Positions 1 to 64,000 of a DNA stretch of 64,000 nucleotides are shown here, piece by piece. Both the position numbers and the translations under genes were made by a program. Where the stretch lies: the NCBI GenBank assembly GCA_947037025.1, contig CAMQSU010000001.1, positions 111,522 to 175,521 of the forward strand, written 5' to 3'. Under the pieces are notes generated by a model. That model had not been told where the DNA came from. It saw nothing but the letters and a program-made list of their open reading frames with translations, and did no database searches. The stretch is from an uncultured Clostridia bacterium (GTDB lineage: Bacteria > Bacillota > Clostridia > Christensenellales > UBA3700). The stretch's first letter is position 1, and the number at the start of each line of letters is the position of its first letter.

Positions 1-1
1 T

Positions 2-370
2 GACGATTTTGACACTTCTAAGCTTGAAGTTGGAACTATAACTTATCAAAGTAAAGAAGAAATAATGCAGCTTATTGGAGTTTATCAAAATTTAAGTGAT
101 GGCGATATGATCGTTAAGCAAAATGAATTAAAAGTTGTATTAGATAGCTTTAATATGATAGTAAGAAGTATTAATGAAGATATTCAAGATAATAGTAACC
201 TTGCTAAAGGATCAAATCCAGTAGATGAAAATATTAAAACACTAACAGAACAAAGCAATTCAGCACCACTAACTAAAGAAAAAAATGCAGCAGCTGCTGC
301 AGCAATGGCTACTATAGTAATAATTGCACTAGCAGGTATGCTTGTTAAAAAATTTAGAGGTGTTATATGA
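2..370 (+). CDS. hypothetical protein, 3' part of a CDS open to the window edge; C-terminal membrane anchor
   Basis: The frame is open from nt 2, with no stop before the ATG at 65. It ends in an Ala run, a hydrophobic helix and a basic tail (AAAAAAMATIVIIALAGMLVKKFRGVI). It overlaps the next CDS by 4 nt. Confidence 0.4.
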   Translation, partial: DDFDTSKLEVGTITYQSKEEIMQLIGVYQNLSDGDMIVKQNELKVVLDSFNMIVRSINEDIQDNSNLAKGSNPVDENIKTLTEQSNSAPLTKEKNAAAAAAMATIVIIALAGMLVKKFRGVI

Positions 371-1002
371 GAAAATACAGCAAATTAGTTTTAGTTATGA
401 CGGTACTTATGATGGTAACTTGCAGCATTTTAGTTGCGTGCGCTCCAGCGGATGTAAAAGATCCGCCATTAATTGAAGATGGAGATGACAAGAATCCAGA
501 TGTGTTAACAGATGAAGAAATATATGACAAGATTGTATTGGAACATATTTCTAAAAGCGGATACACATTAAATATAGAGAGTATCCTTAAAGATTCCGAG
601 TCGGAAGATTATGCTAATGCTGATATGTATGTTAAAGTTGATGTGACCGTAGCTGAAGGTATTGCGACAACAGTTACTAAAGAGAAGGCTTTTGCGGAAA
701 TCGGTCAAGACCCTAATGAAAAGGTGACAACAACTTTAAATGAAAATTATCAAGGTGATAAGCTTAGCTTGCAATTAATGCTGATGAATTTTGAGAAGTA
801 CGTAATTGTGAAAGAAGGTAGCGTAATGACCTTGCAGGGCAATATACTTGATGCTAACGCTAAGGCAGTTTTTGGTAGAGATGGTTATTCAAATATCAAT
901 ATATCAGTTAATCTAGATATGCAAAAAAATCTTGTTACAAGCTTTATTGCAACTTTTGATCAAACAATTCTCAAATCAAGGATGATATTCACTCTTAAAT
1001 AA
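367..1002 (+). CDS. putative lipoprotein
   Basis: N-terminal signal peptide with a lipobox (MRKYSKLVLVMTVLMMVTCSILVAC|APAD). No recognisable catalytic motifs. Confidence 0.6.
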   Translation: MRKYSKLVLVMTVLMMVTCSILVACAPADVKDPPLIEDGDDKNPDVLTDEEIYDKIVLEHISKSGYTLNIESILKDSESEDYANADMYVKVDVTVAEGIATTVTKEKAFAEIGQDPNEKVTTTLNENYQGDKLSLQLMLMNFEKYVIVKEGSVMTLQGNILDANAKAVFGRDGYSNINISVNLDMQKNLVTSFIATFDQTILKSRMIFTLK

Positions 1003-1906
1003 TTAAATTAGCTATTTTCCGTAAATGTTAAATGTAAGGCGTTTTTGCTGCAAATATCATATATACGGATAACTATTAATGCAGTGCATTTTTTGATGAT
1101 TGTAACGTAATAGTCATCAAAAACATTGTTATATAGTATCTTAAAAAAATGCAATTAAATTATATTTATAGAAAGAATGCAATTTAAAAAAAATATCATA
1201 AAAGGCAACCATTGTTGAATGGTTGCTTTTTTTATTAACAAATAATTATAAAAGCTTCAGAATATCCACGTAATAGGGAAAGTGTGAAGATATTGCCATT
1301 AAAACAAGCATATAATCCACATATAGTGGATTATAATCTACAGTCATTGCTTGTAATTAAAATTAATATACTATCCACATAGTGTGGATTATCAATTTAT
1401 ACGCTTAATATGTCATATGTTGCTAGGATGTGGTGATAATAGTATTAAGCAAAATTAATAAGCTAAAAGAAACCTTGTTAATTTTCTGCAAGTTGTAATT
1501 TTGATTATAGTCTGTGCAATTTATAAATCAGTGGTATTTTGGTGCGGATTTATATAAGAAATGCATGAAATAATGCAAACAATAAAAAAACATTGCATTT
1601 TAAATAAAGTTTTCGGAAATATATTGCAGATATTGATTAATTATGACTGCATTACAATTTTATTTTAAATAATATACGAAGATTAATTTGATAATATATG
1701 TAAAAACCACAAGATTATAGGGTAAAACAGTATAAATATCTATACATAATTCAAAATAATAACAATATCACTTGCAATTACACAGTATTGTGTTATAATG
1801 TAAAAGTATAGTAATGAACTTTTGCTGTATTTTACAAAAATGATTATTCCGAGCGATTAATAGTTATCTCAGGATATATAAATCGTATCGATTGATAGAG
1901 GTGTTT

Positions 1907-3916
1907 ATGAAAGATAAATTGAATAAACTTAAAGTTAAGACAACTAGAGAAGGATTGCTGCTTTTTGCAGATTTGCTAACTGTTGCAATTAGTTTAGTAC
2001 TAGCATATGTATTGACTCAAATTTATGTACTTGGAAACGAAGTTATACAGGAAAGTGTTGTAGGTGATCTACTAGTATCAATTGCAATCGTTGTAGGACT
2101 GAGTGCAGTAGCGTTCTGGATATTTGGCGTATTTAAGGTGCTTTGGCGTACGGCTAAGCCTTGGGATTATGCTAGAATTGTACTGGCAATGCTGTTTGTA
2201 ACTGTTATTTTTTCTCTTCTTGACAGTTTTTGGTTAAAGCTATTATCTAAAGATGATGCTCCAATCGATATTCAAGCATACCCAACTTATATTATATTCT
2301 TTTTTAACGCAATATTATTTTTATCAGTAATGAGAAGTGCATACCAAGCATATTACACTAAATTTCACAATAAAACAAAAAATATTATAAGACGTAGAAC
2401 GTTGATAATTGGTGCGGGTAATGCTGCAGATACAATTCTTAACGAAATGGAAAAGAGTAATTCTGATTATTTACCAGTATTTGCGTTAGATGATGATCCT
2501 AATAAATTGTGCCGTATTTTTAATGGAATAGAAATCATAGGTACTCTTAATGATATTAAGAAAATTTGCGAGCAATATAAAATAGAAGTCATTATATTTG
2601 CTATACCTTCTATGGATGATTATAAAAGCAGAAATATCCTTAGAGTATGCGGTCAGACTGGTTGTGACGTCAAGATAATACCGAGCGTTAGCGATATGAT
2701 TGAAAGCGATAGCCTAATTGGGCAAATGCGTAGTGTCAATATTAAAGATTTGCTTGATAGGCCTCAAATTGAGTTTGAGGAGCAGGGTGTAAGTGAGTAT
2801 GTATGCGGCAAGACTGTTATGGTTACTGGTGGCGGTGGGTCTATTGGATCAGAGCTTTGCAGGCAAATACTTAAGTTTGCGCCAAAACGAATTGTAATTG
2901 TAGAGATTTATGAAAACTGCGCATATGATATTCAGCAGGAAATTAACTCTATAAAAGGACTAGATGTTGACTTTAGAGTAGAGATTTTATCAGTTACTGA
3001 TTATGATAAACTTGTTAGCGTATTTGAGCAATATCACCCTGATATAGTTTTTCATGCAGCAGCACATAAGCATGTTCCTCTAATGGAGACTAACCCAGAA
3101 GAAGCTGTTAAAAATAATATTTTTGGAACATACAATACAATCAAGATAGCAGCTCAGTGTGAAGTTAAAAAGTTTATACTGATTAGCACAGATAAAGCTG
3201 TTAATCCTACAAATATTATGGGGGCAACAAAGCGTTGTTGTGAAAAAATTCTTCAACTTACTTCAAGATCAGACTGCAAAACTGAGTTTGCAGCTGTCAG
3301 ATTTGGAAATGTTTTAGGAAGCAATGGTTCCGTTATACCACTATTTAAAAGGCAAATTGAAAAGGGTGGACCTGTCACTGTAACTCATAAAGATATTATA
3401 AGATATTTTATGACTATACCAGAGGCCGTAAGTTTAGTTATGCAAGCGGGAGCGTTTGCGAAAAACGGTGAAATATTTGTACTTGATATGGGCGAGCAAG
3501 TGAAAATTGTAAGCCTAGCAGAAAATCTTATAAGAGCACTTGGTTATGTTCCGTATGCTGATATTGATATTAAGTTTACTGGATTGCGTCCAGGAGAAAA
3601 ACTTTTTGAAGAATTACTTATGAATGAAGAGGGCTTAAATAAGACTGATAACGATAAGATATTTGTTGGCACTCAAATTCAGTTTGATGATGATAAATTT
3701 ATTTCTGAGTTAGATAAAATGCAAAATATTTGTATGACAAATGACAAAGATGAAGTTATTAAACAATTAAAAATTCTTGTTCCAACATTTAAGCATGATA
3801 TGGCCCAGTATAATCACATGAAAGAGCATGATGAAATGATTAATATTGAGTTTATAAATAAGCGAGATTTATCTAAAAATAGTGAGGTAGTGCAGGTAAA
3901 TAATGATTTATCATAA
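1907..3916 (+). CDS. membrane-bound polysaccharide biosynthesis protein, CapD/PglF-like NDP-sugar 4,6-dehydratase/epimerase
   Basis: About four N-terminal TM helices are followed by two Rossmann regions (IIGAGNAA; VTGGGGSIGSEL). It has the SDR-type ...STDKAVNPTNIMGATKR... motif. I prefer the ATG at 1907 because GAGGTG lies just upstream; the track start at 1892 is a TTG. Confidence 0.85.
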   Translation: MKDKLNKLKVKTTREGLLLFADLLTVAISLVLAYVLTQIYVLGNEVIQESVVGDLLVSIAIVVGLSAVAFWIFGVFKVLWRTAKPWDYARIVLAMLFVTVIFSLLDSFWLKLLSKDDAPIDIQAYPTYIIFFFNAILFLSVMRSAYQAYYTKFHNKTKNIIRRRTLIIGAGNAADTILNEMEKSNSDYLPVFALDDDPNKLCRIFNGIEIIGTLNDIKKICEQYKIEVIIFAIPSMDDYKSRNILRVCGQTGCDVKIIPSVSDMIESDSLIGQMRSVNIKDLLDRPQIEFEEQGVSEYVCGKTVMVTGGGGSIGSELCRQILKFAPKRIVIVEIYENCAYDIQQEINSIKGLDVDFRVEILSVTDYDKLVSVFEQYHPDIVFHAAAHKHVPLMETNPEEAVKNNIFGTYNTIKIAAQCEVKKFILISTDKAVNPTNIMGATKRCCEKILQLTSRSDCKTEFAAVRFGNVLGSNGSVIPLFKRQIEKGGPVTVTHKDIIRYFMTIPEAVSLVMQAGAFAKNGEIFVLDMGEQVKIVSLAENLIRALGYVPYADIDIKFTGLRPGEKLFEELLMNEEGLNKTDNDKIFVGTQIQFDDDKFISELDKMQNICMTNDKDEVIKQLKILVPTFKHDMAQYNHMKEHDEMINIEFINKRDLSKNSEVVQVNNDLS

Positions 3917-3973
3917 TCGTTATTTTAATAGTTAAAATCATCAATAAAATAATAATTAAAAAAAGTAAAAACA

Positions 3974-4020
3974 CGCTCGCAATGAAAGAATTATATTCTA
4001 TCAGTGCGAGCGATTTTTTT
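3974..4020 (+). terminator. rho-independent terminator after the capD-like gene
   Basis: Stem CGCTCGCA (3974-3981) pairs with TGCGAGCG (4005-4012), followed by a T7 run. The loop is rather long. Confidence 0.55.
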
Positions 4021-4100
4021 ATCAATATATTAATTTTTTTTGTCATAAATTGCGCAGTAAAATCTGATCAGTAGTATAATAAAATAGTGGAGGATTAAAT

Positions 4101-4958
4101 ATGATATATGAGAAGAAAAACAAAGTATTACAAGGGGAAACTATAATTATTTCTGAGTTATCAGGTGACCTGAAAATCCAAATAATTGCTGATGAAATCG
4201 ATGATAATATTGCATACTATTTAGAGATTTTATGCCCGAAAAATATTAAGTATTGTTTGCAGCGGTGCACTGTTGAAGATCGAATTCTGAGTGTAGATAT
4301 TCCAAACGGAATTTTAGTCAGCAAGGGTGACATATATGGTCAAATTGTTTGTAGAGATAAAGTAGCAGGTAAAATTTTAGATAAATCGTTAGTTACAGCG
4401 CTACCTATAATCACCGTCACAAGGTCTATTAACGCATCTGATACCGTAAATATTAAGGCTGCTCATGATGTAATTGCGGAAATGATTATAGCGAAAGACA
4501 AAATGGAAGATGTCGCAGTAGAGCTTAGAGAAGATATTGTAGATAAAGTTGACCGTGCAGATGTAGATGGGGAGTTTGATAAGATAAATAAATCTTTAGT
4601 TAAAATATCTGATATTGTGAATTGTGACATGATAGGTTTTGATACAATGCAGGAAATTGCTGAATTGCTGGCATATACTAAAAACGGGGTTGAGGGATTA
4701 ATGAATTCTACAATTCCATTTATAGATTTTCGTATTGCAAAGCTCGATAATAGGCTGTTAGGATCAAGGGAGGGCGCAGTATTATTCTTTGATTATACCA
4801 ATGCGGACATGCAACTTATACATGAAGATAGTTTTTTGAATACAGTGGATAAAATCCATGCTATTTATGAAGGAATGTGGGAAAAAAATACTGGCATATT
4901 ATCGCAGCTTATTCCTGTAAATAGCGATAAAATTTTTTCATATATAAGGCTCTATTGA
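4101..4958 (+). CDS. hypothetical protein (no signal peptide, no recognised domain)
   Basis: 285-aa ORF with a GGAGGA RBS 8 nt upstream. It has normal coding composition, and a bidirectional terminator lies downstream. Confidence 0.5.
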   Translation: MIYEKKNKVLQGETIIISELSGDLKIQIIADEIDDNIAYYLEILCPKNIKYCLQRCTVEDRILSVDIPNGILVSKGDIYGQIVCRDKVAGKILDKSLVTALPIITVTRSINASDTVNIKAAHDVIAEMIIAKDKMEDVAVELREDIVDKVDRADVDGEFDKINKSLVKISDIVNCDMIGFDTMQEIAELLAYTKNGVEGLMNSTIPFIDFRIAKLDNRLLGSREGAVLFFDYTNADMQLIHEDSFLNTVDKIHAIYEGMWEKNTGILSQLIPVNSDKIFSYIRLY

Positions 4959-5060
4959 TGCTTATATTTTGAATAAAATAATATAATTATCAATTGGATA
5001 ATGAAAAGCTATAGAAAAAAAATATAGAAAATATATTGCAATTAAGCAATTTAAAAAAAA

Positions 5061-5090
5061 GGCAGCTCATATTATTATGAGCTGCCTTTT
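5061..5090. terminator. bidirectional rho-independent terminator between convergent genes
   Basis: GGCAGCTCAT / ATGAGCTGCC perfect 10-bp stem, flanked by an A8 run upstream and a T run downstream. Confidence 0.8.
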
Positions 5091-5230
5091 TATGTTAATA
5101 AACTATATTTTAATTTAATTTTGCTTAGCTAAACATAAAGTTAATTAGATATTAAATTACAAATTAATTGCTAATTTATTATCCGAAAATATATTTTTTG
5201 TCATCAAATTGCATTTAGGTTTTTGCAATA

Positions 5231-6406
5231 TTATTTAGCTAAATTAAATATCGCTACTAAGTCATCATAGTTCAATTGCTTAAATGATCCTAGAGTAGAT
5301 TTTCCGTTATTTGTGCCTATATTAGCTAGCTTGCTAATCAAACTATCGTCAAGAATAATATCAAATTCATTAATTGCAATTGGCATATTGATTGATTTGA
5401 AAAAGTCCTCCAGTGCTTTTATTCCTGCGAGACCGACTATCATATTGTCCTCACCTTTTATATCAAATACATCACGAGCGAAGGTAGCGAACCTTGATGG
5501 TTTAGTATCTATTACATATCTAGCCCAGCTGCTCCATAAAGCTGAAAGTCCAGCACCATGTGCAATATGGTCAAATTCTCCGCTTAATGTGTGCTCTATA
5601 TCGTGTGTTGCCCAGTCACCTGTCGCGCCACATCCAGTAAGGTCATTATGCGATATGCTGCCTGTCCACATAATCTCAGCTCTTGAATCGTAGTTAGTCG
5701 GATCTGCTAAAACTATTGATGCGTGCTTTAACATGTTTTTTATAACTGAAATGCAAATTTTATCAGTAATATCCATTGTTTCAACAGTTGTAAAATAACG
5801 CTCTAAAGTGTGTATCATTATATCAACTATACCGCATTTTGTTTGAAAGTCGGGCAGTGTAAATGTAAGTTCTGGATTAAGAATGCTAAATTTAGGTCTA
5901 CAAGACTCGTGACCAACAGCACGTTTATTATTAGTTTCATCATTTGTAATAACGCAACCACCGCTCATCTCGCTTCCGGCTGCTGCAAGAGTCAAAATAG
6001 TAGCAACAGGAAGGCAGTCTGTAGGAAATTCTGTACGCATAAATAAGTTCCAAACATCGCCATTATGCTTTACGCCAAATCCGATTGCCTTTGCACTATC
6101 GATAGTACTTCCTCCACCAACAGCGAGTATAAAATCAACGTTTTCTTTTTTGCATAATTCGATACCTTCTCTAACTAAAGATAGTTTAGGGTTTGGTGCA
6201 ACTCCGCCTAGAGTCACAAATGCAAGTCCGCTATCTTTAAGCGATTTGATAACTCGGTCAAGAAGTCCGCTTTTAATAACGCTTCCACCACCGTAGTGCA
6301 CAAGTACCTTTGTAGCACGAGCGTCGCTGCACAATTTGCCAGCCGATAGCTCTACACCTTTACCAAATACCATTTTGGTCGGTGCGTAGAATTCAAAATT
6401 ATTCAT
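5231..6406 (-). CDS. iron-containing (group III) alcohol dehydrogenase, butanol dehydrogenase/YqhD-like
   Basis: Fe-ADH signatures are present: AVGGGSTIDSAKAIG and the His cluster HDIEHTLSGEFDHIAHGAGL. The length of 391 aa is typical. Confidence 0.85.
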   Translation of the reverse strand: MNNFEFYAPTKMVFGKGVELSAGKLCSDARATKVLVHYGGGSVIKSGLLDRVIKSLKDSGLAFVTLGGVAPNPKLSLVREGIELCKKENVDFILAVGGGSTIDSAKAIGFGVKHNGDVWNLFMRTEFPTDCLPVATILTLAAAGSEMSGGCVITNDETNNKRAVGHESCRPKFSILNPELTFTLPDFQTKCGIVDIMIHTLERYFTTVETMDITDKICISVIKNMLKHASIVLADPTNYDSRAEIMWTGSISHNDLTGCGATGDWATHDIEHTLSGEFDHIAHGAGLSALWSSWARYVIDTKPSRFATFARDVFDIKGEDNMIVGLAGIKALEDFFKSINMPIAINEFDIILDDSLISKLANIGTNNGKSTLGSFKQLNYDDLVAIFNLAK

Positions 6407-6631
6407 AGATTTTCCCCTTTTTTGTAATATATTATTACACTTGACTTTATGATATCACATAAAATACAATTAGTCAATACTGATAGGCAAATCTATATTG
6501 ACAATATTATTTATTTATGATATAATTATAAAGATTAATTTATTAAACGCACGTGTCATAATTATTTAGATTATATGATACAATTAGCGTAAGTTGCTCG
6601 GCGGTGTCGCAGCGATAATATGGAGGTATGT

Positions 6632-7606
6632 ATGAAGTTTTCAGTATTAGGCTGTGGCAGATGGGGGTCTTTTATTACATGGTATTTGTCCGAGAAGAAA
6701 GGCTTTGATACTACTATGTATGGCAGGGAAGGCAGTGCTAGATTTAAGGCACTTTTAGATACTAAACAGAACGAATTTGTGAAATTAGATGATAGAGTCA
6801 AAATGACTAGTGATTTAGGCGAAGCGGTCAATTCTGCAGATTATATTGTAATCAGTATTTCCGCACAAGCTCTTAGAGAGTTTATAAGAAACATTGTTAA
6901 ATCTTATGATCTAGCTGACAAGAAAATCATTTTGTGCATGAAGGGAATGGAGCTTTCTAGCTGCAAGCGTCTTACGGAAGTTTGTATTGAAGAAGGCGTG
7001 AATCCTGAGAAAATAGCAGTTTGGCTTGGGCCTGGGCATATTCAAGACTTTACTCGAGGTATTCCTAACTGCATGACAATTGACGCGTATAACAGCGATT
7101 TATCTGAGGAACTTGCTAAATTACTTAGCAGTGATATTATTAGGTTTTATTTTGGCTCGGATATAATTGGTAGCGAAATCGGTGCGGCTTGCAAAAATAT
7201 TATGGGAATATGTGCCGGACTTTTAGACGGGTACGGATATTCAACATTAAAAGGCCCACTAATGTCAAGAGGTGCTTTTGAGGTTTCTAAGTTTATCGCG
7301 GCAATGGGCGGAGATGGATATTCAGCTTATGGATTAACTCATTTAGGTGATTATGAAACTACTTTGTTTTCAAAGCATTCTAACAATAGGCAATTTGGAG
7401 AGCAGCTTGCAAGCAACTTGCCATATGTAAAACTAGCAGAAGGTGTATCTACTTGCAAAGCAGTTGCAGATAAAGCACGTGAACTTGGTGTTGACATGCC
7501 TATAACTTTTGCAATACAGAAAGTTTTATTTGACAAAAGCGAACCGAAAACTGTACTTAATGAAATGTTTAATAGGACAATAAAAGTAGAAAAATACAGC
7601 AAATAA
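6632..7606 (+). CDS. gpsA: NAD(P)H-dependent glycerol-3-phosphate dehydrogenase
   Basis: It has the N-terminal Rossmann motif (VLGCGRWGS) and the GpsA-type KNIMGICAGLLDG motif. The start is moved to the ATG at 6632, directly after GGAGGT. Confidence 0.85.
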   Translation: MKFSVLGCGRWGSFITWYLSEKKGFDTTMYGREGSARFKALLDTKQNEFVKLDDRVKMTSDLGEAVNSADYIVISISAQALREFIRNIVKSYDLADKKIILCMKGMELSSCKRLTEVCIEEGVNPEKIAVWLGPGHIQDFTRGIPNCMTIDAYNSDLSEELAKLLSSDIIRFYFGSDIIGSEIGAACKNIMGICAGLLDGYGYSTLKGPLMSRGAFEVSKFIAAMGGDGYSAYGLTHLGDYETTLFSKHSNNRQFGEQLASNLPYVKLAEGVSTCKAVADKARELGVDMPITFAIQKVLFDKSEPKTVLNEMFNRTIKVEKYSK

Positions 7607-8013
7607 TAATGCATATTTAAGTTGCAAAAAATGACTTAAATACAAATATAATATATAATTAAATTGCAAATAAAATCATAAATTAATAACTGAATAATCA
7701 AAGATTAAAATTACACCGCAAGCTTATAGAAATATTAGATTGCGGTTTATTTTTTTTGCACTTGCAAATGTAGTATTTAAAATAAAATTATTCTGCAACT
7801 CCATAGCATTAATGCAGTTAATATAAAATAAATAATGTATTTATAATAATAAAAAATTGCAATATAAAAATAATATATAATGCAAATTTATATATAGATA
7901 TTCGCTATGATAAATACCGATAATAAATATTAGTGATAATTATTTTGTACTGCAAATATTTAGTTGTAATAATTTAATATTTATCACATATACATATTAC
8001 AAGAGGTGAATAT

Positions 8014-8712
8014 ATGAAGAAATATGTTATAGTGGCAATGTCACTATTAGTGTGTATTGGTGTTTTGGTAGGCTGTACGCCTGCAATGTCTCAGCTTGAT
8101 ACTATGAAGGCAAGTGTATCATACAGCCAAACTGAACTATTGGTTAGCAGCAATGCTGATATCAGGGTAGAGATAGCGGCTGGTAGTAGAGAAATTAGTA
8201 TGATTTCAGATGGTGTTGTATCAGAGATGATGGAATATTGTACACTAGCTATCACACCTTTAAGCTATGAACTGTACGATAAACAGATGAAATTTAAACT
8301 AATTGGTGAAAAAGGTGAGATTACTGGCGAATGCAAGCGTGCGATAGTAGGGATCAATCAGTTAGCTGATATTATGGATGTTGAAAGTATAGGCGTAGTT
8401 TCTAAGATTGTAATCATGTATGAAGAAGTCAGTGTAGAGCTTGAGCTGAAAAGTGCAGCGCAAGGAATGATAGATTATAATGCAGCAGTAGAAAGTGTAT
8501 TTAATGGTTGCTCGGCAGAAATTGAGCCAATGTTTAATGGTAACGAGTTTTTAGCTGAAGTGCACGTGAAAATATCTCGTGATAATACTTCAGATACTGA
8601 TAAGTATTATTGGTATGTTAGCGTAACGGTTGATACTGATACTAGTTTATATGTTTTAGTTGATGGTGAGACTGGTGCGATTTTAGCTAAAAAATGCAGC
8701 ATAGTAGAGTAA
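8014..8712 (+). CDS. putative lipoprotein
   Basis: Signal peptide plus lipobox (MKKYVIVAMSLLVCIGVLVGC|TPA). No other motifs. Confidence 0.6.
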   Translation: MKKYVIVAMSLLVCIGVLVGCTPAMSQLDTMKASVSYSQTELLVSSNADIRVEIAAGSREISMISDGVVSEMMEYCTLAITPLSYELYDKQMKFKLIGEKGEITGECKRAIVGINQLADIMDVESIGVVSKIVIMYEEVSVELELKSAAQGMIDYNAAVESVFNGCSAEIEPMFNGNEFLAEVHVKISRDNTSDTDKYYWYVSVTVDTDTSLYVLVDGETGAILAKKCSIVE

Positions 8713-9272
8713 ATAAATTTCTGGAAAAATTTAGAAAATAATTGCAGATAAAAATATATATGCAAGTATAAATTCGAATAAAATTATTGTAATATTTGCT
8801 ATTACTGTTAGCGAAATATATATTAGAACTTATGCATAATTTAAAAAATATATTGATATAAAATATAAAAATTTGATACCAAATTCAAAAAAATATAACA
8901 TATCATTTAATTGATATGTTATATTTTATTTTGCTGAAAATATCTATTTCATATTATTTTATTTTGCTGAAAATTTATGGTATTATTTGCGTTTATATGC
9001 AATAGAATATAATATATGATTAAAAGGAATTTGTATTGATTTAATTATAAACAATATTATAAATTTATTATCAGTTGAATATAATATTATCGCACAGTAA
9101 ATGCGGTATTAATAGTTATATAATAATACAGGTTGCAGCGTGCTAATTTATATGCGGTAGATAAGTATAATTATCATACTTAATTATTTCCGCATATATT
9201 AGAAAAAAGAGTATCATCGCTGATACTCCAATTTCTAGCATTTAATGCAAATTATATGTATTATAGTTTAGC

Positions 9273-9566
9273 TTAGAAGCATCCGCAGTTATTGCCGCAA
9301 CCGCCGCCAAAGCCGCCGCCGCATCCGCCGCATCCGCCACATAACCATAAGATTAAGATAGGCCAGATACCGCCGCAAGAGTTACCACATCCGTTGTTGT
9401 AGCCATTACCGCAACCGCAAGAGTTGGCAGCACTTTCACATCCGCAAGAGTTGCCACAGCTATTGCCACAGCTATTGCCGTAAGCATTGCCACCGCCACA
9501 GCCGCAACAGCTGATAAGTAAAAGTATAATGTAGATAGAGCTGCAATTGTTGTTACATCCGTTCAT
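9273..9566 (-). CDS. small Cys/Gly-rich protein with two hydrophobic segments (YjcZ-like composition)
   Basis: The preferred start is MNGCNNNC at 9566, which has GGAGGT 7 nt upstream. The product is 97 aa and contains GNSCGNSCGNSCG, SCGCES and GGCGGCGGGFGGGCGNNCGCF. The two hydrophobic stretches are SIYIILLLISCC and IWPILILWLCGG. Confidence 0.6.
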   Translation of the reverse strand: MNGCNNNCSSIYIILLLISCCGCGGGNAYGNSCGNSCGNSCGCESAANSCGCGNGYNNGCGNSCGGIWPILILWLCGGCGGCGGGFGGGCGNNCGCF

Positions 9567-9645
9567 ATTAGTTACCTCCATAAGTGTTTTTAGAGTCATA
9601 CTCTACTTTAATGTACGCATAATTTACTAAAAGTGTTACAGCTAC

Positions 9646-9674
9646 TTGACAAATTTTTAATTTCATACTATTAT
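9646..9674 (+). promoter_or_regulatory. sigma-A type promoter for glyQS
   Basis: TTGACA (9646-9651), a 17-nt spacer, then TATTAT (9669-9674). Confidence 0.6.
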
Positions 9675-9705
9675 TATAGATAATACAAAATAAATGAGGT
9701 GTAAA

Positions 9706-11091
9706 ATGGCACAACTAACAATGGACAAATTAGTAGCATTATGCAAGAGCAGAGGGTTCGTATTCTCAGGAAGTGAGATATATGGCGGATTGGCAAATAC
9801 TTGGGATTACGGCCCATTAGGTGTTGAGCTTAAAAACAATGTCAAAAAAGCTTGGTGGAAAAAGTTTATTACTGAGCAACCGCGAAATACAGGTCTTGAC
9901 TGCGCTATTCTTATGAACCCTAATGTTTGGATTGCTAGTGGGCACGTGGGCGGATTTTCTGATCCACTTATGGATTGCAAGAGCTGCAAGTCAAGGCACA
10001 GAGCAGATAATTTAATTGAAGCATACATATTAAAGCATAAACTAGATATTGTCATCACTAGCTGGGATAATAAGCAGATGGAAGATTTTATTATAGAGAA
10101 AGCTATAAAATGCCCTGATTGCGGTAATGCTAATTTCACTGGAGTTAGACAGTTTAATTTAATGTTCAAGACTTTTCAAGGGGTTAATGAGGATACTGCA
10201 AATACTGTATATCTTCGCCCAGAGACAGCGCAAGGAATATTTGTAAACTTCAAAAATGTTCAGAGGACTACTCGTATGAAGATGCCATTTGGCGTAGGTC
10301 AGATTGGTAAAAGCTTCCGTAACGAGATTACTCCGGGCAACTTTACTTTCAGAACACGTGAGTTTGAGCAAATGGAGCTTGAGTTTTTCTGCAAGCCAGG
10401 CACTGACTTAGAATGGTTCTACTATTGGAAAGATATTTGCGAGAACTGGTTGCTTGACTTAGGTATTCAAAGAGATAGACTGAAACTTCGTGATCATGAA
10501 GCTGATGAATTATCTTTCTATGCTAAAGCGACTACTGACTTTGAGTATTTATTCCCGTTCGGTTGGGGAGAGCTTTGGGGCATCGCTGACAGGACTGACT
10601 ATGATCTTAAAGCACATCAGACAGCAAGCGGCGTAAATATGGAATATATTGACCCTGTAACTAATGAAAAGTACATACCTTATGTTATCGAGCCTTCTCT
10701 AGGTGCTGATAGAATGGTTTTAGCTTTCCTATGTAACGCATATGAGGAGCAGGAGCTTGAGGGCGGAGATACAAGAACAGTCTTGCATTTGCATCATGCG
10801 CTAGCGCCATATAAAGTAGCAATACTTCCACTTCAGAAAAAGCTTACTGAGCAAGCTGAGGAGATTTATCGTAACTTGAGCAAAAAGTTTACTTGTACTT
10901 TTGATGAAACTGCTAGTATTGGCAAAAGATACCGCCGTCAAGATGAGATTGGTACGCCGTATTGCGTAACTATCGACTTTGAGAGTGCGGAGGATAATTC
11001 TGTAACTGTCCGAGATCGTGACTCAATGGCACAAATCAGAATCACTATTGATGAGCTTGAAGCTTACCTTACTAAAAACTTAGAGTATTAA
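9706..11091 (+). CDS. glyQS: glycine--tRNA ligase (homodimeric GlyQS type)
   Basis: Class II aaRS motifs are present ([25 protein letters not shown]; SLGADRM), and the anticodon-binding C-terminus ends ...YCVTIDF. The start at MAQLTMDKL follows GAGGTG. Confidence 0.9.
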
Positions 11092-11101
11092 TTAAATAAT
11101 T

Positions 11102-11136
11102 AAGCAAGTGCAGTTTTGTACTTGCTTATTTTTTTG
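11102..11136 (+). terminator. rho-independent terminator after glyQS
   Basis: AAGCAAGT (11102-11109) pairs with ACTTGCTT (11120-11127), followed by a T run. Confidence 0.75.
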
Positions 11137-11511
11137 CATTGTTGCAGAAGATAACATTATAATTGCGTAATTATATGATTACATAAAAAACCAAATCGTC
11201 ATAATTAATGATTAACATACACAAGCTGATCAACATAAGTAAACACACTAGTATCCAGCTGCAATTTGTTATTTATATGCACCTTAAACATACTTGATAG
11301 TATCGCATATATATAGATATATATTATATAACGCGTGCATGCGATAAAAAAAAGGAATAAACAATCAAATTTTAATTGTAATATTGACAATATTTTGCTA
11401 TAATGTATATGTGAAGTAGTACCTTTAGGACTGCATTTGCGTAATTACTGAAGAAAAATTGACAAATTAAGAGATGGGTATCTCACAAAGAGAACTCAAG
11501 CGAGGTGCAAT

Positions 11512-12216
11512 ATGAAAAATAGATCAAGGCGAATAGCCGTAAATGCAGTGTTTTTAGCACTACTAATAATATTTACCCTACTGATGAATATCCCTATATT
11601 TTTGATTGCGACTGCAGTGCTTCCACTTATTGTGCTAGCAGCATCCTGCCAAATAGAAGGATGGTTTACAAGCATAGTAATGGCGATATCTTTTGGATTA
11701 TTGAGCTTTTTTAGTGCGTTCATCAGTCCTTCACCACTAGCACCAATATTTCAAAACCCATTAATATCAGTTTTGCCGAGAGTGTTTATAGGTGTTTTCG
11801 GGCTTGCAGTATTTAAGCTTTGTATATTTATATCTAGCAAGATAGAAAGTCGAGGAGTCCGCATTAATAAACGGATTGCGACTTTAATATCAAGCGGACT
11901 TGGTGCAGCATTGATGGTTATCTTTAATACGGCGCTAGTACTTGTTATGATTTGGGTTTTGTATGGCGGCGAGTCAGTAGCGGGCACTGCTATCACGATA
12001 GAATTTATCACAGGTCTTATATCAGTAAATTTTGCTATCGAAATTATAGGTGCGGGATTAATCACTCCGCCTATAGTGCTAGCAGTGAATAAGTTTTTAG
12101 CAGCTACAAAAAAATCTCCACTAACAGATGATGACATTGCGGAGCATGAGAGAGTTTCCGCTGAACGAAAACTGGGGGATAATCATAGTGAAGATAATAA
12201 TAGTAACTTAATATGA
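11512..12216 (+). CDS. polytopic membrane protein, ECF-transporter S-component-like (substrate unknown; pantothenate suggested only by context)
   Basis: It has about six TM helices and an FQNPLISVLPR motif that I recall from ECF S components. It lies immediately upstream of coaX. The shared ecfA1A2T module is present at 40.0-42.7 kb. Confidence 0.45.
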   Translation: MKNRSRRIAVNAVFLALLIIFTLLMNIPIFLIATAVLPLIVLAASCQIEGWFTSIVMAISFGLLSFFSAFISPSPLAPIFQNPLISVLPRVFIGVFGLAVFKLCIFISSKIESRGVRINKRIATLISSGLGAALMVIFNTALVLVMIWVLYGGESVAGTAITIEFITGLISVNFAIEIIGAGLITPPIVLAVNKFLAATKKSPLTDDDIAEHERVSAERKLGDNHSEDNNSNLI

Positions 12217-12321
12217 TATACATATATAAACAGGTAATATAGTAAATGAAAAGTAGTATTTAGACTAATTAAGTTAGCGCGTGCATAAAATATAAATGGC
12301 GCTACTAGCGGAGGTGCAAGT

Positions 12322-13104
12322 ATGTTATTAGTTATTGATGTAGGAAATACAAACATAAAATTAGGTATGTTTGAGGGGGAGGAATTAGTTCAGTCATGGC
12401 GACTAAGCGTTAAAGTCATGAGAACTGCCGACGAACTTGGCATAACAATGCAAAACTTATTTACAGCTAAAGGATTAACATTTGATGTTATAACTGGCAT
12501 TATTATAAGCTCAGTTTGTCCATCAATTAATTATACCCTTGAGCACGCTTGCATATATTACACGGGTATTAAGCCGATAATGGTAGGTGTTGGAGTTAAG
12601 ACTGGGCTAAATATTAAATATGCAAACCCACATGAAGTAGGTGCTGACCGTATCGTAAATAGCGTTGCCGGTTACAAGCTTTATGGCGGACCATGCATCA
12701 TTGTAGACTTTGGCACAGCAACGACATTTAATGTGATATCAGAAAAAGGCGAGTTTTTAGGCGGCGCGATTGCTCCGGGTATCAATACTAGTCTAGAGGG
12801 GCTAGTTAGCAACACTTCTAAACTGATGAGGGTAGAGCTTGCAACACCTGACTCAGTAATAGGAAAGTCTACAATTAGCAATATACAATCGGGTACTATT
12901 TACGGCTTTACGGGGCTAGTAAAATATATGGTAGCTAAAATGAAGCAAGAAGCAGGGCTTGAGAATGCGATAGTAATTGCTACAGGCGGACTAGGCGAAC
13001 TTATAACAAATGTCGACTCTGATGTTGTTGATATAGTTGATAGATTTTTAACGCTAAAAGGTTTGCAAATGATTTATGCAATAAACAATGCAGATAGCAA
13101 ATAA
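12322..13104 (+). CDS. coaX: type III pantothenate kinase
   Basis: ASKHA-fold motifs are present: LLVIDVGNTNIKLG, GADR and IIVDFGTATTF. The length of 260 aa is typical. Confidence 0.9.
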   Translation: MLLVIDVGNTNIKLGMFEGEELVQSWRLSVKVMRTADELGITMQNLFTAKGLTFDVITGIIISSVCPSINYTLEHACIYYTGIKPIMVGVGVKTGLNIKYANPHEVGADRIVNSVAGYKLYGGPCIIVDFGTATTFNVISEKGEFLGGAIAPGINTSLEGLVSNTSKLMRVELATPDSVIGKSTISNIQSGTIYGFTGLVKYMVAKMKQEAGLENAIVIATGGLGELITNVDSDVVDIVDRFLTLKGLQMIYAINNADSK

Positions 13105-13494
13105 AAGCATTTGCAAATTGCAAAAATGCAGCAAGTTTTAATATAATAAAAACTAATTATATTAACTAGTAAAATTGCATAAAAATTTATCTAATAATTT
13201 TGCTTGAAAACTTAATAAGTATATTAATTTTATATGGATATAATTGATTATATAATAGATAAATTATCAAATTAAAATAAACAAATTTATTTGCAAATAT
13301 AATAAAATTAAATTAGCAAATTTTAATTGAGTTGGCTGCAAAATATAATAATGTAACAGACAAAATTATTTATAAAAACCAAAATAAACAAATATAAAAA
13401 CTATTTAAAAAAAATACATTTTTTTTGCAATTGGCATAGCGGCGGCTTTGCTTTATTGCAGCACAATAATATATATAACACGCATGGAGGAAGT

Positions 13495-14766
13495 ATGAAA
13501 AGTATAGGAGTTGCGATATTAGGATTTGGTACAGTTGGAAGCGGTACATACAATATTTTGACAGAGCGTAGAGAGCAAATTAAATTAGAGTATGGCATTG
13601 ATATTACTGTCAGTGCAATTCTTGTTAGAAATGCGCATAAGGCTATTGCAAATGGCGCACCGCAGGAGCTTTTGACTGATAGCATGTCGGATATACTTGC
13701 TAATCCTGCAATAAATATAGTTGCGGAATGTGTGGGCGGTATTGAGCCGGCGAAAACTTATCTTATAGATTCATTAAAGTGCGGTAAAACAATTGTAACT
13801 GCAAACAAGGAATTATTTGCAAAGCACTGGGGAGAGTTAGAGATGCACGCAGCAAAAACGAAAGCTGGGTTGTATTTTGAGGCTACTTGCGGTGGTGGTA
13901 TTCCTGTTATACGTGTACTTACACAGGCAATGCAAGCAAACACATTACTTCAAATAAAAGGAATAATAAACGGCACAACTAACTACATTTTATCAAGAAT
14001 GTCAGATGAGGGAGCAAGTTATGATGATGTGCTTCGTGATGCGCAAGCGTTAGGATTTGCAGAGAGTGACCCTACTGCTGATGTTGAAGGGTATGATGCT
14101 AGCTATAAACTATCAATATTAAGTTCACTTGCATTTAATAAATTTTTGCCAGTAGAGAACATTTATCGTGAGGGAATTAGTAGCATTCAAGCGGAAGATA
14201 TCAATATAGGAAAGAAACTTGGGTATACAATAAAGTTACTTGCAATTGCAAAACTTATTGACGGTAAAGTTGAGGCAAGAGTTCATCCAGTATTTTTGAA
14301 AAATTGTCATCCACTTGCAAGTGTTTCAGGCTCTTTTAATGCTGTTTTCCTTGTTGGCGATAATGTTGGCGATATTATGCTTTATGGTCGTGGTGCAGGT
14401 TCACTTCCGACTGGTAGTGCGATTGTTAGTGATATAGTATTTGCAGCAAGACAGATCGAGCATGCAAGATATTCAGAGATTTCTGATGTTATTAAAAAGT
14501 CGGATATTATAACAGACTTTACAAGTGATTATTACATTCGTATGACAGTGCTTGATGTGCAAGGAGTGCTTAGTCAAATTACTAGTATTTTTGCAGGAAA
14601 TAATGTCAGCATTACAAGTATGCGACAGGATGCCGGCAATGGCGTTGTTAGTATTGTTATGGTCACTCATAGGTCAAATGAAAACAATATAAAAAAGGCG
14701 ATTGCAGAGCTTAAATCTTTAAGTGAAGTTCAAGCAGTTAACGCATTAATAAGAGTAGAAAAGTAA
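13495..14766 (+). CDS. hom: homoserine dehydrogenase with C-terminal ACT domain
   Basis: It has ILGFGTVGSG, the catalytic-domain DVEGYDASYKLSIL motif, and an ACT-like C-terminus. The start is at MKSIGV, after GGAGGA. Confidence 0.9.
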   Translation: MKSIGVAILGFGTVGSGTYNILTERREQIKLEYGIDITVSAILVRNAHKAIANGAPQELLTDSMSDILANPAINIVAECVGGIEPAKTYLIDSLKCGKTIVTANKELFAKHWGELEMHAAKTKAGLYFEATCGGGIPVIRVLTQAMQANTLLQIKGIINGTTNYILSRMSDEGASYDDVLRDAQALGFAESDPTADVEGYDASYKLSILSSLAFNKFLPVENIYREGISSIQAEDINIGKKLGYTIKLLAIAKLIDGKVEARVHPVFLKNCHPLASVSGSFNAVFLVGDNVGDIMLYGRGAGSLPTGSAIVSDIVFAARQIEHARYSEISDVIKKSDIITDFTSDYYIRMTVLDVQGVLSQITSIFAGNNVSITSMRQDAGNGVVSIVMVTHRSNENNIKKAIAELKSLSEVQAVNALIRVEK

Positions 14767-14788
14767 TCAATAAAGATTTGTAATTTTA

Positions 14789-14830
14789 TATGCACAATGA
14801 TTATTATATCATTGTGCATATTGTAATTTT
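14789..14830 (+). terminator. rho-independent terminator after hom
   Basis: TATGCACAATGA (14789-14800) pairs with TCATTGTGCATA (14809-14820), followed by a T-rich tail. Confidence 0.7.
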
Positions 14831-15409
14831 GCAGCAATTTTTTCCTGCTGAATAAGTCTACATAAAATTAAAAAAAACAGCAATGTGTAATTGCAAATTA
14901 TGTAAAATATTTTATAAATTAATTAAAAGAAAATACAATCAAAAAATCTAGTGAGAATCATACAAAATTATACATTATGCAGATTAATTAAAAGAGTTTG
15001 TTTAATGGTAAAAGCAAATTTTTTTGCATTTTAATTTTTTGCATAAAGTGTTGCAATGCATTGCTATTATATGCAAGCTGCGGTGTATTTTTAAAATGCA
15101 AGCAATTTAATTATGGATTATTTGGATTAATTAAAATCTAGAGTTAATATGTATGTTATATATAATAGCTTTAAGGTTAATAATTATCAAGGTGCTGCTA
15201 TTGACTAATTTATTTTCAAAGTCGGTAGTGACATAATATCTTCGCTTATGATTAGTGTATGTTCAAATTATTATGGTGAGTATTAATCTTTGCAAAAATG
15301 CTGTTTAATTAAATTTTTGGACTATTTACTGCGCCATACATAATCTTACTCATTACCAATGCTTATAACAGCACGAATGATTAGTTAAGACAAACTATAC
15401 AAAATCATT

Positions 15410-15438
15410 TTGCACATGCTATAAATATGTGCTATAAT
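15410..15438 (+). promoter_or_regulatory. sigma-A promoter with extended -10, upstream of guaA
   Basis: TTGCAC (15410-15415), a 17-nt spacer, then TGcTATAAT (15430-15438). Confidence 0.6.
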
Positions 15439-15467
15439 ATATAAAATAAAGTACTAAGGAGTGTTAT

Positions 15468-16733
15468 ATGGATATCAGACAAACAGTGGTCATAGTCGAC
15501 CTTTCAGGCAAATGTAACCAGCTTATCGCAAGATGCGTTCGTAACTTAAATGTTTATTGCAAGCTTGTGGGCGACAATGCGAAAATCGAGGACATCAAAA
15601 AGGATCAACCAATCGGTATTATACTAACTGGCGAGTCTGACGGTGCTAGACCTATCGAGGCAGCAGTAAAGACTCTTGGCGTTCCAGTATTCGATGAGCG
15701 TACTGAAGCTGACATTGAGGGAAAAGCTGGAATGGCTAACCTTCGTGAGTTTTTATACAACACTTGCGCCGCTAAAGGCGATTGGACAATGAAAGCTTTC
15801 TCTGAGCATATGATTAGTGAGCTTCGCGAAAAGATAGGTAACAAGAAAGTTCTTTGCGCGCTTAGTGGTGGTGTTGATAGTGCTGTTTGTGCGGCACTTA
15901 TTCATAAAGCTGCTCCGCAGTCACTTACTTGTGTTTATGTTAATCATGGATTAATGAGAAAGAACGAGTCTGAGGAAATCGTAAGAATTTTTGGCAAAGA
16001 GTTAGGAATGAACCTTATATATATTGATGCAGAGGATAGATTCCTAGGCAAACTAAAAGGTGTTACTGAGCCAGAGGCAAAAAGAAAAATTATCGGTGAG
16101 GAGTTTATTCGTGTGTTTGAGGACGAGGCGAAGAAAATCGGAACTGTTGACTTCCTTGTTCAAGGTACAATTTACCCTGATATCATCGAGAGCGGTATCG
16201 GTAGCAAAGGTCTTGTTAAAAGTCACCACAATGTTGGCGGACTTCCAGATGTTATCGACTTTAACGAGATTTTAGAGCCTGTTCGTGATCTTTTCAAGGA
16301 CGAGGTAAGAAAAGTTGGTCGTGAGATTGGACTTCCTGAAGCACAAGTTAACCGTCAACCATTCCCAGGCCCTGGTCTTGGCGTGCGTTGTATCGGCGAA
16401 CTTAGAAAAGATAGGCTTGATATTCTTCGTGATGTTGACTTTATCTTCCGTGAGGAAATCGCAAAAGCTGGTTGGGATACAAAAATTTGGCAGTACTTTG
16501 CAGTGCTTACTAATATGCAAAGTGTTGGCGTTCGTGATGAAGTTAGAACATATGAGTACACTGTCGCACTTCGTGCTATCCACAGTATAGATGCTATGTC
16601 TGCTGAGTTCGTTCATATCCCTTATGAGATATTAGCTAAAGCAAGCCGCAGAATTACAGACGAGGTTATCGGTGTAAACCGTATCGTTTATGATATTACT
16701 AATAAGCCACCTTCTACTATAGAGTGGGAGTAA
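15468..16733 (+). CDS. guaA: GMP synthase with intact ATP-pyrophosphatase and dimerisation domains but an internally deleted glutamine amidotransferase domain
   Basis: The PP-loop (SGGVDSAV) and C-terminus (...NKPPSTIEWE) are canonical. The N-terminus keeps only the first ~75 aa of the GATase fold. At GVPVF|DERTEAD it jumps to the linker, so the Cys-His-Glu triad region is lost. The product is 421 aa versus about 510-525 aa as I recall for typical GuaA. Confidence 0.85.
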   Translation: MDIRQTVVIVDLSGKCNQLIARCVRNLNVYCKLVGDNAKIEDIKKDQPIGIILTGESDGARPIEAAVKTLGVPVFDERTEADIEGKAGMANLREFLYNTCAAKGDWTMKAFSEHMISELREKIGNKKVLCALSGGVDSAVCAALIHKAAPQSLTCVYVNHGLMRKNESEEIVRIFGKELGMNLIYIDAEDRFLGKLKGVTEPEAKRKIIGEEFIRVFEDEAKKIGTVDFLVQGTIYPDIIESGIGSKGLVKSHHNVGGLPDVIDFNEILEPVRDLFKDEVRKVGREIGLPEAQVNRQPFPGPGLGVRCIGELRKDRLDILRDVDFIFREEIAKAGWDTKIWQYFAVLTNMQSVGVRDEVRTYEYTVALRAIHSIDAMSAEFVHIPYEILAKASRRITDEVIGVNRIVYDITNKPPSTIEWE

Positions 16734-17058
16734 GAACAGCGCTTTCGACCAATCGTAATATTGAGCTGCGGGATGCACTCTTAGCTTGTTTTGGCATGTT
16801 TGCCAAAAGCTACGCACTTGCGTTTCCCTTGCTCTTTTCCGACCAAACGTAATATTTCGCTTCGCTGCAACATTAGTCGGACTCTAAATCGGTTTACTTC
16901 AATTACAAGAGTAAGTTTGTTATGCTAGAGTTTATTAAGAGTAGGAAAGTGAGAAAGACAAGAGTAGAAAAGTGAGAAAGCATTAAAAAAAATTAATAAA
17001 AACTCGTAACACTAAACAGTGTTGCGAGTTTTTTAATTTATGTATACTATAGAGTATT

Positions 17059-17307
17059 CTACTGTCTATATTGATTGCGCAGAGCATATTGACCGTGACC
17101 TATCCTTGTGAATAGCTTGGTATATGTGAAGCTATGTTTTTCGGATGTAGAATTAGCTAATATAACATTTAAGTAACGAATTGAATAATTTAATTCATTT
17201 TCATAGCAGAAATCTTTTATTTTTTTAGTTGTTAGCGGTTCAATCAATTTTCCGCCATTTACAGCGTCAATTATAAATGCACCTAATCCTTCAATACTTT
17301 CATTCAT
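17059..17307 (-). CDS. small hypothetical protein, possible winged-helix C-terminus
   Basis: 82-aa ORF with an AGGAGGA RBS. The C-terminal FTRIGHGQYAL resembles the wing of Mrr_N/HARE-type wHTH domains; this is weak. It is an orphan gene between long spacers. Confidence 0.35.
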   Translation of the reverse strand: MNESIEGLGAFIIDAVNGGKLIEPLTTKKIKDFCYENELNYSIRYLNVILANSTSEKHSFTYTKLFTRIGHGQYALRNQYRQ

Positions 17308-17679
17308 TTTAAATATCCTCCTAATTAATTGTTAAGCTACAAGACTTTTGTTAATAGCTCTTGAGGGAATTATAACACTAACAACCTATAAAAGATATTA
17401 AATTAGGGTGACAAGTTTTGTTTCGTGCATCATATTTTTCATAAGCGATTTATCTTTTATGTGTAAGTTTAGAGAACTTTTGTTTTAATTACTTGTAAGT
17501 GGCTCCATAAATAGTGTACTTAACTTATAAACTATCCCTACAATGATTATTTATATTATATTTTAACAAAGTATGCTGTTTTAATTGATATTTTACGTTA
17601 TTTGAGTTAAAATGTAAAAGTATAAACTTTTTCACGCGTATAATGGATATTCTACGCAAAGTAGCAAAGGGAGGCTAAC

Positions 17680-19482
17680 ATGTCTAATAGACAAGATAAT
17701 ATAAGAAATTTTTGTATCGTGGCACATATTGATCACGGTAAGAGTACACTAGCCGATAGGATAATGGAGTACACGGAGACTGTAAGCAAGCGTGACTCTA
17801 AGGAGCAGTTATTAGACAGCATGGATATTGAGCGTGAGAGAGGAATAACTATCAAGCTTACTCCAGTTACAATGAAATACAATTATAAGGGTCAGGAATA
17901 TTATTTAAATCTTATTGATACTCCTGGGCATGTCGATTTCACATACGAAGTATCAAGGTCGCTTGCTGCTTGCGAAGGTGCAATACTTATTGTTGATGCG
18001 TCACAAGGAATTGAGGCGCAGACACTTACAAACGCGTATCTTGCAGTTGATAATGACCTAGAGATATTGCCAGTAATTAACAAGATTGATTTGCCTTCTG
18101 CTAGACCTGACGAAATAAAGTTAGAAATTGAGGATATTATTGGACTTGACACTGACGGTATTGCACTGATCAGTGCAAAGGAAGGCACAAACATTGAGCA
18201 AGTTATTCATCAAGTAATAGACTTGCTACCTCCACCGAATGGTGATGAGAGTAAGCCGCTTAAAGCACTTATTTTTGATAGTGTTTATGATAGTTATAAG
18301 GGCGCAATCTCACTAATCCGTGTGGTTGATGGCTCAATAAAAATCGGCACAAAGATCAGGATGATGCAAACTGGAAAAACTTATGATGTTACAGAAGTAG
18401 GAATATTTAATCCTAAAATGATACCAATTGATGAGCTTAGGGCTGGTGATGTTGGGTATATGTGTGCATCAATAAAGAACGTTGCTGATACAAAAGTTGG
18501 CGATACAATTACTCTTGCAGATGGAGGAGTGACGCAATCACTTCCGGGATATAAAGCGGTTTCGCCAATGGTATACTCTGGTATTTATCCAGCGGATGGC
18601 GCGCATTATGGCGACCTGAAAGACGCACTAGAAAAGTTAAAGCTGAATGATGCGTCACTAATGTATGAGAATGAAGTATCAGTTGCACTTGGTTTTGGAT
18701 TCCGTTGCGGATTTTTAGGACTATTGCACATGGAAATTATTCAAGAGAGATTAGAGCGTGAGTTTGATTTAGATATCGTAACTACAGCTCCGAGTGTTTC
18801 ATACAAAGTTGTAAAGACTGATGGAAATACTATCATAGTTGCAAACCCTTCTAACTTGCCTCCAGCAGGAGAGATTGAATATATGGAAGAGCCGATTGTA
18901 AAAGCTTCTCTATTTTCTCCGCCTGAGTATGTTGGTACGATAATGGATTTGTGTCAAGATAAAAGAGGCGTATTTATTGATATAACATACCTTGATACAA
19001 GACGTGTTAGGATTGATTATGAAATACCGCTGAATGAAGTTATATATGATTTCTTTGATACATTAAAGTCAAGGACAAAAGGATATGCAAGCTTTGATTA
19101 TGAAATCACAGGCTACCAACGCAGCGCACTTGTAAAACTTGACTTGCTGCTAAATGCGGAAATTTGCGATGCACTAAGCCTAATTGTACACAGAGATAAG
19201 GCATATGCACGTGGTAGAATTATTGCGGAAAAACTAAAAGATGTTATCCCTCGTCAAATGTTTGAGATACCTATTCAGGCAAGCATTGGATCAAAAGTTA
19301 TCGCTCGTGAGACGGTTAAGGCAATGAGGAAAGACGTTCTTGCTAAGTGTTACGGTGGTGATATTACTCGTAAAAAGAAACTTTTAGAAAAGCAAAAAGA
19401 AGGCAAGAAGCGTATGCGTCAAGTAGGTAACGTATCTGTTCCTAGTGAAGCATTTATGACTATTCTTAAATTTGACAAGTAA
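17680..19482 (+). CDS. lepA: translation elongation factor 4
   Basis: GTPase motifs are present ([18 protein letters not shown]), along with the LepA-specific C-terminal domain. The length of 600 aa is typical. Confidence 0.95.
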
Positions 19483-19656
19483 TAAAAACACTAGAAAAAA
19501 ACAATAAAAAACATGCGTAAAACGGGCAAAAAACGGGCAAAAACATGCAAAAAATGCACAAAAATGCACAAAAAACACATGAAAATTGAGCGAAATAAGC
19601 AGAAAAATCAAAATAAAACATTTGCTTATTCAATAATAGATATATAAAAGGATAAT

Positions 19657-20748
19657 ATGAAAAACTTAGGAATATATATTCATATACCATTTTGCGAGAG
19701 TAAATGTCATTACTGCGACTTCACATCAGGAGTGGGCAGCAAAGACCGAATTGCAAAATATAGTGATGCGATTATCAATGAAATAAAAGGCTTTGATAAA
19801 TGCGACTATGTAGTGGATACAATATTTATCGGAGGTGGCACTCCAACATCGTTGAATGTTGGAGTGCTTTCTGATATAATAACCGCTATAAAATCAACAT
19901 TTGAAATAAGCCTTAAAGAGTTTACTATTGAGGGTAATCCTAATAGCTACACTGAGGAAAAATTAGCCGAATACAAAGCACTTGGCGTTACAAGGGTTAG
20001 TGTTGGCGTGCAGTCATTTGAGGATAAAGTGCTTAAAAGCATTGGCAGAATCCACACAGGAGAAGATGCAAAATCATGCGTTAAAATGCTTGCTGCTAGC
20101 GGGCTTTGCGTAAGTGCTGACCTTATGGTCGGCTTGCCAGATCAAACGATAGATATGGCGGTTCGTGATGCAGCATGGCTAGTAGATAGCGGAATTACGC
20201 ACGTGTCATGTTACTCACTTATTCTTGAGAGCGGCACCAAATTGCATGCGATGGTCAAAAATGGTCAAGTTGCTTTGCCTACGGAAGATCAAGCTGTTGA
20301 TATGTATGACGGTGTTATGCAAGTGCTAGAGAGTGGCGGTTTAAATCGTTATGAGGTAAGTAACTTTGGCGCACCCTGTGAGCATAATTTAGGATATTGG
20401 CGACTTAAAGACTATGCAGGGTTTGGGGTTTCTGCACATAGCCTTATAGATGGTGTCAGATATTACAACACTGATAACATAGCTGAATATATCAAAGGCA
20501 GCGACTATATTATTGATGAAAAGCTTACAATTGATGAGCTTGCAGCAGAATATGTTATGCTGGCGCTAAGACTTGATTGTGGTATTAATACCTCAGAATA
20601 TAAAGACCAATTTGGTCAGCAAGCATTTGATAATATGCAAATAATTGCAAGTGAGCAGTCGCAATACCTTGATATTAGTACGCATTTTATTAAAATAAAA
20701 AGAGAATTTAGCTATATTAGTAATAGCATAATAGAAAAATTTATCTAG
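19657..20748 (+). CDS. hemW: radical SAM heme chaperone HemW (HemN-like, coproporphyrinogen III oxidase family)
   Basis: It has the CX3CX2C radical-SAM motif (CESKCHYCDF) and GGGTPT. It sits in the conserved position between lepA and hrcA. Confidence 0.85.
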   Translation: MKNLGIYIHIPFCESKCHYCDFTSGVGSKDRIAKYSDAIINEIKGFDKCDYVVDTIFIGGGTPTSLNVGVLSDIITAIKSTFEISLKEFTIEGNPNSYTEEKLAEYKALGVTRVSVGVQSFEDKVLKSIGRIHTGEDAKSCVKMLAASGLCVSADLMVGLPDQTIDMAVRDAAWLVDSGITHVSCYSLILESGTKLHAMVKNGQVALPTEDQAVDMYDGVMQVLESGGLNRYEVSNFGAPCEHNLGYWRLKDYAGFGVSAHSLIDGVRYYNTDNIAEYIKGSDYIIDEKLTIDELAAEYVMLALRLDCGINTSEYKDQFGQQAFDNMQIIASEQSQYLDISTHFIKIKREFSYISNSIIEKFI

Positions 20749-20945
20749 ATTATGACCAAAAATGCAGGTGGTAGTTAATTATAATACATGCAATTAGTCA
20801 AAATTTGGCTATGCCATAAGCTAATATTTGGGTGCTGCCAAAAAGCGGATAAGCATATATAATGTTTAATTGTTATATTATATATATACTTATTGCATGA
20901 TAATTGTCAAAATTAAATAAAATAAAAAAAAGCAATCATAAACTC

Positions 20946-20973
20946 TTGACAAACTTTCAAATATGAGTATAAT
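20946..20973 (+). promoter_or_regulatory. sigma-A promoter of the hrcA-grpE-dnaK-dnaJ operon
   Basis: TTGACA (20946-20951), a 16-nt spacer, then TATAAT (20968-20973). Confidence 0.75.
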
Positions 20974-20980
20974 ATAAATA

Positions 20981-21007
20981 TTAGCAGTCGATACTATAGA
21001 TTGCTAG
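20981..21007 (+). promoter_or_regulatory. CIRCE operator (HrcA binding site), slightly degenerate
   Basis: TTAGCAGTC-N9-GATTGCTAG against the consensus TTAGCACTC-N9-GAGTGCTAA. It lies just downstream of the -10, ahead of hrcA. Confidence 0.7.
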
Positions 21008-21068
21008 CAGTCAGGTATATATGTGTGTGTTTAGCCATATACTATATATAGTTTGTAAGGAGGATAGA

Positions 21069-22076
21069 TTGAAAATAAGCGATAGAAAGAAAAAAATATT
21101 GCGTGCATTGATTGATGATTACATTGTGCACTGCGAGCCTATCAGCAGCAATCAAATCCAAGCACTGTGTATGCCAGACGTTAGTTCAGCAACGATCAGA
21201 AGTGAGCTAGGTGCTCTTGAGGATATGGGATATTTAGTTCAACCGCACAAGTCGGCAGGCAGAATGCCATCGACAAAAGCGTACAGATACTATGTAGACA
21301 ATCTAATGGAGGAGACTGAGGCGAACGAGCAAGTGAGAGAGGTGTCTAATTACTTTGAGGACAAGTTTAGCAAAGTTGAGGAGATTATCAGAAACACTGT
21401 AAAGGTCATCAGTGATACTACAAATTACACATCACTTGTGGTGTTAGGCGGTAGCGAAAACATTATCATAAGAGATATTAAGCTAGTTGACCTAGGCGAT
21501 AATAACGCATTAGTCGTCGTAATTACAAGCAAGGGCGTACTTAAGGATAAAGTAATCGATATCCCTAAAAACCTTGACAGTAAGTTTTTTGTATCTGCAA
21601 ATAACATGATTGTAGATATGTTTGCACAAAAGTCTTTAAAGGAAATTATTGCAGCACCTAATCAAGCTGATGATATGCTAGATGAGTACAGACAAGTTTT
21701 TAAGGAAATCGTGCTTATGCTTAGCGACTATAAAGAAGCTAGGGATGGGCAAGTGTATCTTGAAGGCGCGGACAAAATATTTTCTCATAAAGAGTTTGAG
21801 AGTGTTGATAATGTTAAAAACTTTTTATCAGTTATCAATACTAAAGCGAAAATTCATCAACTAATTTCCGACAATAACAATGTCGAGGTAAATATTAGAA
21901 TCGGCAGTGACGAGAGCGTAGGCGATAACATGGCGGTAGTTTCTGTTAGATGCGTAATTGGCGGCGAGGAAGTAGGTCACGCAATGGTAATTGGCCCAGA
22001 GAGAATGGATTATAAAAAGGTCGTGAGTGTTTTGGGTGGAGTTACAAAAGCTATTGAAGTCATGAAAAAGGAGTAG
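21069..22076 (+). CDS. hrcA: heat-inducible transcription repressor HrcA
   Basis: It has an N-terminal wHTH (RKKKILRALIDDYI...SSATIRSELGALEDMGYL). Its position and the CIRCE site support the call. The preferred start is the TTG at 21069, 6 nt after AGGAGG. Confidence 0.9.
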   Translation: MKISDRKKKILRALIDDYIVHCEPISSNQIQALCMPDVSSATIRSELGALEDMGYLVQPHKSAGRMPSTKAYRYYVDNLMEETEANEQVREVSNYFEDKFSKVEEIIRNTVKVISDTTNYTSLVVLGGSENIIIRDIKLVDLGDNNALVVVITSKGVLKDKVIDIPKNLDSKFFVSANNMIVDMFAQKSLKEIIAAPNQADDMLDEYRQVFKEIVLMLSDYKEARDGQVYLEGADKIFSHKEFESVDNVKNFLSVINTKAKIHQLISDNNNVEVNIRIGSDESVGDNMAVVSVRCVIGGEEVGHAMVIGPERMDYKKVVSVLGGVTKAIEVMKKE

Positions 22077-22079
22077 CAA

Positions 22080-22802
22080 ATGAAAGAAAACGATATAAAA
22101 GAAGATGAAATCAACAAAAAAGCAGCAAATGGTTGCGGCTGTGGCTGTAACAGTGATAATTCAAATAAAAGCTCTTGTGGCTGTGAAAGCGATAATTCAA
22201 ATGAAAGCTCTTGCGGTTGCGAAAGCGATCATTCAAACGAAAGCTCTTGCGGCTGCGAAGGTAATAGTTCTTGCGATAGTGCATGTGACTGCGAAGATGT
22301 GGCTTCTGAAAAAGCAAACGAAGATAACATATTTAAGTCAAAGTCAAAAGGCAAAAAGTCTAAAGTCCAGACTGAACTGGATGATTTGAAGGTTGAGTAT
22401 GAAAAAATGCAAAACTTTGCACTTAGAACAAAGGCTGACCTTGAGAATATAAGAAAAAGAAATGAGAACATTGCAAGGGATATGTATTTGGACGGCAAGA
22501 CTGAAACGTTAGTCGGAATGCTGCCAGTGCTAGATAGCATAAACAGAGCATTAACAATTGAGATGCCAGAGAGCATATTAGATGGTATTTCTAAAATTAA
22601 GAAACAGTTTGATATGTTATTTGAAAAAATGGGTGTGACGGAAATCGCCGCACTAGATGAGGACTTTAATCCTAATTTCCATACTGCACTTATGCAGGTG
22701 GATGATGAGGAAAAGAGTGGCAAGTGTACTCAAGTATTTGAAAATGGGTACATGTTTAAGGATAAGATACTAAGACATGCAAGTGTAGTAGTAGCTAAAT
22801 AA
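22080..22802 (+). CDS. grpE: nucleotide exchange factor GrpE with an atypical Cys-rich repeat N-terminal extension
   Basis: The C-terminal ~150 aa is canonical GrpE (LRTKADLENIRKR...). The N-terminal ~65 aa carry CGCGC plus 3 x SSCGCESDxSNE. Confidence 0.9.
   Translation: MKENDIKEDEINKKAANGCGCGCNSDNSNKSSCGCESDNSNESSCGCESDHSNESSCGCEGNSSCDSACDCEDVASEKANEDNIFKSKSKGKKSKVQTELDDLKVEYEKMQNFALRTKADLENIRKRNENIARDMYLDGKTETLVGMLPVLDSINRALTIEMPESILDGISKIKKQFDMLFEKMGVTEIAALDEDFNPNFHTALMQVDDEEKSGKCTQVFENGYMFKDKILRHASVVVAK
22170..22277 (+). repeat. 36-bp (12-codon) tandem repeat x3 inside grpE
   Basis: Units start near 22170, 22206 and 22242. They encode SSCGCESDNSNE, SSCGCESDHSNE and SSCGCEGNSSCD. Confidence 0.8.
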
Positions 22803-22838
22803 ATATATAAAATATTTTAATTTAAGGAGAGTATATAT

Positions 22839-24662
22839 ATGTCAAAAATTATAGGAATCGATTTAGGAACAACAAACTCATGCGTATCTGTAATGGAGGG
22901 TGGTGAGGCAATAGTAATCACAAATGCAGAAGGTAACAGAACTACTCCATCAGTAGTAGCATTTGCAAAAGACGGAGAAAGACTTGTCGGCGGTACTGCT
23001 AAGCGTCAAGCTGTAGCAAACCCTGAGAGAACAATCGCGTCAATCAAAAGACACATGGGAACATCTCATACTGTTAATATTGATGGTAAGAAATTCACTC
23101 CACAAGAAATATCTAGTATGATATTAGGTAAGCTAAAGCAAGATGCTGAAGCATATCTTGGTGAAACTGTATCAAAGGCTGTAATTACAGTACCTGCATA
23201 CTTCACTGATGCTCAAAGACAAGCAACTAAAGACGCGGGTAAAATCGCAGGTCTTGAAGTGCTTCGTATAATCAACGAGCCTACTGCTGCTGCACTTGCA
23301 TATGGTGCTGATAAAGGCACTACTGTTGCAAGCAAAATATTAATTTATGACCTTGGCGGCGGAACTTTTGATGTGTCAATCTTAGAGCTTGATAATGGTA
23401 TGTTCCAAGTACTTGCTACTTGCGGAGATAACAAACTAGGCGGAGATGACTTTGATAGCAAAATCGCGACATTCATTTTAGAAGAGTTCAAAAAATCAGA
23501 CGGTATCGACTTATCTAAAGATAAACTAGCAATGCAGAGAATTATCGAGGCTGCTGAAAAGGCAAAAATCGAGCTATCTGGAATTAACAAAACAAACATT
23601 AACCTACCATTCATCTCAATGGATGCTAGCGGCGCAAAGTCTATTGATATAGACCTAACTCGTGCTAAGTTTGACCAGTTAACAAGTGCTCTTGTTGAGA
23701 GGACATTGAAACCACTTAATCAAGCAATTAAAGATGCAGGATTATCAGCTAGTGACCTTGATAAAGTTATCCTAGTTGGTGGATCAACTCGTATCCCTTC
23801 AGTTGCGGATGCGGTAAAAAAGACTACAGGAAAAGAGCCTTATAAAGGCATTAATCCAGATGAGTGCGTTGCAATCGGCGCTGCTATTCAAGGCGGTGTT
23901 TTAACGGGTGATGTTAAGGACATGGTTCTTGTAGATGTTACTCCACTTTCTTTAGGAATAGAGACAGCGGGCGGCGTATTCACTAAGCTTATTGATAGAA
24001 ATACTTCTATCCCTACAAGCAAATCACAGGTATTCTCAACATATGCTGACAGCCAGCCTGCAGTAGATGTTCACGTTCTTCAAGGTGAGAGAAGTATGTC
24101 GGCTGATAATAAAACTCTTGGTAGATTTGTTTTAGACGGAATCCCTCCAGCACCACGTGGTGTACCTCAAATAGAGATAACTTTTGACATTGATGCTAAC
24201 GGTATCGTAAATGTTAAGGCTATTGATAAAGGAACAAACAAGACTCAAAGCGTTACAATCACTGCATCATCTAACCTTAGCGAGAATGATATTGACGAGG
24301 CTGTTAAGAATGCTGAGAAATATGCTGATGAAGATAAAGCACGTCGTGAGAGCGTTGAGGCGAAAAACCAAGCTGAGCAATTGATTTTTGAGACTGAAAA
24401 GTTTATGAGAGAAAATGCTGAGAAGTTAAGTGACGAAGAGAAAGAATCTATTGAAAAAAGCATAGCTTCATCTAAAGAAACTCTAGAAAATGAGACTGAG
24501 GCGGAGGCAATCCGTAGCAGTATCGAAGCAATGAGTATGGTTACTGGACCTATCTTTACTAGAATTTATCAAGAAAATGCTGCTGCAGGCGAGAATACAG
24601 AAGGTGCTCCAGAAGGTGCTCCTGCTGATGATATCATTGATGCAGAGCCAGATAGCGAGTAA
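22839..24662 (+). CDS. dnaK: molecular chaperone DnaK (Hsp70)
   Basis: Hsp70 signatures [18 protein letters not shown] and [10 protein letters not shown] are present; 607 aa. Confidence 0.97.
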
Positions 24663-24777
24663 TCAGCTGCAAGGTATAGACTGATAAAATTAATGATAAC
24701 TGATTTAGTTTTCGCCGATAACCTCGGCGAAAGCTATCTCATTTATTTCATGAATAAGATGAGGATTAAATATTAAT

Positions 24778-25932
24778 ATGGCAAAAAAGAATTACTATGA
24801 GCAACTTGGCGTAGACAAGGGTGCGAATGAACAAGATATAAAAGCAGCTTATCGCAAGTCAGTAATGAAGTATCATCCTGATAGATTTGCTACAAAACCG
24901 GAGCCAGAGCGTAAGAAGGCGGAGGATACCTTTAAGGATATCAACCACGCATATGACGTTTTGTCAAACGCTGAAAAAAAAGAAAACTACGATAACTACG
25001 GCACTGAAGAAGGCCCTAAATATAATGGCGGTGCGGGTGGTTTTGATGGTGGATTTGGCGGCTTTGGCGGCTTTGAAGATATTTTTAGTCAGTTTTTTGG
25101 TGGTGGAGGCAGCGGCCGTCAAGGCGGAGGTCGATCTACTAGGACTATGCCTGTAAATGGTGATGATATCACTATGAGGCTTGACATTACTTTTGAGGAG
25201 GCAATTCACGGATGCGAAAAGACTGTAAAAGTTTATCGTACTGAGAAATGTGCTGACTGTAAAGGTCTTGGTGCTAAAGATCCTTCTAAAATTGTTGACT
25301 GTAACGTGTGTCACGGCTCGGGTGTTGTGACAGCTGTGCAAAATACTATTTTTGGCAGACAAACTGTTAGGACTAAGTGTAACAATTGTGGCGGTAAGGG
25401 TAAGGTTATTACTGAAAAATGCGGTACTTGTAGAGGTACTGGTATTATCAAGAAAGAGCGTACTATTCCAGTAGCAATACCGGCAGGTACTGATAATAAT
25501 CAAACAATCACTTACTATAATGAAGGTGAGGCAGGGTCTAATGGCGGTGCAAATGGCAGGCTGATTATTATTATCGTTGTCAAAGAGCATGATCTGTTTG
25601 AGCGTGATGGCAATGACCTTTATATAAATATACCTATCACTATATCGGATGCTGTTATTGGTGGAAAAATTTCTGTACCAACTACTGGTAAAAATATTTC
25701 ACTTACTATTCCAGCAGGCACGCAGAGTGATACTAAATTTAGAGTTAAGGGTTACGGCGTCAAGTATTTGAAGAAGGATATGAAGGGGGATTTGTATGTC
25801 ACTGTAGAAGTTGAGATTCCACAAAAGCTTAACAGCAAACAAGTTAAACTTTTGCAAGAATTTGAGGCATCAATAGTTGCAAAGCAATATGATTCTAAAA
25901 AAACATTCCTTTCTAAATGGATAAATAAATAA
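24778..25932 (+). CDS. dnaJ: molecular chaperone DnaJ (Hsp40)
   Basis: It has a J-domain with HPD, a G/F-rich linker and a four-repeat CxxC zinc-finger region (CADCKG, CNVCHG, CNNCGG, CGTCRG). Confidence 0.95.
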   Translation: MAKKNYYEQLGVDKGANEQDIKAAYRKSVMKYHPDRFATKPEPERKKAEDTFKDINHAYDVLSNAEKKENYDNYGTEEGPKYNGGAGGFDGGFGGFGGFEDIFSQFFGGGGSGRQGGGRSTRTMPVNGDDITMRLDITFEEAIHGCEKTVKVYRTEKCADCKGLGAKDPSKIVDCNVCHGSGVVTAVQNTIFGRQTVRTKCNNCGGKGKVITEKCGTCRGTGIIKKERTIPVAIPAGTDNNQTITYYNEGEAGSNGGANGRLIIIIVVKEHDLFERDGNDLYINIPITISDAVIGGKISVPTTGKNISLTIPAGTQSDTKFRVKGYGVKYLKKDMKGDLYVTVEVEIPQKLNSKQVKLLQEFEASIVAKQYDSKKTFLSKWINK

Positions 25933-26157
25933 CATATTTAATATGATAAAATATTAGCACCAGATTGCATTATGCTATCGGTGCTTTTGTTTTGCTTATT
26001 TGTTTTTAGATGGTTATGGCTAAATTAATGCATAGAGGCTAAATTGGGTTAGGTGATTATAGCTAAAGTGATGTTATTGGCATAGTTGTTTTACTGTCGA
26101 AAAATGTAATCTATAAGTATAATTTACTGCTAAACCTGCAAAAATTTATTATAACTC

Positions 26158-26186
26158 TTGACAATTTATGCAAAGTATGATAAAAT
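26158..26186 (+). promoter_or_regulatory. sigma-A promoter of the SRP RNA gene
   Basis: TTGACA (26158-26163), a 17-nt spacer, then TGaTAAAAT (26178-26186). Confidence 0.6.
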
Positions 26187-26192
26187 AACTAT

Positions 26193-26462
26193 ACTGTGCT
26201 AAGTGGGGAGCTAGCGGTGCCCTATAACCTGCAATCCGCTACAGCAGGACCGAATACTACCGTAGGCATAATGTATGGAAGGCAGTCTAAGATAAGGAGC
26301 GTTGATCACAAGGTCTTGTGCAACGTCTCACTGTGAACCATGTCAGAGCTTGATCGCAGCAGCATTAAGCAGACCGAGATGTGTGCCACGAGGGTGCTTT
26401 GTAGTAGCCACCTGTTTGAGCAACGCTTCGGTATGTTATGTCAAGGGAAGTTGCACAGTCTT
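26193..26462 (+). ncRNA. ffs: signal recognition particle RNA, long Bacillus type with Alu domain (scRNA/4.5S homologue)
   Basis: By eye it matches my recollection of B. subtilis scRNA. The 5' Alu part is GTGCTAAGTGGGGAGCTAGCGGTGCCCTATAACCTGCAATCCGCTACAGCAGGACCGAAT. The domain IV region is GAACCATGTCAGAGCTTGATCGCAGCAGCATTAAGCAG. The 5' ACTGTGC pairs with the 3' GCACAGT. A terminator follows. Confidence 0.85.
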
Positions 26463-26471
26463 AGAATATTC

Positions 26472-26497
26472 AGCGAGTCTTTAACGGCTCGCTTTTT
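26472..26497 (+). terminator. rho-independent terminator after ffs
   Basis: AGCGAG (26472-26477) pairs with CTCGCT (26488-26493), followed by a T run. Confidence 0.7.
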
Positions 26498-26839
26498 TCA
26501 TGCGTAAATTGTGCTTTTTTGATAAATAAACAAGCATAAACTGCATAAAATACAATGTTTAATTGTAGGCTAAGCTAAAAAATTCACGCTATGTTTATGA
26601 TAATATCATTATAAATTACTTAAATTTAATTAAATGCAGTAATCTGTTAAAAGTCGGTATATGTAAAGGCAAAAGCTTATATATTAGTTATAACATATTA
26701 TGATTTCAAAATGTGATATACGGTATAATTGTTATACATTTATACAAATTAGTCCACAAATTGTGCATAACTATGTTGACAACTGGTGGAAAAGTGATAT
26801 TTCACGCTTTTTCGCATGATTTAAAAACAAAAAGGCGGT

Positions 26840-27520
26840 GTGGCAATGTTGATAACTAAAAAACATATTTATACATTTCTTGTGATTTTATGCATTATAT
26901 TAATTAATGTTTTTAGCGTTGTCCTCGTATTAACGGCGGACTTTGGCGATAAAAAGGTAATAGTCATAGATGCAGGTCATGGCGGTATTGATGGCGGAGT
27001 CAGTGTTGGCAAGATTGTTGAGGCTGATGTTGCACTTGGGCTAGCATATGAACTCCGTGATGCGCTTGTTAAATTAGATTACAAAGTTGTGCTAACAAGA
27101 GATAGTAAGCTTGCTCTTGCTGACGGTAAAAGTGCTGATATGCAAGCTAGGAAAAATGTAATTGATAGCGCAAATGCTGATATGATGATTAGTTTGCATG
27201 TAAATAAATACGCTCAAGAGTCTGTGCGTGGAGTAAGGGTGTTTTATGATGATACGAATAAGCATAAGGAAAGCGCCTCAAGAATGCAAACATTGATAAA
27301 CTCAAGAATTAACAAAACTTATGTAGGTAGAGCAGACTTCAAGGCTAGTGGGGGAGATTTTTTTGTAACTAAATGCAGTGATGTTACATCAATGATTATT
27401 GAATGCGGATTTATATCAAGTCCAAAAGATAGAGCACTGCTGCTAAGTGCACCATATAGATTTGAGCTTTGCGGTGTTATTGCTGATGGTGTTGTTTCTA
27501 TGGTTAATGTTGGTGCTTAG
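26840..27520 (+). CDS. N-acetylmuramoyl-L-alanine amidase (Amidase_3), CwlD-like with N-terminal TM anchor
   Basis: It has VIVIDAGHGGIDGG, MISLHVN and IECGFISSP zinc-amidase motifs. A single N-terminal TM helix and the ~226-aa size match the CwlD architecture. Confidence 0.75.
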   Translation: MAMLITKKHIYTFLVILCIILINVFSVVLVLTADFGDKKVIVIDAGHGGIDGGVSVGKIVEADVALGLAYELRDALVKLDYKVVLTRDSKLALADGKSADMQARKNVIDSANADMMISLHVNKYAQESVRGVRVFYDDTNKHKESASRMQTLINSRINKTYVGRADFKASGGDFFVTKCSDVTSMIIECGFISSPKDRALLLSAPYRFELCGVIADGVVSMVNVGA

Positions 27521-27690
27521 GGTTAGTAACTAGAAAAATGACTACATAGCTTGGTTTAGTAGCTAAAATTAAATAATGAATACATAGCTTGGTATTTAGT
27601 AGCCTACATAAAAGATAACTATATAGCGTACGCTATATTTAGGTAACATTATAAGTGGTGAATTATATATTATATAGTATTAAATACAGG

Positions 27691-27712
27691 ATATATATAT
27701 ATATATATATAT
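27691..27712. repeat. (AT)11 microsatellite
   Basis: An uninterrupted ATAT... run in the cwlD-typA convergent spacer. Confidence 0.9.
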
Positions 27713-27761
27713 AATGAGTGCAATGATATTTTTGCGGATGATATATAATAAAAAAGGGCAT

Positions 27762-27797
27762 AAAAAAATCCACACTAATTAAAGGGTGGATTTTTGT
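27762..27797. terminator. bidirectional terminator (serves typA on the minus strand)
   Basis: AAAAATCCAC / GTGGATTTTT stem with an A run on one side and a T run on the other. Confidence 0.7.
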
Positions 27798-27821
27798 TTT
27801 ATTAATTGATTAAGCTAAAGC

Positions 27822-29663
27822 TTATTTGTCACGACCTTTAACTACTCCAGTCTTAACATCATCACGTGCACGCACTTTGTGATCAAGTATCTTTTTACGG
27901 ATACGAATGCTTAGTGGTGTAACCTCTAGTAGCTCATTGTTCTCAAGGAACTCGATAGACTCCTCTAGTGAGAATACGCGAGGACGTTGAAGTTTAAGAG
28001 CATCATCATTACCTGATGAACGAGTGTTTGTAAGTTGCTTTTCACGACATACGTTAACAACTAGATCCTCATTCTTAGGTGAGTAGCCGATAACCATTCC
28101 CGCATATACTGCTTCGCCAGGTCCTACAAATAGAACTCCACGCTCTTGAGCGGCACTTAATCCGTATCCAGTAGATTTACCAGTTTCAAATGAAACTAGT
28201 GAACCATTGCTACGTCTTGGAATGTCGCCTCTGAAAGGCTCATAGTCATGGAATAATGTATTGATAATTCCTTCACCCTTAGTGTCAGTCATAAAGTCAC
28301 TTCTGTAACCGATAAGACCACGTGTTGGGATTGTGAATTCAAGTCTCATACGAGATCCTGCTGGTGACATATTAACAAGCTCTGCACGTCTTGTGCCTAA
28401 CTTCTCCATTACTGCACCTACAAAATCTGCTGGTACATCGATAATTGCTTTCTCGATAGGCTCAAAATGCTTGCCACCGATTGTCTTGCTCATAACTCTT
28501 GGTGTTCCTACTTGGAACTCGAAGCCTTCACGACGCATGTTCTCGATTAGAATAGATAAATGTATTTCTCCACGTCCTGATACCATGAATGTGTCTTTAG
28601 ACTCGCCATCACGTACTCTTAGTGAAACATCTTTAAGAAGCTCTTTGTACAATCGCTCACGAATGTTACGGCTTGTTACAAACTTTCCTTCCTTACCTGC
28701 TAGTGGGCTGTTGTTTACTAGAAACTCCATCTCAAGAGTAGGCTCAGATACGTTTACGAATGGTAGTGACTCAACATTAGATGGATCGCATATTGTGTTA
28801 CCAATATTGATTCCTTCGATACCAGATACACATACTATATCGCCAATTGTAGCAGTTTCTACCGCTTCACGAGTTAAATTCTCGATGCCGTATAGGTTGC
28901 TTATCTTTGAATTGTATTTTACAAATGCTGGGTTGTTATCTGTGACAGTTACGCCCATATTTACTTTACATGTTCCTCTTGCAATTCTGCCGATACCAAT
29001 ACGACCTACATAGTCGTTATAATCGATAGAAGATATTAGTAACTGCATTGGAGCAGTTTCGTCACCTTCTGGTGCAGGAATGTAATCAAGGATTGTGTCA
29101 AATAGTGGGATAAGGTTGTCGTTAGGAATGTTAGGGTCCATTGTAGCTGTTCCCGCTCTACCAGAGCAGTATACTACAGGGAAATCTAACGCTTCATCTC
29201 CAGCACCAAGATCAAGAAGTAAGTCTAAAACTTCCTCCTCAACTTCGCCAAGCCTAGAATCATGTCTATCAATCTTGTTTACACAGATGATAACCTTTAG
29301 GTCTAGCTCAAGAGCCTTTGATAGTACGAAACGTGTTTGAGGCATTGTGCCTTCATATGCGTCTACTAAAAGTACAACACCATCTATCATTTTAAGAACA
29401 CGCTCTACCTCTCCGCCGAAATCGGCATGTCCAGGTGTGTCAATGATATTGATTTTTGTATCATTATACCTAACTGATGTGTTCTTTGCAAGTATTGTGA
29501 TACCACGCTCTTTTTCAAGATCGTTATTATCCATGACTCTCTCGTCAACAACTTGGTTAGCTCTGAATGCTCCGCATTGCATTAGCATTGCGTCAACTAG
29601 CGTAGTCTTGCCATGATCAACGTGGGCAATGATAGCTATATTTCTTAGATCGTTTCTTACCAT
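27822..29663 (-). CDS. typA: translational GTPase TypA/BipA
   Basis: It has AHVDHGKTT, DTPGH and NKID, plus BipA-type C-terminal domains; 613 aa. Confidence 0.95.
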   Translation of the reverse strand: MVRNDLRNIAIIAHVDHGKTTLVDAMLMQCGAFRANQVVDERVMDNNDLEKERGITILAKNTSVRYNDTKINIIDTPGHADFGGEVERVLKMIDGVVLLVDAYEGTMPQTRFVLSKALELDLKVIICVNKIDRHDSRLGEVEEEVLDLLLDLGAGDEALDFPVVYCSGRAGTATMDPNIPNDNLIPLFDTILDYIPAPEGDETAPMQLLISSIDYNDYVGRIGIGRIARGTCKVNMGVTVTDNNPAFVKYNSKISNLYGIENLTREAVETATIGDIVCVSGIEGINIGNTICDPSNVESLPFVNVSEPTLEMEFLVNNSPLAGKEGKFVTSRNIRERLYKELLKDVSLRVRDGESKDTFMVSGRGEIHLSILIENMRREGFEFQVGTPRVMSKTIGGKHFEPIEKAIIDVPADFVGAVMEKLGTRRAELVNMSPAGSRMRLEFTIPTRGLIGYRSDFMTDTKGEGIINTLFHDYEPFRGDIPRRSNGSLVSFETGKSTGYGLSAAQERGVLFVGPGEAVYAGMVIGYSPKNEDLVVNVCREKQLTNTRSSGNDDALKLQRPRVFSLEESIEFLENNELLEVTPLSIRIRKKILDHKVRARDDVKTGVVKGRDK

Positions 29664-29839
29664 AAATCTCCTTAGTGTGTGAAAAAATTATTACTCTATT
29701 ATTATATACTAATTTGTTGTAATATCATATCGATTTGACATGCTTTTTCAACTATTTTTTGAGTTATATGCTTTTTTTTACACAAAAAGCTAAATGATAT
29801 GCTATAATATTAATAATTAATAGCATATAGGAGGGGAAA

Positions 29840-30961
29840 ATGTTTGATTTGGCAATAATTGGCGGTGGCTTTAGTGGTATGATTGCAACTATTCAGGCGG
29901 CAAAACTTGGCTTGAGCGTGGTTATCATTGAAAGCGGCGACAGGTTAGGTAAGAAACTTCTTGCTACCGGCAACGGTAGATGCAACCTTACTAATATGGT
30001 TATGAGTACTGATTTTTATAACACTGATAAAATAGCTAACATATTAAAAAACTATCCGCCGGAGAAAATGCGTGCGGATCTGCTCGAAATTGGGCTTGTT
30101 ACTAAAGTTAGGTCGGATAGAGTTTATCCTTTTTCTGATCAATCATGCAATGTGCTTGATTTGCTTATAGATAATCTTGAAGACTGCGGCGCTAGTGTAA
30201 GACTTGGTGCAACAGTAAATAAAATTACAAAAGCTGCTGACGAAAAGTCTTTTACTTTAGCGACAAGTGACGGAAATATTAGTGCTGTTAAGGTTTGCCT
30301 TGCAAGCGGAAGTACCGCTAGTTTTGGTAGAAACTCTATGTCGTTGCTCTCTGATATCAATCACCAATGTACCGATCTGAAGTGCGGATTATCTGCATTT
30401 GAGGCTGTGCATATTGCTGATATTAAAGGTCTAGCAGGTGCAAGGCAAGAGGGATTAGTTTCACTTATTGTAGATGATAAAGTAGTGTGTCAAGAGTTTG
30501 GTGAGATTCAGTTTAGACGTGACTCTCTATCTGGAATAGTAATGTTTAATATGCAGTCAAGGCTGCAGTGGTTAGGGCATTATAGAGGGACTGTCAGTAT
30601 TGATTTTATGCCTGATTTTACGGCTGAGCAAGTAAGTAAATTTACTGATAATTGTACTACATTTGACTTTGGAATGCTTCATCGAAATTTGATGGGGAAC
30701 ATTGCAGGTAAGGGAGTTAAGAGTATTAAAGCCTTTACTGTCGATGTTAGAGTATGTGATGATCTAGAGCGTGCACAAGTTGCAACGGGCGGACTTGATT
30801 TGGATATGTTTGATTTAAGCACAATGCAATCAAAACTTTGCGATAACATTTTTGCTATAGGTGAGGTGCTTGATGTTGATGGTTTATGCGGTGGTTATAA
30901 TTTGCACTGGGCGTACGCTTCCGCAAGTACTTTTACTAGCGGACTTAAGGAGAAATTATGA
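29840..30961 (+). CDS. FAD-dependent flavoprotein, HI0933/BaiN/YhiN family
   Basis: The N-terminal DLAIIGGGFSGM...GKKLLATGNGRCNLTN is characteristic of this family. At 373 aa it is somewhat short. Confidence 0.75.
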   Translation: MFDLAIIGGGFSGMIATIQAAKLGLSVVIIESGDRLGKKLLATGNGRCNLTNMVMSTDFYNTDKIANILKNYPPEKMRADLLEIGLVTKVRSDRVYPFSDQSCNVLDLLIDNLEDCGASVRLGATVNKITKAADEKSFTLATSDGNISAVKVCLASGSTASFGRNSMSLLSDINHQCTDLKCGLSAFEAVHIADIKGLAGARQEGLVSLIVDDKVVCQEFGEIQFRRDSLSGIVMFNMQSRLQWLGHYRGTVSIDFMPDFTAEQVSKFTDNCTTFDFGMLHRNLMGNIAGKGVKSIKAFTVDVRVCDDLERAQVATGGLDLDMFDLSTMQSKLCDNIFAIGEVLDVDGLCGGYNLHWAYASASTFTSGLKEKL

Positions 30962-32502
30962 AACAAAAACTAAGTAATATTATGCTTCCAATAGGTTATA
31001 ATGATGATTTAATTAAAAGAGAAGTTGAAAAAAAAATAGGCAAATGTGAGATAATTAAATTAGATAAATTATCGCTTGATTGCAGAAAAAAACATGACAT
31101 ACATTATGTGGCAAGTATTATAGTTGATACTAGATTAAATAACTCAAAATTAACTATTTTTAAGCAGATAAAAAGCCATATTAAAGAGTTAGTTTTAACT
31201 GGTGTAAAAAGTGAGAGTAGACCGATAATTATTGGTAGCGGCCCTTGCGGAATGTTTGCTGCATTATTGCTTGCAGAACAAGGCTTAAAACCGATTATTT
31301 TAGAGCGTGGAGAGCAGGTAGAAAATAGAAAAAAAACTGTAGATAATTTTGCTGATGGCGGAGATTTTTGCGAGCAAAGTAATGTGCAGTTTGGTGAGGG
31401 CGGAGCGGGCACTTTTTCTGATGGAAAACTTAATACTGGTACAAGTAACGAATATATAAATATAGTGCTATCTGAATTTGTGACGCATGGTGCAAATGCT
31501 AACATTTTATATGATGCTAAACCGCACATAGGTACGGATGTTTTAGTCAGTGTTGTATCAAGTATAAGACGCAAGATTATAGCTTTGGGTGGAGAGTACA
31601 GATTTTCATCAAAAGTAGATGGAATAGTAATAAAAGATGGTAAAATTACCGGTGTTACCATTGATAAACAAGTCATTGAAGCGGAAAATGTAATTCTTGC
31701 TTGCGGTCACTCTGCAAGAGATACTGTTACAATGCTTTATGATATGGGCGTGCAAATGGAGGCGAAATCGTTTGCTGTTGGAATGCGTGTAGAGCATGAG
31801 CAAAGTATGCTAGATATAGCGCAGTATGGCAAAGTAAACGATATGCTACCTGCTAGTGATTATAAGCTTTCTCATAGATTAGATAATGGTAAAGGTTGCT
31901 TTACTTTTTGCATGTGTCCGGGAGGATATATTGTACCATCGCAAAGCGAAGAATTTACTGTTGTAACTAACGGAATGAGTGTACAAAAAAGAGATGGAAA
32001 ATTTGGTAATTCTGGTGTATTAGTTGGCGTTGATCCGAGCGACTATGGTGGCGGAGTTTTGGGCGGTTTTGAGTTTCAGAAAAATATAGAAAAATTAGCG
32101 TATAATGCGGGCGGAAATTATGCCGCTCCTGCAGTGCTTGTTGAGGATTTTATTGAGGGAAAAACTAGTGGAGATTTATCAAATTATGAAAACACTTTTA
32201 GCAGAGGTTTATGCACAGGAAGTGTAAGAAAAATATTGCCTAAATTTGTCACTGATGGAATCGCAGAAGGGCTAGTTGCTTTTGGTAGAAAAGTCAAAGG
32301 TTTTGATACTAGTGGAGTGCTTATTGGAGTTGAGAGCAGATCGTCATCTCCTGTTAGGATTTTAAGAGATGAGTTGGGTATGTCTAATATTTTAGGTTTG
32401 TATCCAGCGGGTGAGGGTGCAGGGTTTGCTGGCGGCATAACATCTAGTGCTGTTGATGGAATTAAAACTGCAATAAAGCTTATTGAGAAGTTGCAAGGTT
32501 AG
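30958..32502 (+). CDS. FAD-dependent protein (COG2509-like uncharacterised dehydrogenase)
   Basis: It has the dinucleotide-binding IIIGSGPCGMFAA...LERG motif and a C-terminal LYPAGEGAGFAGGI motif. It overlaps the preceding flavoprotein gene by 4 nt. Confidence 0.7.
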   Translation: MKQKLSNIMLPIGYNDDLIKREVEKKIGKCEIIKLDKLSLDCRKKHDIHYVASIIVDTRLNNSKLTIFKQIKSHIKELVLTGVKSESRPIIIGSGPCGMFAALLLAEQGLKPIILERGEQVENRKKTVDNFADGGDFCEQSNVQFGEGGAGTFSDGKLNTGTSNEYINIVLSEFVTHGANANILYDAKPHIGTDVLVSVVSSIRRKIIALGGEYRFSSKVDGIVIKDGKITGVTIDKQVIEAENVILACGHSARDTVTMLYDMGVQMEAKSFAVGMRVEHEQSMLDIAQYGKVNDMLPASDYKLSHRLDNGKGCFTFCMCPGGYIVPSQSEEFTVVTNGMSVQKRDGKFGNSGVLVGVDPSDYGGGVLGGFEFQKNIEKLAYNAGGNYAAPAVLVEDFIEGKTSGDLSNYENTFSRGLCTGSVRKILPKFVTDGIAEGLVAFGRKVKGFDTSGVLIGVESRSSSPVRILRDELGMSNILGLYPAGEGAGFAGGITSSAVDGIKTAIKLIEKLQG

Positions 32503-32675
32503 TAGCTTTTAAGTAGATAGATAATTTTTTAGTTTTGCATATAGTAGTTGCAATTATAGTTTAATCAGACATGTAGTGTCAATATAAATATATAATCATT
32601 TCAGTATTGCTTAGCAGTGCTTGAATGAATGATAATTTGAAGTGTTAGTAATATGGGGGAATTTAAGGGGTAATA

Positions 32676-33377
32676 ATGATGAGTAATGAAATAGAGGTTC
32701 ATGATGATATATTGGAAGCGCGTATTAAAAAGCTTCCTAAGTATACGGTGAAAGAGGAAAAATTAAATGTAATAACGCATTTTATTGGTGCTGTAATGAG
32801 TATTGTAGGGTTTATGGTGATGCTTGGTTTTGCGATACGCAACACTGTTTTAGAATCTTCAAACTTTATTGATATTATAAGCGCTCTGTTGTTTGGCGGG
32901 TCACTTATATTATTATATACAATGAGTACTATATACCACAACGAGAAAAATTTAGTTAAGAGAGTATACAGACAGAAATTTGATCATTTATCTATAAATA
33001 TTCTGATTGCAGGTAGTTGCTCCGCATTTATGATATCTGGCGTGAATGACGTGTGGGGTTACTCGCTAGTTTCAGGTATTTGGGGGCTTAGTGTCCTTAG
33101 TATGGTTCTTAACTCTATAAATGTTAAAAAGTTTAGGGCAGTTACAATGCTAATTTATGTTATTACAGGCTGGGCACCGATTTTACTTGCTGGTTCAATA
33201 ATTGCAGCATGCGGTATAGGATGCTTTGCATTGCTACTTACAGGCGGTCTATGTTACACTTTTGGCTTGATATTTTATGGCATGAAAAAGGAATATTATC
33301 ATTTTATATGGCATATTTTTGTATTGTTAGGTAGTTTGATGCATATTATAGGTGTAATACTGTATGTATTTAACTAA
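32676..33377 (+). CDS. hemolysin III / PAQR family channel protein
   Basis: It has 7 TM helices and family motifs: NVITHFIGA, STIYH, DHLSI and HFIWHIFVLLGS. Confidence 0.8.
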   Translation: MMSNEIEVHDDILEARIKKLPKYTVKEEKLNVITHFIGAVMSIVGFMVMLGFAIRNTVLESSNFIDIISALLFGGSLILLYTMSTIYHNEKNLVKRVYRQKFDHLSINILIAGSCSAFMISGVNDVWGYSLVSGIWGLSVLSMVLNSINVKKFRAVTMLIYVITGWAPILLAGSIIAACGIGCFALLLTGGLCYTFGLIFYGMKKEYYHFIWHIFVLLGSLMHIIGVILYVFN

Positions 33378-33577
33378 TCATAGCATTCCGTTCAATTAAT
33401 AATTAGTTGCCGTACGTGATTATACTTTCATATTATTAGCTATATTGTTTTAATTTGGCGATAACTTGCAAATATGCATTATAAATTGTATAATTATTAT
33501 TATTTTCTATTTTATCATGGACAATTACGAAAATATGTGATATAATGTATAAAATAAATATAAAAGGAGATATTATT

Positions 33578-33748
33578 ATGGCATACGTTATAAATGATAG
33601 CTGCATCTCTTGTGGTGCTTGTTCTGGAGAATGTCCAGTTTCTGCTATTAGCGAAGGTGCTGACAAATATGTAATTTCAGAAGATACTTGTATCTCTTGC
33701 GGTGCATGTTTAGAGCAGTGTCCAGTTAGTGCAATCGAAGCTGACTAA
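33578..33748 (+). CDS. clostridial-type 2x[4Fe-4S] ferredoxin (56 aa)
   Basis: It has two CxxCxxCxxxCP motifs (CISCGACSGECP; CISCGACLEQCP). The start is at MAYVIND, with AAGGAGA upstream. Confidence 0.9.
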   Translation: MAYVINDSCISCGACSGECPVSAISEGADKYVISEDTCISCGACLEQCPVSAIEAD

Positions 33749-33961
33749 TTTAAGTAAATATTGAGGGCCGCTATTTGTAGTGGTCCTCAATAACCATTTT
33801 ATTTAGGCTAGTGATTAGAAAATCAAATTAGTCTTTGATGATTCGAATTTAAATATATTCAGTATTGTCAAATTAATGAATAAACAGAATAATATGTTTG
33901 TCTACATAGTGAGTGGGGGTTGTTGCCTGCTCATTTGTATTGTAGATGCAAGGAGAGAAAA

Positions 33962-34438
33962 ATGGCAAAGGTAACAATTTTAACCAAAGAAGGTTTTGAG
34001 AAATTAAATGAAGAATTACGCGATTATGTTGATGTTAGGCGTCCTGATGCTTCTGAGAAAATAAAAATCGCCAGAGATTTTGGTGATTTGAGTGAGAATG
34101 CTGAGTATGACGCTGCGAAAGAAGAACAGGGTCGTGTTGAATTCAGGATTAAGCAACTACTAGAATATCTTGATAATGTTGAAATTGTCGATATGGATAG
34201 CTTGAGTACTGACGTCGTTGGCGTGGGTACTTATGTTACTGTTCATGAGATAGATTTTGACGAAACTTCAAAGTACAGAATCGTTGGCGAGATTGAGGCT
34301 GATATTAATAATAATTTAATCAGCAACGAATCGCCTATCGCGGTTGCACTTTTAGGAAAGAAGAAAGGCGCTAAAGTTACTGTGGTTACTCCAGAAAGTG
34401 GTTTTGACGTTAAGATTATCGCTATTACTAAAGAATAA
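33962..34438 (+). CDS. greA: transcription elongation factor GreA
   Basis: The canonical coiled-coil tip ARDFGDLSENAEYDAAKEEQ is present. The product is 158 aa from MAKVTILT, which follows AAGGAGAG. Confidence 0.9.
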   Translation: MAKVTILTKEGFEKLNEELRDYVDVRRPDASEKIKIARDFGDLSENAEYDAAKEEQGRVEFRIKQLLEYLDNVEIVDMDSLSTDVVGVGTYVTVHEIDFDETSKYRIVGEIEADINNNLISNESPIAVALLGKKKGAKVTVVTPESGFDVKIIAITKE

Positions 34439-34465
34439 TACAAAGCATAATCATAGGAGATAAAG

Positions 34466-35950
34466 ATGGAAGAGAATAATATTGCTAAAGAAGTCGATGT
34501 TAATGAGATTATTAAAGCTAGACAAGAGAAGCTAGCTAGGCTTATTGAGATGGATAAAAATCCTTATGAGATAGTTAAATTTGATAAGGATACTAATACT
34601 TGCGACATAAAAGCTAAGTTTGATGAGTTTGAGGGCAAGACTGTTAAAATCGCTGGGCGTATGATGTCTAGGCGTGTAATGGGCAAGGCTAGCTTTGCTA
34701 ACTTGCTAGATGGCTCAGGCAATATTCAGTTATACGTTAGCCGTGGCGACATTGGCGAAGATGAATATGTTGAGTTTAAAAAGTATGACATCGGCGATAT
34801 TATCGGCGTAACTGGCATGGTATTTACGACTAAGACAGGCGAGATTAGCATTCATACTAATGAAATTGAACTGCTATCTAAGTCACTTTTGCCGCTACCT
34901 GAAAAATATCATGGTCTTAAAGACACTGATACTAGGTACCGCCAAAGATATGTTGACCTTATTGCAAATCCCGATGTTAAGAAAACTTTTGTCACAAGAT
35001 CAAAGATAATTACGGCAATTCGTTCGTTTTTAGATAATAGAGATTTTCTTGAGGTTGAAACTCCTATCCTTAATACTGTTCCTGGTGGAGCTTCAGCGCG
35101 TCCATTTGTTACTCATCACAATACACTAGATTTAGAGATGTATATGCGTATCGCTCCAGAGCTTTACTTAAAGCGTCTTATTGTAGGCGGATTTGAGCGA
35201 GTTTATGAGATTGGTAGATTGTTTAGAAATGAGGGAATGGATTCACGTCACAACCCAGAGTTTACGACTGTTGAGCTTTATCAAGCATACACTGATTATC
35301 ATGGTATGATGGATCTTACTGAGGAAATGTTTAACTTTATCGCGGATAATGTTATTTACAGCAAGACTATTAATTATCAAGGCGTTGATATCAATATAGG
35401 CGATCCTTGGAAGCGTATCACTATGGTGCAAGCCGTTTGTGAAAGCACTGGTATTGACTTTGATACGGACGATATGCCAACTTGCATAGCTAAGGCTAAG
35501 GCAATCGGTATTGAGCTTAAAGAGAATATCTCTTGGGGTAAGGCACTTTATCAAGTGTTTGACCTTAAAGTTGAGTCTCAACTTATTCAGCCTACATTTA
35601 TTACCGATTATCCTGTGGAGGTTTCTCCACTTGCAAAGCGTAAAAAATCTGACCCTAGACTTACTGAGAGGTTTGAGTTCTTTATAACTTCTCGTGAAAT
35701 GGGTAATGCTTTCTCTGAGCTTAATGATCCTATCGATCAAAAAGCAAGATTCCTTGATCAAGTAAAAGAGCGTGAGGACGGCGATGACGAGGCTCAGATG
35801 ATGGATGAAGATTTTGTTACAGCATTAGAGTACGGTATGCCTCCAACAGGCGGTCTTGGCATTGGTATTGATAGACTTGTTATGCTATTTACTGACGAGT
35901 CAAATATCCGTGATGTACTATTATTTCCTACAATGAAACCATTATTATGA
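34466..35950 (+). CDS. lysS: lysine--tRNA ligase (class II)
   Basis: It has motif 2 ([15 protein letters not shown]), motif 3 ([12 protein letters not shown]) and an N-terminal OB fold. Confidence 0.95.
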
Positions 35951-36010
35951 TGATTAAACTAATTATATAGTTATAGAAATAAATAATAATAAAACTTTAG
36001 GAGAACAATT

Positions 36011-36775
36011 ATGAATGTTACAAGAGAAAACGCAAATAGAATTTACAACAGATATGTGAAGTTAGGTTTAGCATTATTTACATCGTTTTTGCTGTTAATA
36101 AGTTTAGCTACGGTTGTGTTCCGTCAGAGCATAGCATTAGTTGAAATGTCAGTAGACCTGTCTATTTTTGATATAGTTAAGCAATTGTTTACTGGCAATT
36201 TTGAACTAGATGTTGCTATTGTGGTATTAACAGCAGTAATGATGTTAATAGCGTTTTCTGGACTTGTTACTATAATAGTGGCAGGTGTTAGAGGAATCCT
36301 TTCGATTTCAAACAAAGAAAAAGAGCAAAAATACAACGGAATCATAATTGCAAACATAGTGTTGTCGGGTGTGTTTACAGTATTGGGTATATTGGTATTT
36401 GCCCTGATTAAAGTGCAAATGAATAATGAATATACTGGCTACAATGCTAATCAATATGATGAATTAATTACATGTTCAACTACTACGTTTATTCCATTCA
36501 TATTTTCTGCATTAACAGGTATTGGCATGATAATAACTGGTGCTGTTATTAACAGTATAAAAAGCGGAATTGATCCAGTTACAGGATTGCCTGTAGTTCA
36601 ACCAAGTGTAGCGCAGCCTAATGTGGCTCAGCCAGCAATGAAAGCAACGCTTACTGGGATTGATCTAGTTAAGTCAGAGCTTATGAATGCAAAAGAAATG
36701 TTAGACTCAGGTCTAATTAATGAGGCGGAATACAATGAAATAAAAGCTAAATTAATTGCTAGTAGTAAATATTAA
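36011..36775 (+). CDS. membrane protein with C-terminal SHOCT domain
   Basis: It has about four TM helices, a Pro/Val/Gln linker (VVQPSVAQPNVAQP) and a C-terminal LDSGLINEAEYNEIKAKLI SHOCT motif. Confidence 0.6.
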   Translation: MNVTRENANRIYNRYVKLGLALFTSFLLLISLATVVFRQSIALVEMSVDLSIFDIVKQLFTGNFELDVAIVVLTAVMMLIAFSGLVTIIVAGVRGILSISNKEKEQKYNGIIIANIVLSGVFTVLGILVFALIKVQMNNEYTGYNANQYDELITCSTTTFIPFIFSALTGIGMIITGAVINSIKSGIDPVTGLPVVQPSVAQPNVAQPAMKATLTGIDLVKSELMNAKEMLDSGLINEAEYNEIKAKLIASSKY

Positions 36776-36843
36776 TATGATGTTATAATAGTTTTTATTG
36801 TTTAATTAATATGAAACAATAAAAATGGTGGAGGATGATAAAT

Positions 36844-37584
36844 ATGAAAAATATGAAAATCACAAGAGAGAAAGCAGTAAATGTTTATGATAAGTATGTA
36901 CAGTCGGTAGTTGCAGTGTTGTCATCTATAATTTTATTGGCGTGTTTAGCAGTAAATGTAGTTGAGGTTATAGCAAGAGGGTATACGGAATCAACTTTTA
37001 GTCCATTTGATATGGTGATTGAGTTTCTTTATTATGGCGAAAGTAGGTTTGGTGTTTTTTCTGCTATATTAAGTATCGTTATGTTGCTTATATCACTAGC
37101 AGGAATCGTTACGGTTGCTGTTTCAATTTGCAAGATAGTAGGATCTTTTAATAGATATAAAACAGAAAAAACTTCATACTCTGGTATTATTATAGCAAAT
37201 CTAGTATTAACAATAATGTTTTTCGTATTGGGACTTATTATATATGTTGTTGCCAATCTTAATTTTTCAGGTTATGGCTCAGATGGATTTGGTTTGGGAA
37301 CAGATATATTTACTCCAATGATTCTTTCAGTTGTTTTAATGGTGACTATGGCTATCATTAAAGCGGTAGTTACGAATATACCTGATGAGAATGATTGCAA
37401 CCCTGTGCAGCATTCAAATGCAGCAAGTATAATGCCTCAAGATAATTCAATAAATAGCATTAAAAATGATTTAACAACAATTAAAGATCTGTTTGATACA
37501 GGCATTATTGATGAAAAAGAGTATGCTGAGATGAAAGCAAAGATTATAGCAGAAAATTCAACTGATAATAATCAGTCAATTTAA
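36844..37584 (+). CDS. membrane protein with C-terminal SHOCT domain (tandem paralogue)
   Basis: It has the same architecture as the upstream gene (N-terminal ...TREKAVNVYDKYV, about four TM helices, FDTGIIDEKEYAEMKAKII). The start is at MKNMKIT, after GGAGGA. Confidence 0.6.
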   Translation: MKNMKITREKAVNVYDKYVQSVVAVLSSIILLACLAVNVVEVIARGYTESTFSPFDMVIEFLYYGESRFGVFSAILSIVMLLISLAGIVTVAVSICKIVGSFNRYKTEKTSYSGIIIANLVLTIMFFVLGLIIYVVANLNFSGYGSDGFGLGTDIFTPMILSVVLMVTMAIIKAVVTNIPDENDCNPVQHSNAASIMPQDNSINSIKNDLTTIKDLFDTGIIDEKEYAEMKAKIIAENSTDNNQSI

Positions 37585-37607
37585 ATTAACATTAAATTAA
37601 AAGTAAA

Positions 37608-37638
37608 ACAGCACCGATTATATCGGTGCTGTTTTTTT
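37608..37638 (+). terminator. rho-independent terminator after the SHOCT pair
   Basis: ACAGCACCGAT / ATCGGTGCTGT 11-bp stem, followed by a T7 run. Confidence 0.85.
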
Positions 37639-37663
37639 ATGCGGATTTAGTAAGTAGTAGTTA

Positions 37664-37785
37664 GCATTGTATAAAGGTAGAGTAGAAGTAGTAACTTGCA
37701 TTATATAATGGTAGAGTAGAAGTAATGACTTGCATTATATAAAGGTAGAGTAGTGAGTGGTAGCTTGCATTATATAATGAAGCAT
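37664..37785. repeat. 34-35-bp tandem repeat, ~3.5 copies
   Basis: Units of GCATT(A/G)TATAA(A/T)GGTAGAGTAGAAGTA(G/A)T(A/G)ACTT start at 37664, 37698, 37732 and 37767. Confidence 0.85.
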
Positions 37786-37930
37786 GTAAAATATCAATTA
37801 AGAAAAATAATAAAAGAATATGGTAATGATTATAGAGAATGACACTAACGATTAAGAGTAGCGATAATAATTAATAAAGACAACAATATTAAACATGCAA
37901 AATAATAAAGCATGATACTTGCTATTGAGC

Positions 37931-37964
37931 ATAAAAAAAAGGTGTGTACATTTGTACACACCTT
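37931..37964 (-). terminator. rho-independent terminator after rpsI
   Basis: AAGGTGTGTACA / TGTACACACCTT 12-bp stem. The A8 run on the + strand is a T8 run on the minus strand. Confidence 0.85.
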
Positions 37965-37987
37965 TGATTGTATTTGTATAATAAAGA

Positions 37988-38401
37988 CTATCTCTTGCTG
38001 AACTGAGGTGCCTTTCTCGCTTTCTTAAGACCGTACTTTTTACGCTCTTTGATACGAGAGTCACGTGTTATAAATCCAGCTTTCTTCAGGCTTGCTTTGT
38101 ACTCATCTGAGTTAGCTATTACAAGAGCTCTTGTAATACCATGACGGATAGCACCAGCTTGACCAGTAAAACCACCACCGTTAACATTAACAAAAATGTC
38201 AAACATGCTAGTAGTGCCAGTTAGCTCTAAAGGCTGACGAACGATAAGCTTTAATGTCTCCAAGTCGAAATACTCATCGATTGGACGCTTGTTAATAATA
38301 ATGCTGCCAGTGCCACCAGGGATTAGACGAACTCTAGCTACTGCTTTCTTTCTTCTACCAGTTCCCCAATATTGCAATTGTTTCTTAGCTGCTTTTGCCA
38401 T
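37988..38401 (-). CDS. rpsI: 30S ribosomal protein S9
   Basis: It has [19 protein letters not shown] and ends ...[12 protein letters not shown]. Confidence 0.95.
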
Positions 38402-38418
38402 ATCTGTATTCCTCCTTA

Positions 38419-38847
38419 TTAGAATTTAAGCTCTATAGGGCTTTGCGCTTGCATATTATGCTCCGCACCCTTGAAAACTTTAAGTTTTTTGCTCATGTTA
38501 CGACCAAGTGAATTCTTTGGTAACATGCCCTTAACAGCGTTCATTAAAACTCTGTCAGAATGCTCACTCATCATCTTCTTAAATTGAACCTCTTTAAGTC
38601 CACCGACATAGCCAGTGTGATAACGATAAAATTTTTGCTCTAATTTCTTACCTGTAAGAACCAATTTGTCAGTGTTGATAACGATAACGTAATCTCCACA
38701 GTCAACGTTAGGAGTATAAGTAGGCTTGTGCTTACCTCTTAGTACACTAGCGATTGGGCTAGCTAAACGACCAAGAACAAGATCTGCTGCGTCTACTACA
38801 TACCACTTTCTTTCGATTTCTTCAGGCTTTGCCATATATGTTTTCAT
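38419..38847 (-). CDS. rplM: 50S ribosomal protein L13
   Basis: It has RKWYVVDA...LGRLAS...[11 protein letters not shown]...GDYVIVIN; 142 aa. Confidence 0.95.
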
Positions 38848-39189
38848 GGTAAAGAACCTCCGATTGTTTTTTAGTTTAGAGAGTCGGAATTTTTAGGGGG
38901 GCTAAACCCTAAACGCTCCATCTCTCATACGCTTTTATAGTTTATTATAAATCGACAATTAAGTCAAGCAATTAGTATGATATTTTAGAGTTTTTTTCGA
39001 TTTTTTTCAAAATTTACACTTTCAAAGCCAAAATACTTATATAATTGCTGCAAAATAAATTACTTTTGCTAAAATTGTTGCTTTTTCCAGTTTTTGCAAG
39101 GCGATATTTTTAACAGTTGTGGCAAGTTAAAAACCTATCACAATGTATATATATACTTTATTCTATATAATTTTATCTATTCGATATAT

Positions 39190-39924
39190 CTATTTGTAGT
39201 AAACGGTATCTAGGCAAAGCCCGATAGCAGGTGCTGTGTGTCCGCCGTGACTTCTGTCGCCAGTCGCTATCATATCACATATTGCATTCGGTTGCAAGTG
39301 ACCTCTGCCAATGTCTAGCAGCGTGCCGACAATTATCCTTACCATATTATACAAAAATCCATTTCCGGTGACTTTTATTGTGATGATGTCCTCATCGATT
39401 TGCATTACTGCGCGATCTATTGTGCGGACTGTGTCAGTTACCGATGAGCCGCTTGCCATAAATGCTCGGAAGTCATGTGTGCCTTCTAGCGCGCAAATGG
39501 CATTTTGCATAAGATTAATTTTTATAGGATATGGATATTGATAAAATCTATTATATAACGGCTTATTTACTTTGCTAAGATATATTTTGTAGCTGTATGT
39601 CTTGCTTTTTGCAGAGTATCTTGCATGAAAATCACTAGCCGCTATCTTGCAATCGGTCATCGCTATGTCCATCGGTAGTATATGCTCAAGTGCTAGCGGT
39701 ATTCGCTCCGCGGGGATTGTTGTATCTGCATCAAAGTGTATTATTTGACCTTTTGCCGATACTCCTGTATCCGTTCTGCCGCTTGCGACAATCTTAGTTG
39801 GGTTAGTAAATAACGTAGACAAAGCTCGCTCTAATACCTCTTGAATGGTTAGAGCGTTATTTTGTATTTGATAGCCTGCATAAGCTTTGCCATCATACTC
39901 AATTGTTGCCATGTATCTATTCAT
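39190..39924 (-). CDS. truA: tRNA pseudouridine(38-40) synthase
   Basis: The catalytic-Asp motif SGRTDTGVSA is present, and FLYNMVRIIVGTL is typical of the family. It sits in the conserved position between ecfT and rplM. Confidence 0.9.
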   Translation of the reverse strand: MNRYMATIEYDGKAYAGYQIQNNALTIQEVLERALSTLFTNPTKIVASGRTDTGVSAKGQIIHFDADTTIPAERIPLALEHILPMDIAMTDCKIAASDFHARYSAKSKTYSYKIYLSKVNKPLYNRFYQYPYPIKINLMQNAICALEGTHDFRAFMASGSSVTDTVRTIDRAVMQIDEDIITIKVTGNGFLYNMVRIIVGTLLDIGRGHLQPNAICDMIATGDRSHGGHTAPAIGLCLDTVYYK

Positions 39925-40015
39925 TATATATCCTTTTTGTATTGCAAGTAAGCTTAGCTTTTATATAAATTTTTCATATTCACAATGCAGCTAGCTGCTA
40001 ATGCGAGTGAAGTTT

Positions 40016-40891
40016 CTATTTTGCAATTAAACTCTTTATCCACTCAACTAAATAATAATCAAGTCCGCTAGCAATGCTAGTATCTGGTGTTATGAAATGG
40101 TACGCATCTACCATGATGAAACATATAAGTGCAGCAAGAACTAGAAACGCAATAGCATCTCTGTAACTGAATGATAACTTTTTCATTTTTGTGCGGTGTG
40201 GGGTCGCGTTGTAGCACCTTGCATCTAGTGCATCTGCAAGCTCGTCCGCACGCCTAAGTGCACTTACAAATAGCGGTATTAAAATAGGTATCATCGATTT
40301 CGCACGCTCATGAATTTTGCCTGTGTCAAATGCTGCCCCTCGCGCCTTTTGTGCCATGATTATTTTGTCAGTTTCCTCCATCAGGCTAGGGATAAGGCGT
40401 AGTGCAGTACTCATTGTAAGCGCTATGTCATGCACGGGTACTTTAATATATTTTAGCGGCGTTAGTAGCCACTCAATTCCATCTGTCATTTCCGTTGGAG
40501 TGGTTGTAAATGTTAGCATGCTTGTTCCGATTATTAGGAATGCTAATCTAAGCATTATTTTAATAGAAAAATCTATTCCTTTATCAGTGATGCGGAATAT
40601 CCACCATTCTGCAAGCACATTGCCGTCTCGGTACATGAATAAGTTAAGCATTCCTGTAAAAATTAACAGAATTAGCACGACTTTTATGCTTTTGAGAACA
40701 GCTCTGAATGGTACTCTAGATATTAGCGTTGTTACGGCTATGAATGTGAATATTGTTAAGTATACTAAATATGATTTTGCGAAAAATATGAAAATCATGT
40801 ACAGTAGACTGAATATTAATTTCGCGCGCGGGTCAAGCCTGTGTATCGGCGATCCTGTTGGATAGTATTGTCCGAATGCGATATCTCTCAT
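40016..40891 (-). CDS. ecfT: ECF transporter transmembrane (T) component
   Basis: It has HRLDPRAKL at the N-terminus and the coupling-helix AQKARGA motif. It overlaps ecfA2 by 4 nt. Confidence 0.9.
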   Translation of the reverse strand: MRDIAFGQYYPTGSPIHRLDPRAKLIFSLLYMIFIFFAKSYLVYLTIFTFIAVTTLISRVPFRAVLKSIKVVLILLIFTGMLNLFMYRDGNVLAEWWIFRITDKGIDFSIKIMLRLAFLIIGTSMLTFTTTPTEMTDGIEWLLTPLKYIKVPVHDIALTMSTALRLIPSLMEETDKIIMAQKARGAAFDTGKIHERAKSMIPILIPLFVSALRRADELADALDARCYNATPHRTKMKKLSFSYRDAIAFLVLAALICFIMVDAYHFITPDTSIASGLDYYLVEWIKSLIAK

Positions 40892-41907
40892 CGTAATACC
40901 TCCTTTTCGCTGATTGTATTATCATTTGGAGTTGCTGATGAATTGTCAGAATAAGCAATACTTAAATTTTCTCCTGATGCATTATTCTTAATGTTACTAG
41001 TAATGGATACGCTATTAGTAGGTGAATTCAATTTGTCATCAAAGTGTTTTTTATTGTAATAGTCTACTACCGCATTTTCTAGGTCATGTGGGGTAGTTAT
41101 ATTGCCTTCAAGCTCGATTCCTTTGCTACGCAGTGACCTTGCAACTCTCACCGCAAGTGGCACTTCAAGACCCATTGCAACTAGCTCTTTTTCGTGCTTA
41201 AATAATTCCGTCATAGGAATGTCAAACGCGATTTTTGCCTTGTTGAATACGATTAGTCTTGTCGCAAACCGTGTAATTTCGTCAATGTCATGTGATATTA
41301 CTATGACAGTTGGAGAAATTTCCGCTTTTAGTCGGGTGATTAATGTTAATATATGCTCCTTGCCTTCCGGGTCAAGTCCCGCTGTCGGCTCGTCAAGTAT
41401 TAGGATTTTTGGTCGCATTGCAATTACTCCCGCAATAGCTACACGGCGTTTTTGTCCGCCTGATAAGTCGAACGGTGATCTGTCCTTAAAGTCGTTATAA
41501 TCAAGACCAACTAGCTCCATTGACTCACGTACTCGCTGCTTAATTTCATCCGCAGGTAGCTTTAAGTTTTTAGGGCCAAAGCCGATATCTTTTTCGATAG
41601 TGTCATCAAATAGCTGATGCTCAGGGTACTGAAATACCATGCCGACTTCTGTCCGTAACCTTTTTAGGTCAGGCTTTGGTCGCTTTTGTGTAAGATCAAT
41701 ATCCATTACTTTAACGCTGCCAGTTTGCGCCTTAATTAGTGCGTTTATGTGCAGTATAAGTGTTGATTTTCCGCTGCCAGTATGTCCTAATATGCCTATA
41801 AAGTCGCCTTCATTTATTGATAGGCTCACATCATCTAGAGCTAGCTTTTCGTAAGGAGTTTTTTTGCTGTAAGTATATGATAAATTTTTTATTTCAATAC
41901 CTTGCAT
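40888..41907 (-). CDS. ecfA2: ECF transporter ATPase component 2, with a ~55-aa low-complexity Ser/Asn C-terminal tail
   Basis: It has Walker A (GHTGSGKST), the signature (LSGGQKRRVAIAG) and Walker B (ILDEPTAGLD). Confidence 0.9.
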   Translation of the reverse strand: MQGIEIKNLSYTYSKKTPYEKLALDDVSLSINEGDFIGILGHTGSGKSTLILHINALIKAQTGSVKVMDIDLTQKRPKPDLKRLRTEVGMVFQYPEHQLFDDTIEKDIGFGPKNLKLPADEIKQRVRESMELVGLDYNDFKDRSPFDLSGGQKRRVAIAGVIAMRPKILILDEPTAGLDPEGKEHILTLITRLKAEISPTVIVISHDIDEITRFATRLIVFNKAKIAFDIPMTELFKHEKELVAMGLEVPLAVRVARSLRSKGIELEGNITTPHDLENAVVDYYNKKHFDDKLNSPTNSVSITSNIKNNASGENLSIAYSDNSSATPNDNTISEKEVLR

Positions 41908-42728
41908 AATGCCTCCTCTAGCTGCGATTCGCTTAAAATATTCTCGCTAATATCCAATCCCGATTTGCTAAGATTATATGCAATACTTGTCGGCAGGGGC
42001 AGTGATAAATGCAGGCTTTCTAGCATGTCTTTTTGCGCGAAAACTCGCTCGGGAGTGCCGTCTGTAACAATCCTGCCGCGGCTCATAACTATTACCCTAT
42101 CAGCATTAATCGCTTCGTCCATGTAATGAGTGATTAGTATCACTGTTATATTTTCGTTTTTGTTTAGCTCGTGCGCTACCGCTAGCACCTCGCGTCTGCC
42201 TTCAGGGTCGAGCATTGCTGTCGACTCATCAAACACGATAATGCTTGGTTTTACCGCTAATATTCCCGCAATAGCAAGGCGCTGCTTTTGTCCGCCTGAC
42301 ATTTTGAAGGGTGTGCTTTTTCTGTGCTCTAGCATATTGACTTTTGTAAGCGCCCACTCAACACGTCTGATTATTTCCTCTCTCTCTATTCCTAAATTCT
42401 CCGGTCCAAAGGCAATGTCATCTTCTACAATGCTTGCTATCATTTGGTTGTCAGGGTTTTGGAATACCATGCCGATATTTTTGCGGATTTCAAATATTTT
42501 TGCCTTATCTCTAGTGCTGACTCCGTATATCTGCACATCGCCAAGTCGAGGAATTAATAGTCCGTTTAGTAATTTAGCAAGCGTGCTTTTGCCGCTGCCG
42601 TTATGTCCGACAAGCGCAATAAATTCGCCAGCATTCACGCTTAGCGAAACATTATCAACAGCACGTACTATGCCGTTATTATGCGATTTGTATTCAAGTG
42701 TTACACTTTCTAGCTTTATCGCTTCCAT
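41889..42728 (-). CDS. ecfA1: ECF transporter ATPase component 1
   Basis: It has Walker A (GHNGSGKST), the signature (MSGGQKQRLAIAG) and Walker B (VFDESTAMLD). It is the first gene of the ecfA1-ecfA2-ecfT-truA-rplM-rpsI array. Confidence 0.9.
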   Translation of the reverse strand: MEAIKLESVTLEYKSHNNGIVRAVDNVSLSVNAGEFIALVGHNGSGKSTLAKLLNGLLIPRLGDVQIYGVSTRDKAKIFEIRKNIGMVFQNPDNQMIASIVEDDIAFGPENLGIEREEIIRRVEWALTKVNMLEHRKSTPFKMSGGQKQRLAIAGILAVKPSIIVFDESTAMLDPEGRREVLAVAHELNKNENITVILITHYMDEAINADRVIVMSRGRIVTDGTPERVFAQKDMLESLHLSLPLPTSIAYNLSKSGLDISENILSESQLEEALCKVLK

Positions 42729-43360
42729 GTGTCCTCCGTAGGGTGTGATTGCATTTGCAGCTTCGCATGCGTAAATATTTTGCTATTTAACTATTGCAAA
42801 GCATAAATATCTTTGTTAGTTTATTTTAGCACATTTATTTGCGGTTGTAAATTCATTTGCATAATTTTTATTATTTTGGGCATAAATATAATGCGTGCAT
42901 GTAATTAGTGTATACTGCATTGCACCTTTGTATAGTTTGGTTTTGTCAAATTTATTCTGTTTGATGTATTTGCGTATGTTTATGTATAATGTGTTGATAT
43001 TTTTAGTCGATTTAGCTAAAAAAATGCAACCTTAGTGAATTGTTTTGATAACCGTGATTATTGGGTGGCTTTTCAGGTTGAATTTTCTGCATGTGTGGTA
43101 TCTTTAATAGTTTTTGCATATATTACAATGCAGGATGAAAATATGTTTCGCAATCTGAATAGAGCTATTATATGTTTGTCAATTCGCTTGCGTATTTTAT
43201 TCAATTATGCTAAAATATATCTATAATATACCTTTTGCACTTCACCTTTTAGCGGGGCGATTTGTATTTGAGGTCACGCATTGGTGGATGTGTGTTAATT
43301 TGTCACTTGAGTTTGCACTCTATATTCCGTAAGGTTTAATCCGAATGCCATAAAATTTAT

Positions 43361-43707
43361 GGGGTTGTTCTGGATTCGACAGGCGGTCGGGAGATGTTGT
43401 AAGCATGCCGTAGGCTCGGCTACGTTAAAACGGAAACAAAACTTAAACGCTAAAAATAATAATTACGCTTTAGCTGCCTAGGCAGAGAGCTGTCGTGCTA
43501 GTAGTCCTGTCGGACTAGATTTCGGCATCATTTAGACGGGAAGGTCACTTTGCATTTGGTGCGCGGCATAGTGATAAATTAGCACCTTACCAAAGTATAG
43601 CCCGCCAACAGGCGATACTAAGGGAAATTCAAATTGTTGCGCTAAGCATGTAGAAAGTAATGTCAAACACTGTTTGGACACGGGTTCAATTCCCGTCAGC
43701 TCCACCA
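43361..43707 (+). ncRNA. ssrA: transfer-messenger RNA (tmRNA)
   Basis: The 5' end is GGGGTTGTTCTGGATTCGACAGG. The 3' T-arm and acceptor read GGACACGGGTTCAATTCCCGTCAGCTCCACCA. The tag reading frame is GCT AAA AAT AAT AAT TAC GCT TTA GCT GCC TAG, giving (A)KNNNYALAA. Confidence 0.9.
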
Positions 43708-43714
43708 CAACATA

Positions 43715-43757
43715 ACGCACATAAGTCTTTTAATTAAGTCTTATGTGCGTTTTTTTT
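43715..43757 (+). terminator. rho-independent terminator after ssrA
   Basis: ACGCACATAAG (43715-43725) pairs with CTTATGTGCGT (43740-43750), followed by a T8 run. Confidence 0.8.
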
Positions 43758-43836
43758 ATTTGTGTGTTGCAAATTTGTGATCAGTGTGGTATAATATATA
43801 TGAAAAATAATCCACTACAAAAGAGGAGTTTGTAAA

Positions 43837-44418
43837 ATGAAAAATGAAAAAAAAGCAAATTTAAATAAAGTAGAAAATACAGGAAATTCCAAGAGTAAAA
43901 TTAGTAAAGCCATGATCGGAAAAATAGTATTTATTGTTAGTGTTGTCTGCGCGCTAATAAGTGGTATAATTCTTATTGTAATGCTTAATTTGGGTAAAGA
44001 TGATTATAACCTAGGTATTAGAATTGCTTGTGTAGCGGTATTTGTGGTAGGGCTTTTAGCTGCAACTTTCTCATTTGAATTTAGACCACGATTAAGACTA
44101 AAGGCTAAATCGACTCCTAAAAATATAAATGGTAAAACTGCGCAATCTAAAATAAGAATTTCAAATCAAGCGTTTAATCAATTGTTAGTAGCGGGAAAGG
44201 ACTATACAGTGGCTGGGGAAGTCAATGGTATGGTGTTAGTTAAAAAGGAAATAAAATGGATGTATTTTACTGAAGGTAAAACTGGAATACAGTCTGCATT
44301 CACTATCACAACAGATATAGATACTTTCGCATTCCAAGTTAACGGAGATAGCATTTTACTTGTTCCAACAGATTTAATTCTATCAATTTACGGTGATGGA
44401 GATGATGAAGAAGATTAA
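43837..44418 (+). CDS. hypothetical membrane protein (2 TM plus soluble C-terminal domain, acidic tail)
   Basis: 193-aa ORF with an AGAGGAG RBS and two clear TM helices. No recognised motif. It is the first gene after ssrA. Confidence 0.5.
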   Translation: MKNEKKANLNKVENTGNSKSKISKAMIGKIVFIVSVVCALISGIILIVMLNLGKDDYNLGIRIACVAVFVVGLLAATFSFEFRPRLRLKAKSTPKNINGKTAQSKIRISNQAFNQLLVAGKDYTVAGEVNGMVLVKKEIKWMYFTEGKTGIQSAFTITTDIDTFAFQVNGDSILLVPTDLILSIYGDGDDEED

Positions 44419-44440
44419 GGCAATGATTGAGATGATTTAA

Positions 44441-44524
44441 GACTTTATGTTGTTTCGCACTAAATGATTTGTTAAATAAGACTTTAGGTAGTGCAACAAC
44501 TAGGGTGAATTTAAGACTTTAGGT
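44441..44524 (+). repeat. cluster A of GACTTTA(G/T)GT direct repeats (3 copies)
   Basis: Copies lie at 44441, 44480 and 44515. The ~100-bp block aligns by eye, at roughly 80% identity, with 48190-48290. Confidence 0.8.
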
Positions 44525-44740
44525 TTGTATTAGGTATTAGCATTTGAACAAGTTTCTTGACAAAGCGATATCTAATACTTTTTTTTGCCAATTCTAAGCT
44601 TAAACGGCATAATTCAAGCCTTATTGTGATAGTTAATTGCAATTGGGCTTGTTTTTTTATTTTGCAAACAATCAAGAAATGTCTACGAAATACATCATTT
44701 AACCACTTTTGAACCCTTGTGTCCATTTGGATATAATTTT

Positions 44741-45856
44741 TCAAAATGCATTAGGGGTATTATATAGAATCGTAGTGTGTGGGCGTTCATTATTGTAGAA
44801 ATACATATATGCGCTTATTCTTTGCTCAAATTTATTTACGGAACGATAATCCACTCTATAAATTTCTTCTTTTTTTAAATTAGAGAAAAATGCCTCCATA
44901 ACAGCATTGTTTTGCGGGCTAGCAGTAGGCGAGAAAGAGTGAGTCACATTTAAGTTCGTAAGCAGTTTTTGAAATGCATATGCTGTGTATTGTGATCCGC
45001 GGTCACTATGAAAAATTAACCCGTCATTTGGGGTTCGATCGCAATACGCTTTTTTAAATGTAGATGTGGTTAGATTGGTGCTATTCTTTTTAGACACTTT
45101 GTGAGCAATTAGTTTTCTTGAATACAAATCTAATATGGCGCAAATATAAAGGGTAGTCCCGTGTACTCTAAATTGTGTAATGTCTGATACCCAAACTTGA
45201 TTAGGTTCATTTGCCGTAAATTTAAGTCGTATATGGTCGGTTTTTCTTTTATGCAGTTTTGTATAGGTTTTTTTCGTTTCGTTTCTAATACTTTTAATGT
45301 TCATATCGTACATCAGTTCTGCCACCATTCGTTCGCTAACTACTATATCTTGATTATTAAGCACTGCTTTAATTTTCTTGCTCCCATAAATACGATTACT
45401 ATCTTCATATATCGACTTGATTTTTTCGCTTAGCATAAGTCGTCTAGTGAAATAAGATTTTTCAGTTTTTTTATTTCTAAGTAAATGATTATAAAATGTG
45501 CCTCGATCAACTTCCATAGCCTCACATAATATGTGAACGCTATACTGACCATGCAGTTTAGAGAGTTCTTGTAATCTTTCTTGCAAGTTAGATTTAACGG
45601 TGCAATTGACAGTTTTTAAGATGCATATAATGTCATCTTTTCTATTGCATAGTTTTTGCAATTTGATATAATTTTTATTACTTACTAATGAGTTTTCTTC
45701 GTCCTTGGGAGTAGTGTAGTCATTAATTATGCTGTATATAGAACTTCGAGCCATATTGTATTTTAACTTAAGTGTTAATACCGGCTCACCTTGTAAATAT
45801 GCGTTAACTATTTCTTTCTTAATCGTGTCTGTTAGTTTTATCATAATAACCTCCAA
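44741..45856 (-). mobile_element. IS3-family transposase gene (single fused ORF; element ends not identified)
   Basis: It has an N-terminal HTH, an HTH_21-like region and an rve DDE core (VWVSDIT ... HSDRGSQY ... NAVMEAFF), plus the NNERPH tail. Confidence 0.85.
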
Positions 45857-46210
45857 TTTTAATCAAATTATATCATATAATGTGATCTTAGCATTGATAT
45901 AGTGTTGGTTATGATCGCGTTGAGTTATTATAGATAAAATAATATGAAAAATTTTAATTATGGTGTTGTAATGCGGCTGCAAAATATTAGAGGGTAATGG
46001 TTGAATTTATTGTTTAATAAATAACTGTCTAAGTAATGTAATAGCTATTGAATAGCAGGGTTGACAAATCCATCAAAATAGAATATAATAATACAAAAAT
46101 GTAGTTGCTGTAATAATAAAATACTAGTAACTACAAAACAAACATGCAAAACAAGAAATATATAACGATTTAGCCTTATATTAAATATGGCTATACATAT
46201 GGAGGAAATT

Positions 46211-48175
46211 ATGAGATTGTCAAAAGTATTGAAATCAGTATTTATTGGATTAGTGCTAGTAATGTTGTGCTGCGTAGGATTAGTTGCTTGTGCGCCAAAC
46301 ACCCCCCCAGTATACCCAGACCCAGTAGCAACTCGTATTATTACATTTAATGATAATGGCGGAGAAGGAACTATGCCCGCCCAAAAGGTGGAGTCTGGTG
46401 TACTTAGTGCCTTTAGTGAGAACACATATACAAAGGAGGGACATATCTTTGAGGGTTGGGCTATCTCAGCTTATGGAAAGGCTGAATATGAAGACGGCGG
46501 CAGCTATAAGATAGATATGGATGTTACTTTATATGCTGTATGGACACTAACTATGTATAATATCACATTCAACGCTAATGGTGGATCAGGAACTATGCCC
46601 GAAAGAAATGCGGGGTATGATGTGCCAACTTTCCTGGGATGGAACGCTTTTACAATGGAGGGATATTTATTTACAGGTTGGGCTCTTACTGCTACTGGCG
46701 AAGTTGTAGTTGAAGATGCCGAACGTTATCGCACAAAGAAAGATGTGATGTTATATGCAATTTGGACACAATCTATGTATGATATTACATTCGACCCTAG
46801 TCACGGAGAAGGAGCTATGCCCGATCAAAATGTGGGCTCTGGTGTCCCTAATACATTGAGTGCGAACACGTTTGTAAAGGAAGGATATGACTTTGCTGGT
46901 TGGGCTCTCACATGGTATGGCGATGTTGCACATGCAGATGGTGCAAAGTATAGTACAACAGGAGATGTGACTTTATATGCAGTTTGGGAAGTTGCTATAC
47001 TTGACATCAAATTTGATTTTAATGACGGAGAAGGAACTATGGCTACGCAAGAGGTGGAATATGGCAAATATATTACATTGAGTGATAACACATTTGAAAA
47101 GGGAGGATATGTCTTTACAGGTTGGTCTCTCACAGATGATGGCAAAGTTATTTATGAAGATGGCGCACGCTGTAGCACAACAAAAGATGTGACTTTATAT
47201 GCAGTTTGGGAAGTTACGGCAGAGCAAGGGCAGTTGAAGTATTCTTATGGCGTAAATGGAGCAACTGTAACAGGTTTAGTTGATGCTCATGCTGACGCTA
47301 CATCAGTTGATATTCCTGCTGAGGTGACTTTTGAAGGAAAAGTATATAACGTGACAACTATCGGATATAAGGCATTCTATAATTGCGATTTACTTAAAAG
47401 TATAATAATACCAAATGGTGTGACAAGTATCGAAAATTATGCATTTTTTCAGTGCACCAGCCTTACTAGTATAAAAATACCTAATACAGTTGAACGCATT
47501 GGAGCGAGTGTATTTACTAGCTGCATCAACCTTATTAGCATAACAATTACAGATAGTGTGACTAGCATTGGGGATTATGCATTTTCTTATTGTGAAAGCC
47601 TTACAAGTATAACAATACCAAACAAATTGACAACTATCAGCAGTAAAACATTTATAATGTGTGAAAGCCTTGAAAGTATAACAATACCAAACAGTGTGAC
47701 AAGTATTGGGTCTGAGGCATTTAGGGGTTGCACAGGACTTACCGAAATAACAATACCTGATAGCGTGACAAGTATTGGTAGCAATGTATTTAGTGGTTGT
47801 ATTAAATTAGAGAGTATAAATGTTGATAGCGGCAATCCTATATATTCAAGTGTAGATGGAGTTTTATTTAGTAAAGATCAAACTGTACTAATAAAATATC
47901 CTGTAGGGAATGTTGCGGCTAGTTATACTATACTAAGTAGTGTTAAACGTATCGACTGGTACGCATTTTCTTACTGCACAAATCTCACTAGTGTAACAAT
48001 ACCAAATAATGTGACAAGTATAGCTGGTTTTGCATTTCAGGATTGCACTAATTTAGCTAATATATATATGATTAGAGAGAGTAGTGAAGGTATGACATTA
48101 GGCAATTATTGGAATGATATTAATGGAGAAGAAGCAGGTGGATTGATTGAGACAACATGGAGCTATAAAGTATAA
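46211..48175 (+). CDS. surface lipoprotein with 5 Listeria/Bacteroides-type (Flg_new) repeats and BspA-type leucine-rich repeats
   Basis: It has a lipobox signal (VGLVAC|AP). There are 5 repeats of ~70 aa of the form (I/F)TFN.NGGEGTMP...EG..F.GW....G...Y.DG..Y.....VTLYAVW. These are followed by ~10 repeats of ~23 aa of the form IP..VTSIG..AF..C..LTSIT. The start is at MRLSKV, after GGAGGA. Confidence 0.8.
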   Translation: MRLSKVLKSVFIGLVLVMLCCVGLVACAPNTPPVYPDPVATRIITFNDNGGEGTMPAQKVESGVLSAFSENTYTKEGHIFEGWAISAYGKAEYEDGGSYKIDMDVTLYAVWTLTMYNITFNANGGSGTMPERNAGYDVPTFLGWNAFTMEGYLFTGWALTATGEVVVEDAERYRTKKDVMLYAIWTQSMYDITFDPSHGEGAMPDQNVGSGVPNTLSANTFVKEGYDFAGWALTWYGDVAHADGAKYSTTGDVTLYAVWEVAILDIKFDFNDGEGTMATQEVEYGKYITLSDNTFEKGGYVFTGWSLTDDGKVIYEDGARCSTTKDVTLYAVWEVTAEQGQLKYSYGVNGATVTGLVDAHADATSVDIPAEVTFEGKVYNVTTIGYKAFYNCDLLKSIIIPNGVTSIENYAFFQCTSLTSIKIPNTVERIGASVFTSCINLISITITDSVTSIGDYAFSYCESLTSITIPNKLTTISSKTFIMCESLESITIPNSVTSIGSEAFRGCTGLTEITIPDSVTSIGSNVFSGCIKLESINVDSGNPIYSSVDGVLFSKDQTVLIKYPVGNVAASYTILSSVKRIDWYAFSYCTNLTSVTIPNNVTSIAGFAFQDCTNLANIYMIRESSEGMTLGNYWNDINGEEAGGLIETTWSYKV

Positions 48176-48197
48176 ATCAAGGCGTAACAATATATCA

Positions 48198-48281
48198 GAC
48201 TTTAGGTAGCCACGCACTAAGTGATTTGCTCTATAAGACTTTAGGTTGTGGGGCAACTAGGGTGCATTTAAGACTTTAGGT
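48198..48281 (+). repeat. cluster B of GACTTTAGGT direct repeats (3 copies)
   Basis: Copies lie at 48198, 48237 and 48272. The internal spacing (39 and 35 nt) is identical to cluster A. Confidence 0.8.
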
Positions 48282-48287
48282 TGTTTC

Positions 48288-48350
48288 GCTCCACAACAGT
48301 ACACACTTAAGTCTTTTAGATAAGTCTTAAGTGTGTACTTTTATTTTGCT
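48288..48350 (+). repeat. diverged second copy of the ssrA 3' end plus terminator (att-like)
   Basis: GCTCCACAACAGTACACACTTAAGTCTTTTAGATAAGTCTTAAGTGTGTACTTTTA aligns with 43698-43757, GCTCCACCACAACATAACGCACATAAGTCTTTTAATTAAGTCTTATGTGCGTTTTTTT. The hairpin is preserved by compensatory changes. Confidence 0.7.
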
Positions 48351-48488
48351 CAAAATAGCCTATAATGCCGCTTTTCAACCCCTTTTTCGCAATATTTTGG
48401 TGGTTTTGTACTAATATGCTAATACTGCTAGATTTATTGCCGCCAAACTTTCACTCCAAATGGGTTGGAATTTTCAAAATTACCCACC

Positions 48489-48591
48489 GACTTTATGTTG
48501 TTTCGTAGTGGGTGGATTGATAGGGGGTTGAAATGCAAAAAGACTTTAGGTTGTTTCACTCTTAACTCATATTTTAAAAAAGACTTTAGGT
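48489..48591 (+). repeat. cluster C of GACTTTA(G/T)GT direct repeats (3 copies)
   Basis: Copies lie at 48489, 48542 and 48582. Two are preceded by (G)GGG(G/A)GTTGAAAT. Confidence 0.75.
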
Positions 48592-48882
48592 TGTCCAACA
48601 ACCTTGAATTGACAGGGAGTTGAAATTCACTAATTTACTTGATTTAGGCAAATAACATGTTATTTCACTAATATTTCAATACATATGTAAGTCATTCATA
48701 AAAAGTACAGCAAATAAACTTTGCAATATATCTTAATAGTGCTTTTTATGTAAATATATGCTATAATTAGATAATAACATAGGTTTTGATAATTTATTAA
48801 ATAGTTTATATCTTAAGGTTTTACTATCTAATGTGATATTTGATATAACTTAATGATATATCTAAAATTTGGGAGGATAAAT

Positions 48883-51807
48883 ATGAATATATATGATCAC
48901 ATACGTGAAATTAGCGAGTTGAATGATAATGGACAATTAGTGATTTTCGTAGGTGCTGGTGTCTCAAAGAATGTAAAAGGTATGCCTTCATGGAAAGAAC
49001 TAATTAAATCTATGGCTGAATCCATAAATTATACAAAATGTAATAACTGCAAACAAAAGGTTGATGGGTGTAATGATCAATGCAGATTTATAGACCATTT
49101 TTCGGTGGAAGAATTTCTTAAAATTCCACAATACTTATTCAATGAAAATCCAGAATTATATAAGGAAAAGCTTAAAGAAAATGTTAGTGGTGAAATTATA
49201 GATGCTAAATTAAGTGGGCTGATATTTGATATCTTGCCACAGCATATTATTACTACAAATTATGACAAACTATTAGAATCATCAAATAACATCAATAGGC
49301 TTATTTTTGATGTAGTATGTAATGACAAAGAATTAATTTCTTCAGACAGGGCTCGTCACATTATAAAAATGCATGGTGATATTAGTGATATAGATAGTAT
49401 TGTGCTAAAAGAATCTGATTATTTAAATTATAGCCAAAAAAAAATATTAATTGAAACATTTATTAAATCATTAATGATTAATCACACTTTTGTTTTTTTG
49501 GGTTATTCGCTAAATGACAATAATATTAAACAAATAATTAGTTGGATTAATTATTTAAAAGAGCAAAATGGACTAGCGGAGAAAAAAACATTGGGGTACT
49601 TAGTGCTCGATGATGCAACTGTTTCTCAATTGGAACTAGATTATTATGCAAGAAGCGGTATTCAAATAATAAATATAAACAAGCTAGTGCCATGCGAATC
49701 AAGTCCATCTGAATTAGAAGAAATAGGCAAAAGACTTTACACTTTTTTGTTGTTGATAAAAGATGAGAGTTTGTACGATTCATATAACAGAGAAGCTGTT
49801 TTTGCAAAGAAAAGTGAATATTTAAGCAAGTACCCTTTTATTAGCTATCGGAAACTTCTTAAATACATCGGAATAAAATCATACAAGAAAATATCCGGTA
49901 CGTTGCAGCTGCATAATGTGGAAGATTACAAATGGTTGGTGACTAAGTTGCAGTCTGAAAATTCGGTTGGTACTCAAATTAGGAGGTTGTTCCTAAATGC
50001 TGAAATTAATTGGTTGACTTTATTTGAGCCTAAATGCAGCCATAGGATAATTCAACACCATAATGCACAATTAGACGAACTTAATTATAATATATATCTG
50101 GAAAACAGATATTATAAATTGTATGAGACAATAATAAAAGGGGAAAATGATTTCGAAAAGCTATTCTATATTAATAAAATGTATCCTTATAGTAAGCAAG
50201 CAAAAGAAATATTAAATGACATAGGTGCGAATGTTAGTGTGATAGACAACATTGCCAAATTACAATATACATATAACAATACTTTGATGAAAAGTTCCGA
50301 TACATACACCTTTAATTGGAAAGATTACGACGCAATGTTTAGTTCAATTTTGAATAACAAAGAAAAAGAATTATTTCGTTTCTTTAGTGATATTAGAGAT
50401 ACAAACAAGGAAGATCTTGAATTCATGCAAAGTAAGTTATCTAAGTTAATTGATCATTATAAAAACTTTAACACGATTTTTGCATATGGCGGTGATTTAT
50501 CGATTTTATACGATATTCAAAATATCGCTTATGAATATTATGTTTATCATTATGAATATTTTATTTTTTCGGAAAGATTCTATGTAGTGAGAGGCATATT
50601 AAGTCCATATATAGAGGCGATGTTGTGTACGAATGGTAATAGGGGGGAAGCCTACCACCCCTTTGATGAAAGGAAAAAACGCAATGTCGATCGATATGGA
50701 CTTAATAGATATGATATTGATATGATTATAAAGTATATTGATTCCAAGACACTTGAGTTATGGATTCGGAAACATGAAGTAAAGCAGCTTAATATAAATA
50801 ATCCTGAAGGATTTATTCAAGGATTTATTAACTTAATAGATTCGCTGATAAAAATACCGAATGGTTTTTATTTGGGATATGAACAAATGCTAAGCAATTA
50901 TTTGATAGTATGTGCTTATTGTGACTTGACTGATATACAATTAGAAAAAATTATGAGCAGACTGGTAGAGTTATTCGACAATAAAGATCGATTTGATATA
51001 TATTTCGCACGTCCACCATATTACCGAGATAAATTTGAGTATTTTATTAGATTTGTTAAACTTGCTAACTGCAAGACTACACATTTGAGCATAGTTAAGA
51101 TATTATTCAGTAGCAGTAAATTTTTCAGTGATATTTACCCAAATGTAGGATCATATCATATCAATGAGTTAAATTGCTTGCTAGCAATTGGTGAGAATGA
51201 GGAAGAACTTGATATTAACACGATTTTTGAATCCGTCGAAGATATTGCGCAAAAAATAATAATTATTGGTTGTATGAAGGACGTAATTGCTCGAAAAAAC
51301 TTAAAGGATGAATACAAAAAAATTCTACAGGATAATTACAATAAAATTCCTATGTTTGATTTGCTAGGTTTTATTTTTGGCGATTGGATTGATGTTAATG
51401 AAGAAGTAAAAAAGTATTTGCTATCATTAGTTATATCGAATAGCAGAGTAAATAATACAAGGTCATTTCCTGATTATCTCCTTGGCGCAATTGAGATAGT
51501 AGTAGTATGCCACTTAAAGGGCAAAATAAAAGATATTAATTCAATTTCAATGTTTAGGGACGAGGACGAAACCTTAGACTTTCTAATTGAGCCAAATACC
51601 TTCGACTACTCAAAAGTTGATTTATCCAATTATAAATGGCAGAATATTGCCAATTGCAAGAAATATAAAGAGATTTTAATTAATCATAAAAAAGATATAA
51701 TTAAGACAATACAAAAGCATATAGAGGTGAAGACTGTTAGCAGGTTTGAGCTTGGATTTTTATTTAAATTTTTAGTTGAAGAAGAAGAAATGTGGAAATA
51801 TATGTAA
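48883..51807 (+). CDS. defence-associated sirtuin: N-terminal SIR2-like (SIR2_2) domain plus ~700-aa helical C-terminal region, DSR2-like architecture
   Basis: It has LVIFVGAGVSKN (nucleotide loop), HIITTNYDKLLE (TxNxD) and IIKMHGDI (catalytic His), all within the first ~180 aa. The total length is 974 aa from MNIYDH, which follows GGGAGG. Confidence 0.7.
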   Translation: MNIYDHIREISELNDNGQLVIFVGAGVSKNVKGMPSWKELIKSMAESINYTKCNNCKQKVDGCNDQCRFIDHFSVEEFLKIPQYLFNENPELYKEKLKENVSGEIIDAKLSGLIFDILPQHIITTNYDKLLESSNNINRLIFDVVCNDKELISSDRARHIIKMHGDISDIDSIVLKESDYLNYSQKKILIETFIKSLMINHTFVFLGYSLNDNNIKQIISWINYLKEQNGLAEKKTLGYLVLDDATVSQLELDYYARSGIQIININKLVPCESSPSELEEIGKRLYTFLLLIKDESLYDSYNREAVFAKKSEYLSKYPFISYRKLLKYIGIKSYKKISGTLQLHNVEDYKWLVTKLQSENSVGTQIRRLFLNAEINWLTLFEPKCSHRIIQHHNAQLDELNYNIYLENRYYKLYETIIKGENDFEKLFYINKMYPYSKQAKEILNDIGANVSVIDNIAKLQYTYNNTLMKSSDTYTFNWKDYDAMFSSILNNKEKELFRFFSDIRDTNKEDLEFMQSKLSKLIDHYKNFNTIFAYGGDLSILYDIQNIAYEYYVYHYEYFIFSERFYVVRGILSPYIEAMLCTNGNRGEAYHPFDERKKRNVDRYGLNRYDIDMIIKYIDSKTLELWIRKHEVKQLNINNPEGFIQGFINLIDSLIKIPNGFYLGYEQMLSNYLIVCAYCDLTDIQLEKIMSRLVELFDNKDRFDIYFARPPYYRDKFEYFIRFVKLANCKTTHLSIVKILFSSSKFFSDIYPNVGSYHINELNCLLAIGENEEELDINTIFESVEDIAQKIIIIGCMKDVIARKNLKDEYKKILQDNYNKIPMFDLLGFIFGDWIDVNEEVKKYLLSLVISNSRVNNTRSFPDYLLGAIEIVVVCHLKGKIKDINSISMFRDEDETLDFLIEPNTFDYSKVDLSNYKWQNIANCKKYKEILINHKKDIIKTIQKHIEVKTVSRFELGFLFKFLVEEEEMWKYM

Positions 51808-52312
51808 ACAGACATGATCTTTTTCAATGCTTAGTGAAATGAAGTGTTTTTCACGTATGAAATAAGCGTGTGGCTTTTATACCACGCGATTGTTTTATTT
51901 GTAAATGCATACATTTTTATAAACTTGTTGCTGTGATTCAGGGTAATACTGTAAACTTTATTAATCTGATAATAACATTATTTTGACCGATTAATCAATC
52001 TATCATAAATTTGAAGATAATTGCGTTATTTCAGTACTCGAGCTTGTAAAGTAGATAATATTATGATATAATATACTAAGATATTAAGTGTCTGAAATAA
52101 TTAAGTAATATTATAGTTTAACAGTTAAGGCATATAGGAAAGATTACGAGCGTTTCAAATAGGGATTTAGTAATGTATGATACAAAACAAAAAGAGCAAA
52201 GTGTTTGTTTGGAAAATTATAGATGGAAAGAGGGCAGGAATCATAGGATGATATCCATACCTCTTTACTGAAATCTTTGCAAGTAATTATGGTAAAAATA
52301 GGAGGGGAATAA

Positions 52313-53236
52313 ATGTATTTTAAACCAAGAATATTTATTAGTTCGACGATGACTGACAAGTTGCAACTAAGGGCGAAAATTAAGTCTTTTTTCAGCTCAA
52401 TCGGGGCTGAGGTTGCATTATATGAAAAAGACTTAACTCCATCGATTGATAAAATGACTTATAGACAAGACATCTTAGCAACAGATTTTGTTATATTTAT
52501 CATTGATGATAAATATGGAAATAAAACAGACGCGGGTATTTCCGGAACGCAAGAAGAGTTCGAGATTGTATGTAAAAACAAAAAGCCTTGTCATGTATAT
52601 CTCAAATTAATCGAAAAAACAGATGAAGCAAATAGGTTTGAAAGGTTAATTATACAGAAAGGGTTTTCGGTTTATTATTATAAAGATAACAAAGATCTTC
52701 TAAGTAAAATTAAATCCACATCTTTTACTTTGGCTAAAAACATAGTAGATTTTAATATTATTAATCAAGGTGTTGATCCTGCTGTATTGTCTTATTTGGC
52801 AGTTAAAAATGATTATGGTGAAGCGTTAATTTATTGTAAGATCTTTGAAAGGGTGTTGGAAATATCGCGCGCTACCGGGTTTGATTGTTTGAATTCTAAC
52901 TTGTTAATTGCTACGATGGAAGATATCGTTGAAAACAAATTATGTAGGAGTCCTAAATTCATTGATAAAAAATTGGATGAATTAGTGAATAAATTCTGCG
53001 AATCTATTAGTCATGCTATGCAACAAATAGGGAGTAAATCTGTTCCTAATAGTAACGTGATTTCTTATGAATTTCCATATGTGGGTCAAATAAGTTTGTC
53101 TAGAAATATTTGGAATCCAGTAATTGACCATGATTGGCAAGAACCAGCGGTCCAAGATATCAATTTTACGTATCGTGAGTGTAAAAATTATATTGCTAAC
53201 ATGGGATTAGAGGCTGATATACTAAAGTCATTGTAG
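52313..53236 (+). CDS. DUF4062-like (TIR/nucleoside-deoxyribosyltransferase-like fold) domain protein with unknown C-terminal domain
   Basis: The N-terminus reads RIFISSTMTDKLQLRAKIKSFFSSIGAEVALYE...ATDFVIFIIDDKYG...GISGTQEEFE, which is the pattern I recall for DUF4062. It has an AGGAGG RBS and its own terminator. Confidence 0.5.
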   Translation: MYFKPRIFISSTMTDKLQLRAKIKSFFSSIGAEVALYEKDLTPSIDKMTYRQDILATDFVIFIIDDKYGNKTDAGISGTQEEFEIVCKNKKPCHVYLKLIEKTDEANRFERLIIQKGFSVYYYKDNKDLLSKIKSTSFTLAKNIVDFNIINQGVDPAVLSYLAVKNDYGEALIYCKIFERVLEISRATGFDCLNSNLLIATMEDIVENKLCRSPKFIDKKLDELVNKFCESISHAMQQIGSKSVPNSNVISYEFPYVGQISLSRNIWNPVIDHDWQEPAVQDINFTYRECKNYIANMGLEADILKSL

Positions 53237-53286
53237 GATAGGAACATTTTTACAATGTTATAAATATAATATTAGATAAATGAATA

Positions 53287-53319
53287 AGTGGATGCTAATT
53301 ACTATAGCATCCACTTTTT
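53287..53319 (+). terminator. rho-independent terminator after the DUF4062-like gene
   Basis: AGTGGATGCTA / TAGCATCCACT perfect 11-bp stem, followed by a T5 run. Confidence 0.85.
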
Positions 53320-53408
53320 ATAATATATATCGGTAATTGTCTTGATTTTATGTAAAAATAGTGTTATAATGGGATAATATAACGCAAATCAGTTGCATAG
53401 GAGAAAAG

Positions 53409-55349
53409 ATGAAAAAAACATTTTCAATTAATAATAGGCGATATCTAGGAAATAAGTTCAAATTAAATGATTTCATCACGGGTGTAGTGAATTCTGAGTG
53501 CGTTGGTATTAATACGGTTGCGGATATTTTTTCTGGTACTGGAGCAGTTGCTTCTGCATTCTTGGATAAGAAAATTATTACTAATGATATCTTATATTCC
53601 AACTATATATGTCACTATGCATGGTTCAGTCCAGAAAAATTCAGCGTAAAGAAGATTGCTGGTTACATTAATAATTATAATGGATTTGATCAATTATCCG
53701 GAAATTATATGTCTGATAACTTTTCTGATACGTTTTTCAGTAATGTTAACTGTATGAAAATCGGATATATTAGAGAAAATATAGAGCACGAATTCAGTGC
53801 TGGAAATATGAATAAAAGAGAAAGAGCGTTGTTGATTTGCTCGTTGTTATATGCTATGGATAGAATAGCAAATACTTGTGGGCATTATGATGCGTATAGA
53901 AAAGATGGTGATTTAGATAGATCATTAGAACTGTTAATGCCTCTCCTTGAAATTAATAATAATGCAAATAACTTGTGTTTTAATGAGGATACTAATGAAT
54001 TAATTAAAAAAATTGAAGTCGATTTAGTGTATATAGACCCACCATACAATTCAAGGCAATATTGCGATGCTTATCACTTATTGGAGAATGTCGCTAGATG
54101 GGATAAGCCTTTAGTTAAAGGTGTGGCTAGAAAAATGGACAGGGCCGAGCTAAAAAGTGATTACTGCACGAAAGCTGCGCCGTTAGCATTTGAAGAGTTG
54201 GTTTCTAATATTAAAGCTAAATACATACTTCTCTCATATAATAATATGGGTGAAAAGGGTAATGACAGATCAAATGCAAAATTATCGGATGAAGATATTA
54301 TGAGAATACTATCTTCTAAAGGCAAGGTGAAGATATTCAAGAAAGAGTACAAATCATTTACTGCAGGTAAGTCAAGTATAATTGATAATGAGGAAAGGTT
54401 GTTTTTATGCGAGTGCTATGATTATGAAAGTAAAGAGTTAATTCAATCACCACTAAATTATGTGGGAGGAAAATATAAATTATTGCCTCAAATATTGCCG
54501 CATTTTCCGAAACATTACTCTCAATTTATTGATTTAATGTGTGGCGGTGGAAATGTAGGTATAAATGTGAATTGTAATAAAGTAGTATTTAATGATTGTA
54601 ACAAGTTGTTGAGATTTATGTTTGGTACATTTAAAAGCTTAGATAAGGATATAATTTTTGAAACAATTGATAGAATTATTGAAGATTATAACTTGTCAAA
54701 TACAGCTGCTCATGGATACTCGTACTATGGATGTAATAGTAAAGATGGTTTAGGACAGCACAATGAAGCTGGATACAAAAAACTGAGACAAGATTTTAAC
54801 AATGTTGCTAAATTAGAATATAATTACTACATAGTTTTATATGTTATAATCGTATATGCATTTAATAATCAAATACGTTTTAATAAAAAAGGTGAATATA
54901 ATTTACCAGTAGGTAAGAGGGATTTTAATTGCAAAATGAGAAATAAGTTGTCTAAATTTGTTGATCGACTTAAAAACGGCGATTTTACATTGGCAAGCGA
55001 TGACTTTAGAGAATTAGATAAAAGCAGTTGGGATAAAAATACATTTGTATATATTGATCCACCATATTTAATTGGGTGCGCAACATACAATGAACAGGGC
55101 GGTTGGACAGAAAAATCTGAGCAGGAACTATTAAAATATTTGGATGAATTGCATTGTAAGGGTATAAAGTTCGCACTTTCTAATGTTTTTTCTAGTAAGG
55201 GAAAGACGAATGATATATTAAAAAATTGGGCAAAGGTAAATGCTGATAAATATAGAGTTATTTATTTAAATTATAGTTATTCAAATTCAAATTATCAAAT
55301 CAAGGATAAAATATCTCCGACTGAAGAAGTGTTGATAGTAAATTATTAA
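53409..55349 (+). CDS. fused double N6-adenine DNA methyltransferase (two Dam/D12-class domains), type IIS-like
   Basis: Domain 1 has RRYLGNKFKL...FSGTGAV...VYIDPPYNSRQY. Domain 2 has LNYVGGKYKLLP...MCGGGNVG...VYIDPPYLIG. Both AdoMet and DPPY motifs are therefore present twice in one 646-aa chain. Confidence 0.85.
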   Translation: MKKTFSINNRRYLGNKFKLNDFITGVVNSECVGINTVADIFSGTGAVASAFLDKKIITNDILYSNYICHYAWFSPEKFSVKKIAGYINNYNGFDQLSGNYMSDNFSDTFFSNVNCMKIGYIRENIEHEFSAGNMNKRERALLICSLLYAMDRIANTCGHYDAYRKDGDLDRSLELLMPLLEINNNANNLCFNEDTNELIKKIEVDLVYIDPPYNSRQYCDAYHLLENVARWDKPLVKGVARKMDRAELKSDYCTKAAPLAFEELVSNIKAKYILLSYNNMGEKGNDRSNAKLSDEDIMRILSSKGKVKIFKKEYKSFTAGKSSIIDNEERLFLCECYDYESKELIQSPLNYVGGKYKLLPQILPHFPKHYSQFIDLMCGGGNVGINVNCNKVVFNDCNKLLRFMFGTFKSLDKDIIFETIDRIIEDYNLSNTAAHGYSYYGCNSKDGLGQHNEAGYKKLRQDFNNVAKLEYNYYIVLYVIIVYAFNNQIRFNKKGEYNLPVGKRDFNCKMRNKLSKFVDRLKNGDFTLASDDFRELDKSSWDKNTFVYIDPPYLIGCATYNEQGGWTEKSEQELLKYLDELHCKGIKFALSNVFSSKGKTNDILKNWAKVNADKYRVIYLNYSYSNSNYQIKDKISPTEEVLIVNY

Positions 55350-55358
55350 GGAGGAATT

Positions 55359-57344
55359 ATGAGCGAGATTAAATTTAAAAGTTATTGCTGGTGTGTAGGA
55401 ACTACTAGTTATAGGACTAAAAATTACGGTTTAAGTATAGAATTGCAATTAGATTTATTGGATAGATTTTTGCAACTCGAAAGCAGTCAAAATCAAGACT
55501 GGAGAGAATTGCAAGCTGCTTACTATTACTACTTGAAAAAAAACGGGTTTGTACAGGGTGATGCATTACGTCCAGATAAAGATGCTCGTGAAAAAACTTC
55601 AGGTATGGTTGATATAGGGCTATTGACTCAGCAAAGAAAATTGACAGAAGCCGGTGAGGCATTGCTGTTAATGAGTCGTAATAAAGATTTTAATGATGGT
55701 AATGAAATGCAAATACAAGCAGATAGTTATTTGTATTTTAAACAGTTGCTGAAGACTTCTATAACAGTAGAAGGTAAGATAATCAGACCATTTATAGTGT
55801 TCCTTTATTTATCGTCCAAATTAGATGGATTATCTATTGAAGAATTTGCATACTTCATGCCGATGTGTGTAGATAATATTACTACTCAGCGCATTATTGA
55901 AGAGATTAAGTTGTTTAGACTTGGTAAGGTAGACTTAGATGATGCGATATTTAGTGTAGTTGAAAAGATGGACAACTATGTTAGTGCTTTTGATTTGTTA
56001 TCTAAAAGCACAGTCGTTGATGCAGATCTAATTTGCACAATTGGGTTTAACCGTAAAAGCAAGTCGGTAGCAAAGTATGATACTATATTCTTAGATATAT
56101 ATAATGCTTTAAATAACATATATATTAAAGAGGATAATGACGTATCGGAGTTATATGAAGCAATTTGTAAGATTAAGGGCAACACTAAAGTGCTTTGGAA
56201 AAAGAAGTTTTTTGGCAAAAATATCAAAAGCTTAATATTGGAACAGGGAAAGTCAATAATGCAACATACTGAGTTCGATTCCGCTAAAACAGTACAGGAT
56301 ATAAAAAGATTATTTTTTAAGACATTGCATACATTTAAAGTTAAAGCAACACTTGCTGATTACAAGGACCTGAACAGAAGATATTTCATGTTATCTGATT
56401 GTATATTGTTCAAAGATGGGCGCGTTGAAATTGATGTTTTGCCAAAAGCATATATTAAACCAATCATAGATGGATTATATAATCAGGCATACATAAAGTT
56501 TGATCTTAAAGGTCAGGATTTGCCTTTATATGAAATTGACAATAATTTCAAAACTTCTTTGAGTGGATTATATAAGGAATTAAGTAATTCATTGGGCGTG
56601 ACTGTTTCAAATGCTGAAGAAGCAAAGAATATAGTTAGGGATGTACGATACAGCAGGTTTAATCAAATGTTAGATGAGAAATATAGTAAGAGCCAATTGG
56701 TTAATCTACTAAGCATGTTTGAGGATCGAAGCGATGACGAGTTGAATAAATACATAACTGATGCAGCGCTAGTACCTACATTATATGAATATATTGTAGG
56801 TATAGCTTGGTATCAAATCAGCGAACGACAAGGCGATATTTTAGAATATATTAATTTATCTTTAGATGCTAATTTATTGCCAAAGTCCCATGCTGGAGGA
56901 TTAATGGCTGACATTGTGTATCAGTATGAAGCTAATCAGTACTATCCTAAACATTCATTATTAATTGAAGCAACATTAAGTGAGAAAGGTGGGCAACGAA
57001 TAATGGAGATGGAGCCTGTTTCTAGACATCTAGGAGAATATTCTATTGCTAATAAGGGGAGTGAATGTTATTGTGTATTTGCTCCCACAAACTTAAATCC
57101 AAATATAGTGTGTGATTTCAGAATGAGAAAAAATGCTTCGTATGTTAAATTTGATGGAACAGATAGTATTAGAGGACTAAAGATTATACCTTTTGCAAGC
57201 AGTGAATTAAAAACAGCTTTAATTAATGATATTAGTTACAAGAGTTTATATGAAATTTTTGCTGATGCACACAATTCAGAGGCCGAAGATATAGACTGGT
57301 ACGCGGCGGAAATTGTGGACAGGCTAAATCTATGCGTTCAATAG
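55359..57344 (+). CDS. putative type IIS restriction endonuclease (AlwI-family-like), partner of the double methylase
   Basis: It starts 9 nt after the methylase stop, with an AAGGAGG RBS, and is 661 aa. The N-terminal W.VGTTSYR...KDAREKTSGMVDIGLL resembles what I recall of the AlwI/MlyI/N.BstNBI family. The C-terminal region has a D...E.(T/K)-type candidate (LMADIVY...LLIEATL). The call rests mainly on context. Confidence 0.5.
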   Translation: MSEIKFKSYCWCVGTTSYRTKNYGLSIELQLDLLDRFLQLESSQNQDWRELQAAYYYYLKKNGFVQGDALRPDKDAREKTSGMVDIGLLTQQRKLTEAGEALLLMSRNKDFNDGNEMQIQADSYLYFKQLLKTSITVEGKIIRPFIVFLYLSSKLDGLSIEEFAYFMPMCVDNITTQRIIEEIKLFRLGKVDLDDAIFSVVEKMDNYVSAFDLLSKSTVVDADLICTIGFNRKSKSVAKYDTIFLDIYNALNNIYIKEDNDVSELYEAICKIKGNTKVLWKKKFFGKNIKSLILEQGKSIMQHTEFDSAKTVQDIKRLFFKTLHTFKVKATLADYKDLNRRYFMLSDCILFKDGRVEIDVLPKAYIKPIIDGLYNQAYIKFDLKGQDLPLYEIDNNFKTSLSGLYKELSNSLGVTVSNAEEAKNIVRDVRYSRFNQMLDEKYSKSQLVNLLSMFEDRSDDELNKYITDAALVPTLYEYIVGIAWYQISERQGDILEYINLSLDANLLPKSHAGGLMADIVYQYEANQYYPKHSLLIEATLSEKGGQRIMEMEPVSRHLGEYSIANKGSECYCVFAPTNLNPNIVCDFRMRKNASYVKFDGTDSIRGLKIIPFASSELKTALINDISYKSLYEIFADAHNSEAEDIDWYAAEIVDRLNLCVQ

Positions 57345-57491
57345 AAATAATAAGCAAGCTTTTTCAATATGTGTAAAAGAAATAAATAAATTGACACAAA
57401 TTACAAAGCTGCAAGTCATTAATACGGGTTATAACAAAGAAAATTGCATATCGAAAATTGTTGGTCGCATAGAATGATTAAAGGAGAAATA

Positions 57492-59552
57492 ATGGAGAAA
57501 GAAAATAAGTTGTTTGACAGAGCGAATAAAATATTAGTAGAATTATTTGGAGAAAATGCAATTTTTAGAGATGGTCAATTCGAAGCCATAGAAGCCGTAA
57601 ATATAAACACAAGGACGATTGTAGTACAAAAAACGGGTTGGGGAAAAAGTCTAGTTTACTTTTTGTCAACAAAGATTTTTAGAGAAGATGGCAAAGGTGT
57701 AACAATAATTATCAGTCCTTTGTTAACTTTGATGGCTAATCAAGTTGATTCAGCAAAAGTATATGGCTTGAATTGTGAAATTATGAATTCAACTAATAAA
57801 AATTGTCATGCTGAAATATTCGCAAAACTAAAATCAAATGAAGTTGATGTATTGTTCACTACTCCTGAAACATTATTTAGTGCAATTAAAAAAGAATTAA
57901 CTAATATTAAAATAGGATTTCTCGTTATTGATGAAGTTCATTGCATATCGGATTGGGGGCATGATTTTAGGCTTGAATATTGTAAATTGAAAGAAATTAT
58001 AGGATTGTTGCCTCAAAATGTGCCAATATTAGGAACAACAGCAACAGCAAATGATAGAGTTGTCTCTGATTTGAAAGATCAATTTGGTAGTGATGTGTAC
58101 ATATCAAGAGGTCCATTGACTAGAGAATCGTTAGCAATAGATGTCATCAAAATGCCTGATAAAGCGAGTAGATATGCATGGATATTAGACAATATTAACA
58201 AATTAGATGGTAGTGGTATAATATATTGTTTAACCAAAATGGATTGTGGATATTTGACTGAATTTCTTGATAAAAATGGTGTATCGGCAATGTGGTATTG
58301 TTCAAATAACAATGCAGAAGAATATCTATTTGAAGCTGAAAGAAAGTTCATGAATAATGAGATAAAAGTGCTCGTTGCAACTATTAAGTTAGGTATGGGA
58401 TATGACAAAGGCGATATAGGATTTGTTATACACTATCAAATGCCAAGTAATGTTGTAGCTTATTATCAACAAATTGGACGTGCTGGTAGAAATATTGACA
58501 AAGCATATGCGATAATGTTAACAGGAAAAGAGGATTCTAGTATTACTAATCATTTTATTAATAATGCTTTCCCATCAAGGAAAGAGGTTGAAAATATTAA
58601 GACTTTGTTAGAAGAAACTAATGGAATGAAAATTGCAGAAATATTATCAAAAGTTAATATTAATCGAAAGAGAGCTTTAAAAGCGATTGAATTTTTAGAA
58701 AAAGATGGTTATATTTTTAAAGAGAATCATTCCTATTATTTGTCACCTAAACCATTCTATTATGATGAAGAAAAATATACTGCTTTAAAAAATATACGAA
58801 ATAGAGAATATTCGGACATGCAGTCATTAATAGAGAGAACTGAATGTTTGAGCAAGTTTGTAGTTAATAGATTAGATGATAATACTGCTGTTAATTGTGG
58901 TAAATGTTCGAATTGTATAGGTCATCATATATTATCTGAAAAAGTTAATGTCGAAAAACTCGAAATTAGTCAAGAATATATTAAAAGTTTGAAAATGCTA
59001 ATTGAGCCAAGGAAGCAATGGACAGATAGAAAACGTTTGACTTATTTTAATTATCAAGGCATTGCGTTGTCTAGATATGGCGATATAGGATATGGCGAAT
59101 TAGTTAAAAGAGATAAGTATTCTAATCAAAAGAGGTTTTGTGATGAATTAGTTGGCAAAAGCAGAGAGTTGCTAATGCCTTATATTAAAGATCATAATAT
59201 TACTCACATCACTTCTATTCCGTCATTAAGAAGCAATATTGTAACTGATTTTGCGAAGAGGTTAGCAAGCGTATGTAAATTGGAATATGTTGAGTTATTA
59301 AGCAAAGTAGTACGTGATAATGATTTTCAGCAAAAAGATATGGAAAATTCATCATTTCAAGAGCGTAACGCTATAGAATCATTCGAATTTATAGAAGGAA
59401 GAAGTGTTCCTTTAAATATTATTCTAATTGATGATGTTGTTGATTCAAAATGGACTCTTACAGTATGTGGGCACAAATTGATGGAACATGGATGCAAGTT
59501 AGTGTTCCCGTATGCACTAGCTGATAGTTCGCAAGGAGGTAGCAATGAATAG
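57492..59552 (+). CDS. RecQ-family helicase fused to a C-terminal ComFC-like phosphoribosyltransferase domain
   Basis: RecQ motifs are present: QKTGWGKSLVY, IDEVHCISDWGHDFR, GTTATA and QQIGRAGR, plus the Zn motif CGKCSNC. The C-terminus carries the PRPP-loop motif NIILIDDVVDSKWTL. The start is at MEKENK, after AAGGAG. Confidence 0.8.
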   Translation: MEKENKLFDRANKILVELFGENAIFRDGQFEAIEAVNINTRTIVVQKTGWGKSLVYFLSTKIFREDGKGVTIIISPLLTLMANQVDSAKVYGLNCEIMNSTNKNCHAEIFAKLKSNEVDVLFTTPETLFSAIKKELTNIKIGFLVIDEVHCISDWGHDFRLEYCKLKEIIGLLPQNVPILGTTATANDRVVSDLKDQFGSDVYISRGPLTRESLAIDVIKMPDKASRYAWILDNINKLDGSGIIYCLTKMDCGYLTEFLDKNGVSAMWYCSNNNAEEYLFEAERKFMNNEIKVLVATIKLGMGYDKGDIGFVIHYQMPSNVVAYYQQIGRAGRNIDKAYAIMLTGKEDSSITNHFINNAFPSRKEVENIKTLLEETNGMKIAEILSKVNINRKRALKAIEFLEKDGYIFKENHSYYLSPKPFYYDEEKYTALKNIRNREYSDMQSLIERTECLSKFVVNRLDDNTAVNCGKCSNCIGHHILSEKVNVEKLEISQEYIKSLKMLIEPRKQWTDRKRLTYFNYQGIALSRYGDIGYGELVKRDKYSNQKRFCDELVGKSRELLMPYIKDHNITHITSIPSLRSNIVTDFAKRLASVCKLEYVELLSKVVRDNDFQQKDMENSSFQERNAIESFEFIEGRSVPLNIILIDDVVDSKWTLTVCGHKLMEHGCKLVFPYALADSSQGGSNE

Positions 59553-60510
59553 TAATTCAGAAATGATTGTAATACTATGTAGTAGATTATGTATGGGCGA
59601 ATCAATAAAGCCGTTAGAGTCGGCAGAATGGAGTAAGTTTGCATTACGTATTAGGGATTCAGGGCTTGAACCGAAAAATTTGTCTGATTTTTCTAAAGAT
59701 GAGTTAGTTAAGAAGTTGTTAATAAAAGATGAATTTGCTCAAAGAATTTTAGATTTAATAGGTAGGTCTGTAAGTTTATTTATTGAGCTTGAGAGATATT
59801 TTAATATTGGTATCAAAATCGTAACTAGAGCTGATAAAGCGTATCCAAATAAATTATCAAGAAATTTAGGAAATAGCAAGCCACCATTTTTTTATTACGC
59901 AGGCGATATAAATATTTGTGACGATGAGTCAATTGGATTTGTTGGATCTAGGAATATATCAGAAACCGATATCAGTAATGTGCAAGAGTTGGTAAATAAA
60001 GCAAATAAGTTAGGATATACTATTGTATCTGGTGGTGCAAAAGGTGTAGATTCAATTGCGACTAATCAATCATTATTAAATGGTAGTGCTGTTGTTGAAT
60101 TCGTTGCTGACTCGATGATTAAGAAGATAAAAGTAGCTAATTATAGTAAAGCAATAAGAGATGGTCGGTTAGTAGTACTTTCTGCAGTTAATCCTGATGG
60201 AGGATTTAATGTTGGTAATGCTATGAGTAGAAATAAGTTTATTTATACTAGTTCAAAGGCTACAATAGTTGTAAAAACTGACTACAATAAAGGCGGAACA
60301 TGGGCGGGTGCAATTGAGAATATGCGACAAAAGTGGAGTCCAGTATATTGTGTAGAAAATAATCGATATGAAGGTAATAGGGCGTTGATTTCACAAGGAG
60401 CAATAGCCATTAATACTGAATGGGATTTTAATATTGAAAAGAAAGATAAAGTTGAACGAATTCAAGAAATTAGCATTTTTGAATTGTTGAATAGTAATAA
60501 TAAAGTATAG
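59545..60510 (+). CDS. DprA/Smf-like (SLOG/Rossmann) protein
   Basis: It has VTRADKAYPNKL...PPFFYYAGD...IGFVGSRNIS...GYTIVSGGAKGVDSIA...MSRNKFIY...GGTWAGA, which is the DprA core pattern. It overlaps the RecQ-PRTase gene by 8 nt. Confidence 0.75.
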   Translation: MNSNSEMIVILCSRLCMGESIKPLESAEWSKFALRIRDSGLEPKNLSDFSKDELVKKLLIKDEFAQRILDLIGRSVSLFIELERYFNIGIKIVTRADKAYPNKLSRNLGNSKPPFFYYAGDINICDDESIGFVGSRNISETDISNVQELVNKANKLGYTIVSGGAKGVDSIATNQSLLNGSAVVEFVADSMIKKIKVANYSKAIRDGRLVVLSAVNPDGGFNVGNAMSRNKFIYTSSKATIVVKTDYNKGGTWAGAIENMRQKWSPVYCVENNRYEGNRALISQGAIAINTEWDFNIEKKDKVERIQEISIFELLNSNNKV

Positions 60511-60559
60511 TGATAGAAAAAATTATTTTAGACGTAATCATTATTCTTAATATCAGCAT

Positions 60560-60586
60560 GCAAGGATGTTATTCATCCTTGCATTT
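60560..60586 (+). terminator. terminator-like hairpin after the dprA-like gene
   Basis: GCAAGGATG (60560-60568) pairs with CATCCTTGC (60574-60582), followed by ATTTT. Confidence 0.6.
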
Positions 60587-60762
60587 TGCATGTTCAATGT
60601 GTTATATAGTAGAATTGCGAACCTAAAATTTAAAAATTTGCAAAATTATGCCATTTAACTGCAATTGATGTTGTTAATATTATTTTTCTGTCAAAATTAA
60701 TGAATTATATGGTATAATATGGGAAAAGATTAATAAATAATATTTATAAATAAGGAGGGTGT

Positions 60763-61473
60763 ATGACTGCAATACCCAATCAAAGAGAATATTTAGCTAA
60801 AGGTGAGAAATTTAAAAATCATGTTAAAGAGTTCGATAAATATCTTAGAACCGACGAGTGCATTATTGTACATATAGATGGGGTCGATTTTACGAGTGGA
60901 TATTATAAAAAATTGAAGGTTCCATATGATTACAATTGCTTTAAAGCCATATGTAATACTGCGGTTAAACTATGTGGTGAAATAAAAAGTGCACGACTTT
61001 GTTATGTAGCGAATGATGAAATAGTAGTAATACTAGATGGGGCTGAAATCAAGGAGAACTTTCACAATAGAATACAGAAAATATCATCTATATTGGCTAG
61101 TATGTGCTCTGTATATTTTATTGCTGAATTAGAAAACATCATAGCTTCAGAATTTCCACATAATAAGGGATATGCAGTGCTGAAGGATAATGCTGTTTTT
61201 GCTGCAAAATGTTTTAATTTGGAGAAGCATTATATTAATGAATATTTTCAATGGAGACAATATGGATGTAAAAAATCTATTTTTGATAAAAGATTGAATT
61301 ATGATGGTCAGGATGAGTGGGTGAAAAATGGCGCTGTTGTACTTCATAGTGAGGATAATTGGGTATGCAGAACTGATGTTGATTTAACTAAACATAAGCT
61401 TGTTAGATCACCGCAAAATAAGTTTTATTTTCCTATAGAAGTAAAATTGGATAAAAACATGGGGGCGAAGTGA
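60763..61473 (+). CDS. Thg1-like protein (tRNA-His guanylyltransferase family 3'-5' nucleotidyltransferase)
   Basis: Blocks align by eye to eukaryotic Thg1 as I recall it. IIVHIDGVDF matches VVVRLDGRNF. CYVANDEIVVIL matches AYGQSDEYSFVF. NRIQKISSILAS matches RRASKFMTHVAS. YFQWRQYGCKKS matches YLSWRQADCHIN. The metal-binding acidic residues are conserved. Confidence 0.75.
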   Translation: MTAIPNQREYLAKGEKFKNHVKEFDKYLRTDECIIVHIDGVDFTSGYYKKLKVPYDYNCFKAICNTAVKLCGEIKSARLCYVANDEIVVILDGAEIKENFHNRIQKISSILASMCSVYFIAELENIIASEFPHNKGYAVLKDNAVFAAKCFNLEKHYINEYFQWRQYGCKKSIFDKRLNYDGQDEWVKNGAVVLHSEDNWVCRTDVDLTKHKLVRSPQNKFYFPIEVKLDKNMGAK

Positions 61474-61476
61474 AAT

Positions 61477-62427
61477 ATGGATATTAATAAGACTATAAAT
61501 ACAAAATATTTAGAAGAATGCTTCCGCTTGGTTGATACTCTAGAGTTAGGGAGCAGTAAGGACTATAAACAAACCGTAAATTTATTTGTATTGAATAATG
61601 TCAATGATAAATTTGATTATCAATGTTTGAAGTCATTAATTAGAAATAACTTAGCCAACTATGTTTTCAATAGACGTAAGATAGATGATTATATAAAAGA
61701 TGGTACAGTTGTAGAATCCGGATTTGACGCAAGGGATAAACTAGTTGAAATAAGCGAAAATGCCTTAGATAAGGAAAATTTTGGAGCTGGCGGCGAATTA
61801 GGTGAGATACTATTGTATATATTTTTGGAAGGTTTTTGCGGTAGTAAAAAACTTCTATCTAAAGTCGAAATCAAAACTAATAATAAAGATTATGTTAAGG
61901 GATTTGATGGAGTTCATTTTAACATAAAAAAAACATTAGATGGGGAAGTTTATCAAATAATTTTTGGTGAATCTAAAATTGTAACTAATCTTAATAAAGC
62001 CATTTCGGAAGCGTTTGATTCTCTGATAGGCTGCTATGAGAATAAGGCAACTGAATTTTCTTTGTTAGATGAGAGCATTATGAATGAGTTCGCTGTTGAC
62101 AATGAAACCGTGGAGATGTTAAAAAAAATTCTAATTCCTAAATATCAAAGTGCAAATTGTTTATGTGAAGTTGAGCATGCTTTTGGTATTTTTATTGGTT
62201 ATACAATTCAATATAGCGAAGATAATAGGAATCTGCATAAAAAGGCAATGATTGATACTCAAATTAAAAGTGATATTGAGAAAGTGAAGGTAGTAATAGC
62301 GAATAAGATAGCAAAAACCTACCATGGCAATAACTCTGATTATTATATATATATCATGCCTTTTAATGATGCAAAAGTTGACAAAAAAGAAATCATGGAA
62401 TATATTGCTGGTAGGAGGATGAATTAA
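61477..62427 (+). CDS. hamA: Hachiman HamA-like protein (DUF1837, PD-(D/E)xK nuclease fold)
   Basis: It has GELGEILLYIFLE...LSKVEIKT...KGFDGVHF...IFGESKI (a D...ExK core). It starts 3 nt after the Thg1-like stop and is followed immediately by an SF2 helicase. Confidence 0.7.
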   Translation: MDINKTINTKYLEECFRLVDTLELGSSKDYKQTVNLFVLNNVNDKFDYQCLKSLIRNNLANYVFNRRKIDDYIKDGTVVESGFDARDKLVEISENALDKENFGAGGELGEILLYIFLEGFCGSKKLLSKVEIKTNNKDYVKGFDGVHFNIKKTLDGEVYQIIFGESKIVTNLNKAISEAFDSLIGCYENKATEFSLLDESIMNEFAVDNETVEMLKKILIPKYQSANCLCEVEHAFGIFIGYTIQYSEDNRNLHKKAMIDTQIKSDIEKVKVVIANKIAKTYHGNNSDYYIYIMPFNDAKVDKKEIMEYIAGRRMN

Positions 62428-62428
62428 A

Positions 62429-64000
62429 TTGAAATTATCATTTGGGGATGTCTTATTAAATGAGATAGAGAATAATTTATATTTCAAATCATTGTATAAT
62501 GAAGTACTAAGTTTATATGGGGACAAAATAATTAATGGAACACTAAATAATAGTTTTAGTGATGATAAAATCAATGATATCTTAAGATTTGCAGATATTT
62601 TATCGAAATCAAATGTCACAAATAAATTGAGTTTTCATAGGAATTTAGCTCAAGATATTGTGATAATAATGTCGGTTGTATTTGCACATGATAAAAACAT
62701 ACATGAAAAAGTTAGTTTTTACGAAAAAAATATTTTTAGCACTGTATCCAATTACTCGGGATTTAGCAAGGTTAAGGGGGGCGATAAAGTGGCGAATAAT
62801 GCTGATTACTTTTCCGACTTTGCTAATAATATAAAAAAAGAGTTTAATAGAGTTGACGGAAGTCAGGATGTTTTTTATTTCGATTCTCAAAAAAAAGCCT
62901 TGAATATGATGGAAAATATGCAATACTATAGTTTTTCTGCACCAACTTCAATGGGAAAAACATTTATAATTAAAAATTTCTTAAAAAATAAAATTTTAGA
63001 TAGTAATTGCAGATGTATAGTATTAATTTTGCCGACTAAAGCACTTATAAATGAGTTGGAAGAAGACCTAATTCTAGAGAGCTGCACAGAGTTGAACTTG
63101 CATAATTTCGTCGTGCTAACAATTCCAACACAAATTAAGTTGTTTGCAGCAGAGCGAAAAATATTGTTGTTTACGCCTGAAAGAATGTTACAGGCATTAA
63201 ATGATGAATCAATTAAAGATATTGATTACTTTTTTGTCGATGAATCACAGAAAATTTTCGAGTCAGATGAAAGAGCGCCTTTGTATTATAAGCTGCTGGA
63301 AAAAGTCAATGCTACAATGCCGTTAACTAAAATAATATTTTCCTCTCCATACACTGAAAATCCTGAAATACTTTTGGAATTGATTAATAGTCCATATATT
63401 CAAAATAAGAAAGAATTAGCCGGATCTGACAAGTTTGATTTTACGCCAGTAGCACAGAAGCAATTTTTGATTGATGTTCACAATAATAAAGTTAAAGTAT
63501 ATAGTCAATTAGCAAGTGATTTTGTAAATATTACTTGTAACTCTAAAATTACTTGGACTGGCTTGATTGCAGAACAAACAAATTCAGGTCCTAGTATTGT
63601 TTATTGCAAATCAAAAGCTGATGTCTTAAAGTATGCGAATGAATATTCTAATCTTATAAAAGAACACGAAACCCTAGACAGTGAAATACTAAACTTGATT
63701 CATCTTGTTGAAACAGAAATAAATCCAGACTATTATTTAATTCCCTTATTGAAGAAAGGTATTGCTTTTCATATGGGTATTATGCCTTCACAAGTGAGAA
63801 AAAAAGTTGAAAATCTAATGAAAAATGGAGTTTTAAAAGTTGTATTTTGCACTTCAACGCTTCTTGAAGGCGTAAACTTGCCAGCAGTTAATATTTTTGT
63901 CCTATCACAAAAAAAGGGACATGGTAAATTAAGTGTACTAGAGTTCAAGAATTTAATCGGTAGAGCTGGAAGAATTAAATATAATTTATGGGGTAATGCT
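62429..64000 (+). CDS. hamB: Hachiman HamB-like SF2 (Ski2-like) helicase, 5' part; the CDS runs off the window
   Basis: This ORF is not in the supplied track because it is open to the window end. The TTG start at 62429 lies 10 nt after AGGAGG. My translation has no stops through nt 64000. Motif I is SAPTSMGKTF, motif II is FVDESQ, and FHMGIM is also present. Motif V is CTSTLLEGVNLPA and motif VI is IGRAGR. Confidence 0.75.
   Translation, partial: MKLSFGDVLLNEIENNLYFKSLYNEVLSLYGDKIINGTLNNSFSDDKINDILRFADILSKSNVTNKLSFHRNLAQDIVIIMSVVFAHDKNIHEKVSFYEKNIFSTVSNYSGFSKVKGGDKVANNADYFSDFANNIKKEFNRVDGSQDVFYFDSQKKALNMMENMQYYSFSAPTSMGKTFIIKNFLKNKILDSNCRCIVLILPTKALINELEEDLILESCTELNLHNFVVLTIPTQIKLFAAERKILLFTPERMLQALNDESIKDIDYFFVDESQKIFESDERAPLYYKLLEKVNATMPLTKIIFSSPYTENPEILLELINSPYIQNKKELAGSDKFDFTPVAQKQFLIDVHNNKVKVYSQLASDFVNITCNSKITWTGLIAEQTNSGPSIVYCKSKADVLKYANEYSNLIKEHETLDSEILNLIHLVETEINPDYYLIPLLKKGIAFHMGIMPSQVRKKVENLMKNGVLKVVFCTSTLLEGVNLPAVNIFVLSQKKGHGKLSVLEFKNLIGRAGRIKYNLWGNA

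Follow-up and report, generated by a model that had tools for sequence, protein, structure and literature searches.

A short GuaA lacking the glutaminase catalytic core, a probable ammonia-dependent GMP synthetase of uncultured Christensenellales

GMP synthetase is a textbook glutamine amidotransferase that works by ammonia channelling. In canonical GMP synthetases, helix α1 packs on two helices of the ATP-pyrophosphatase (ATPPase) domain, the sites of the catalytic Asp/Glu and of the LFKDEVR Lys. Ammonia in the gut is in the millimolar range. Current reviews describe two architectures only, the fused two-domain enzyme and the archaeal two-subunit enzyme (PMC9312489, PMC10526850). GMP is also formed from external NH3 by the isolated ATPPase domains of the Escherichia coli and Plasmodium falciparum enzymes, by the archaeal ATPPase subunit, and by catalytic-Cys mutants (PMC10526850, PMC9312489). 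Canonical two-domain enzymes have a Km(NH4+) of 10.8 to 174 mM (PMC10526850 Table 1; E. coli, 103 mM), and the MjATPPase alone has a Km(NH4+) of 4.1 mM with a kcat equal to that of the glutamine-driven holoenzyme (PMC10526850). Our search of the literature for a bacterial GMP synthetase that naturally depends on ammonia or lacks the glutaminase, most subscription journals being outside its scope, returned only in vitro NH3 activities of canonical enzymes.

The guaA gene described here encodes a protein of only 421 residues. It comes from a draft metagenome-assembled genome (MAG) that is 74% complete and lies in the window, the whole stretch of 64,000 nucleotides that we analyzed; its features are collected in Table 1. 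A PDB search with the protein matched GuaA entries with E values down to 3e-122. About 30 nt 5′ of the start codon is a promoter-like site, identified as a pattern match, and the terminator-like hairpin 3′ of the gene may possibly also serve a convergent small ORF. We rejected an upstream riboswitch or leader, as Rfam scans of the whole window at the gathering threshold and of positions 14700 to 17700 at E ≤ 1 returned nothing relevant near guaA.

Table 1. Features of the short guaA locus (positions in the window).
Feature	Position	Strand	Details and basis
Promoter-like site TTTGCA, 18 nt, TATAAT with TG (extended -10)	15409..15438	+	consensus scan, 10/12 matches
Shine-Dalgarno AAGGAG	15456..15461	+	6 nt before ATG; read directly from the sequence
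Short guaA CDS	15468..16733	+	421 aa plus stop; ORF listing; NF000848 545.9 bits, TIGR00884 458.6 bits
Vestigial N-lobe of class-I glutaminase domain	15468..15692	+	aa 1-75; β1-α1-β2-α2-β3-α3-β4
Junction segment DERTEADIEGKA	15693..15728	+	aa 76-87; alignments
Last glutaminase helix (retained) and interdomain linker GMANLREFLYNTCAAKGDWTM	15729..15791	+	aa 88-108; aligns to E. coli GuaA 188-210
ATP-pyrophosphatase core	15792..16451	+	aa 109-328; Pfam and NCBIfam matches
PP-loop SGGVDS	15864-15881	+	aa 133-138; within ATP-pyrophosphatase core
Catalytic-helix residues D238 and E241	16179-16190	+	inside the QGTIYPDIIESG stretch, 16161-16196
Lid-loop VKSHHN	16215-16232	+	aa 250-255
LFKDEVR motif	16290-16310	+	within ATP-pyrophosphatase core
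Dimerisation domain	16452..16730	+	aa 329-421; PF00958 E 2.5e-40, full model 1-92
C-terminal XMP-binding motif KPPSTIEWE	16704-16730	+	aa 413-421; end of dimerisation domain
Terminator-like hairpin, 16-bp stem then T-run	16998..17033	+	pattern scan; 265 nt 3′ of guaA stop

The protein matches the GuaA family model NF000848 (PRK00074 equivalog, 512 positions) in two pieces, with residues 1 to 72 on model positions 1 to 72 and residues 86 to 421 on positions 174 to 512, leaving about 101 model positions without a counterpart. Alignment to E. coli GuaA (1GPM) places the gap precisely: residues 6 to 75 correspond to E. coli 9 to 83 and end at GVPVF, the G84-V85-C86-Y-G that follows there has no counterpart, and residues 86 to 121 pick up again at E. 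coli 188 to 223. Ten residues (DERTEADIEG, the first ten of the junction segment) thus stand for E. coli residues 84 to 187, about 104 residues that include Cys86 and the His/Glu region. In an alignment against 20 full-length relatives, the short protein has neither GICYG, the nucleophile motif, nor HPE, the His/Glu motif, and the junction segment is the least conserved part of the protein among congeners. Profiles of the glutaminase agree, with TIGR00888 (the N-terminal half) reaching 39.3 bits, where the cut-off is 172.15, and covering only model positions 1 to 73, and PF00117 giving an E value of 0.17 on the 421-residue protein. The complete class-I domain with a Cys-His-Glu triad that marks a glutamine-hydrolysing GMP synthase is therefore absent. 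Without the Cys, the His and Glu, and the greater part of the glutamine pocket, triad-type glutamine hydrolysis is impossible, and we predict that the short GuaA has lost the glutamine-dependent conversion of XMP to GMP. The whole-protein NF000848 score nonetheless exceeds the curated cut-off of 400 bits that defines membership, nearly all of it coming from model positions 174 to 512. It is because of this score that pipelines give the name “glutamine-hydrolyzing,” which, for the short form, looks like a systematic misannotation.

The synthetase half is that of a bona fide GuaA. TIGR00884 (the C-terminal half) matches well above its cut-off of 338.75 bits, as expected of an ATP-pyrophosphatase domain, and PF00958 together with the KPPSTIEWE motif identifies the C-terminal dimerisation domain. 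The ATPPase part shares 60 to 65% identity with bona fide full-length enzymes from the same order. All residues known to be required for adenyl-XMP formation and XMP binding are invariant across an alignment of 55 sequences (A1; 25 short forms and 30 full-length ones), namely the PP-loop, D238/E241, lid-loop K251/H253/H254, K277, R405, K413, and E419. The whole lid-loop, which has the pattern IK(T/S)HHN in the family and reads VKSHHN here, is invariant in A1 as well, and so is LFKDEVR. The roles of these residues come from mutagenesis of PfGMPS (reviewed in PMC10526850), with presumed counterparts in the protein placed by motif register, and the C-terminal XMP motif KPPxTxE(F/W)x was defined in PMC9312489. 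One of the few systematic differences from full-length enzymes in the ATPPase and dimerisation parts is a change of MGD to R(D/N)E at residues 356 to 358. The PP-loop part also gives weak matches to NadE families. The original prediction, made from the DNA letters, had described an intact synthetase half, an amidotransferase domain cut back to its first strands, and the absence of some 100 residues that include the Cys and the His/Glu pair; alignment to full-length GuaA bears out each of these points.

We found that the 75-residue vestige is under purifying selection, with a dN/dS of 0.06 to 0.12 compared to 0.02 to 0.04 for the ATPPase core. Its interface helix α1 (NQLIARCVRN) is preserved, and D11, Q18, R22, R25, and V29 are invariant in short and full-length forms alike. 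The conserved GGQY and GGP motifs, which in class-I glutaminases line the glutamine site and the oxyanion hole, are degenerate in the vestige (SGKC and GES). AlphaFold2 predicts a confidently folded vestige (pLDDT 79 to 93) with the order β1-α1-β2-α2-β3-α3-β4, followed by a helix at residues 86 to 99, and superposition of the entire model on two-domain GuaA gives a TM score of 0.86, compared to 0.63 to 0.66 on archaeal ATPPase-only subunits. Isolated ATPPase domains are active without any glutaminase remnant, so catalysis by itself gives no reason for the conservation of the vestige.

Each of the nine genomes of the genus (eight of them 93 to 98% complete) carries the short form as its sole guaA, and the same holds in two sister genera (g7 and g8) and in a further group, g11, where guaB is retained; about 60 of 355 genomes appear to carry the short form alone. 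No second guaA was found in the source genome or its congeners, an argument that rests mainly on the congeners, the source genome being 74% complete. In the source draft genome guaB is present as two pieces at contig ends, and the 13 other genomes that were checked carry it intact. In two genomes of the sister genera (G014 and G015), the short guaA directly follows guaB in an apparent operon. With guaB present, XMP is made and an aminase is needed, and a sole GuaA homologue beside a retained IMP dehydrogenase is the pattern expected of an ammonia-dependent GMP synthetase.

From sequence and genomic context, we consider that the short GuaA is probably such an enzyme, a variant of the known one. 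As the sole GuaA of the genus, it would act downstream of an intact IMP dehydrogenase and catalyze the reaction XMP + ATP + NH3 → GMP + AMP + PPi, in which free ammonia would aminate adenyl-XMP. The enzyme would have given up its own glutaminase and kept canonical ATPPase and dimerisation parts, and the residual lobe (residues 1–75) would neither bind nor hydrolyse glutamine any more. The packing of α1 on the ATPPase helices in canonical GMP synthetases suggests that the lobe was kept for this helix, as a structural or allosteric cap. We infer NH3 as the nitrogen donor, this role for the vestige, and an affinity for ammonia that suffices in the gut; a good affinity is assumed, the Km(NH4+) of canonical two-domain enzymes being high.

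A different reading would have the protein neofunctionalised, so that it makes no GMP and instead works on another substrate, by adenylation or amination, or plays a regulatory or moonlighting part, with GMP obtained by salvage. Room for a new function is left by the many related genomes in which a divergent short form is a paralogue beside a full-length guaA, and systematic differences from full-length enzymes, such as that at residues 356 to 358, would fit with it. However, the XMP-binding, ATP-binding, and catalytic residues are all invariant, the identity of the ATPPase part to bona fide GuaA comes with a very low dN/dS, the genus, g7, g8, and g11 combine a sole GuaA with a retained guaB, and the apparent operons pair the short gene with guaB itself. 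We therefore regard neofunctionalisation as unlikely.

Alternatively, ammonia could come from a separate glutaminase, as it passes from archaeal GuaAA to GuaAB, with the lobe serving as a docking site or being complemented in trans. Archaeal two-subunit GMP synthetases provide the precedent (PMC10526850), and the conservation of the vestige with its interface helix, together with short forms that adjoin glutaminase-bearing genes in two related genomes (pyrG and a full-length guaA in G029, carA-carB in G037), is in line with such a partnership. Our homology-based search for class-I glutaminases argues against it. We found no PF00117 protein in eight congener genomes (E ≤ 0.001) or in the source genome (E ≤ 0.01), and no fragment matching the missing GuaA positions 77 to 171 in the nine genomes of the genus. 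A lenient TIGR00888 search (E ≤ 1) of the genus genomes returned only the vestige, MetA, and MurC: one of the weakly matching ORFs of about 300 residues in the congeners was checked and is MetA (HTS family, glutaminase-like fold), and the weakly matching ORF of 450 residues in the source genome is MurC, so a partner role was rejected for both. The single PF00117 protein of G014 (about 200 residues) was rejected as well, being the HisH of a his operon; G015 also has a single PF00117 protein, of about 198 residues. Just one other triad glutaminase turned up in the genus, fused into a PurL of 1,250 residues. These results make a dedicated class-I partner quite improbable in the genus. Of the three options that the original prediction had left, free ammonia is favored, a borrowed class-I glutaminase is disfavored in the genus, and a non-canonical role found no positive support.

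Glutamine chemistry in general has not been lost, as the genus has purF, type III glutamine synthetase, and a large purL that includes a glutaminase domain. The source organism assimilates ammonia through the type III enzyme, which, with the gut origin of its nearest named relatives, is in keeping with the ammonia reading. The continued presence of glutamine-dependent PurF and PurL is a counterpoint to the ammonia reading, in that there is no general retreat from glutamine. The pyrG gene was not found in the genus. A more speculative variant, to which we give little credence, would have the 75-residue relic dock or gate an ammonia source outside class I (a deaminase, PurL, or the type III glutamine synthetase, for instance) and would link the spread of the short form to gut Christensenellales having repeatedly lost pyrG and full-length guaA together.

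The original prediction described the deletion from one genome and needs one correction, in that the deletion is not confined to it: the short guaA is a conserved, diversified family, neither an artefact nor a recent lesion. At least 10 species share the architecture, which falls into at least 10 clusters when grouped at 50% identity, and more divergent short forms are spread across the order, which the nearest named relatives, gut MAGs, label Christensenellales. By phylogenetic analysis, the short GuaA descends from bacterial two-domain GuaA and not from the archaeal split form. The tree is compatible with a single origin of the main clade, which unites this protein with the divergent paralogue type, at moderate support (94/94) and on a branch of length 0.02 to 0.04. 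A single origin for all short forms is not supported, as another clade (P0064/77/79/100/111) nests inside full-length sequences with an SH-aLRT of 99%, and short forms arose at least twice. The junction is spanned by independent Logan contigs from three runs and two studies, two of them without differences and the third with one substitution well 3′ of the junction; these contigs, together with the same architecture in the assemblies of at least 10 other species, exclude an assembly artefact. Pseudogene decay, or an artefact of assembly or binning, hinted at by the loss of one domain's catalytic core, the incompleteness of the MAG, and an apparently full-length GuaA inside the genus clade (P0018), is effectively refuted by this recurrence and junction coverage, by a reading frame that is open and, as originally proposed, preserved, by a dN/dS of 0.02 to 0.12 along the whole gene, and by P0018 itself, a chimera on a 2-kb metagenome contig whose last ~210 residues match a short form at 100% identity.

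If the ammonia-dependent reading is true, the short GuaA would be a third, natural GMP synthetase architecture, and obligate ammonia-dependent GMP synthesis would be viable in ammonia-rich gut habitats. It also offers a natural experiment on the contribution of the N-lobe and α1 to the synthetase besides the supply of ammonia. The apparent “glutamine-hydrolyzing GMP synthase” misannotation would touch the metabolic models of many uncultured gut Clostridia, and the short form together with the co-loss of pyrG would point to dependencies in nucleotide and nitrogen supply, knowledge of which could possibly help cultivation. Should the relic prove to be a docking or gating module, it would represent a new kind of two-component nitrogen-transfer system.

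Among the known systems closest to the short GuaA is bacterial two-domain GuaA (EC 6.3.5.2; E. coli 1GPM, Acinetobacter baumannii 7SBC), with which it shares a gene lineage. Its ATPPase and dimerisation parts show the same 60 to 65% identity to same-order full-length GuaA, with a common PP-loop, lid loop, and C-terminal XMP motif, and its N-terminal 75 residues and last glutaminase helix are colinear with the two-domain enzyme, on which its predicted fold superposes; it differs in lacking all the triad residues along with most of the pocket for glutamine and in the degeneration of GGQY and GGP. Archaeal GuaAB (Pyrococcus horikoshii 2DPL, Methanocaldococcus jannaschii 6JP9), 45 to 49% identical in the ATPPase and dimerisation parts, is likewise a polypeptide without an active glutaminase. 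However, an archaeal-type subunit B consists of the ATPPase and dimerisation parts only and has a separate GuaAA in the genome, and neither is true here: GuaAB begins at the ATPPase domain, whereas the short GuaA retains a folded relic of 75 residues and a linker helix, and the dedicated GuaAA partner gene of the archaeal system has no equivalent that we found in the genus. Ammonia-dependent and glutamine-dependent pairs are familiar from the forms of NadE and from AsnA versus AsnB (see also PMC6946656). The logic is shared, a PP-loop or adenylating synthetase that occurs in nature with or without a glutaminase module and whose module-less form uses free ammonia, but these are other enzyme families acting on other substrates, and in ammonia-dependent NadE the nitrilase-type domain is simply absent, leaving no conserved relic. 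Functional parallels are PfGMPS C89A and the isolated EcATPPase and PfATPPase, which have lost glutamine activity and kept NH4Cl-dependent GMP formation (PMC9312489, PMC10526850), and we predict that the short GuaA behaves alike. Those are laboratory constructs, whereas the short GuaA is natural, selected, widespread, and, in some lineages, the sole GMP synthetase.

We aligned the 421-residue short GuaA of the window (the query) to E. coli GuaA (1GPM) and found that query residues 6–75 correspond to E. coli 9–83, up to the motif GVPVF. Past this point E. coli reads G84-V85-C86-Y-G and the query reads DERTEADIEG. The alignment picks up again at query residue 86 (E. coli 188), which defines the gap: ten query residues stand for E. 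coli 84–187. When 20 full-length relatives within the order were aligned with it, the query proved to lack GICYG, the nucleophile motif, as well as HPE. Thus, the original prediction of a GuaA lacking the glutaminase core, with its Cys and His/Glu region, was anatomically accurate; the triad is not retained, the feature is real, and the first reading of it was sound. Pfam matches of the query comprised PP-loop families and, at E 2.5e-40, the GMP synthase C-terminal domain; the class I glutaminase family PF00117 matched only at E 0.17 over residues 8–55. The NCBIfam full-length model NF000848 aligned in two pieces (model 1–72 and 174–512), the C-terminal half model TIGR00884 passed its cut-off (458.6; cut-off 338.75), and the N-terminal half model TIGR00888 failed (39.3; cut-off 172.15).

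The deletion is not confined to this one genome: the same short architecture is the only guaA in all eight other species of the genus (93–98% complete) and in two sister genera (G014 and G015). These forms, which we call class A, are 72–95% identical to the query. Class B, a second short type that diverges further (47–51% identical to the query; starting MKQDMIVILDLGSEEN...), was found in many other genomes of the order, alongside full-length guaA in G010, G013, G017, G020, G022, G029, and G033 and as the sole copy in G018, G023, G027, and G037. Genome G034 carries a 461-aa form (L037, G034:C21) in which the last glutaminase strands persist in degenerate shape, GVHEGAS replaces GICYGSQ, and FTPA replaces FHPE. 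Database proteins P0114, P0116, and P0117 (444–447 aa) read SYG at the nucleophile CYG position (Cys to Ser), followed by a shorter deletion. On their sequences, we interpret these and the G034 form as intermediate stages of decay. In an order-wide sample of 401 genomes, 355 had a GuaA match; for ~60 of these, in more than 20 families, the best match had an E-value in the range usual for genomes with short forms only, an E-value-based estimate with the architecture confirmed in 17. Among 1.84 billion cluster representatives, at least 10 clusters at 50% identity (394–439 aa) are colinear with the query over its full length. The nearest relatives that bear a name are MAGs from the mouse gut and other guts, labelled as Christensenella or Christensenellaceae. 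Separately, the guaA of G026 (G026:C2:107441-108954; genome 98% complete) lies in two overlapping ORFs (model 1–319 and 312–512), through either a sequencing error or a frameshift that made it a pseudogene.

In a tree built on the ATPPase and dimerisation part, class A and class B (including the G034 intermediate) each formed a well-supported clade, and together they fell on one side of a short branch with moderate support (94/94). In a 95-sequence tree, a further short clade (P0064/77/79/100/111) nested within full-length sequences with 99% SH-aLRT; thus, truncation occurred at least twice. One apparently full-length GuaA placed inside the genus clade, P0018 (513 aa, on a 2,091-nt ENA metagenome contig), was rejected as the product of a chimeric contig: its N-terminal ~300 residues are another organism's full-length GuaA, the last ~210 are 100% identical to a short form of the window's genus, and the join falls in the highly conserved KRKIIGEEFIRVFE...QGTIYPDIIESG block.

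We propose that short GuaA would convert XMP to GMP with external ammonia, and consider it likely that the query is such an ammonia-dependent GMP synthetase. The isolated ATPPase domains of E. coli and P. falciparum and the M. jannaschii ATPPase subunit perform this reaction (PMC10526850, PMC9312489). MjATPPase alone has a KM(NH4+) of 4.1 mM and a kcat equal to that of the glutamine-driven holoenzyme (PMC10526850), and Cys-to-Ala mutants retain NH4Cl-dependent activity (PMC10526850, PMC9312489). A weak point of the proposal is the ammonium KM of canonical two-domain enzymes, 10.8 to 174 mM (PMC10526850). Across 25 short and 30 full-length proteins, the invariant positions included the PP-loop; D238 and E241, on the counterpart of the PfGMPS helix that bears the catalytic Asp and Glu (PMC10526850, PMC9312489); K251, H253, and H254 of the lid-loop; K277 and D278 of LFKDEVR; and R405, K413, and E419 of the C-terminal XMP-binding loop. 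Residue roles are known from mutagenesis (reviewed in PMC10526850 and PMC9312489), and we infer those of the query by motif register. That a protein without GICYG and HPE serves a different function is, with all of these residues retained, unlikely.

guaB (IMP dehydrogenase) was intact in all 13 other genomes tested, was recovered from the window's own draft as two contig-end pieces, and is immediately upstream of short guaA in G014 and G015; thus, XMP is made and needs an aminase. The genomes also encode PurF, a large PurL that has its own glutaminase domain, and a type III glutamine synthetase, so glutamine is made and used elsewhere in these cells. The sole glutamine synthetase detected in the genus is the ~710-aa type III enzyme (G000:C30:4758-5282 and congeners); no type I GlnA was found there, unlike in the relative G011. 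A partner could in principle supply ammonia in trans, as a stand-alone class I glutaminase. No PF00117 protein was found in any of the nine genus genomes, and a lenient search with a GuaA N-terminal model returned only the relic itself (residues 1–75), MetA, and MurC. These searches indicate that neither a GuaAA-like partner nor a separate copy of the missing piece is encoded in the genus, and we regard supply in trans as quite unlikely. The sole PF00117 protein of G014 is HisH, part of a his operon; G015 encodes one PF00117 protein (~198 aa).

The window's MAG is a 74% complete, 1.62-Mb draft. The short guaA can hardly be a pseudogene or an assembly artefact. Its junction is spanned by independently assembled contigs from two studies (three sequencing runs), of which two match exactly and the third differs by one substitution well 3' of the junction. 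Between congeners, dN/dS (Nei-Gojobori) was 0.02–0.04 for the ATPPase core and 0.02–0.05 for the dimerisation domain, with query-versus-congener pairs as high as 0.12. The 75-residue relic (0.06–0.12) is more relaxed yet clearly under purifying selection.

Isolated ATPPase domains are active on their own, so catalysis does not account for why the relic is conserved. Its further role may lie in folding, in stability, in control of the lid-loop, or with a partner. The AlphaFold2 model of the query (mean pLDDT 84.9, pTM 0.84) shows residues 1–76 as beta-alpha-beta-alpha-beta-alpha-beta (pLDDT 79–93), followed by a helix at 86–99. The model matched two-domain GuaA structures (TM 0.82–0.87, normalised to the query) better than archaeal ATPPase-only subunits (0.61–0.66), which places the relic, as modelled, at the position of the glutaminase-domain N-lobe. 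The relic reads SG(K/R)C in place of GGQY and TGES in place of TGGP; in class I glutaminases, the two original motifs line the glutamine site and oxyanion hole. D11, Q18, R22, R25, and V29, on or around helix alpha1, are invariant across short and full-length forms. In PfGMPS, cross-talk between the domains runs through alpha1, which touches ATPPase helices alpha11 and alpha12 (PMC10526850); by analogy, we propose that the relic has been retained as part of an interface or as a cap.

Loss of CTP synthase accompanies the short form. Whole-genome searches (G000–G008, G014, G015, G018, G023) found no pyrG (PF06418) in the window's genus, the sister genera g7 and g8, or the related genus g11. In an order-wide sample of 80 genomes, pyrG was absent from 35 of 44 that apparently have only short guaA versus 5 of 36 with full-length guaA (Fisher's exact p = 5e-9, ignoring phylogeny), and the pattern recurs in many families. 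It implies that pyrG and full-length guaA were lost jointly and, as judged from gene content, would imply reliance on cytidine or cytosine salvage. pyrG adjoins full-length guaA in G029, G109, G157, and G062; thus, one deletion could remove both, leaving the short paralogue as sole GMP synthetase. In locus L043 of G029, the paralogue without a glutaminase comes after three glutamine amidotransferase genes (glmS, pyrG, and full-length guaA).

Features around short guaA in the window and in locus L043 of G029
Feature	Position	Strand	Remark
Short guaA	15468-16733	+	open reading frame, 421 aa
Shine-Dalgarno AAGGAG	6 nt upstream of short guaA	+	
Promoter-like site	15409-15438	+	extended -10
Terminator-like hairpin	16998-17033		downstream of short guaA
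Terminator-like hairpin	14788-14821		after hom, upstream of short guaA
hom-guaA spacer	14767-15467		701 nt
SAM-III-like match	17305-17380	-	
Orphan ORF	17059-17307	-	82 aa
SRP RNA (large bacterial) and tmRNA genes	26194-26458 and 43361-43707		
L043 (G029:C1:1085400-1098360)	1309-7964		locus coordinates; glmS (minus strand) first
L043 pyrG	3369-4979		
L043 full-length guaA	4992-6521		
L043 short class-B guaA	6609-7964		

With a hairpin on the hom side, its own promoter-like site, and a hairpin downstream, short guaA looks monocistronic in the window. The spacer from hom (homoserine dehydrogenase) is very AT-rich, had no Rfam match, and measures 166–186 nt in congeners (L026, L024). Immediately adjoining the start of the orphan ORF, where an SMK box would act, lies a weak full-model-length match to the SAM-III (SMK-box) riboswitch (22.1 bits, E 0.078, well under the gathering score of 45); the ORF itself had no Pfam match. 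The SRP RNA and tmRNA are ordinary housekeeping RNAs.

According to reviews, GMP synthetases come in two architectures, the two-domain form of bacteria and eukaryotes and the two-subunit form of archaea, and their catalytic triad does not vary among GMPS sequences (PMC9312489, PMC10526850). Our full-text literature searches, with most subscription journals outside their scope, returned no report of a natural bacterial GMP synthetase without an active glutaminase. The query is best classed as a variant form of a known enzyme, not previously described in the literature searched. It lacks the defining glutaminase feature of a glutamine-hydrolysing GMP synthase, yet scores 545.9 against the NF000848 equivalog cut-off of 400, and its relatives are entered in databases under that name, which is probably wrong for the whole short-GuaA family. 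These observations bear on amidotransferase enzymology, annotation, and the physiology of uncultured gut Clostridia. NadE and asparagine synthetase each occur as NH3-dependent and glutamine-dependent pairs. Together with the archaeal ATPPase subunit on its own, these pairs are the closest functional analogues of short GuaA.

Follow-up and report, generated by a model that had tools for sequence, protein, structure and literature searches.

Does the DNA that lies 3' of the tmRNA gene ssrA in this small, low-GC Clostridia genome form a genuine defence island, and did its genes enter together or one by one? Defence islands are found at tRNA/tmRNA-linked variable hotspots, and ssrA-associated genomic islands are known; the defence-island concept itself is reportedly due to Makarova and colleagues in 2011. 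An earlier note on the window (the whole stretch of DNA analysed, 64,000 nucleotides) had proposed five immune modules, all on one strand, from 48.9 kb to the window end. The features of the locus are displayed in Table 1.

Table 1. Features of the variable region 3' of ssrA (window coordinates).
Feature	Position	Strand	Basis or remarks
tmRNA gene ssrA	43361..43707	+	ARAGORN; Rfam RF00023, 173 bits; anchors the variable region
ssrA 3' end with terminator hairpin, copy 1 of a 58-nt direct repeat	43705..43762	+	Repeat search, alignment
Non-defence islet	43837..48175		Membrane protein, IS3 transposase, LRR/Flg_new lipoprotein
IS3-family transposase (islet)	44741-45856	-	
LRR/Flg_new lipoprotein (islet)	46187-48175		
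ssrA 3' end with terminator, diverged copy 2 (79%)	48291..48348	+	Repeat search, alignment
DSR2-like sirtuin (SIR2 gene)	48883..51807	+	974 aa from RBS-backed ATG; Pfam SIR2_2 2.2e-23
Terminator-like hairpin with T-run, after SIR2 gene	51867..51888	+	
Single-gene DUF4062 protein (NIR / TIR-like NADase, predicted)	52313..53236	+	307 aa; C-terminal auxiliary region
Terminator hairpin, 12-bp perfect stem, T-run, after DUF4062 gene	53286..53316	+	
Fused double D12-class N6-adenine DNA methyltransferase, M.AlwI-type	53409..55349	+	PADLOC MTase_II 8.3e-248, full length
AlwI-family type IIS restriction endonuclease	55359..57344	+	Pfam RE_AlwI 6.5e-67; PADLOC REase_II 6.2e-32
PsyrT toxin, RecQ-family helicase with C-terminal PRTase	57492..59552	+	PADLOC PsyrT 2.6e-226
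PsyrA antitoxin, DprA-like	59545..60510	+	PADLOC PsyrA 1.6e-88; 8-nt overlap with psyrT
Hairpin, 9-bp stem, T-rich tail, after psyrA	60558..60586	+	Read in sequence
Thg1-like protein (TLP; 3'-5' nucleotidyltransferase fold)	60763..61473	+	Pfam Thg1 1.3e-18
HamA, DUF1837 nuclease effector of Hachiman	61477..62427	+	PADLOC HamA1 4.3e-70
HamB helicase	62429..64000, on to window-equivalent 65,083	+	PADLOC HamB1 9.4e-151

The block comprises nine genes at 48,853-65,083 (about 16 kb, coding density 91%) and runs 1,083 nt beyond the window end. Its GC content of 30.1% is the lowest of 448 same-size windows of the genome (mean 35.0%, sd 1.5%) and is uniformly low in each of the nine genes (29-32%), while its tetranucleotide L1 distance of 0.211, against 0.102±0.026, is reached by just 0.4% of windows. 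Both the AT-richness that the earlier note had guessed by eye and the k-mer deviation that it had proposed to check were therefore found. It was also correct that all genes are on the + strand, as nine long ORFs. However, this orientation is no evidence for an island because 80% of the contig ORFs are on the + strand and same-strand runs of at least nine hold 49% of the genes in the genome, so that it reflects a general strand bias; GC skew is above zero throughout. The modules are set apart by hairpin terminators, as had been described for several of them, and by promoter-like sites. T-run hairpins follow the SIR2 gene, the DUF4062 gene, psyrA and hamB, and the scanner counted 10 terminator-like hairpins in the region against 6.1±2.3 in shuffles, which is not a clear excess. 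The strong ribosome-binding sites claimed for most modules were read before 48883 (GGGAGGA), 52313 (AGGAGGGG), 53409 (AGGAGAAAAG), 57492 (AAAGGAGAAA) and 60763 (AAGGAGGG).

Each of the five proposed modules was recovered by a defence-specific HMM or by fold, and PADLOC models match the restriction-modification, PsyrTA and Hachiman genes. Biochemical activities and phage triggers are given below as predictions. The sirtuin has a SIR2 NADase domain at its N-terminus and, behind it, a predicted helical sensor region, and N126, D128 and H164 are invariant among 27 homologues. DSR2 from the PDB matches it at the sequence level over aa 2-272 only (6e-29), and with 57.7 bits it stays far short of the 1,400 that the NCBIfam Dsr2 equivalog model requires. 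Despite this score, the AF2 model (pLDDT 84) indicates that the protein is DSR2-like along its whole length, since Foldseek aligns it with full-length DSR2 (TM 0.62-0.68, E 3e-24, ~1,050 columns). Like DSR2 of B. subtilis 29R (PDB 8WKS, 8WY8 and others), it has about 1,000 aa, is encoded by a stand-alone gene, keeps the catalytic Asn and His of the NADase domain and is all-helical in its middle and C-terminal part. In contrast, overall identity is only 18%, the sequence similarity is limited to the SIR2 domain, and the protein belongs to a large family of its own (no fewer than 997 homologues, identity 31-36%). SIR2 homologues elsewhere are solo genes in unrelated contexts. By analogy with B. 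subtilis DSR2, the helical C-terminal region could bind a phage structural protein, which would switch on the NADase and deplete NAD+ (abortive infection).

The DUF4062 family has been validated as a defence family under the names Swarozyc, Evangelion and NIR/Vulcan (10.64898/2026.05.01.722283, 10.64898/2026.06.25.731849, 10.64898/2026.09.04.749371; 2026 preprints), and from its sequence features the DUF4062 gene is assigned to this kind. As in those systems, a single gene within a defence island encodes an N-terminal DUF4062 core (Pfam 5.8e-12, aa 6-84), which carries the aromatic F8 and a putative catalytic Glu followed by an aromatic residue (E82-F83), and a C-terminal auxiliary region. As differences, the similarity to KpSwz (PDB 10wc) is weak and covers the core only (E 0.0055), with E82 aligned to the E97 position, and the auxiliary region (~220 aa) gave no match to characterised AUX domains. 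This region may sense a phage cue and trigger NAD+ hydrolysis via Glu82.

The following two genes form an AlwI-type IIS restriction-modification pair. As in AlwI-family systems, an RE_AlwI endonuclease lies directly 3' of a fused two-domain N6-adenine methyltransferase, whose halves match separate PADLOC models (4.7e-116 and 8.3e-102) and in which Pfam MethyltransfD12 appears in two stretches. The family includes AlwI and relatives such as MlyI, PleI and N.BstNBI, and GGATC and GAGTC are the sites of known members. Neither GGATC nor GAGTC is depleted in the host genome. The specificity and activity of the pair are predictions: the double Dam-like methylase would guard an asymmetric site on both strands, and incoming DNA that lacks the modification would be cleaved by the endonuclease.

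The genes described in the earlier note as a RecQ-PRTase/DprA pair correspond, on their profile matches, to PsyrTA (RqlHI), a known system that protects against phage (Millman et al. 2022, 10.1101/2022.05.11.491447). Both PADLOC models are matched full length, in the toxin-antitoxin order and with the overlap given in Table 1. The PsyrT match spans aa 25-697 and profile positions 6-686 of 689 (751 bits), and DEVH, Zn-binding and IILIDDVVD motifs are present in the translation. PsyrTA was described in Proteobacteria, whereas the host here is a low-GC gut-type genome; otherwise no difference was detected. The DprA-like antitoxin would restrain the RecQ-PRTase toxin.

It could be argued that these genes are housekeeping paralogues of DNA and RNA metabolism (RecQ, DprA, Dam, a sirtuin deacetylase, tRNA-His guanylyltransferase) with no part in immunity, and the generic names do fit (recQ_fam 249 bits, dprA, dam). 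This is extremely improbable. The defence-specific full-length models score far higher, as the value for PsyrT indicates, and the PsyrA model gives 295 bits for the island gene against 111 for the genome's own housekeeping DprA (on another contig) and 74-127 for the DprA of 36 relatives. Furthermore, the genes are missing from the sister species and are located where the composition of the genome deviates most.

As in Hachiman type I (Doron 2018, Tuck et al. 2024), hamA (DUF1837) and hamB (Ski2-like helicase) are spaced by 1 nt. Extending the sequence past 64000, as had been proposed, completed the hamB ORF (884 aa; L001 13950-16604 of the contig extension), which is followed by the T-run hairpin at L001 ~16628-16650, but the island cannot be followed to its distal end, which disappears in an IS21 copy. 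HamB would sense damaged or aberrant DNA and free the HamA nuclease. The gene before hamA encodes an intact full-length TLP: it matches PDB 4kgk (3.9e-9), D39, D85 and E86 are invariant, and its AF2 model (pLDDT 90) matches the B. thuringiensis TLP in Foldseek with TM 0.69/0.77. It thus resembles bacterial TLPs, which repair 5'-truncated tRNAs (B. thuringiensis, 4KGK), in fold and in its three catalytic carboxylates. Its subfamily is small and divergent, with ~15 representative clusters in a set of 1.84 billion proteins, and unlike its closest members, which are located behind a two-dsRBD RNase III gene, it stands alone within a defence island.

An extended -10 promoter-like site of its own (TGgTATAAT, ~60709-60720) precedes the gene and hamA starts 3 nt past its stop codon, so the Thg1-like/HamAB operon of the earlier note is probably one transcript here. 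Could the three genes then be a genuine three-component Hachiman variant, in which the 3'-5' polymerase would act on the 5' end of RNA or DNA, modifying or repairing it for sensing or for self-protection against HamA? The short gap, the single promoter-like site with a strong ribosome-binding site and a preceding terminator hairpin, and the intact triad and fold are in line with it. Nevertheless, the idea is quite unlikely. Among the closest Thg1-like relatives, none of eight distinct loci carries hamAB, nor does any of three more distant ones; the four close hamAB loci (the three closest hamA clades and genome G018) have no Thg1 gene, the closest hamAB pairs elsewhere having different neighbours; and a literature search found no paper tying Thg1 to Hachiman or defence islands. 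The operon link is therefore not conserved at related loci, where the Thg1-like gene does not precede hamAB, and the association supports an immune role weakly. Most likely, the gene is separate cargo for RNA 5'-end repair or editing, which may have landed 5' of hamAB and come to share its transcript, although the 3-nt gap and the one promoter-like site argue for some coupling that separate cargo does not account for. Regarding the suggestion that the island context raises the immune prior of the unassigned genes, it held for PsyrTA and DUF4062, which belong to experimentally validated families, and it is weak for the Thg1-like gene.

The block genes are patchy or absent across about 40 related species, with HamA in 3 of 41 related genomes, Thg1 in 1, DUF4062 in 4, RE_AlwI in 4, a PsyrA-grade match in 1 and the SIR2 C-terminal region in 2; the host genome is a 74%-complete draft, within which absences are soft. 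No island DNA was found in eight sister species. The cargo 3' of ssrA differs in each sister species and often consists of other defence genes: one (G006) has a serine recombinase and GmrSD there and another (G002) a PDC-M26A-like ATPase, and G003 and G007 have non-defence genes. A core-like composition together with a locus conserved in all relatives, or defence-prediction tools that assign none of the modules, had been named as evidence against an island. Neither was found: the composition deviates from the core, the locus is not conserved in relatives, and all five modules were recovered.

The remaining question is whether a single integrative element, entering once at ssrA, brought in all 16 kb of the block as its cargo. 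The evenly low GC of all nine genes, the serine recombinase at ssrA in one sister species, and the second, diverged ssrA 3' end with its terminator just 5' of the block, which marks the proximal edge of the block, speak for this, but it is rather unlikely. No integrase or recombinase was found here; the stretch has IS3 and IS21 transposases only, one on either side of the defence block. The two copies of the ssrA-like repeat lie around the non-defence islet (its membrane protein has 193 aa) and not around the defence genes; 115-nt blocks at 44411-44525 and 48168-48282 (77% identity, repeat search) also bracket islet content. Moreover, the modules have separate terminators and are found apart elsewhere, and the distal end is out of sight: no distal att repeat bracketing the defence genes was found in the visible sequence, which ends at the IS21 copy at the contig end.

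The block is unlike tRNA/tmRNA-linked islands in having no integrase, no clean att duplication around the defence genes and a lost distal boundary. It is like them in combining several unrelated immune systems of atypical composition, variable between species, beside ssrA and with insertion sequences on both sides. The reading that we favour, with a probability of about 0.85, is a mosaic defence island 3' of ssrA made of five independently acting systems, which would probably have been acquired horizontally and separately, with the Thg1-like gene as an extra. The island is real but ordinary.

The genes downstream of the tmRNA gene ssrA are densely packed and probably form a defence island that was acquired horizontally and lies at an ssrA hotspot. 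The host genome comprises 1.62 Mb in 63 contigs (73.6% complete, GC 34.7%). The window covers C1:111,522-175,521 of it and up to ~43 kb holds core genes: ecfA, ecfA' and ecfT of an ECF transporter, truA, rplM and rpsI. They are followed by ssrA and by an islet of non-defence genes, which terminates at a copy of the ssrA 3' end together with its terminator; a further 500 AT-rich nt then lead to nine ORFs, all on the + strand, with a coding density of 91% (Table). The start of the first ORF is more likely at 48,883, where GGGAGGA lies upstream, than at 48,853. The last one, hamB, extends 1,083 nt beyond the window and is complete at 884 aa; a hairpin comes next, then part of an IS21-family istA gene, which is cut off by the contig end.

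Coordinates of the features discussed in the text
Feature	Sequence or locus	Position (nt)	Remark
tmRNA gene ssrA	window	43,361-43,707	after the core genes
Islet: membrane protein, IS3 transposase, LRR lipoprotein	window		4.6 kb, after ssrA
Direct repeat of the ssrA 3' end	window	43705-43762 / 48291-48348	58 nt, 79% identity
Block pair inside the islet	window	44411-44525 / 48168-48282	115 nt, 77% identity
Defence island, nine ORFs	window and extension	48,853-65,083	+ strand
Second IS21 copy	contig C15	36,641-37,517	ends the contig
Low-GC block	contig C15	~10-37 kb	31-32% GC
Low-GC block	contig C16	~12-32 kb	31-32% GC
Low-GC block	contig C24	0-18 kb	31-32% GC
Genes at the ssrA site of G006	L040 (G006:C23:8183-17535)	102-7724	sister species
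Comparable 17-kb cluster	L044 (G018:C33)	2343-18709	other genus of the same family
Sirtuin homologue behind type III R-M	L010	5264-10952	983 aa
RNase III + Thg1-like	L018	756-2536
RNase III + Thg1-like	L019	6147-7642
RNase III + Thg1-like	L020	5865-7654
RNase III + Thg1-like	L023	5983-7657
RNase III + Thg1-like	L025	378-2144
RNase III + Thg1-like	L045	3856-5645

The earlier note had interpreted the region from 48.9 kb as a defence island of five modules, and this interpretation is supported overall by the deviant composition and by the matching of all five modules to defence HMMs or by fold. Profile searches gave a significant family match for every island ORF, PADLOC and DefenseFinder being applied as HMMs only, without their system rules. 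The AT-richness, guessed by eye, was confirmed, as the island has 30.1% GC, the lowest among 448 equal-length windows of the genome (mean 35.0%, sd 1.5%). The k-mer check pointed the same way, with a tetranucleotide distance from the genome mean of 0.211 versus 0.102±0.026, which only 0.4% of windows reach. Strong ribosome-binding sites and hairpin terminators were also found as described, with a Shine-Dalgarno sequence upstream of each unit and T-run hairpins 3' of the SIR2, DUF4062, psyrA and hamB genes. The shared orientation of the nine ORFs is real but carries no weight, since 80% of the contig ORFs lie on the + strand and half of the genes of the genome are in same-strand runs of at least nine. 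The next-lowest GC blocks of the genome are found on three other contigs (C15, C16 and C24) and may be further islands.

Concerning its distribution, the locus is not conserved in all relatives; the earlier note had named conservation in all of them, together with a core-like composition, as the outcome that would speak against an island. Island DNA was undetectable in the eight other species of the genus, and its genes were patchy among 41 genomes covering the own genome, the genus, the family and the order: HamA and the SIR2 C-terminal region matched in three and two genomes, respectively, Thg1 and a PsyrA-grade DprA in one each, and RE_AlwI and DUF4062 in four each, the latter at other loci in two sister species. 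Moreover, what follows ssrA varies among the sister species examined. Gene neighbourhoods in other genomes were taken from ORF lists with Pfam and PADLOC scans. G003 and G007 have in common a syntenic set of non-defence genes, which were not found in the 74%-complete host genome; G002 carries a PDC-M26A-like ATPase together with a DUF2357-like protein. In G006, a large serine recombinase gene overlaps the tmRNA gene with its 3' end and is followed by DUF5131/radical-SAM genes, the DUF5131 protein being PDC-M30B-like, and by a gene for the type IV restriction enzyme GmrSD; here, another mobile defence cargo occupies the position of the island. In three further species the contig stops at most 4.2 kb from ssrA. 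This presence/absence pattern is the one expected of a hotspot at the species level. A cluster of comparable size in G018 contains an AlwI-like endonuclease with a methylase, an IS3 transposase, an ATPase_2/DUF234/Mrr-like protein, an Abi_2/HEPN protein and hamAB.

The island was also considered as an element integrated at ssrA and recognisable by a repeat and an integrase. However, the direct repeat of the ssrA 3' end brackets only the 4.6-kb islet and not the defence genes, and no integrase was found. An 18-nt tmRNA-like match on contig C32, considered as attR, is actually a tRNA T-arm. Within the islet, the genes for the IS3 transposase and the LRR lipoprotein lie between the two members of the block pair, and a GACTTTA(G/T)GT-type motif occurs at least five times around the islet repeats. 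Extension past nt 64000, proposed to find the end of the island, completed hamB to 65,083, but the distal end is lost in IS21, where the contig ends 2,038 nt beyond the window, inside istA. The contig tail showed no overlap with other contigs of the genome; a second IS21 copy has 77% amino acid and 87-94% nucleotide identity.

The SIR2 protein (974 aa) shows the motifs TTNYD (N126, D128) and MHGD (H164), invariant across 27 homologues, and its N-terminal domain aligns with the SIR2 domain of DSR2 (6.4e-29), with the catalytic Asn and His present. This domain also gave weak matches to the ThsA, PDC-S25, LmuA and Dsr2 models. The Dsr2 equivalog NF041819 (NCBIfam) has a cut-off of 1,400 bits but scored 57.7, on the SIR2 domain only, and the PADLOC Dsr2 model covers only aa 9-233, so that the protein is filed as DSR2-like and not as Dsr2. 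An AlphaFold (AF2) model built from the 27 homologues (pLDDT 84, pTM 0.69) was compared by Foldseek with 44 full-length DSR2 chains, giving TM values of 0.50-0.68 (best 0.62-0.68) over ~1,030-1,097 alignment columns. The best cryo-EM structures match along the whole chain (E 3e-24) at only 18% identity; hence the model points to a protein that is DSR2-like by architecture (~1,000 aa, the middle part and the C-terminal sensor region being helical) and not an orthologue. By analogy with DSR2, it would be activated by the tail-tube protein of a phage and deplete NAD+. Its family has at least 997 full-length homologues, with 31-36% identity.

Next to it, the 307-aa DUF4062 protein matches PF13271 at aa 6-84 (46.1 bits versus a cut-off of 24.7, 5.8e-12). 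Its E82-F83 aligns with the Ala of the E97A chain of KpSwz, the Swarozyc protein, that is, with the position of the catalytic Glu97 (alignment offset +13, checked against D71). A catalytic glutamate followed by an aromatic residue has been reported as E97 in KpSwz, E87 in Eva01 and E98 in Vulcan, and the single-gene DUF4062+AUX systems Swarozyc, Evangelion and Vulcan have been described as NAD+-depleting abortive infection systems (10.64898/2026.05.01.722283, 10.64898/2026.06.25.731849, 10.64898/2026.09.04.749371). The island protein has in common with them the N-terminal DUF4062 (NIR) domain and the Glu-aromatic motif; its C-terminal ~220 aa gave no match in Pfam, PADLOC, PHROG or PDB. A two-gene system formed by SIR2 and DUF4062 was rejected, because SIR2 homologues stand alone in two contexts that are unrelated to each other (one behind a type III R-M system, the other between a MACPF gene and thrS) and have no DUF4062 neighbour, and because a terminator and a 500-nt spacer separate both genes in the island. 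In the former context, the sirtuin gene starts 8 nt inside the end of res, which suggests that the R-M system and the sirtuin effector are co-transcribed in that organism.

The three following systems were assigned from their profile matches. A fused double D12 N6A methyltransferase (8e-248) and, 9 nt away, a RE_AlwI endonuclease (6.5e-67) are a predicted type IIS R-M pair of the AlwI type. The sites of known AlwI-family enzymes show no avoidance signal in the genome (observed/expected 1.19 for GGATC and 0.88 for GAGTC). Across the whole genome, the pentamers GAGAC, CCAGG and GGACC reach only 0.48-0.52 of the Markov expectation, which hints at past or present restriction pressure by systems other than that of the island. 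The RecQ-PRTase/DprA-like pair is a predicted PsyrTA: PsyrT scored 751 bits with PADLOC (2.6e-226, profile positions 6-686 of 689) and PsyrA about 295 bits over its full length (1.6e-88), compared with 111 bits for the ordinary DprA found elsewhere in the genome, and psyrT precedes psyrA, in toxin-antitoxin order, with an 8-nt overlap. PsyrTA homologues are reported to defend against phages, their toxicity being neutralised by the antitoxin (10.1101/2022.05.11.491447). Finally, HamA (DUF1837; HamA1, 234.7 bits, 4e-70) and the adjacent SF2 helicase HamB (HamB1, 502 bits on the first 523 aa, 9e-151) are a predicted type I Hachiman. The earlier suspicion that the unassigned genes are immune stood for DUF4062 and PsyrTA, families with experimental support, and is much weaker for the Thg1-like gene.

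The product of this gene is a bona fide Thg1-like protein (TLP), with the palm domain, the three catalytic carboxylates and the C-terminal part. Its Pfam match reaches 67.6 bits (cut-off 29.2; 1.3e-18), and the invariant D39, D85 and E86 align with the IDG/SDE motifs of the Bacillus thuringiensis TLP structure 4kgk. The AF2 model (pLDDT 90) matches 4kgk_D over the full length (TMq 0.69, TMt 0.77, E 3.3e-14). A word-indexed homologue search returned only the protein itself, whereas searching 1.84 billion representatives exhaustively with HMMER gave only ~15 full-length relatives (27-42% identity), the remaining ~1,000 matches being generic Thg1/TLPs. PHROG 4717, a phage 'tRNA-His guanylyltransferase', also matches (3e-23), which indicates that generic Thg1 relatives are carried by phages; a scan of IMG/VR viral contigs yielded none from the specific subfamily.

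Regarding its possible role, the gene is preceded by a promoter-like site and an RBS of its own, and its stop lies 3 nt before the hamA ATG, so co-transcription with hamAB is likely, as the earlier description of a Thg1-like/HamAB operon implied, but the linkage is not conserved in relatives. Among the closest Thg1-like relatives, all eight distinct loci lack hamAB, as do three more distant ones, and a Thg1 gene is absent from all four hamAB contexts, namely the three closest hamA clades (45-52% identity) and G018, where the upstream neighbours are TetR, HsdR, a SACS-like gene and an Abi_2/HEPN gene. These neighbourhoods do not support a conserved functional triad. At five of those eight loci, the Thg1-like gene lies directly behind a gene for a 274-371-aa RNase III with one or more dsRBDs and weak Dicer-dimer-like matches. 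This conserved two-gene cassette comes from gut Clostridia-type MAGs, has Wadjet JetCD as neighbours at L020 and pPIWI-RE genes at L023, and may represent a module for RNA processing or defence that has yet to be described; the more distant relatives stand alone among housekeeping genes. A literature search retrieved no paper connecting Thg1 with Hachiman or defence islands. An immune role of this 3'-5' nucleotidyltransferase, either as a Hachiman accessory or as the one remaining gene of an undescribed two-gene defence cassette for RNA processing (RNase III + Thg1-like), seems unlikely (roughly 15%).

As an island, the locus adds little, being a textbook stacking of immune systems at a variable hotspot, in a small low-GC genome of which only a draft assembly exists. 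The five systems all belong to families with experimental support. Its value is for the catalogue: a distant DSR2-like sirtuin of full length, whose family of roughly a thousand proteins is seen by present HMM tools only as 'a SIR2 domain'; a predicted DUF4062 NADase with an unclassified sensor region; and two predicted NAD+-depleting effectors side by side. The Thg1-like gene is the sole unexplained element of the island. If it did have an immune role, in either form, it would connect reverse-direction polymerases with anti-phage defence for the first time, and 3'-5' nucleotide addition would be a new enzymology for phage defence.

Follow-up and report, generated by a model that had tools for sequence, protein, structure and literature searches.

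Two overlapping genes in the window (the whole stretch of 64,000 nucleotides that was analysed) very probably form a PsyrTA (RqlHI) module, a toxin-antitoxin and anti-phage system, and the two genes are probably translationally coupled. The pair is an ordinary copy of PsyrTA. The initial annotation of this DNA read it as a toxin-antitoxin or defence pair, which is right, and stated that a version fused to RecQ could not be placed in any named system, which is wrong, as both genes match PADLOC models of PsyrTA over nearly their whole length. The observation is thus correct and already known; it is not new because the architecture is that of the published PsyrTA/RqlHI, reported as psyrTA in P. 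syringae (Sberro 2013), as RqlH-RqlI in E. coli F11 (Russell & Mulvey 2015, PMC4670107) and as the phage defence system PsyrTA in Bacillus (Millman 2022).

Identification of the gene pair

The psyrT product matches the PADLOC PsyrT model (PDLC03928) with E = 2.6e-226, residues 9–681 aligning with model positions 6–686 of 689, and the psyrA product matches the PsyrA model (PDLC03927) with E = 1.6e-88 over model positions 4–304 of 398. When both proteins are compared with an E. coli pair of like architecture, the identity is 40% for PsyrT (residues 10–680) and 32% for PsyrA (residues 1–285). The nearest relatives are 57% identical. The window copy probably belongs to a host of the Bacillota type with low GC.

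The pair was initially described as ShosTA-like. The kinship stands: the psyrA product also matches ShosA models (E = 6e-23), ShosA is its best solved relative, and the PRTase fold of ShosT is alike. Membership in ShosTA does not stand, as the ShosA match falls far behind the PsyrA match and PsyrT is matched end to end, so that the best fit among the named systems is PsyrTA. The window toxin carries a full RecQ core, whereas ShosT is described as a PRTase-domain toxin and no helicase is mentioned in those descriptions; PsyrTA and ShosTA are also listed separately by Millman 2022. Membership in ShosTA is refuted by the PADLOC scores, and we consider it very improbable.

The open reading frame that contains psyrT spans 57444–59552 on the plus strand. 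The start of the gene is likely the ATG at 57492, which gives a product of 686 aa, because AAGGAG is found 5 nt upstream and the N-termini of homologues agree with this position. No such Shine-Dalgarno site precedes the in-frame ATG further upstream (57474) or the TTG at 57444. The coordinates of both genes and their overlap of 8 nt (59545–59552, ATGAATAG) were confirmed as initially annotated, and the overlap suggests translational coupling of psyrT and psyrA. Downstream of psyrA, the segment 60545–60605 folds into a hairpin with a free energy of -20.3 kcal/mol (z = -4.9; none of 200 shuffled sequences was equally stable). This hairpin has a short U-tract and was not called as a terminator by the consensus scan. 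The features of the locus are collected in Table 1.

Table 1. Features of the psyrTA locus (positions refer to the window)
Feature	Coordinates	Strand	Evidence
Shine-Dalgarno AAGGAG, 5 nt 5' of psyrT ATG	57481..57486	+	read from sequence
psyrT (rqlH), toxin gene, 686 aa RecQ-like helicase-PRTase fusion	57492..59552	+	PADLOC PsyrT, NCBIfam recQ_fam, E. coli homologue
RecQ-type ATPase/helicase core, residues 1-343: Walker A GWGKS (K52), DEVH (D147-H150), QQIGRAGR (R330, R333)	57492..58520	+	Pfam, 1oyw
Family-specific linker, residues 363-419, weak winged-helix signal	58578..58748	+	sub-threshold Pfam wHTH: HTH_45 6e-4, HTH_24 4e-3
Four-cysteine zinc-binding module, C452, C469, C472, C475	58782..58916	+	RecQ_Zn_bind, conserved cysteines
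ComF-type PRTase domain, residues 486-686: PRPP loop IILIDDVVDSKWT (D647, D648, S652, W654, T655), loop PSLRS (R580)	58947..59549	+	AlphaFold model, Foldseek, PDB profile search
Shine-Dalgarno GGAGG for psyrA, within psyrT 3' end, 5 nt 5' of second ATG	59535..59539	+	read from sequence
psyrA (rqlI), DprA-like antitoxin gene, 321 aa, short form without C-terminal HTH	59545..60510	+	PADLOC PsyrA, Pfam, structure model
Terminator-like hairpin 3' of psyrA: 11-bp stem, 5-nt loop, then UUUG	60558..60584	+	fold

Helicase core and zinc module of PsyrT

Along the psyrT product, the RecQ-type helicase core comes first; a linker and a zinc module with four cysteines follow, and a ComF-type PRTase forms the C-terminus. 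The initial domain reading of a RecQ core, a ComF-type PRTase and a DprA-like partner is borne out by Pfam (DEAD, Helicase_C and DNA_processg_A) and by structure models, and the motifs that were quoted for it, DEVH, GRAGR, CGKCSNC and IILIDDVVDSKWTL, are all present. The core matches DEAD with E = 8e-23 and Helicase_C with E = 2e-14, and residues 9–343 align to E. coli RecQ (1oyw) with E = 8e-47. The Walker lysine K52, the DEVH box and the arginines R330 and R333 are invariant across 14 family members. The score of the zinc module against RecQ_Zn_bind (23.3 bits) is marginally short of the 25-bit cut-off; its four cysteines are invariant in the family, and CGKCSNC is aligned with CGNCDIC of E. 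coli RecQ in the 1oyw alignment. The cysteines C380, C397, C400 and C403 of E. coli RecQ have the same 17-3-3 spacing as those of PsyrT.

Many PADLOC models of DpdF also match the helicase core, with E values down to 8.5e-84, as they would if the window helicase belonged to a Dpd system (7-deazaguanine DNA modification) as its DpdF-type component. However, the PsyrT model is matched much more strongly and over its full length, the NCBIfam DpdF model NF041063 gives a score of 143.6 against a cut-off of 550, and the neighbourhood holds restriction-modification genes, a Thg1-like gene and Hachiman with no other dpd genes. Membership in Dpd is ruled out by the model scores and the context, and the probability that we attach to it is negligible.

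The C-terminal PRTase domain

Sequence support for the PRTase is weak, with E = 0.034 for Pfam Pribosyltran on the isolated C-terminus and E = 0.0039 for comF (TIGR00201). When a profile of 20 sequences was compared with the PDB, the matches at the PRPP loop were all of the PRTase type, the best with E = 0.003. Because these searches pointed to PRTases without significance, a structure model was built, and the model settled the fold. The AlphaFold model of residues 486–686 has a pLDDT of 89 and its Foldseek matches are exclusively PRTases, with H. pylori ComF at the top (7p0h, TM 0.57) and ShosT (8zvd) at TM 0.54. The identity of the PsyrT C-terminus as a ComF-type PRTase is confirmed by this predicted structure.

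The two aspartates of the PRPP loop, D647 and D648, are invariant in the family. We infer that the DVVD starting at D648 is the counterpart of DIVD in E. coli RqlH, a motif in which the substitution D663A abolishes toxicity (Russell & Mulvey 2015, PMC4670107).

The DprA-like partner

The psyrA product matches Pfam DNA_processg_A with E = 2.4e-31 over profile positions 5–210 of 212. Its structure model (pLDDT 92) has ShosA as best match (8zva, E = 9.5e-17), followed by S. pneumoniae DprA (3uqz). The protein differs from E. coli RqlI (400 aa) in that it is without the C-terminal HTH, which is dispensable in RqlI, where residues 1–320 suffice. The short form without HTH is found in 26 of 64 genome copies.

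Pairing, distribution and genomic context

The co-occurrence of the two genes was surveyed in genome loci from many phyla. In 64 of the 73 evaluable loci a PsyrA-like ORF adjoins the helicase-PRTase gene, and in all but one of these paired loci (63 of 64) the ORF follows immediately on the same strand. All Bacillota/Clostridia-type loci in the sample (seven) and one from Fretibacterium are paired. The family HMM found no divergent PsyrA in the seven unpaired loci for which about 10 kb of sequence 3' of the gene was available. Near full-length copies of PsyrT occur on plasmids (18 copies), and the phage collection yielded matches to the helicase core only, with no full-length PsyrT. The neighbourhoods of close homologues are mutually unrelated and include type I RM with GmrSD, AAA_21 with RloB, PIN with HipA, Fic and plain housekeeping genes, as expected of a self-contained mobile module. 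Several close relatives adjoin restriction or toxin genes.

In the window, genes for a D12 methyltransferase and an AlwI-type endonuclease lie 5' of psyrT, and HamA lies 3' of psyrA, with HamB just past the window end. The position between a restriction-modification (RM) system and Hachiman was therefore given correctly at the outset. This part of the window is a low-GC island that also holds a SIR2 protein, so that PsyrTA is a further defence system there beside SIR2, type II RM and Hachiman. The window copy thus combines the identity and architecture of PsyrTA, intact catalytic motifs and a conserved pairing with a mobile and variable context.

The RecQ-family core, the DprA fold, a PRTase closest to ComF and the fact that the related RqlH of M. 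smegmatis is an active helicase would also fit a housekeeping pair for DNA repair or competence, either RecQ with DprA or an analogue of ComFA/ComFC/DprA in ssDNA uptake. PsyrT scores above the subfamily cut-off of NCBIfam recQ_fam but fails the recQ equivalogs, with 282.6 against a cut-off of 640.2 for TIGR01389 and 210.6 against 1015 for NF008279, and a Pfam search found no HRDC domain in it; these results rule out a canonical housekeeping RecQ. PsyrA scores 86.8 against a cut-off of 191.15 for the dprA equivalog TIGR00732, and no com or repair genes are found beside the pair at the window locus or in nine other contexts, so that a competence DprA is ruled out as well. The position of the pair varies among close relatives, none of which lie in competence loci, and the window copy sits in the island described above. 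A housekeeping role of this kind is accordingly a most doubtful reading of the pair. The initial comparison with the ComFA/ComFC/DprA trio holds at the level of domains only, as competence genes are absent nearby and in relatives, while the PRTase and DprA assignments themselves hold.

A different question is whether the window PsyrTA is functionally coupled to the adjacent RM system, as a second line that senses restriction failure or inhibition or restriction-made DNA ends, and is not free-standing. The gene for the AlwI-type endonuclease ends 147 nt before the start of psyrT, both genes have the same orientation, and no terminator-like element or consensus promoter was called between them. 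E. coli 2/0 and Providencia carry the pair inside a type I operon (hsdM-hsdS-psyrT-psyrA-hsdR), and hsd genes also flank it in three other loci. On the other hand, an RM neighbour was found in only about 4 of 80 genome loci by a search of low sensitivity, some relatives sit among housekeeping genes, and defence genes co-cluster for non-functional reasons too. Moreover, validated RqlHI and PsyrTA constructs functioned as two genes (Millman 2022; Russell & Mulvey 2015, PMC4670107). Coupling to the RM system is thus unlikely. We consider it similarly improbable that PsyrTA in general is a non-autonomous guard of restriction systems, whose RecQ-like motor would read restriction-made DNA ends or ssDNA, or would detect that anti-restriction proteins of a phage have disabled restriction, and would then free the PRTase. 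Such a guard would have its analogue in PrrC, which guards EcoprrI, and if it exists, the chemistry of the PsyrT PRTase could be a new nucleotide- or DNA-directed reaction.

Apart from PsyrTA, the first gene of the neighbouring Hachiman operon is a rare Thg1-like gene that has a promoter of its own. The Thg1-like gene pairs elsewhere with other defence-like partners, and a nearly identical copy stands ahead of another helicase operon. A scan of Thg1-like loci, based on an alignment of 5 sequences, argues against a constant pairing with Hachiman, as four more distant relatives are without HamA or HamB. The Thg1-like cassette is a more unusual item of the window than PsyrTA.

Proposed mode of action

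In E. coli, RqlHI shows PRTase-dependent genotoxicity, and RqlI binds and neutralises RqlH (Russell & Mulvey 2015, PMC4670107). One PsyrTA protects against phages, and a deletion of psyrA was unobtainable (Millman 2022); in one study E. coli PsyrTA, whether native or over-expressed, failed to protect against the phages that were tried. In the literature on the PsyrTA mechanism we found no PsyrT biochemistry beyond that of M. smegmatis RqlH. By analogy with these orthologues, the window copy would be toxic through its PRTase, be neutralised by binding, have the same helicase polarity and act in phage defence.

PsyrT would thus be a RecQ-like 3'-5' DNA helicase with the C-terminal ComF-type PRTase as its toxic effector. 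PsyrA, whose DprA-like structure joins a helical N-terminal domain to a Rossmann/SLOG fold, would bind PsyrT and silence the PRTase, which the helicase domain would also hold in check. Infection may upset this restraint in one of two ways: host shut-off would deplete PsyrA, or phage ssDNA and replication intermediates would act on the helicase or draw PsyrA away. The released PRTase would then use PRPP in a reaction that upsets nucleotide or DNA metabolism, and the ensuing DNA damage, SOS response, filamentation and growth arrest would abort phage replication. The short PsyrA may alternatively neutralise indirectly in the manner of ShosA, via DNA repair instead of binding. Partnerless RqlH is common in Actinomycetota, and the helicase may for this reason have a role other than that of a toxin.

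Comparison with known systems

PsyrTA/RqlHI and the pair in the window have in common two overlapping genes with the toxin first. The toxin is a RecQ-like helicase of about 690 aa that continues into a linker, a zinc module of four cysteines and a ComF-like PRTase; its partner is DprA-like and carries an N-terminal domain. Earlier publications already cover this architecture, the action as toxin and antitoxin, the role in phage defence and the analogy with ComF and DprA, and the window copy illustrates the short PsyrA without HTH that is common in Clostridia-type genomes.

The domain order and size of PsyrT are also those of M. smegmatis RqlH, which comprises an ATPase (1–346), a linker, a four-cysteine zinc module (435–499) and a ComF-like PRTase and is the biochemically proven 3'-5' translocase/helicase of the clade (Ordonez, Unciuleac & Shuman 2012). 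The linker of PsyrT (residues 363–419) corresponds to the "RqlH-specific linker" of that protein. Unlike PsyrT, the mycobacterial enzyme is without an RqlI partner and no toxin role is described for it.

The competence proteins ComFA, ComFC and DprA resemble the window pair in combining a helicase, a ComF-type PRTase and a DprA fold, and H. pylori ComF is the nearest match to the PRTase model. The competence proteins are, however, separate proteins encoded in competence operons, whereas the domains in the window are fused and belong to a mobile module in a defence island. ComFA is a DEAD-box protein and not of the RecQ type. The domain parallel with ComF and DprA has been published (Iyer et al. 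2017, PMC5512222).

ShosTA and PsyrTA share a PRTase-domain toxin that needs PRPP binding, a DprA-like antitoxin with a SAM-like domain and a Rossmann fold, a phenotype of DNA damage and filamentation, and an anti-phage role. The structure papers on ShosTA report that ShosT requires PRPP binding and that ShosA binds ssDNA and RecA. ShosA is reported to neutralise through ssDNA and RecA without binding ShosT, whereas RqlI binds RqlH.

Identity of the gene pair

The psyrT product matches the PADLOC PsyrT model (PDLC03928) with E = 2.6e-226 over model positions 6–686 of 689, and the psyrA product matches the PADLOC PsyrA model (PDLC03927) with E = 1.6e-88 over positions 4–304 of 398. These matches to named PADLOC models identify the pair as PsyrTA, and because of them a standard defence-annotation tool should make the same call. 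PsyrTA and RqlHI are one system (Millman et al. 2022). The initial annotation had described a RecQ-PRTase fusion with a DprA-like partner, had likened it to ShosTA or to the competence machinery, and could place it in no named system. The observation was correct and the system is already known: the fusion, the partner, the toxin-antitoxin logic and the defence role have all been published, and the parallel with ComFA/ComFC/DprA is likewise in print (Iyer et al. 2017, PMC5512222). The profile searches proposed there (RecQ/DEAD, Helicase_C, DprA, PADLOC) recovered the domains and returned PsyrTA, not ShosTA. Membership in ShosTA was rejected, as the toxin carries a helicase and the PADLOC ShosA models match the psyrA product at only 6e-23 and 5e-13, far below its PsyrA score. 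Two other candidates were rejected: DpdF, on its score and the absence of dpd genes, and a housekeeping RecQ plus DprA or competence analogue, on equivalog cut-offs, context and mobility.

Features of the window around the psyrT-psyrA pair (psyrT and psyrA from the ORF list)
Feature	Position	Strand	Remarks
Large (Bacillus-type) SRP RNA	26194-26458	+	
tmRNA gene (ssrA)	43361-43707		
IS3-family transposase gene	44741-45856	-	after tmRNA
SIR2_2 protein, 984 aa	48853-51807	+	weak ThsA/Dsr2/PDC-S25-type matches, SIR2 part only
DUF4062 protein, 307 aa	52313-53236	+	505-nt gap after SIR2_2 gene; no PADLOC match
Type II restriction-modification pair	53409-57344	+	two D12-class adenine methyltransferase domains in one 646-aa protein, plus an AlwI-family endonuclease
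psyrT	57492-59552	+	ATG 57492; can open at TTG 57444
psyrA, 321 aa	59545-60510	+	
Thg1-like gene, 236 aa	60763-61473	+	rare clade; 3'-5' nucleotidyltransferase fold

Gene layout and protein domains

An AAGGAG with a 5-nt spacer precedes the first ATG of psyrT, which also agrees with the N-termini of homologues in the family alignment, and the product was therefore taken as 686 aa. Both open reading frames are present as first described, with an overlap of 8 nt (ATGAATAG), and all protein motifs quoted at that stage occur in the window sequence. A GGAGG lies within the 3' end of psyrT, 5 nt before the psyrA ATG; together with the overlap this pattern is typical of translational coupling.

In Pfam, PsyrT matches DEAD (8e-23) and Helicase_C (2e-14), with RecQ_Zn_bind marginally under threshold and weak winged-helix signals at residues 363–419; no HRDC domain was found in the protein. 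The core matches E. coli RecQ (1oyw) with E = 8e-47, the CGKCSNC of PsyrT being aligned opposite CGNCDIC. The family alignment shows no variation at C452, C469, C472 and C475, whose 17-3-3 spacing is that of E. coli RecQ. PsyrT scores above the NCBIfam recQ_fam subfamily cut-off and below the RecQ equivalogs.

The PRTase was the sole uncertain element of PsyrT, its sequence matches being weak (Pribosyltran, E = 0.034 with the isolated C-terminus; comF TIGR00201, E = 0.0039). The family profile has 15 matches in the PDB, all of PRTase type and aligned at the PRPP loop (15/15, best E = 0.003). An AlphaFold model of residues 486–686, built from an alignment of 20 family sequences, has a pLDDT of 89, and Foldseek matches it in the PDB to PRTases only, with H. 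pylori ComF (7p0h) first at TM 0.57 and ShosT (8zvd) among the matches at TM 0.54. The model and its PRTase-only matches support the ComFC-type PRTase originally read from the motif.

The DprA-like assignment of the second gene also held, with DNA_processg_A matched over the whole Pfam model (2.4e-31) and a score under the NCBIfam DprA equivalog cut-off. The PsyrA model (pLDDT 92) is built of a helical N-terminal domain plus a Rossmann domain, and its nearest PDB structure is ShosA (8zva, E = 9.5e-17), followed by S. pneumoniae DprA and the wider SLOG/LOG/MoCo-carrier group. Among 64 paired genome loci PsyrA falls into two size classes, 26 short (about 260–370 aa) and 38 long (404–482 aa). The window protein belongs to the short class, and the part it lacks relative to the PADLOC model should, by analogy with E. 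coli RqlI, be the C-terminal HTH, which experiment showed to be dispensable there.

Distribution and pairing

A word-index search with PsyrT found at least 8000 clusters at E below 1e-10, the best 120 of which (query excluded) have 54–58% identity, at least 98% query coverage and mostly 682–711 aa. A one-genome-per-species scan yielded 596 relatives; the best 80 of these are nearly all near full length and come from Clostridia, Chloroflexota, Actinomycetota, Proteobacteria, Cyanobacteria, Verrucomicrobiota and a Halorubrum.

Co-occurrence of the two genes, a check proposed in the initial annotation, was confirmed by searching locus ORFs with PsyrA and then with a family HMM. A PsyrA-like ORF adjoins psyrT in 64 of the 73 loci with sufficient downstream DNA, 63 times as the next gene downstream in the same orientation and once directly upstream. 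Neither search found PsyrA in seven loci with about 10 kb of flank (five Actinomycetota, one Chloroflexia, one Halorubrum), which agrees with the published observation that Gram-positive genomes, mostly actinobacterial, often carry RqlH alone. The upstream psyrA, in a Chloroflexota locus (L020, 9040–9990), departs from the published rule that it is always downstream. At another locus (L092, 9052–9585) the gene after psyrT is a 177-aa PsyrA remnant that keeps the N-terminal domain and has lost the Rossmann core.

Genomic context

As first described, the pair lies between a restriction-modification (RM) system and Hachiman: the fused double D12 methyltransferase and AlwI-family endonuclease, a layout expected for an asymmetric-site cutter, are followed by psyrT-psyrA, the Thg1-like gene, HamA and, past the window edge, HamB. 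The 147 nt between the endonuclease gene and psyrT yielded neither a terminator nor a consensus promoter in the scan, and transcripts of the RM genes may run on into psyrT. Fold computation places a stable hairpin 3' of psyrA, and a putative promoter and ribosome-binding site were read by eye ahead of the Thg1-like gene, where the consensus scan called no promoter. Given the hairpin and the by-eye promoter, PsyrTA and Hachiman are probably not co-transcribed.

The defence island is situated on the downstream side of ssrA, a well-known target for integration. An LRR/Flg_new surface-protein gene follows the tmRNA and transposase genes; beyond it (48000 onwards) the defence genes have a G+C of about 0.30, down from about 0.38–0.40. 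The SIR2_2 and DUF4062 genes may be a further defence gene or pair at the island start. A Bacillota host is suggested by the SRP RNA, by the low G+C and by the nearest PsyrT relatives, which are Clostridia-like.

The neighbourhoods of nine close homologues are wholly different from one another (type I RM with GmrSD; AAA_21 with RloB; Fic with HTH; PIN with HipA; plain housekeeping genes), as would be expected of a module that is self-contained and mobile. Competence or repair genes were found beside psyrTA in none of the nine, and with the PRTase and DprA folds both confirmed, the initial annotation is contradicted on neither point. Functional coupling of PsyrTA to restriction systems could be read from hsdM-hsdS-[psyrT-psyrA]-hsdR operons that enclose the pair in E. 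coli 2/0 (L091, 2652–12731) and Providencia (L039), from hsd genes adjoining it in three further lineages (L049, L070, L084), and from the position of the window psyrT directly after an endonuclease gene; most psyrTA copies, however, have no RM neighbour, and we consider such coupling quite improbable. We favour the self-contained module. The Providencia rqlHI DNA is matched by 1678 of 5426 complete E. coli genomes.

The Thg1-like gene

The Thg1-like protein retains the catalytic DG and DE motifs, is matched by no PADLOC model, and its gene stops 3 nt before hamA. Nothing but the protein itself came up in a word-index search of 5.8 billion proteins; a full HMMER scan against 1.84 billion representatives gave roughly 15 relatives of full length (25–42% identity) and, further out, only ordinary Thg1/TLP proteins aligned mainly over residues 14–172. 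Among the related loci (L087–L090 and L096–L099), four metagenome relatives have no Hachiman; in these four the gene immediately upstream encodes an RNase III protein that carries dsRNA-binding domains, in one case next to IetS- and HipA-like genes. Another defence island contains a copy at least 90% identical in protein, flanked on one side by a McrBC-like pair and on the other by an operon that encodes an unknown 195-aa protein, an SF2 helicase, PDC-S11 and bSEFIR. DNA homology of that locus to the window is confined to 60639–61421, the promoter region and most of the Thg1-like gene, which looks like a conserved cassette heading different helicase-containing defence operons.

Comparison with known systems

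The window PsyrT shares its domain plan with M. smegmatis RqlH, a 691-aa 3'-5' translocase and helicase with a RecQ-like ATPase (1–346), a specific linker, a four-cysteine zinc domain (435–499) and a ComF-like PRTase C-domain (Ordonez et al. 2012). The E. coli comparison pair is annotated as "RecQ family ATP-dependent DNA helicase" and "DNA-processing protein DprA"; window PsyrT is 40% identical to the former (residues 10–680) and window PsyrA 32% identical to the latter (residues 1–285). E. coli RqlH without RqlI is genotoxic, causing an SOS response and filamentation; toxicity depends on the PRTase and is abolished by D663A, helicase-dead RqlH is also toxic with a different phenotype and a viability not rescued by RqlI, the two proteins bind each other, and RqlI 1–320 without the C-terminal HTH is a sufficient antitoxin (Russell & Mulvey 2015, PMC4670107). 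Millman et al. (2022) counted PsyrTA as one of several toxin-antitoxin pairs with anti-phage activity and could not obtain a psyrA deletion; in one study E. coli PsyrTA gave no protection against the phages tested there.

In the orthologues the PRTase is the toxic part, restrained by both PsyrA and the helicase domain. The window pair is conserved and probably coupled, and both enzymatic parts of PsyrT look intact. Infection might deplete or titrate PsyrA, or engage the PsyrT helicase on phage DNA; the PRTase would then be set free, leading to DNA damage and an arrest of growth that would abort the infection. In the sister system ShosTA, the toxin ShosT binds PRPP and upsets both purine metabolism and replication, whereas ssDNA and RecA are bound by ShosA; triggering has been connected either with the host shut-off that T7 Gp0.7 causes, combined with ShosA instability, or with phage ssDNA.

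Follow-up and report, generated by a model that had tools for sequence, protein, structure and literature searches.

To our knowledge, bacterial Thg1-like proteins (TLPs) have no established physiological role besides the tRNA 5'-end repair shown in vitro. The closest structural match of the protein described here, BtTLP from Bacillus thuringiensis (PDB 4kgk/4kgm), is a tRNA 5'-end repair 3'-5' polymerase with the metal-binding catalytic carboxylates D30, D75 and E76, corresponding to D29, D76 and E77 in hThg1 (PMC3701042), and TLPs also extend simple RNA duplexes with 3' overhangs (PMC11404450). In Hachiman, HamB senses 3' ssDNA ends and prefers 3' overhangs (PMC12278908). An initial sequence-only reading of the present locus assumed that Hachiman is described as a two-gene system only; this view is out of date, as loci with added genes have been described, namely the PezAT-Ham loci (PMC13064477) and a trypsin-MBL module (bioRxiv 10.1101/2025.09.03.673762). 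In the Streptococcus Pez-Ham system, an unrelated module, the PezAT toxin-antitoxin pair, stands ahead of hamAB, controls Hachiman expression and takes no part in defence (PMC13064477). In a literature search, no paper connected Thg1 with Hachiman or named it as part of a defence system. Herein, we describe a locus at the end of a 64,000-nt stretch of DNA from an uncultured Clostridia bacterium (the window), in which a nucleotidyltransferase gene of the Thg1 family, rather than a toxin-antitoxin pair, precedes hamAB within a defence island. The pairing looks like a recent recombination and not a conserved three-gene system, and sequence comparison of the lineage with its relatives indicates that the first gene is not a conserved Hachiman component.

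The second and third genes are, by their profile matches, type I HamA and HamB, in agreement with the earlier assignment as a Hachiman pair. The hamA gene (61477..62427, plus strand; 316 aa) encodes the DUF1837 nuclease effector and matches Pfam HamA (PF08878; 1.6e-40) and PADLOC HamA1 (4.3e-70), and the D...GESK nuclease core is visible in 'GFDGVHF...IIFGESKIV'. The hamB gene (62429..64000, plus strand) starts with TTG, encodes the SF2 helicase, matches PADLOC HamB1 (9.4e-151) and contains the motifs GKT, DESQ, TSTLLEGVNLP and LIGRAGR. It is cut by the window end, and the complete HamB of 884 aa is encoded at positions 11667-14321 of an identical metagenome scaffold (L001). The pair resembles type I Hachiman in its adjacent, co-directional genes, their 1-nt gap, the strong model matches and the length of HamB, but differs in the Thg1-like gene 3 nt upstream, which probably provides the promoter.

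The first gene (gene 1; 60763..61473, plus strand; 236 aa) encodes a Thg1/TLP-family protein of a diverged subfamily with intact catalytic carboxylates. The Pfam Thg1 model (PF04446) matches residues 23-152 with 67.6 bits (E 1.3e-18), above the gathering cut-off of 29.2 bits, and PDB 4kgk is matched with E values of 3.9e-9 using the single sequence and 1.4e-21 using a profile. The expectation that Pfam would recognise the protein thus held for the Thg1 catalytic model but not for the Thg1 C-terminal model, which has no match at the sequence level; no PADLOC model matches gene 1. The AF2 model (pLDDT 90.4, pTM 0.86) aligns with BtTLP along its entire length as a two-domain fold, with the palm and a C-terminal domain; its best Foldseek match in the PDB is 4kgk (E 3.3e-14, TMq 0.69, TMt 0.77; fold shared over about 207-230 residues), and all of the top 32 PDB matches are Thg1 or TLP structures. 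The HIDG and NDE residues on which the family assignment was first based were found as H37-I38-D39-G40 and N84-D85-E86. D39, D85 and E86 are the aligned equivalents of BtTLP D30, D75 and E76, and are invariant across 15 members of the subfamily, as is K106, the equivalent of BtTLP K99; the YFxWRQ motif is also conserved (PMC3701042). However, gene 1 is only about 22-25% identical to BtTLP and differs from it in the motif after WRQ and at two further positions: BtTLP K43 (hThg1 K44), the activation-step lysine, aligns with V52, with K51 adjacent, and R28 of the nucleotidyl-transfer site aligns with H37. These substitutions suggest that the chemistry may differ from that of characterised TLPs.

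Another idea is that the product of gene 1 is a nucleotide signal or a 5' cap-like adduct, comparable to the products of GGDEF, Cas10 and mCpol palms, that activates or regulates the downstream effector. The displaced lysine, the homology of the Thg1 palm to those of cyclases and Cas10 (Anantharaman 2010, as cited in PMC12657218) and weak Foldseek matches to cyclases and Cas10 (E about 0.03-0.1) are consistent with this idea, but gene 1 retains both domains of the Thg1 fold as well as K106, the lysine of the polynucleotide site, its partners vary between contexts, and HamA, HamB and the RNase III proteins encoded beside related TLPs contain no recognisable small-molecule sensor domain. We consider signal synthesis very improbable.

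An exhaustive search of representative proteins placed gene 1 in a distinct subfamily of about 15 representative clusters with full-length alignments to it; canonical TLPs rank next and match only in the N-terminal part. Word-indexed protein searches returned only gene 1 itself with the single sequence and only 6 proteins with the subfamily profile; related loci were gathered with a 5-sequence subfamily alignment. In the loci L002-L013, L016-L019 and L022, a gene for RNase III with a dsRBD lies directly upstream of the TLP gene. The catalytic E/D residues of these RNase III partners are invariant, so the partners are predicted to be active, and no PADLOC model matches them. The partnered TLPs are 35-43% identical to gene 1 in full-length alignment, and gene 1 is sister to this clade, in which RNase III always comes first, in a neighbour-joining tree. 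Known defence genes are usually close by, within 1.3-3.8 kb in five loci (L002, L003, L004, L006 and L018), and the genomic settings indicate that defence islands of Clostridia-type gut bacteria are the home of the subfamily. The RNase III-dsRBD and TLP module of Clostridia MAGs, which is previously undescribed, thus shares with the window the TLP subfamily and the proximity to defence islands, but there RNase III precedes the TLP, whereas in the window HamAB follows it and no RNase III homologue was found across the window; the gene upstream of gene 1 is psyrA.

These comparisons also weigh against a second explanation, in which gene 1 is a BtTLP-like enzyme that repairs tRNA 5' ends damaged by phage or neighbouring toxins and is tied to Hachiman by location only. 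The fold and carboxylates of tRNA-repair TLPs are indeed shared, and canonical TLPs, observed in 92 phage records in our search, are common in large phages, where they have been interpreted as tRNA repair enzymes (PMC7824862). However, the subfamily is strongly diverged from these proteins: tblastn against plasmids and phages recovered only canonical TLPs, with 25-33% identity and an N-terminal match only, and the scan of viral contigs found no gene 1 relatives. The motif after WRQ is altered in the subfamily (xxCKK), the Thg1 C-terminal domain is not matched at the sequence level, and the gene conserved beside it encodes a dsRNA-specific RNase III with dsRBDs and is not tRNA-related. tRNA repair therefore appears improbable to us. 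In the vicinity of gene 1, Rfam and ARAGORN detected neither a structured RNA nor a tRNA as a candidate dedicated substrate; their only matches were a tmRNA and an SRP RNA elsewhere. Among the roles first proposed for gene 1, we hypothesize that the modification of nucleic acid ends best fits the family-wide association with RNase III.

A second copy of gene 1 points to the probable origin of the pairing. The segment 60639..61421 (plus strand) is 89% identical at the nucleotide level to L023-L026, which represent a different defence island, and this segment is the only DNA that the island has in common with the window; patchy conservation between the window and L023 extends back from 60639 to a hairpin at 60558. 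The dN/dS between the two gene 1 copies is 0.33 over 219 codons, showing that both are under purifying selection. Downstream of the L023 copy are genes for a 195-aa unknown protein, a 750-aa SF2 helicase resembling mREase_IV and PbeA, PDC-S11 and bSEFIR. The 195-aa protein was considered as a cryptic HamA and rejected, because it is not HamA-like on comparison; no PADLOC model matches it. The gene 1 cassette has been placed independently, directly upstream of co-directional SF2-helicase modules, in two contexts (n=2, the window and L023), which could mean real coupling, although two cases are a very small sample.

The hairpin, the promoter element and the ribosome-binding site are kept in both copies. 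The hairpin (60558..60584, plus strand; arms ATGCAAGGATG at 60558-60568 and CATCCTTGCAT at 60574-60584) has an 11-bp perfect stem, a 5-nt loop and an RNA folding energy of -20.3 kcal/mol (z -4.66). The hairpin noted upstream of gene 1 is thus real; it is followed only by ATTTTG and is not called in the terminator scan, and it may serve as an insulating terminator. We discarded the notion that it merely terminates psyrA, since it accompanies gene 1 into L023, where the neighbouring upstream gene is mcrC instead of psyrA. The gene 1 cassette begins at this hairpin. An extended -10 element, TGGTATAAT (TGnTATAAT; 60710..60718, plus strand), is the likely promoter of gene 1 itself, and the equivalent site of L023 carries TGATATAAT. 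An RBS (AAGGAGG; 60752..60758, plus strand) lies 4 nt ahead of the gene 1 ATG, and AAGGAG is kept in L023. Repeat searches around gene 1 found no convincing flanking repeats marking a mobile cassette.

At the 3' side, the homology between the window and L023 stops at 61421, which is codon 220 of gene 1 (blastn and MAFFT). The remaining 61422..61476 (plus strand) is a lineage-specific junction made up of the final 16-17 gene 1 codons, the stop and the 3-nt spacer; other subfamily members do not share the gene 1 tail, and pLDDT is low at residues 232-236. With homology stopping at codon 220, the 16 codons that end gene 1 can, together with the 3-nt junction, be regarded as a recombination scar, probably a former hamA leader that is today read as the tail of gene 1. 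A TAAAAT near 61441 is a candidate for a weak internal hamAB promoter. The three genes lie where they were first placed and are, as first described, co-directional and tightly spaced: hamA follows gene 1 after 3 nt, and hamB follows hamA after 1 nt. A scan between gene 1 and hamA found no terminator and no strong promoter. Against an autonomous cassette, this spacing and the negative scan could reflect real functional coupling.

The same layout is what a true three-gene Hachiman variant, with the TLP as a functional accessory of HamAB, would lead one to expect. Such an accessory might fill or cap the 5'-recessed ends that trigger HamB, and so tune activation or reduce self-damage, or it might mark ends made by HamA. 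Consistent with this explanation, the RNase III partner has been lost in the gene 1 lineage, a helicase-containing defence module lies downstream both times, the 3' ssDNA ends sensed by HamB (PMC12278908) have the end geometry on which Thg1-type enzymes template (PMC11404450), and Hachiman accepts add-on modules (PMC13064477; bioRxiv 10.1101/2025.09.03.673762). However, the adjacency of a Thg1-like gene and hamA was found in one lineage only, comprising the window, L001, L033 and one NCBI contig with 99.8-100% DNA identity where comparable; uniqueness of this kind had been named beforehand as evidence against the pairing. The closest HamA clades (P0155, P0156 and P0163; 49-50% identity) are plain hamA-hamB pairs without a Thg1-like gene, HamA and HamB were found in none of about 12 distinct loci encoding gene 1 relatives, and the 89%-identical cassette accompanies unrelated genes. 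The search of these clades, loci and copy thus found no recurrence of the adjacency in independent lineages, and the proposal of a conserved or dedicated three-gene variant was not borne out. Moreover, the junction is a recombination breakpoint within gene 1, characterised TLPs use RNA and not DNA (PMC3061083, PMC11404450), and the only tested upstream module, PezAT, merely regulated expression (PMC13064477). We therefore regard a true three-gene variant as unlikely, and functional coupling between gene 1 and HamAB as a possibility of similarly low weight.

Herein, we favor, with slightly more conviction than doubt, the explanation that gene 1, an autonomous defence-island cassette encoding a TLP, was recombined ahead of an ordinary hamAB and now heads the hamAB transcript. 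First, the cassette, consisting of the hairpin, its own extended -10 promoter, the RBS and the ORF, would have recombined directly upstream of an ordinary type I hamA-hamB pair in the window lineage, with the breakpoint at codon 220. As a result, the gene 1 ORF would continue into foreign sequence for about 55 nt and stop 3 nt before hamA, and hamAB would very probably be co-transcribed from the gene 1 promoter. Second, the gene 1 protein would, from its family, be a two-metal 3'-5' nucleotidyltransferase that extends a recessed 5' end using the 3' overhang as a template. Third, in the sister clade, the RNase III encoded upstream most likely supplies the TLP substrate, since the ends produced by RNase III cleavage carry a 5'-phosphate and a 3' overhang of 2 nt. 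Where this partner is absent, as in the window lineage, the gene 1 enzyme would act alone or use ends that nucleases encoded nearby produce. HamAB would function as described for Hachiman, in which the sensing of 3' ssDNA ends by HamB releases or activates the HamA nuclease.

Thus, for Hachiman the lesson of this locus is mostly cautionary, as tight spacing may be a recombination scar and not evidence of a co-evolved operon. The locus is also a construct made by nature, with hamAB probably expressed from a foreign promoter. Of the two pairings, RNase III-TLP is a more interesting lead than Thg1-Hachiman. The gene neighbourhoods suggest a subfamily that shares an operon with RNase III in most lineages and, in one, a transcript with Hachiman. 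It is conceivable, though we rate it as rather unlikely, that the diverged TLPs are an unrecognised immune enzyme class that polymerises in the 3'-5' direction on ends made by nucleases, usually works with a dsRNA-cutting RNase III partner and is here rewired to Hachiman, editing the 3'-overhang/5'-recessed ends that trigger HamB in a functional three-gene variant. The presence of diverged TLPs in defence islands offers a concrete substrate hypothesis for reverse polymerases, namely that they may act on nuclease-made 5'-recessed ends.

Three co-directional genes, separated by gaps of 3 nt and 1 nt, close the window. Gene 1 (60763-61473, 236 aa) matches the Pfam Thg1 family PF04446 with 67.6 bits (cut-off 29.2), gene 2 (61477-62427, 316 aa) is assigned to HamA by PF08878 (1.6e-40) and PADLOC HamA1 (4.3e-70), and gene 3 (62429 to the window end) is assigned to HamB by PADLOC HamB1 (9.4e-151), the full-length protein of 884 aa being read from L001, a metagenome scaffold 100% identical to the window locus. 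The Thg1-like, hamA and hamB triple described in the sequence-only reading is thus confirmed by ORF positions, gaps and profile matches, and its annotations of the three genes are correct. HamAB is an ordinary type I Hachiman. No PADLOC model matched gene 1, which by sequence resembles the Thg1-like protein (TLP) of Bacillus thuringiensis (BtTLP, PDB 4kgk) and Candida Thg1; the match of its subfamily profile to BtTLP 4kgk was stronger (1.4e-21). The best 32 PDB structural matches of the AlphaFold2 model (pLDDT 90.4, pTM 0.86) were all Thg1 or TLP, headed by 4kgk (E 3.3e-14, TM 0.69/0.77, ~207 columns). Despite the lack of a match between gene 1 and the Pfam Thg1 C-terminal model, this structural similarity places the C-terminal domain in the predicted fold. 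In the alignment, D39, D85, E86 and K106 correspond to BtTLP D30, D75, E76 and K99 (numbering of PMC3701042), H37 is aligned with R28, and V52, adjacent to K51, is aligned with the activation lysine K43. Gene 1 is a true yet diverged member of the Thg1/TLP superfamily and, judged from sequence and model, keeps both the fold and the catalytic residues typical of two-metal 3'-5' nucleotidyltransferases.

A dedicated Thg1-Hachiman system had also been proposed, and here the results point the other way: the order gene 1-hamA-hamB was seen only on a few near-identical contigs, and a link conserved across lineages is not supported. Restriction of the adjacency to one genome was part of what the sequence-only reading had itself named as counting against its proposal. 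The gene 1 subfamily obtained by exhaustive search comprises ~15 representative clusters (212-258 aa; full-length alignment, E 1e-42 to 1e-15), with canonical Thg1/TLPs ranking below and aligned only over residues ~14-172. In the loci recovered for these relatives from genomes, metagenomes and exact look-up, tblastn revealed no HamA or HamB in any, and in four distant members (L014, L015, L020 and L021) the TLP gene stands alone. The HamA clades nearest to that of the window (P0155, P0156 and P0163; 49-50% identity) all consist of plain hamA-hamB pairs with no Thg1-like gene. In the closest Hachiman relative, L027, a ~69-codon ORF (5779-5988) ends ~12 nt before hamA and is identical in L027-L032.

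The origin of the tight spacing was revealed by comparison with L023, a locus carrying a 226-aa variant (P0274) that clusters with gene 1 at 90% identity and is present on 7-8 contigs. This copy comes after mcrBC and heads a co-directional array (L023 8001-13781), followed by genes for an uncharacterised 195-aa protein, a 750-aa SF2 helicase (mREase_IV/PbeA type), PDC-S11 (DUF7669) and bSEFIR; the first two of these received no system-level assignment as a pair. Hachiman is absent from this locus; the 195-aa protein was considered as HamA-like and rejected on comparison. The sole DNA common to the window and L023 is window 60639-61421 (89% identity), the homology breaks off at gene 1 codon 220, and the upstream hairpin, extended -10 element and RBS are all kept in the alignment; this makes gene 1 a self-contained cassette, set into two different islands. 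The dN/dS of 0.33 between the two copies indicates purifying selection. Since the 16-17 terminal codons and the 3 nt leading to hamA do not belong to the cassette, the spacing is a recombination scar and not a mark of long co-evolution; we infer that the foreign tail is the former hamA leader, read through to the first in-frame stop.

The hairpin reported upstream was recovered at 60558-60584 as a perfect 11-bp stem (dG -20.3 kcal/mol, z -4.66) with a short T-tract, which the terminator scan did not call, and the extended -10 element TGGTATAAT (60710-60718) is conserved upstream of the L023 copy. Through the recombination scar, hamAB is now probably transcribed from the gene 1 promoter; scanning the gene 1-hamA interval detected neither a terminator nor a strong promoter, although a weak promoter, TAAAAT near 61441, might conceivably serve hamAB instead. 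Thus, of the sequence-only reading, the annotations and, probably, the co-transcription stand, whereas the dedicated system does not. Of the sigma-70-like matches in this region, the best (62378-62406, TTGACA-17-TATATT, 11/12) lies inside the hamA 3' end, 23 nt before the hamB start, and could be an internal hamB promoter.

The surrounding defence island starts after a tmRNA gene (43361-43707; tag AKNNNYALAA) and continues through an rve transposase, SIR2 and DUF4062, D12 methyltransferase/AlwI endonuclease, PsyrT and PsyrA to gene 1. The tmRNA at its start and the rve-family transposase just past it (together 43361-45856), with an rve-like gene 3' of hamB, beyond the window end (L001 14466-15743), suggest that ssrA served as the insertion site of a genomic island. 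A 984-aa protein that begins with a SIR2_2 domain (ThsA, PDC-S25 or Dsr2-like) and a 307-aa DUF4062 protein without a PADLOC match (48853-53236) may form an uncharacterised SIR2 system. They are followed by a type II restriction-modification pair (53409-57344), in which a 646-aa fused methyltransferase, both halves of D12 class, precedes a 661-aa AlwI-family endonuclease. Adjoining the cassette upstream is PsyrTA (57444-60510; PsyrT 2.6e-226, PsyrA 1.6e-88 by PADLOC), in which PsyrT, a RecQ-like helicase whose C-terminal region is PRTase/ComF-like, overlaps the DprA-like PsyrA by 8 nt.

A different partner was observed in the closest clade (L002-L013, L016-L019 and L022), whose TLPs are 35-43% identical to gene 1. 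In every one of these Clostridia/Christensenella gut loci (~10 distinct), a co-directional RNase III gene lies directly upstream of the TLP gene, at a distance of 0-77 nt, encoding 273-369 aa with 1-2 dsRBDs and invariant catalytic E/D residues; the pairs include L002 7147-8642, L003 6918-8636, L004 6865-8654, L006 6983-8657, L007 378-2144, L008 1026-2518, L017 118-1894 and L022 4591-6284. These pairs are often found 1.3-3.8 kb from defence genes, e.g. Wadjet JetC/JetD (L004), IetS (L018), PRTase (L003), PDC-S06 (L002) and pPIWI_RE genes (L006), so that the TLP subfamily is plausibly immune-related; L008-L010 have no such neighbour, and a two-component system adjoins the pair there. Directly upstream of the L022 pair, genes resembling adenylosuccinate synthetase and dCTP deaminase and a deoxynucleoside kinase gene (1551-4303), with a Mob_Pre relaxase gene nearby, may represent a module, carried by a mobile element, that modifies or depletes nucleotides.

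Ends cut by RNase III carry a 5'-phosphate and a 3' overhang of 2 nt. Such cuts would supply exactly the recessed-5' geometry for the TLP of the sister clade, and this fit would explain the conserved RNase III-TLP operon. TLPs extend plain RNA duplexes at recessed 5' ends opposite a 3' overhang, BtTLP adding 1-2 nt (PMC11404450), and the gene 1 enzyme would likewise extend a recessed 5' end with a 3' overhang opposite. HamB senses 3' ssDNA ends (PMC12278908). Because this trigger also has 3'-overhang geometry, a functional tie of gene 1 to HamAB, e.g. damping or editing of the HamB trigger, is conceivable, its whole basis being the adjacency in one lineage and one further helicase-linked context (L023). 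Action on DNA is not known for any TLP. Pez-Ham provides a precedent for an upstream module whose role is purely regulatory (PMC13064477). Hachiman can no longer be regarded as a system of two genes alone (PMC13064477; bioRxiv 10.1101/2025.09.03.673762).

Our literature search found no paper tying Thg1/TLP to Hachiman, to RNase III operons or to defence systems as a component, and PADLOC has no model for the RNase III-TLP pair; within the literature searched, this pair and the gene 1-Hachiman fusion are both undescribed. The former is a candidate for a new pair acting in defence or RNA processing, and the most valuable lead from the present study is the defence-island TLP subfamily with its conserved RNase III partner.
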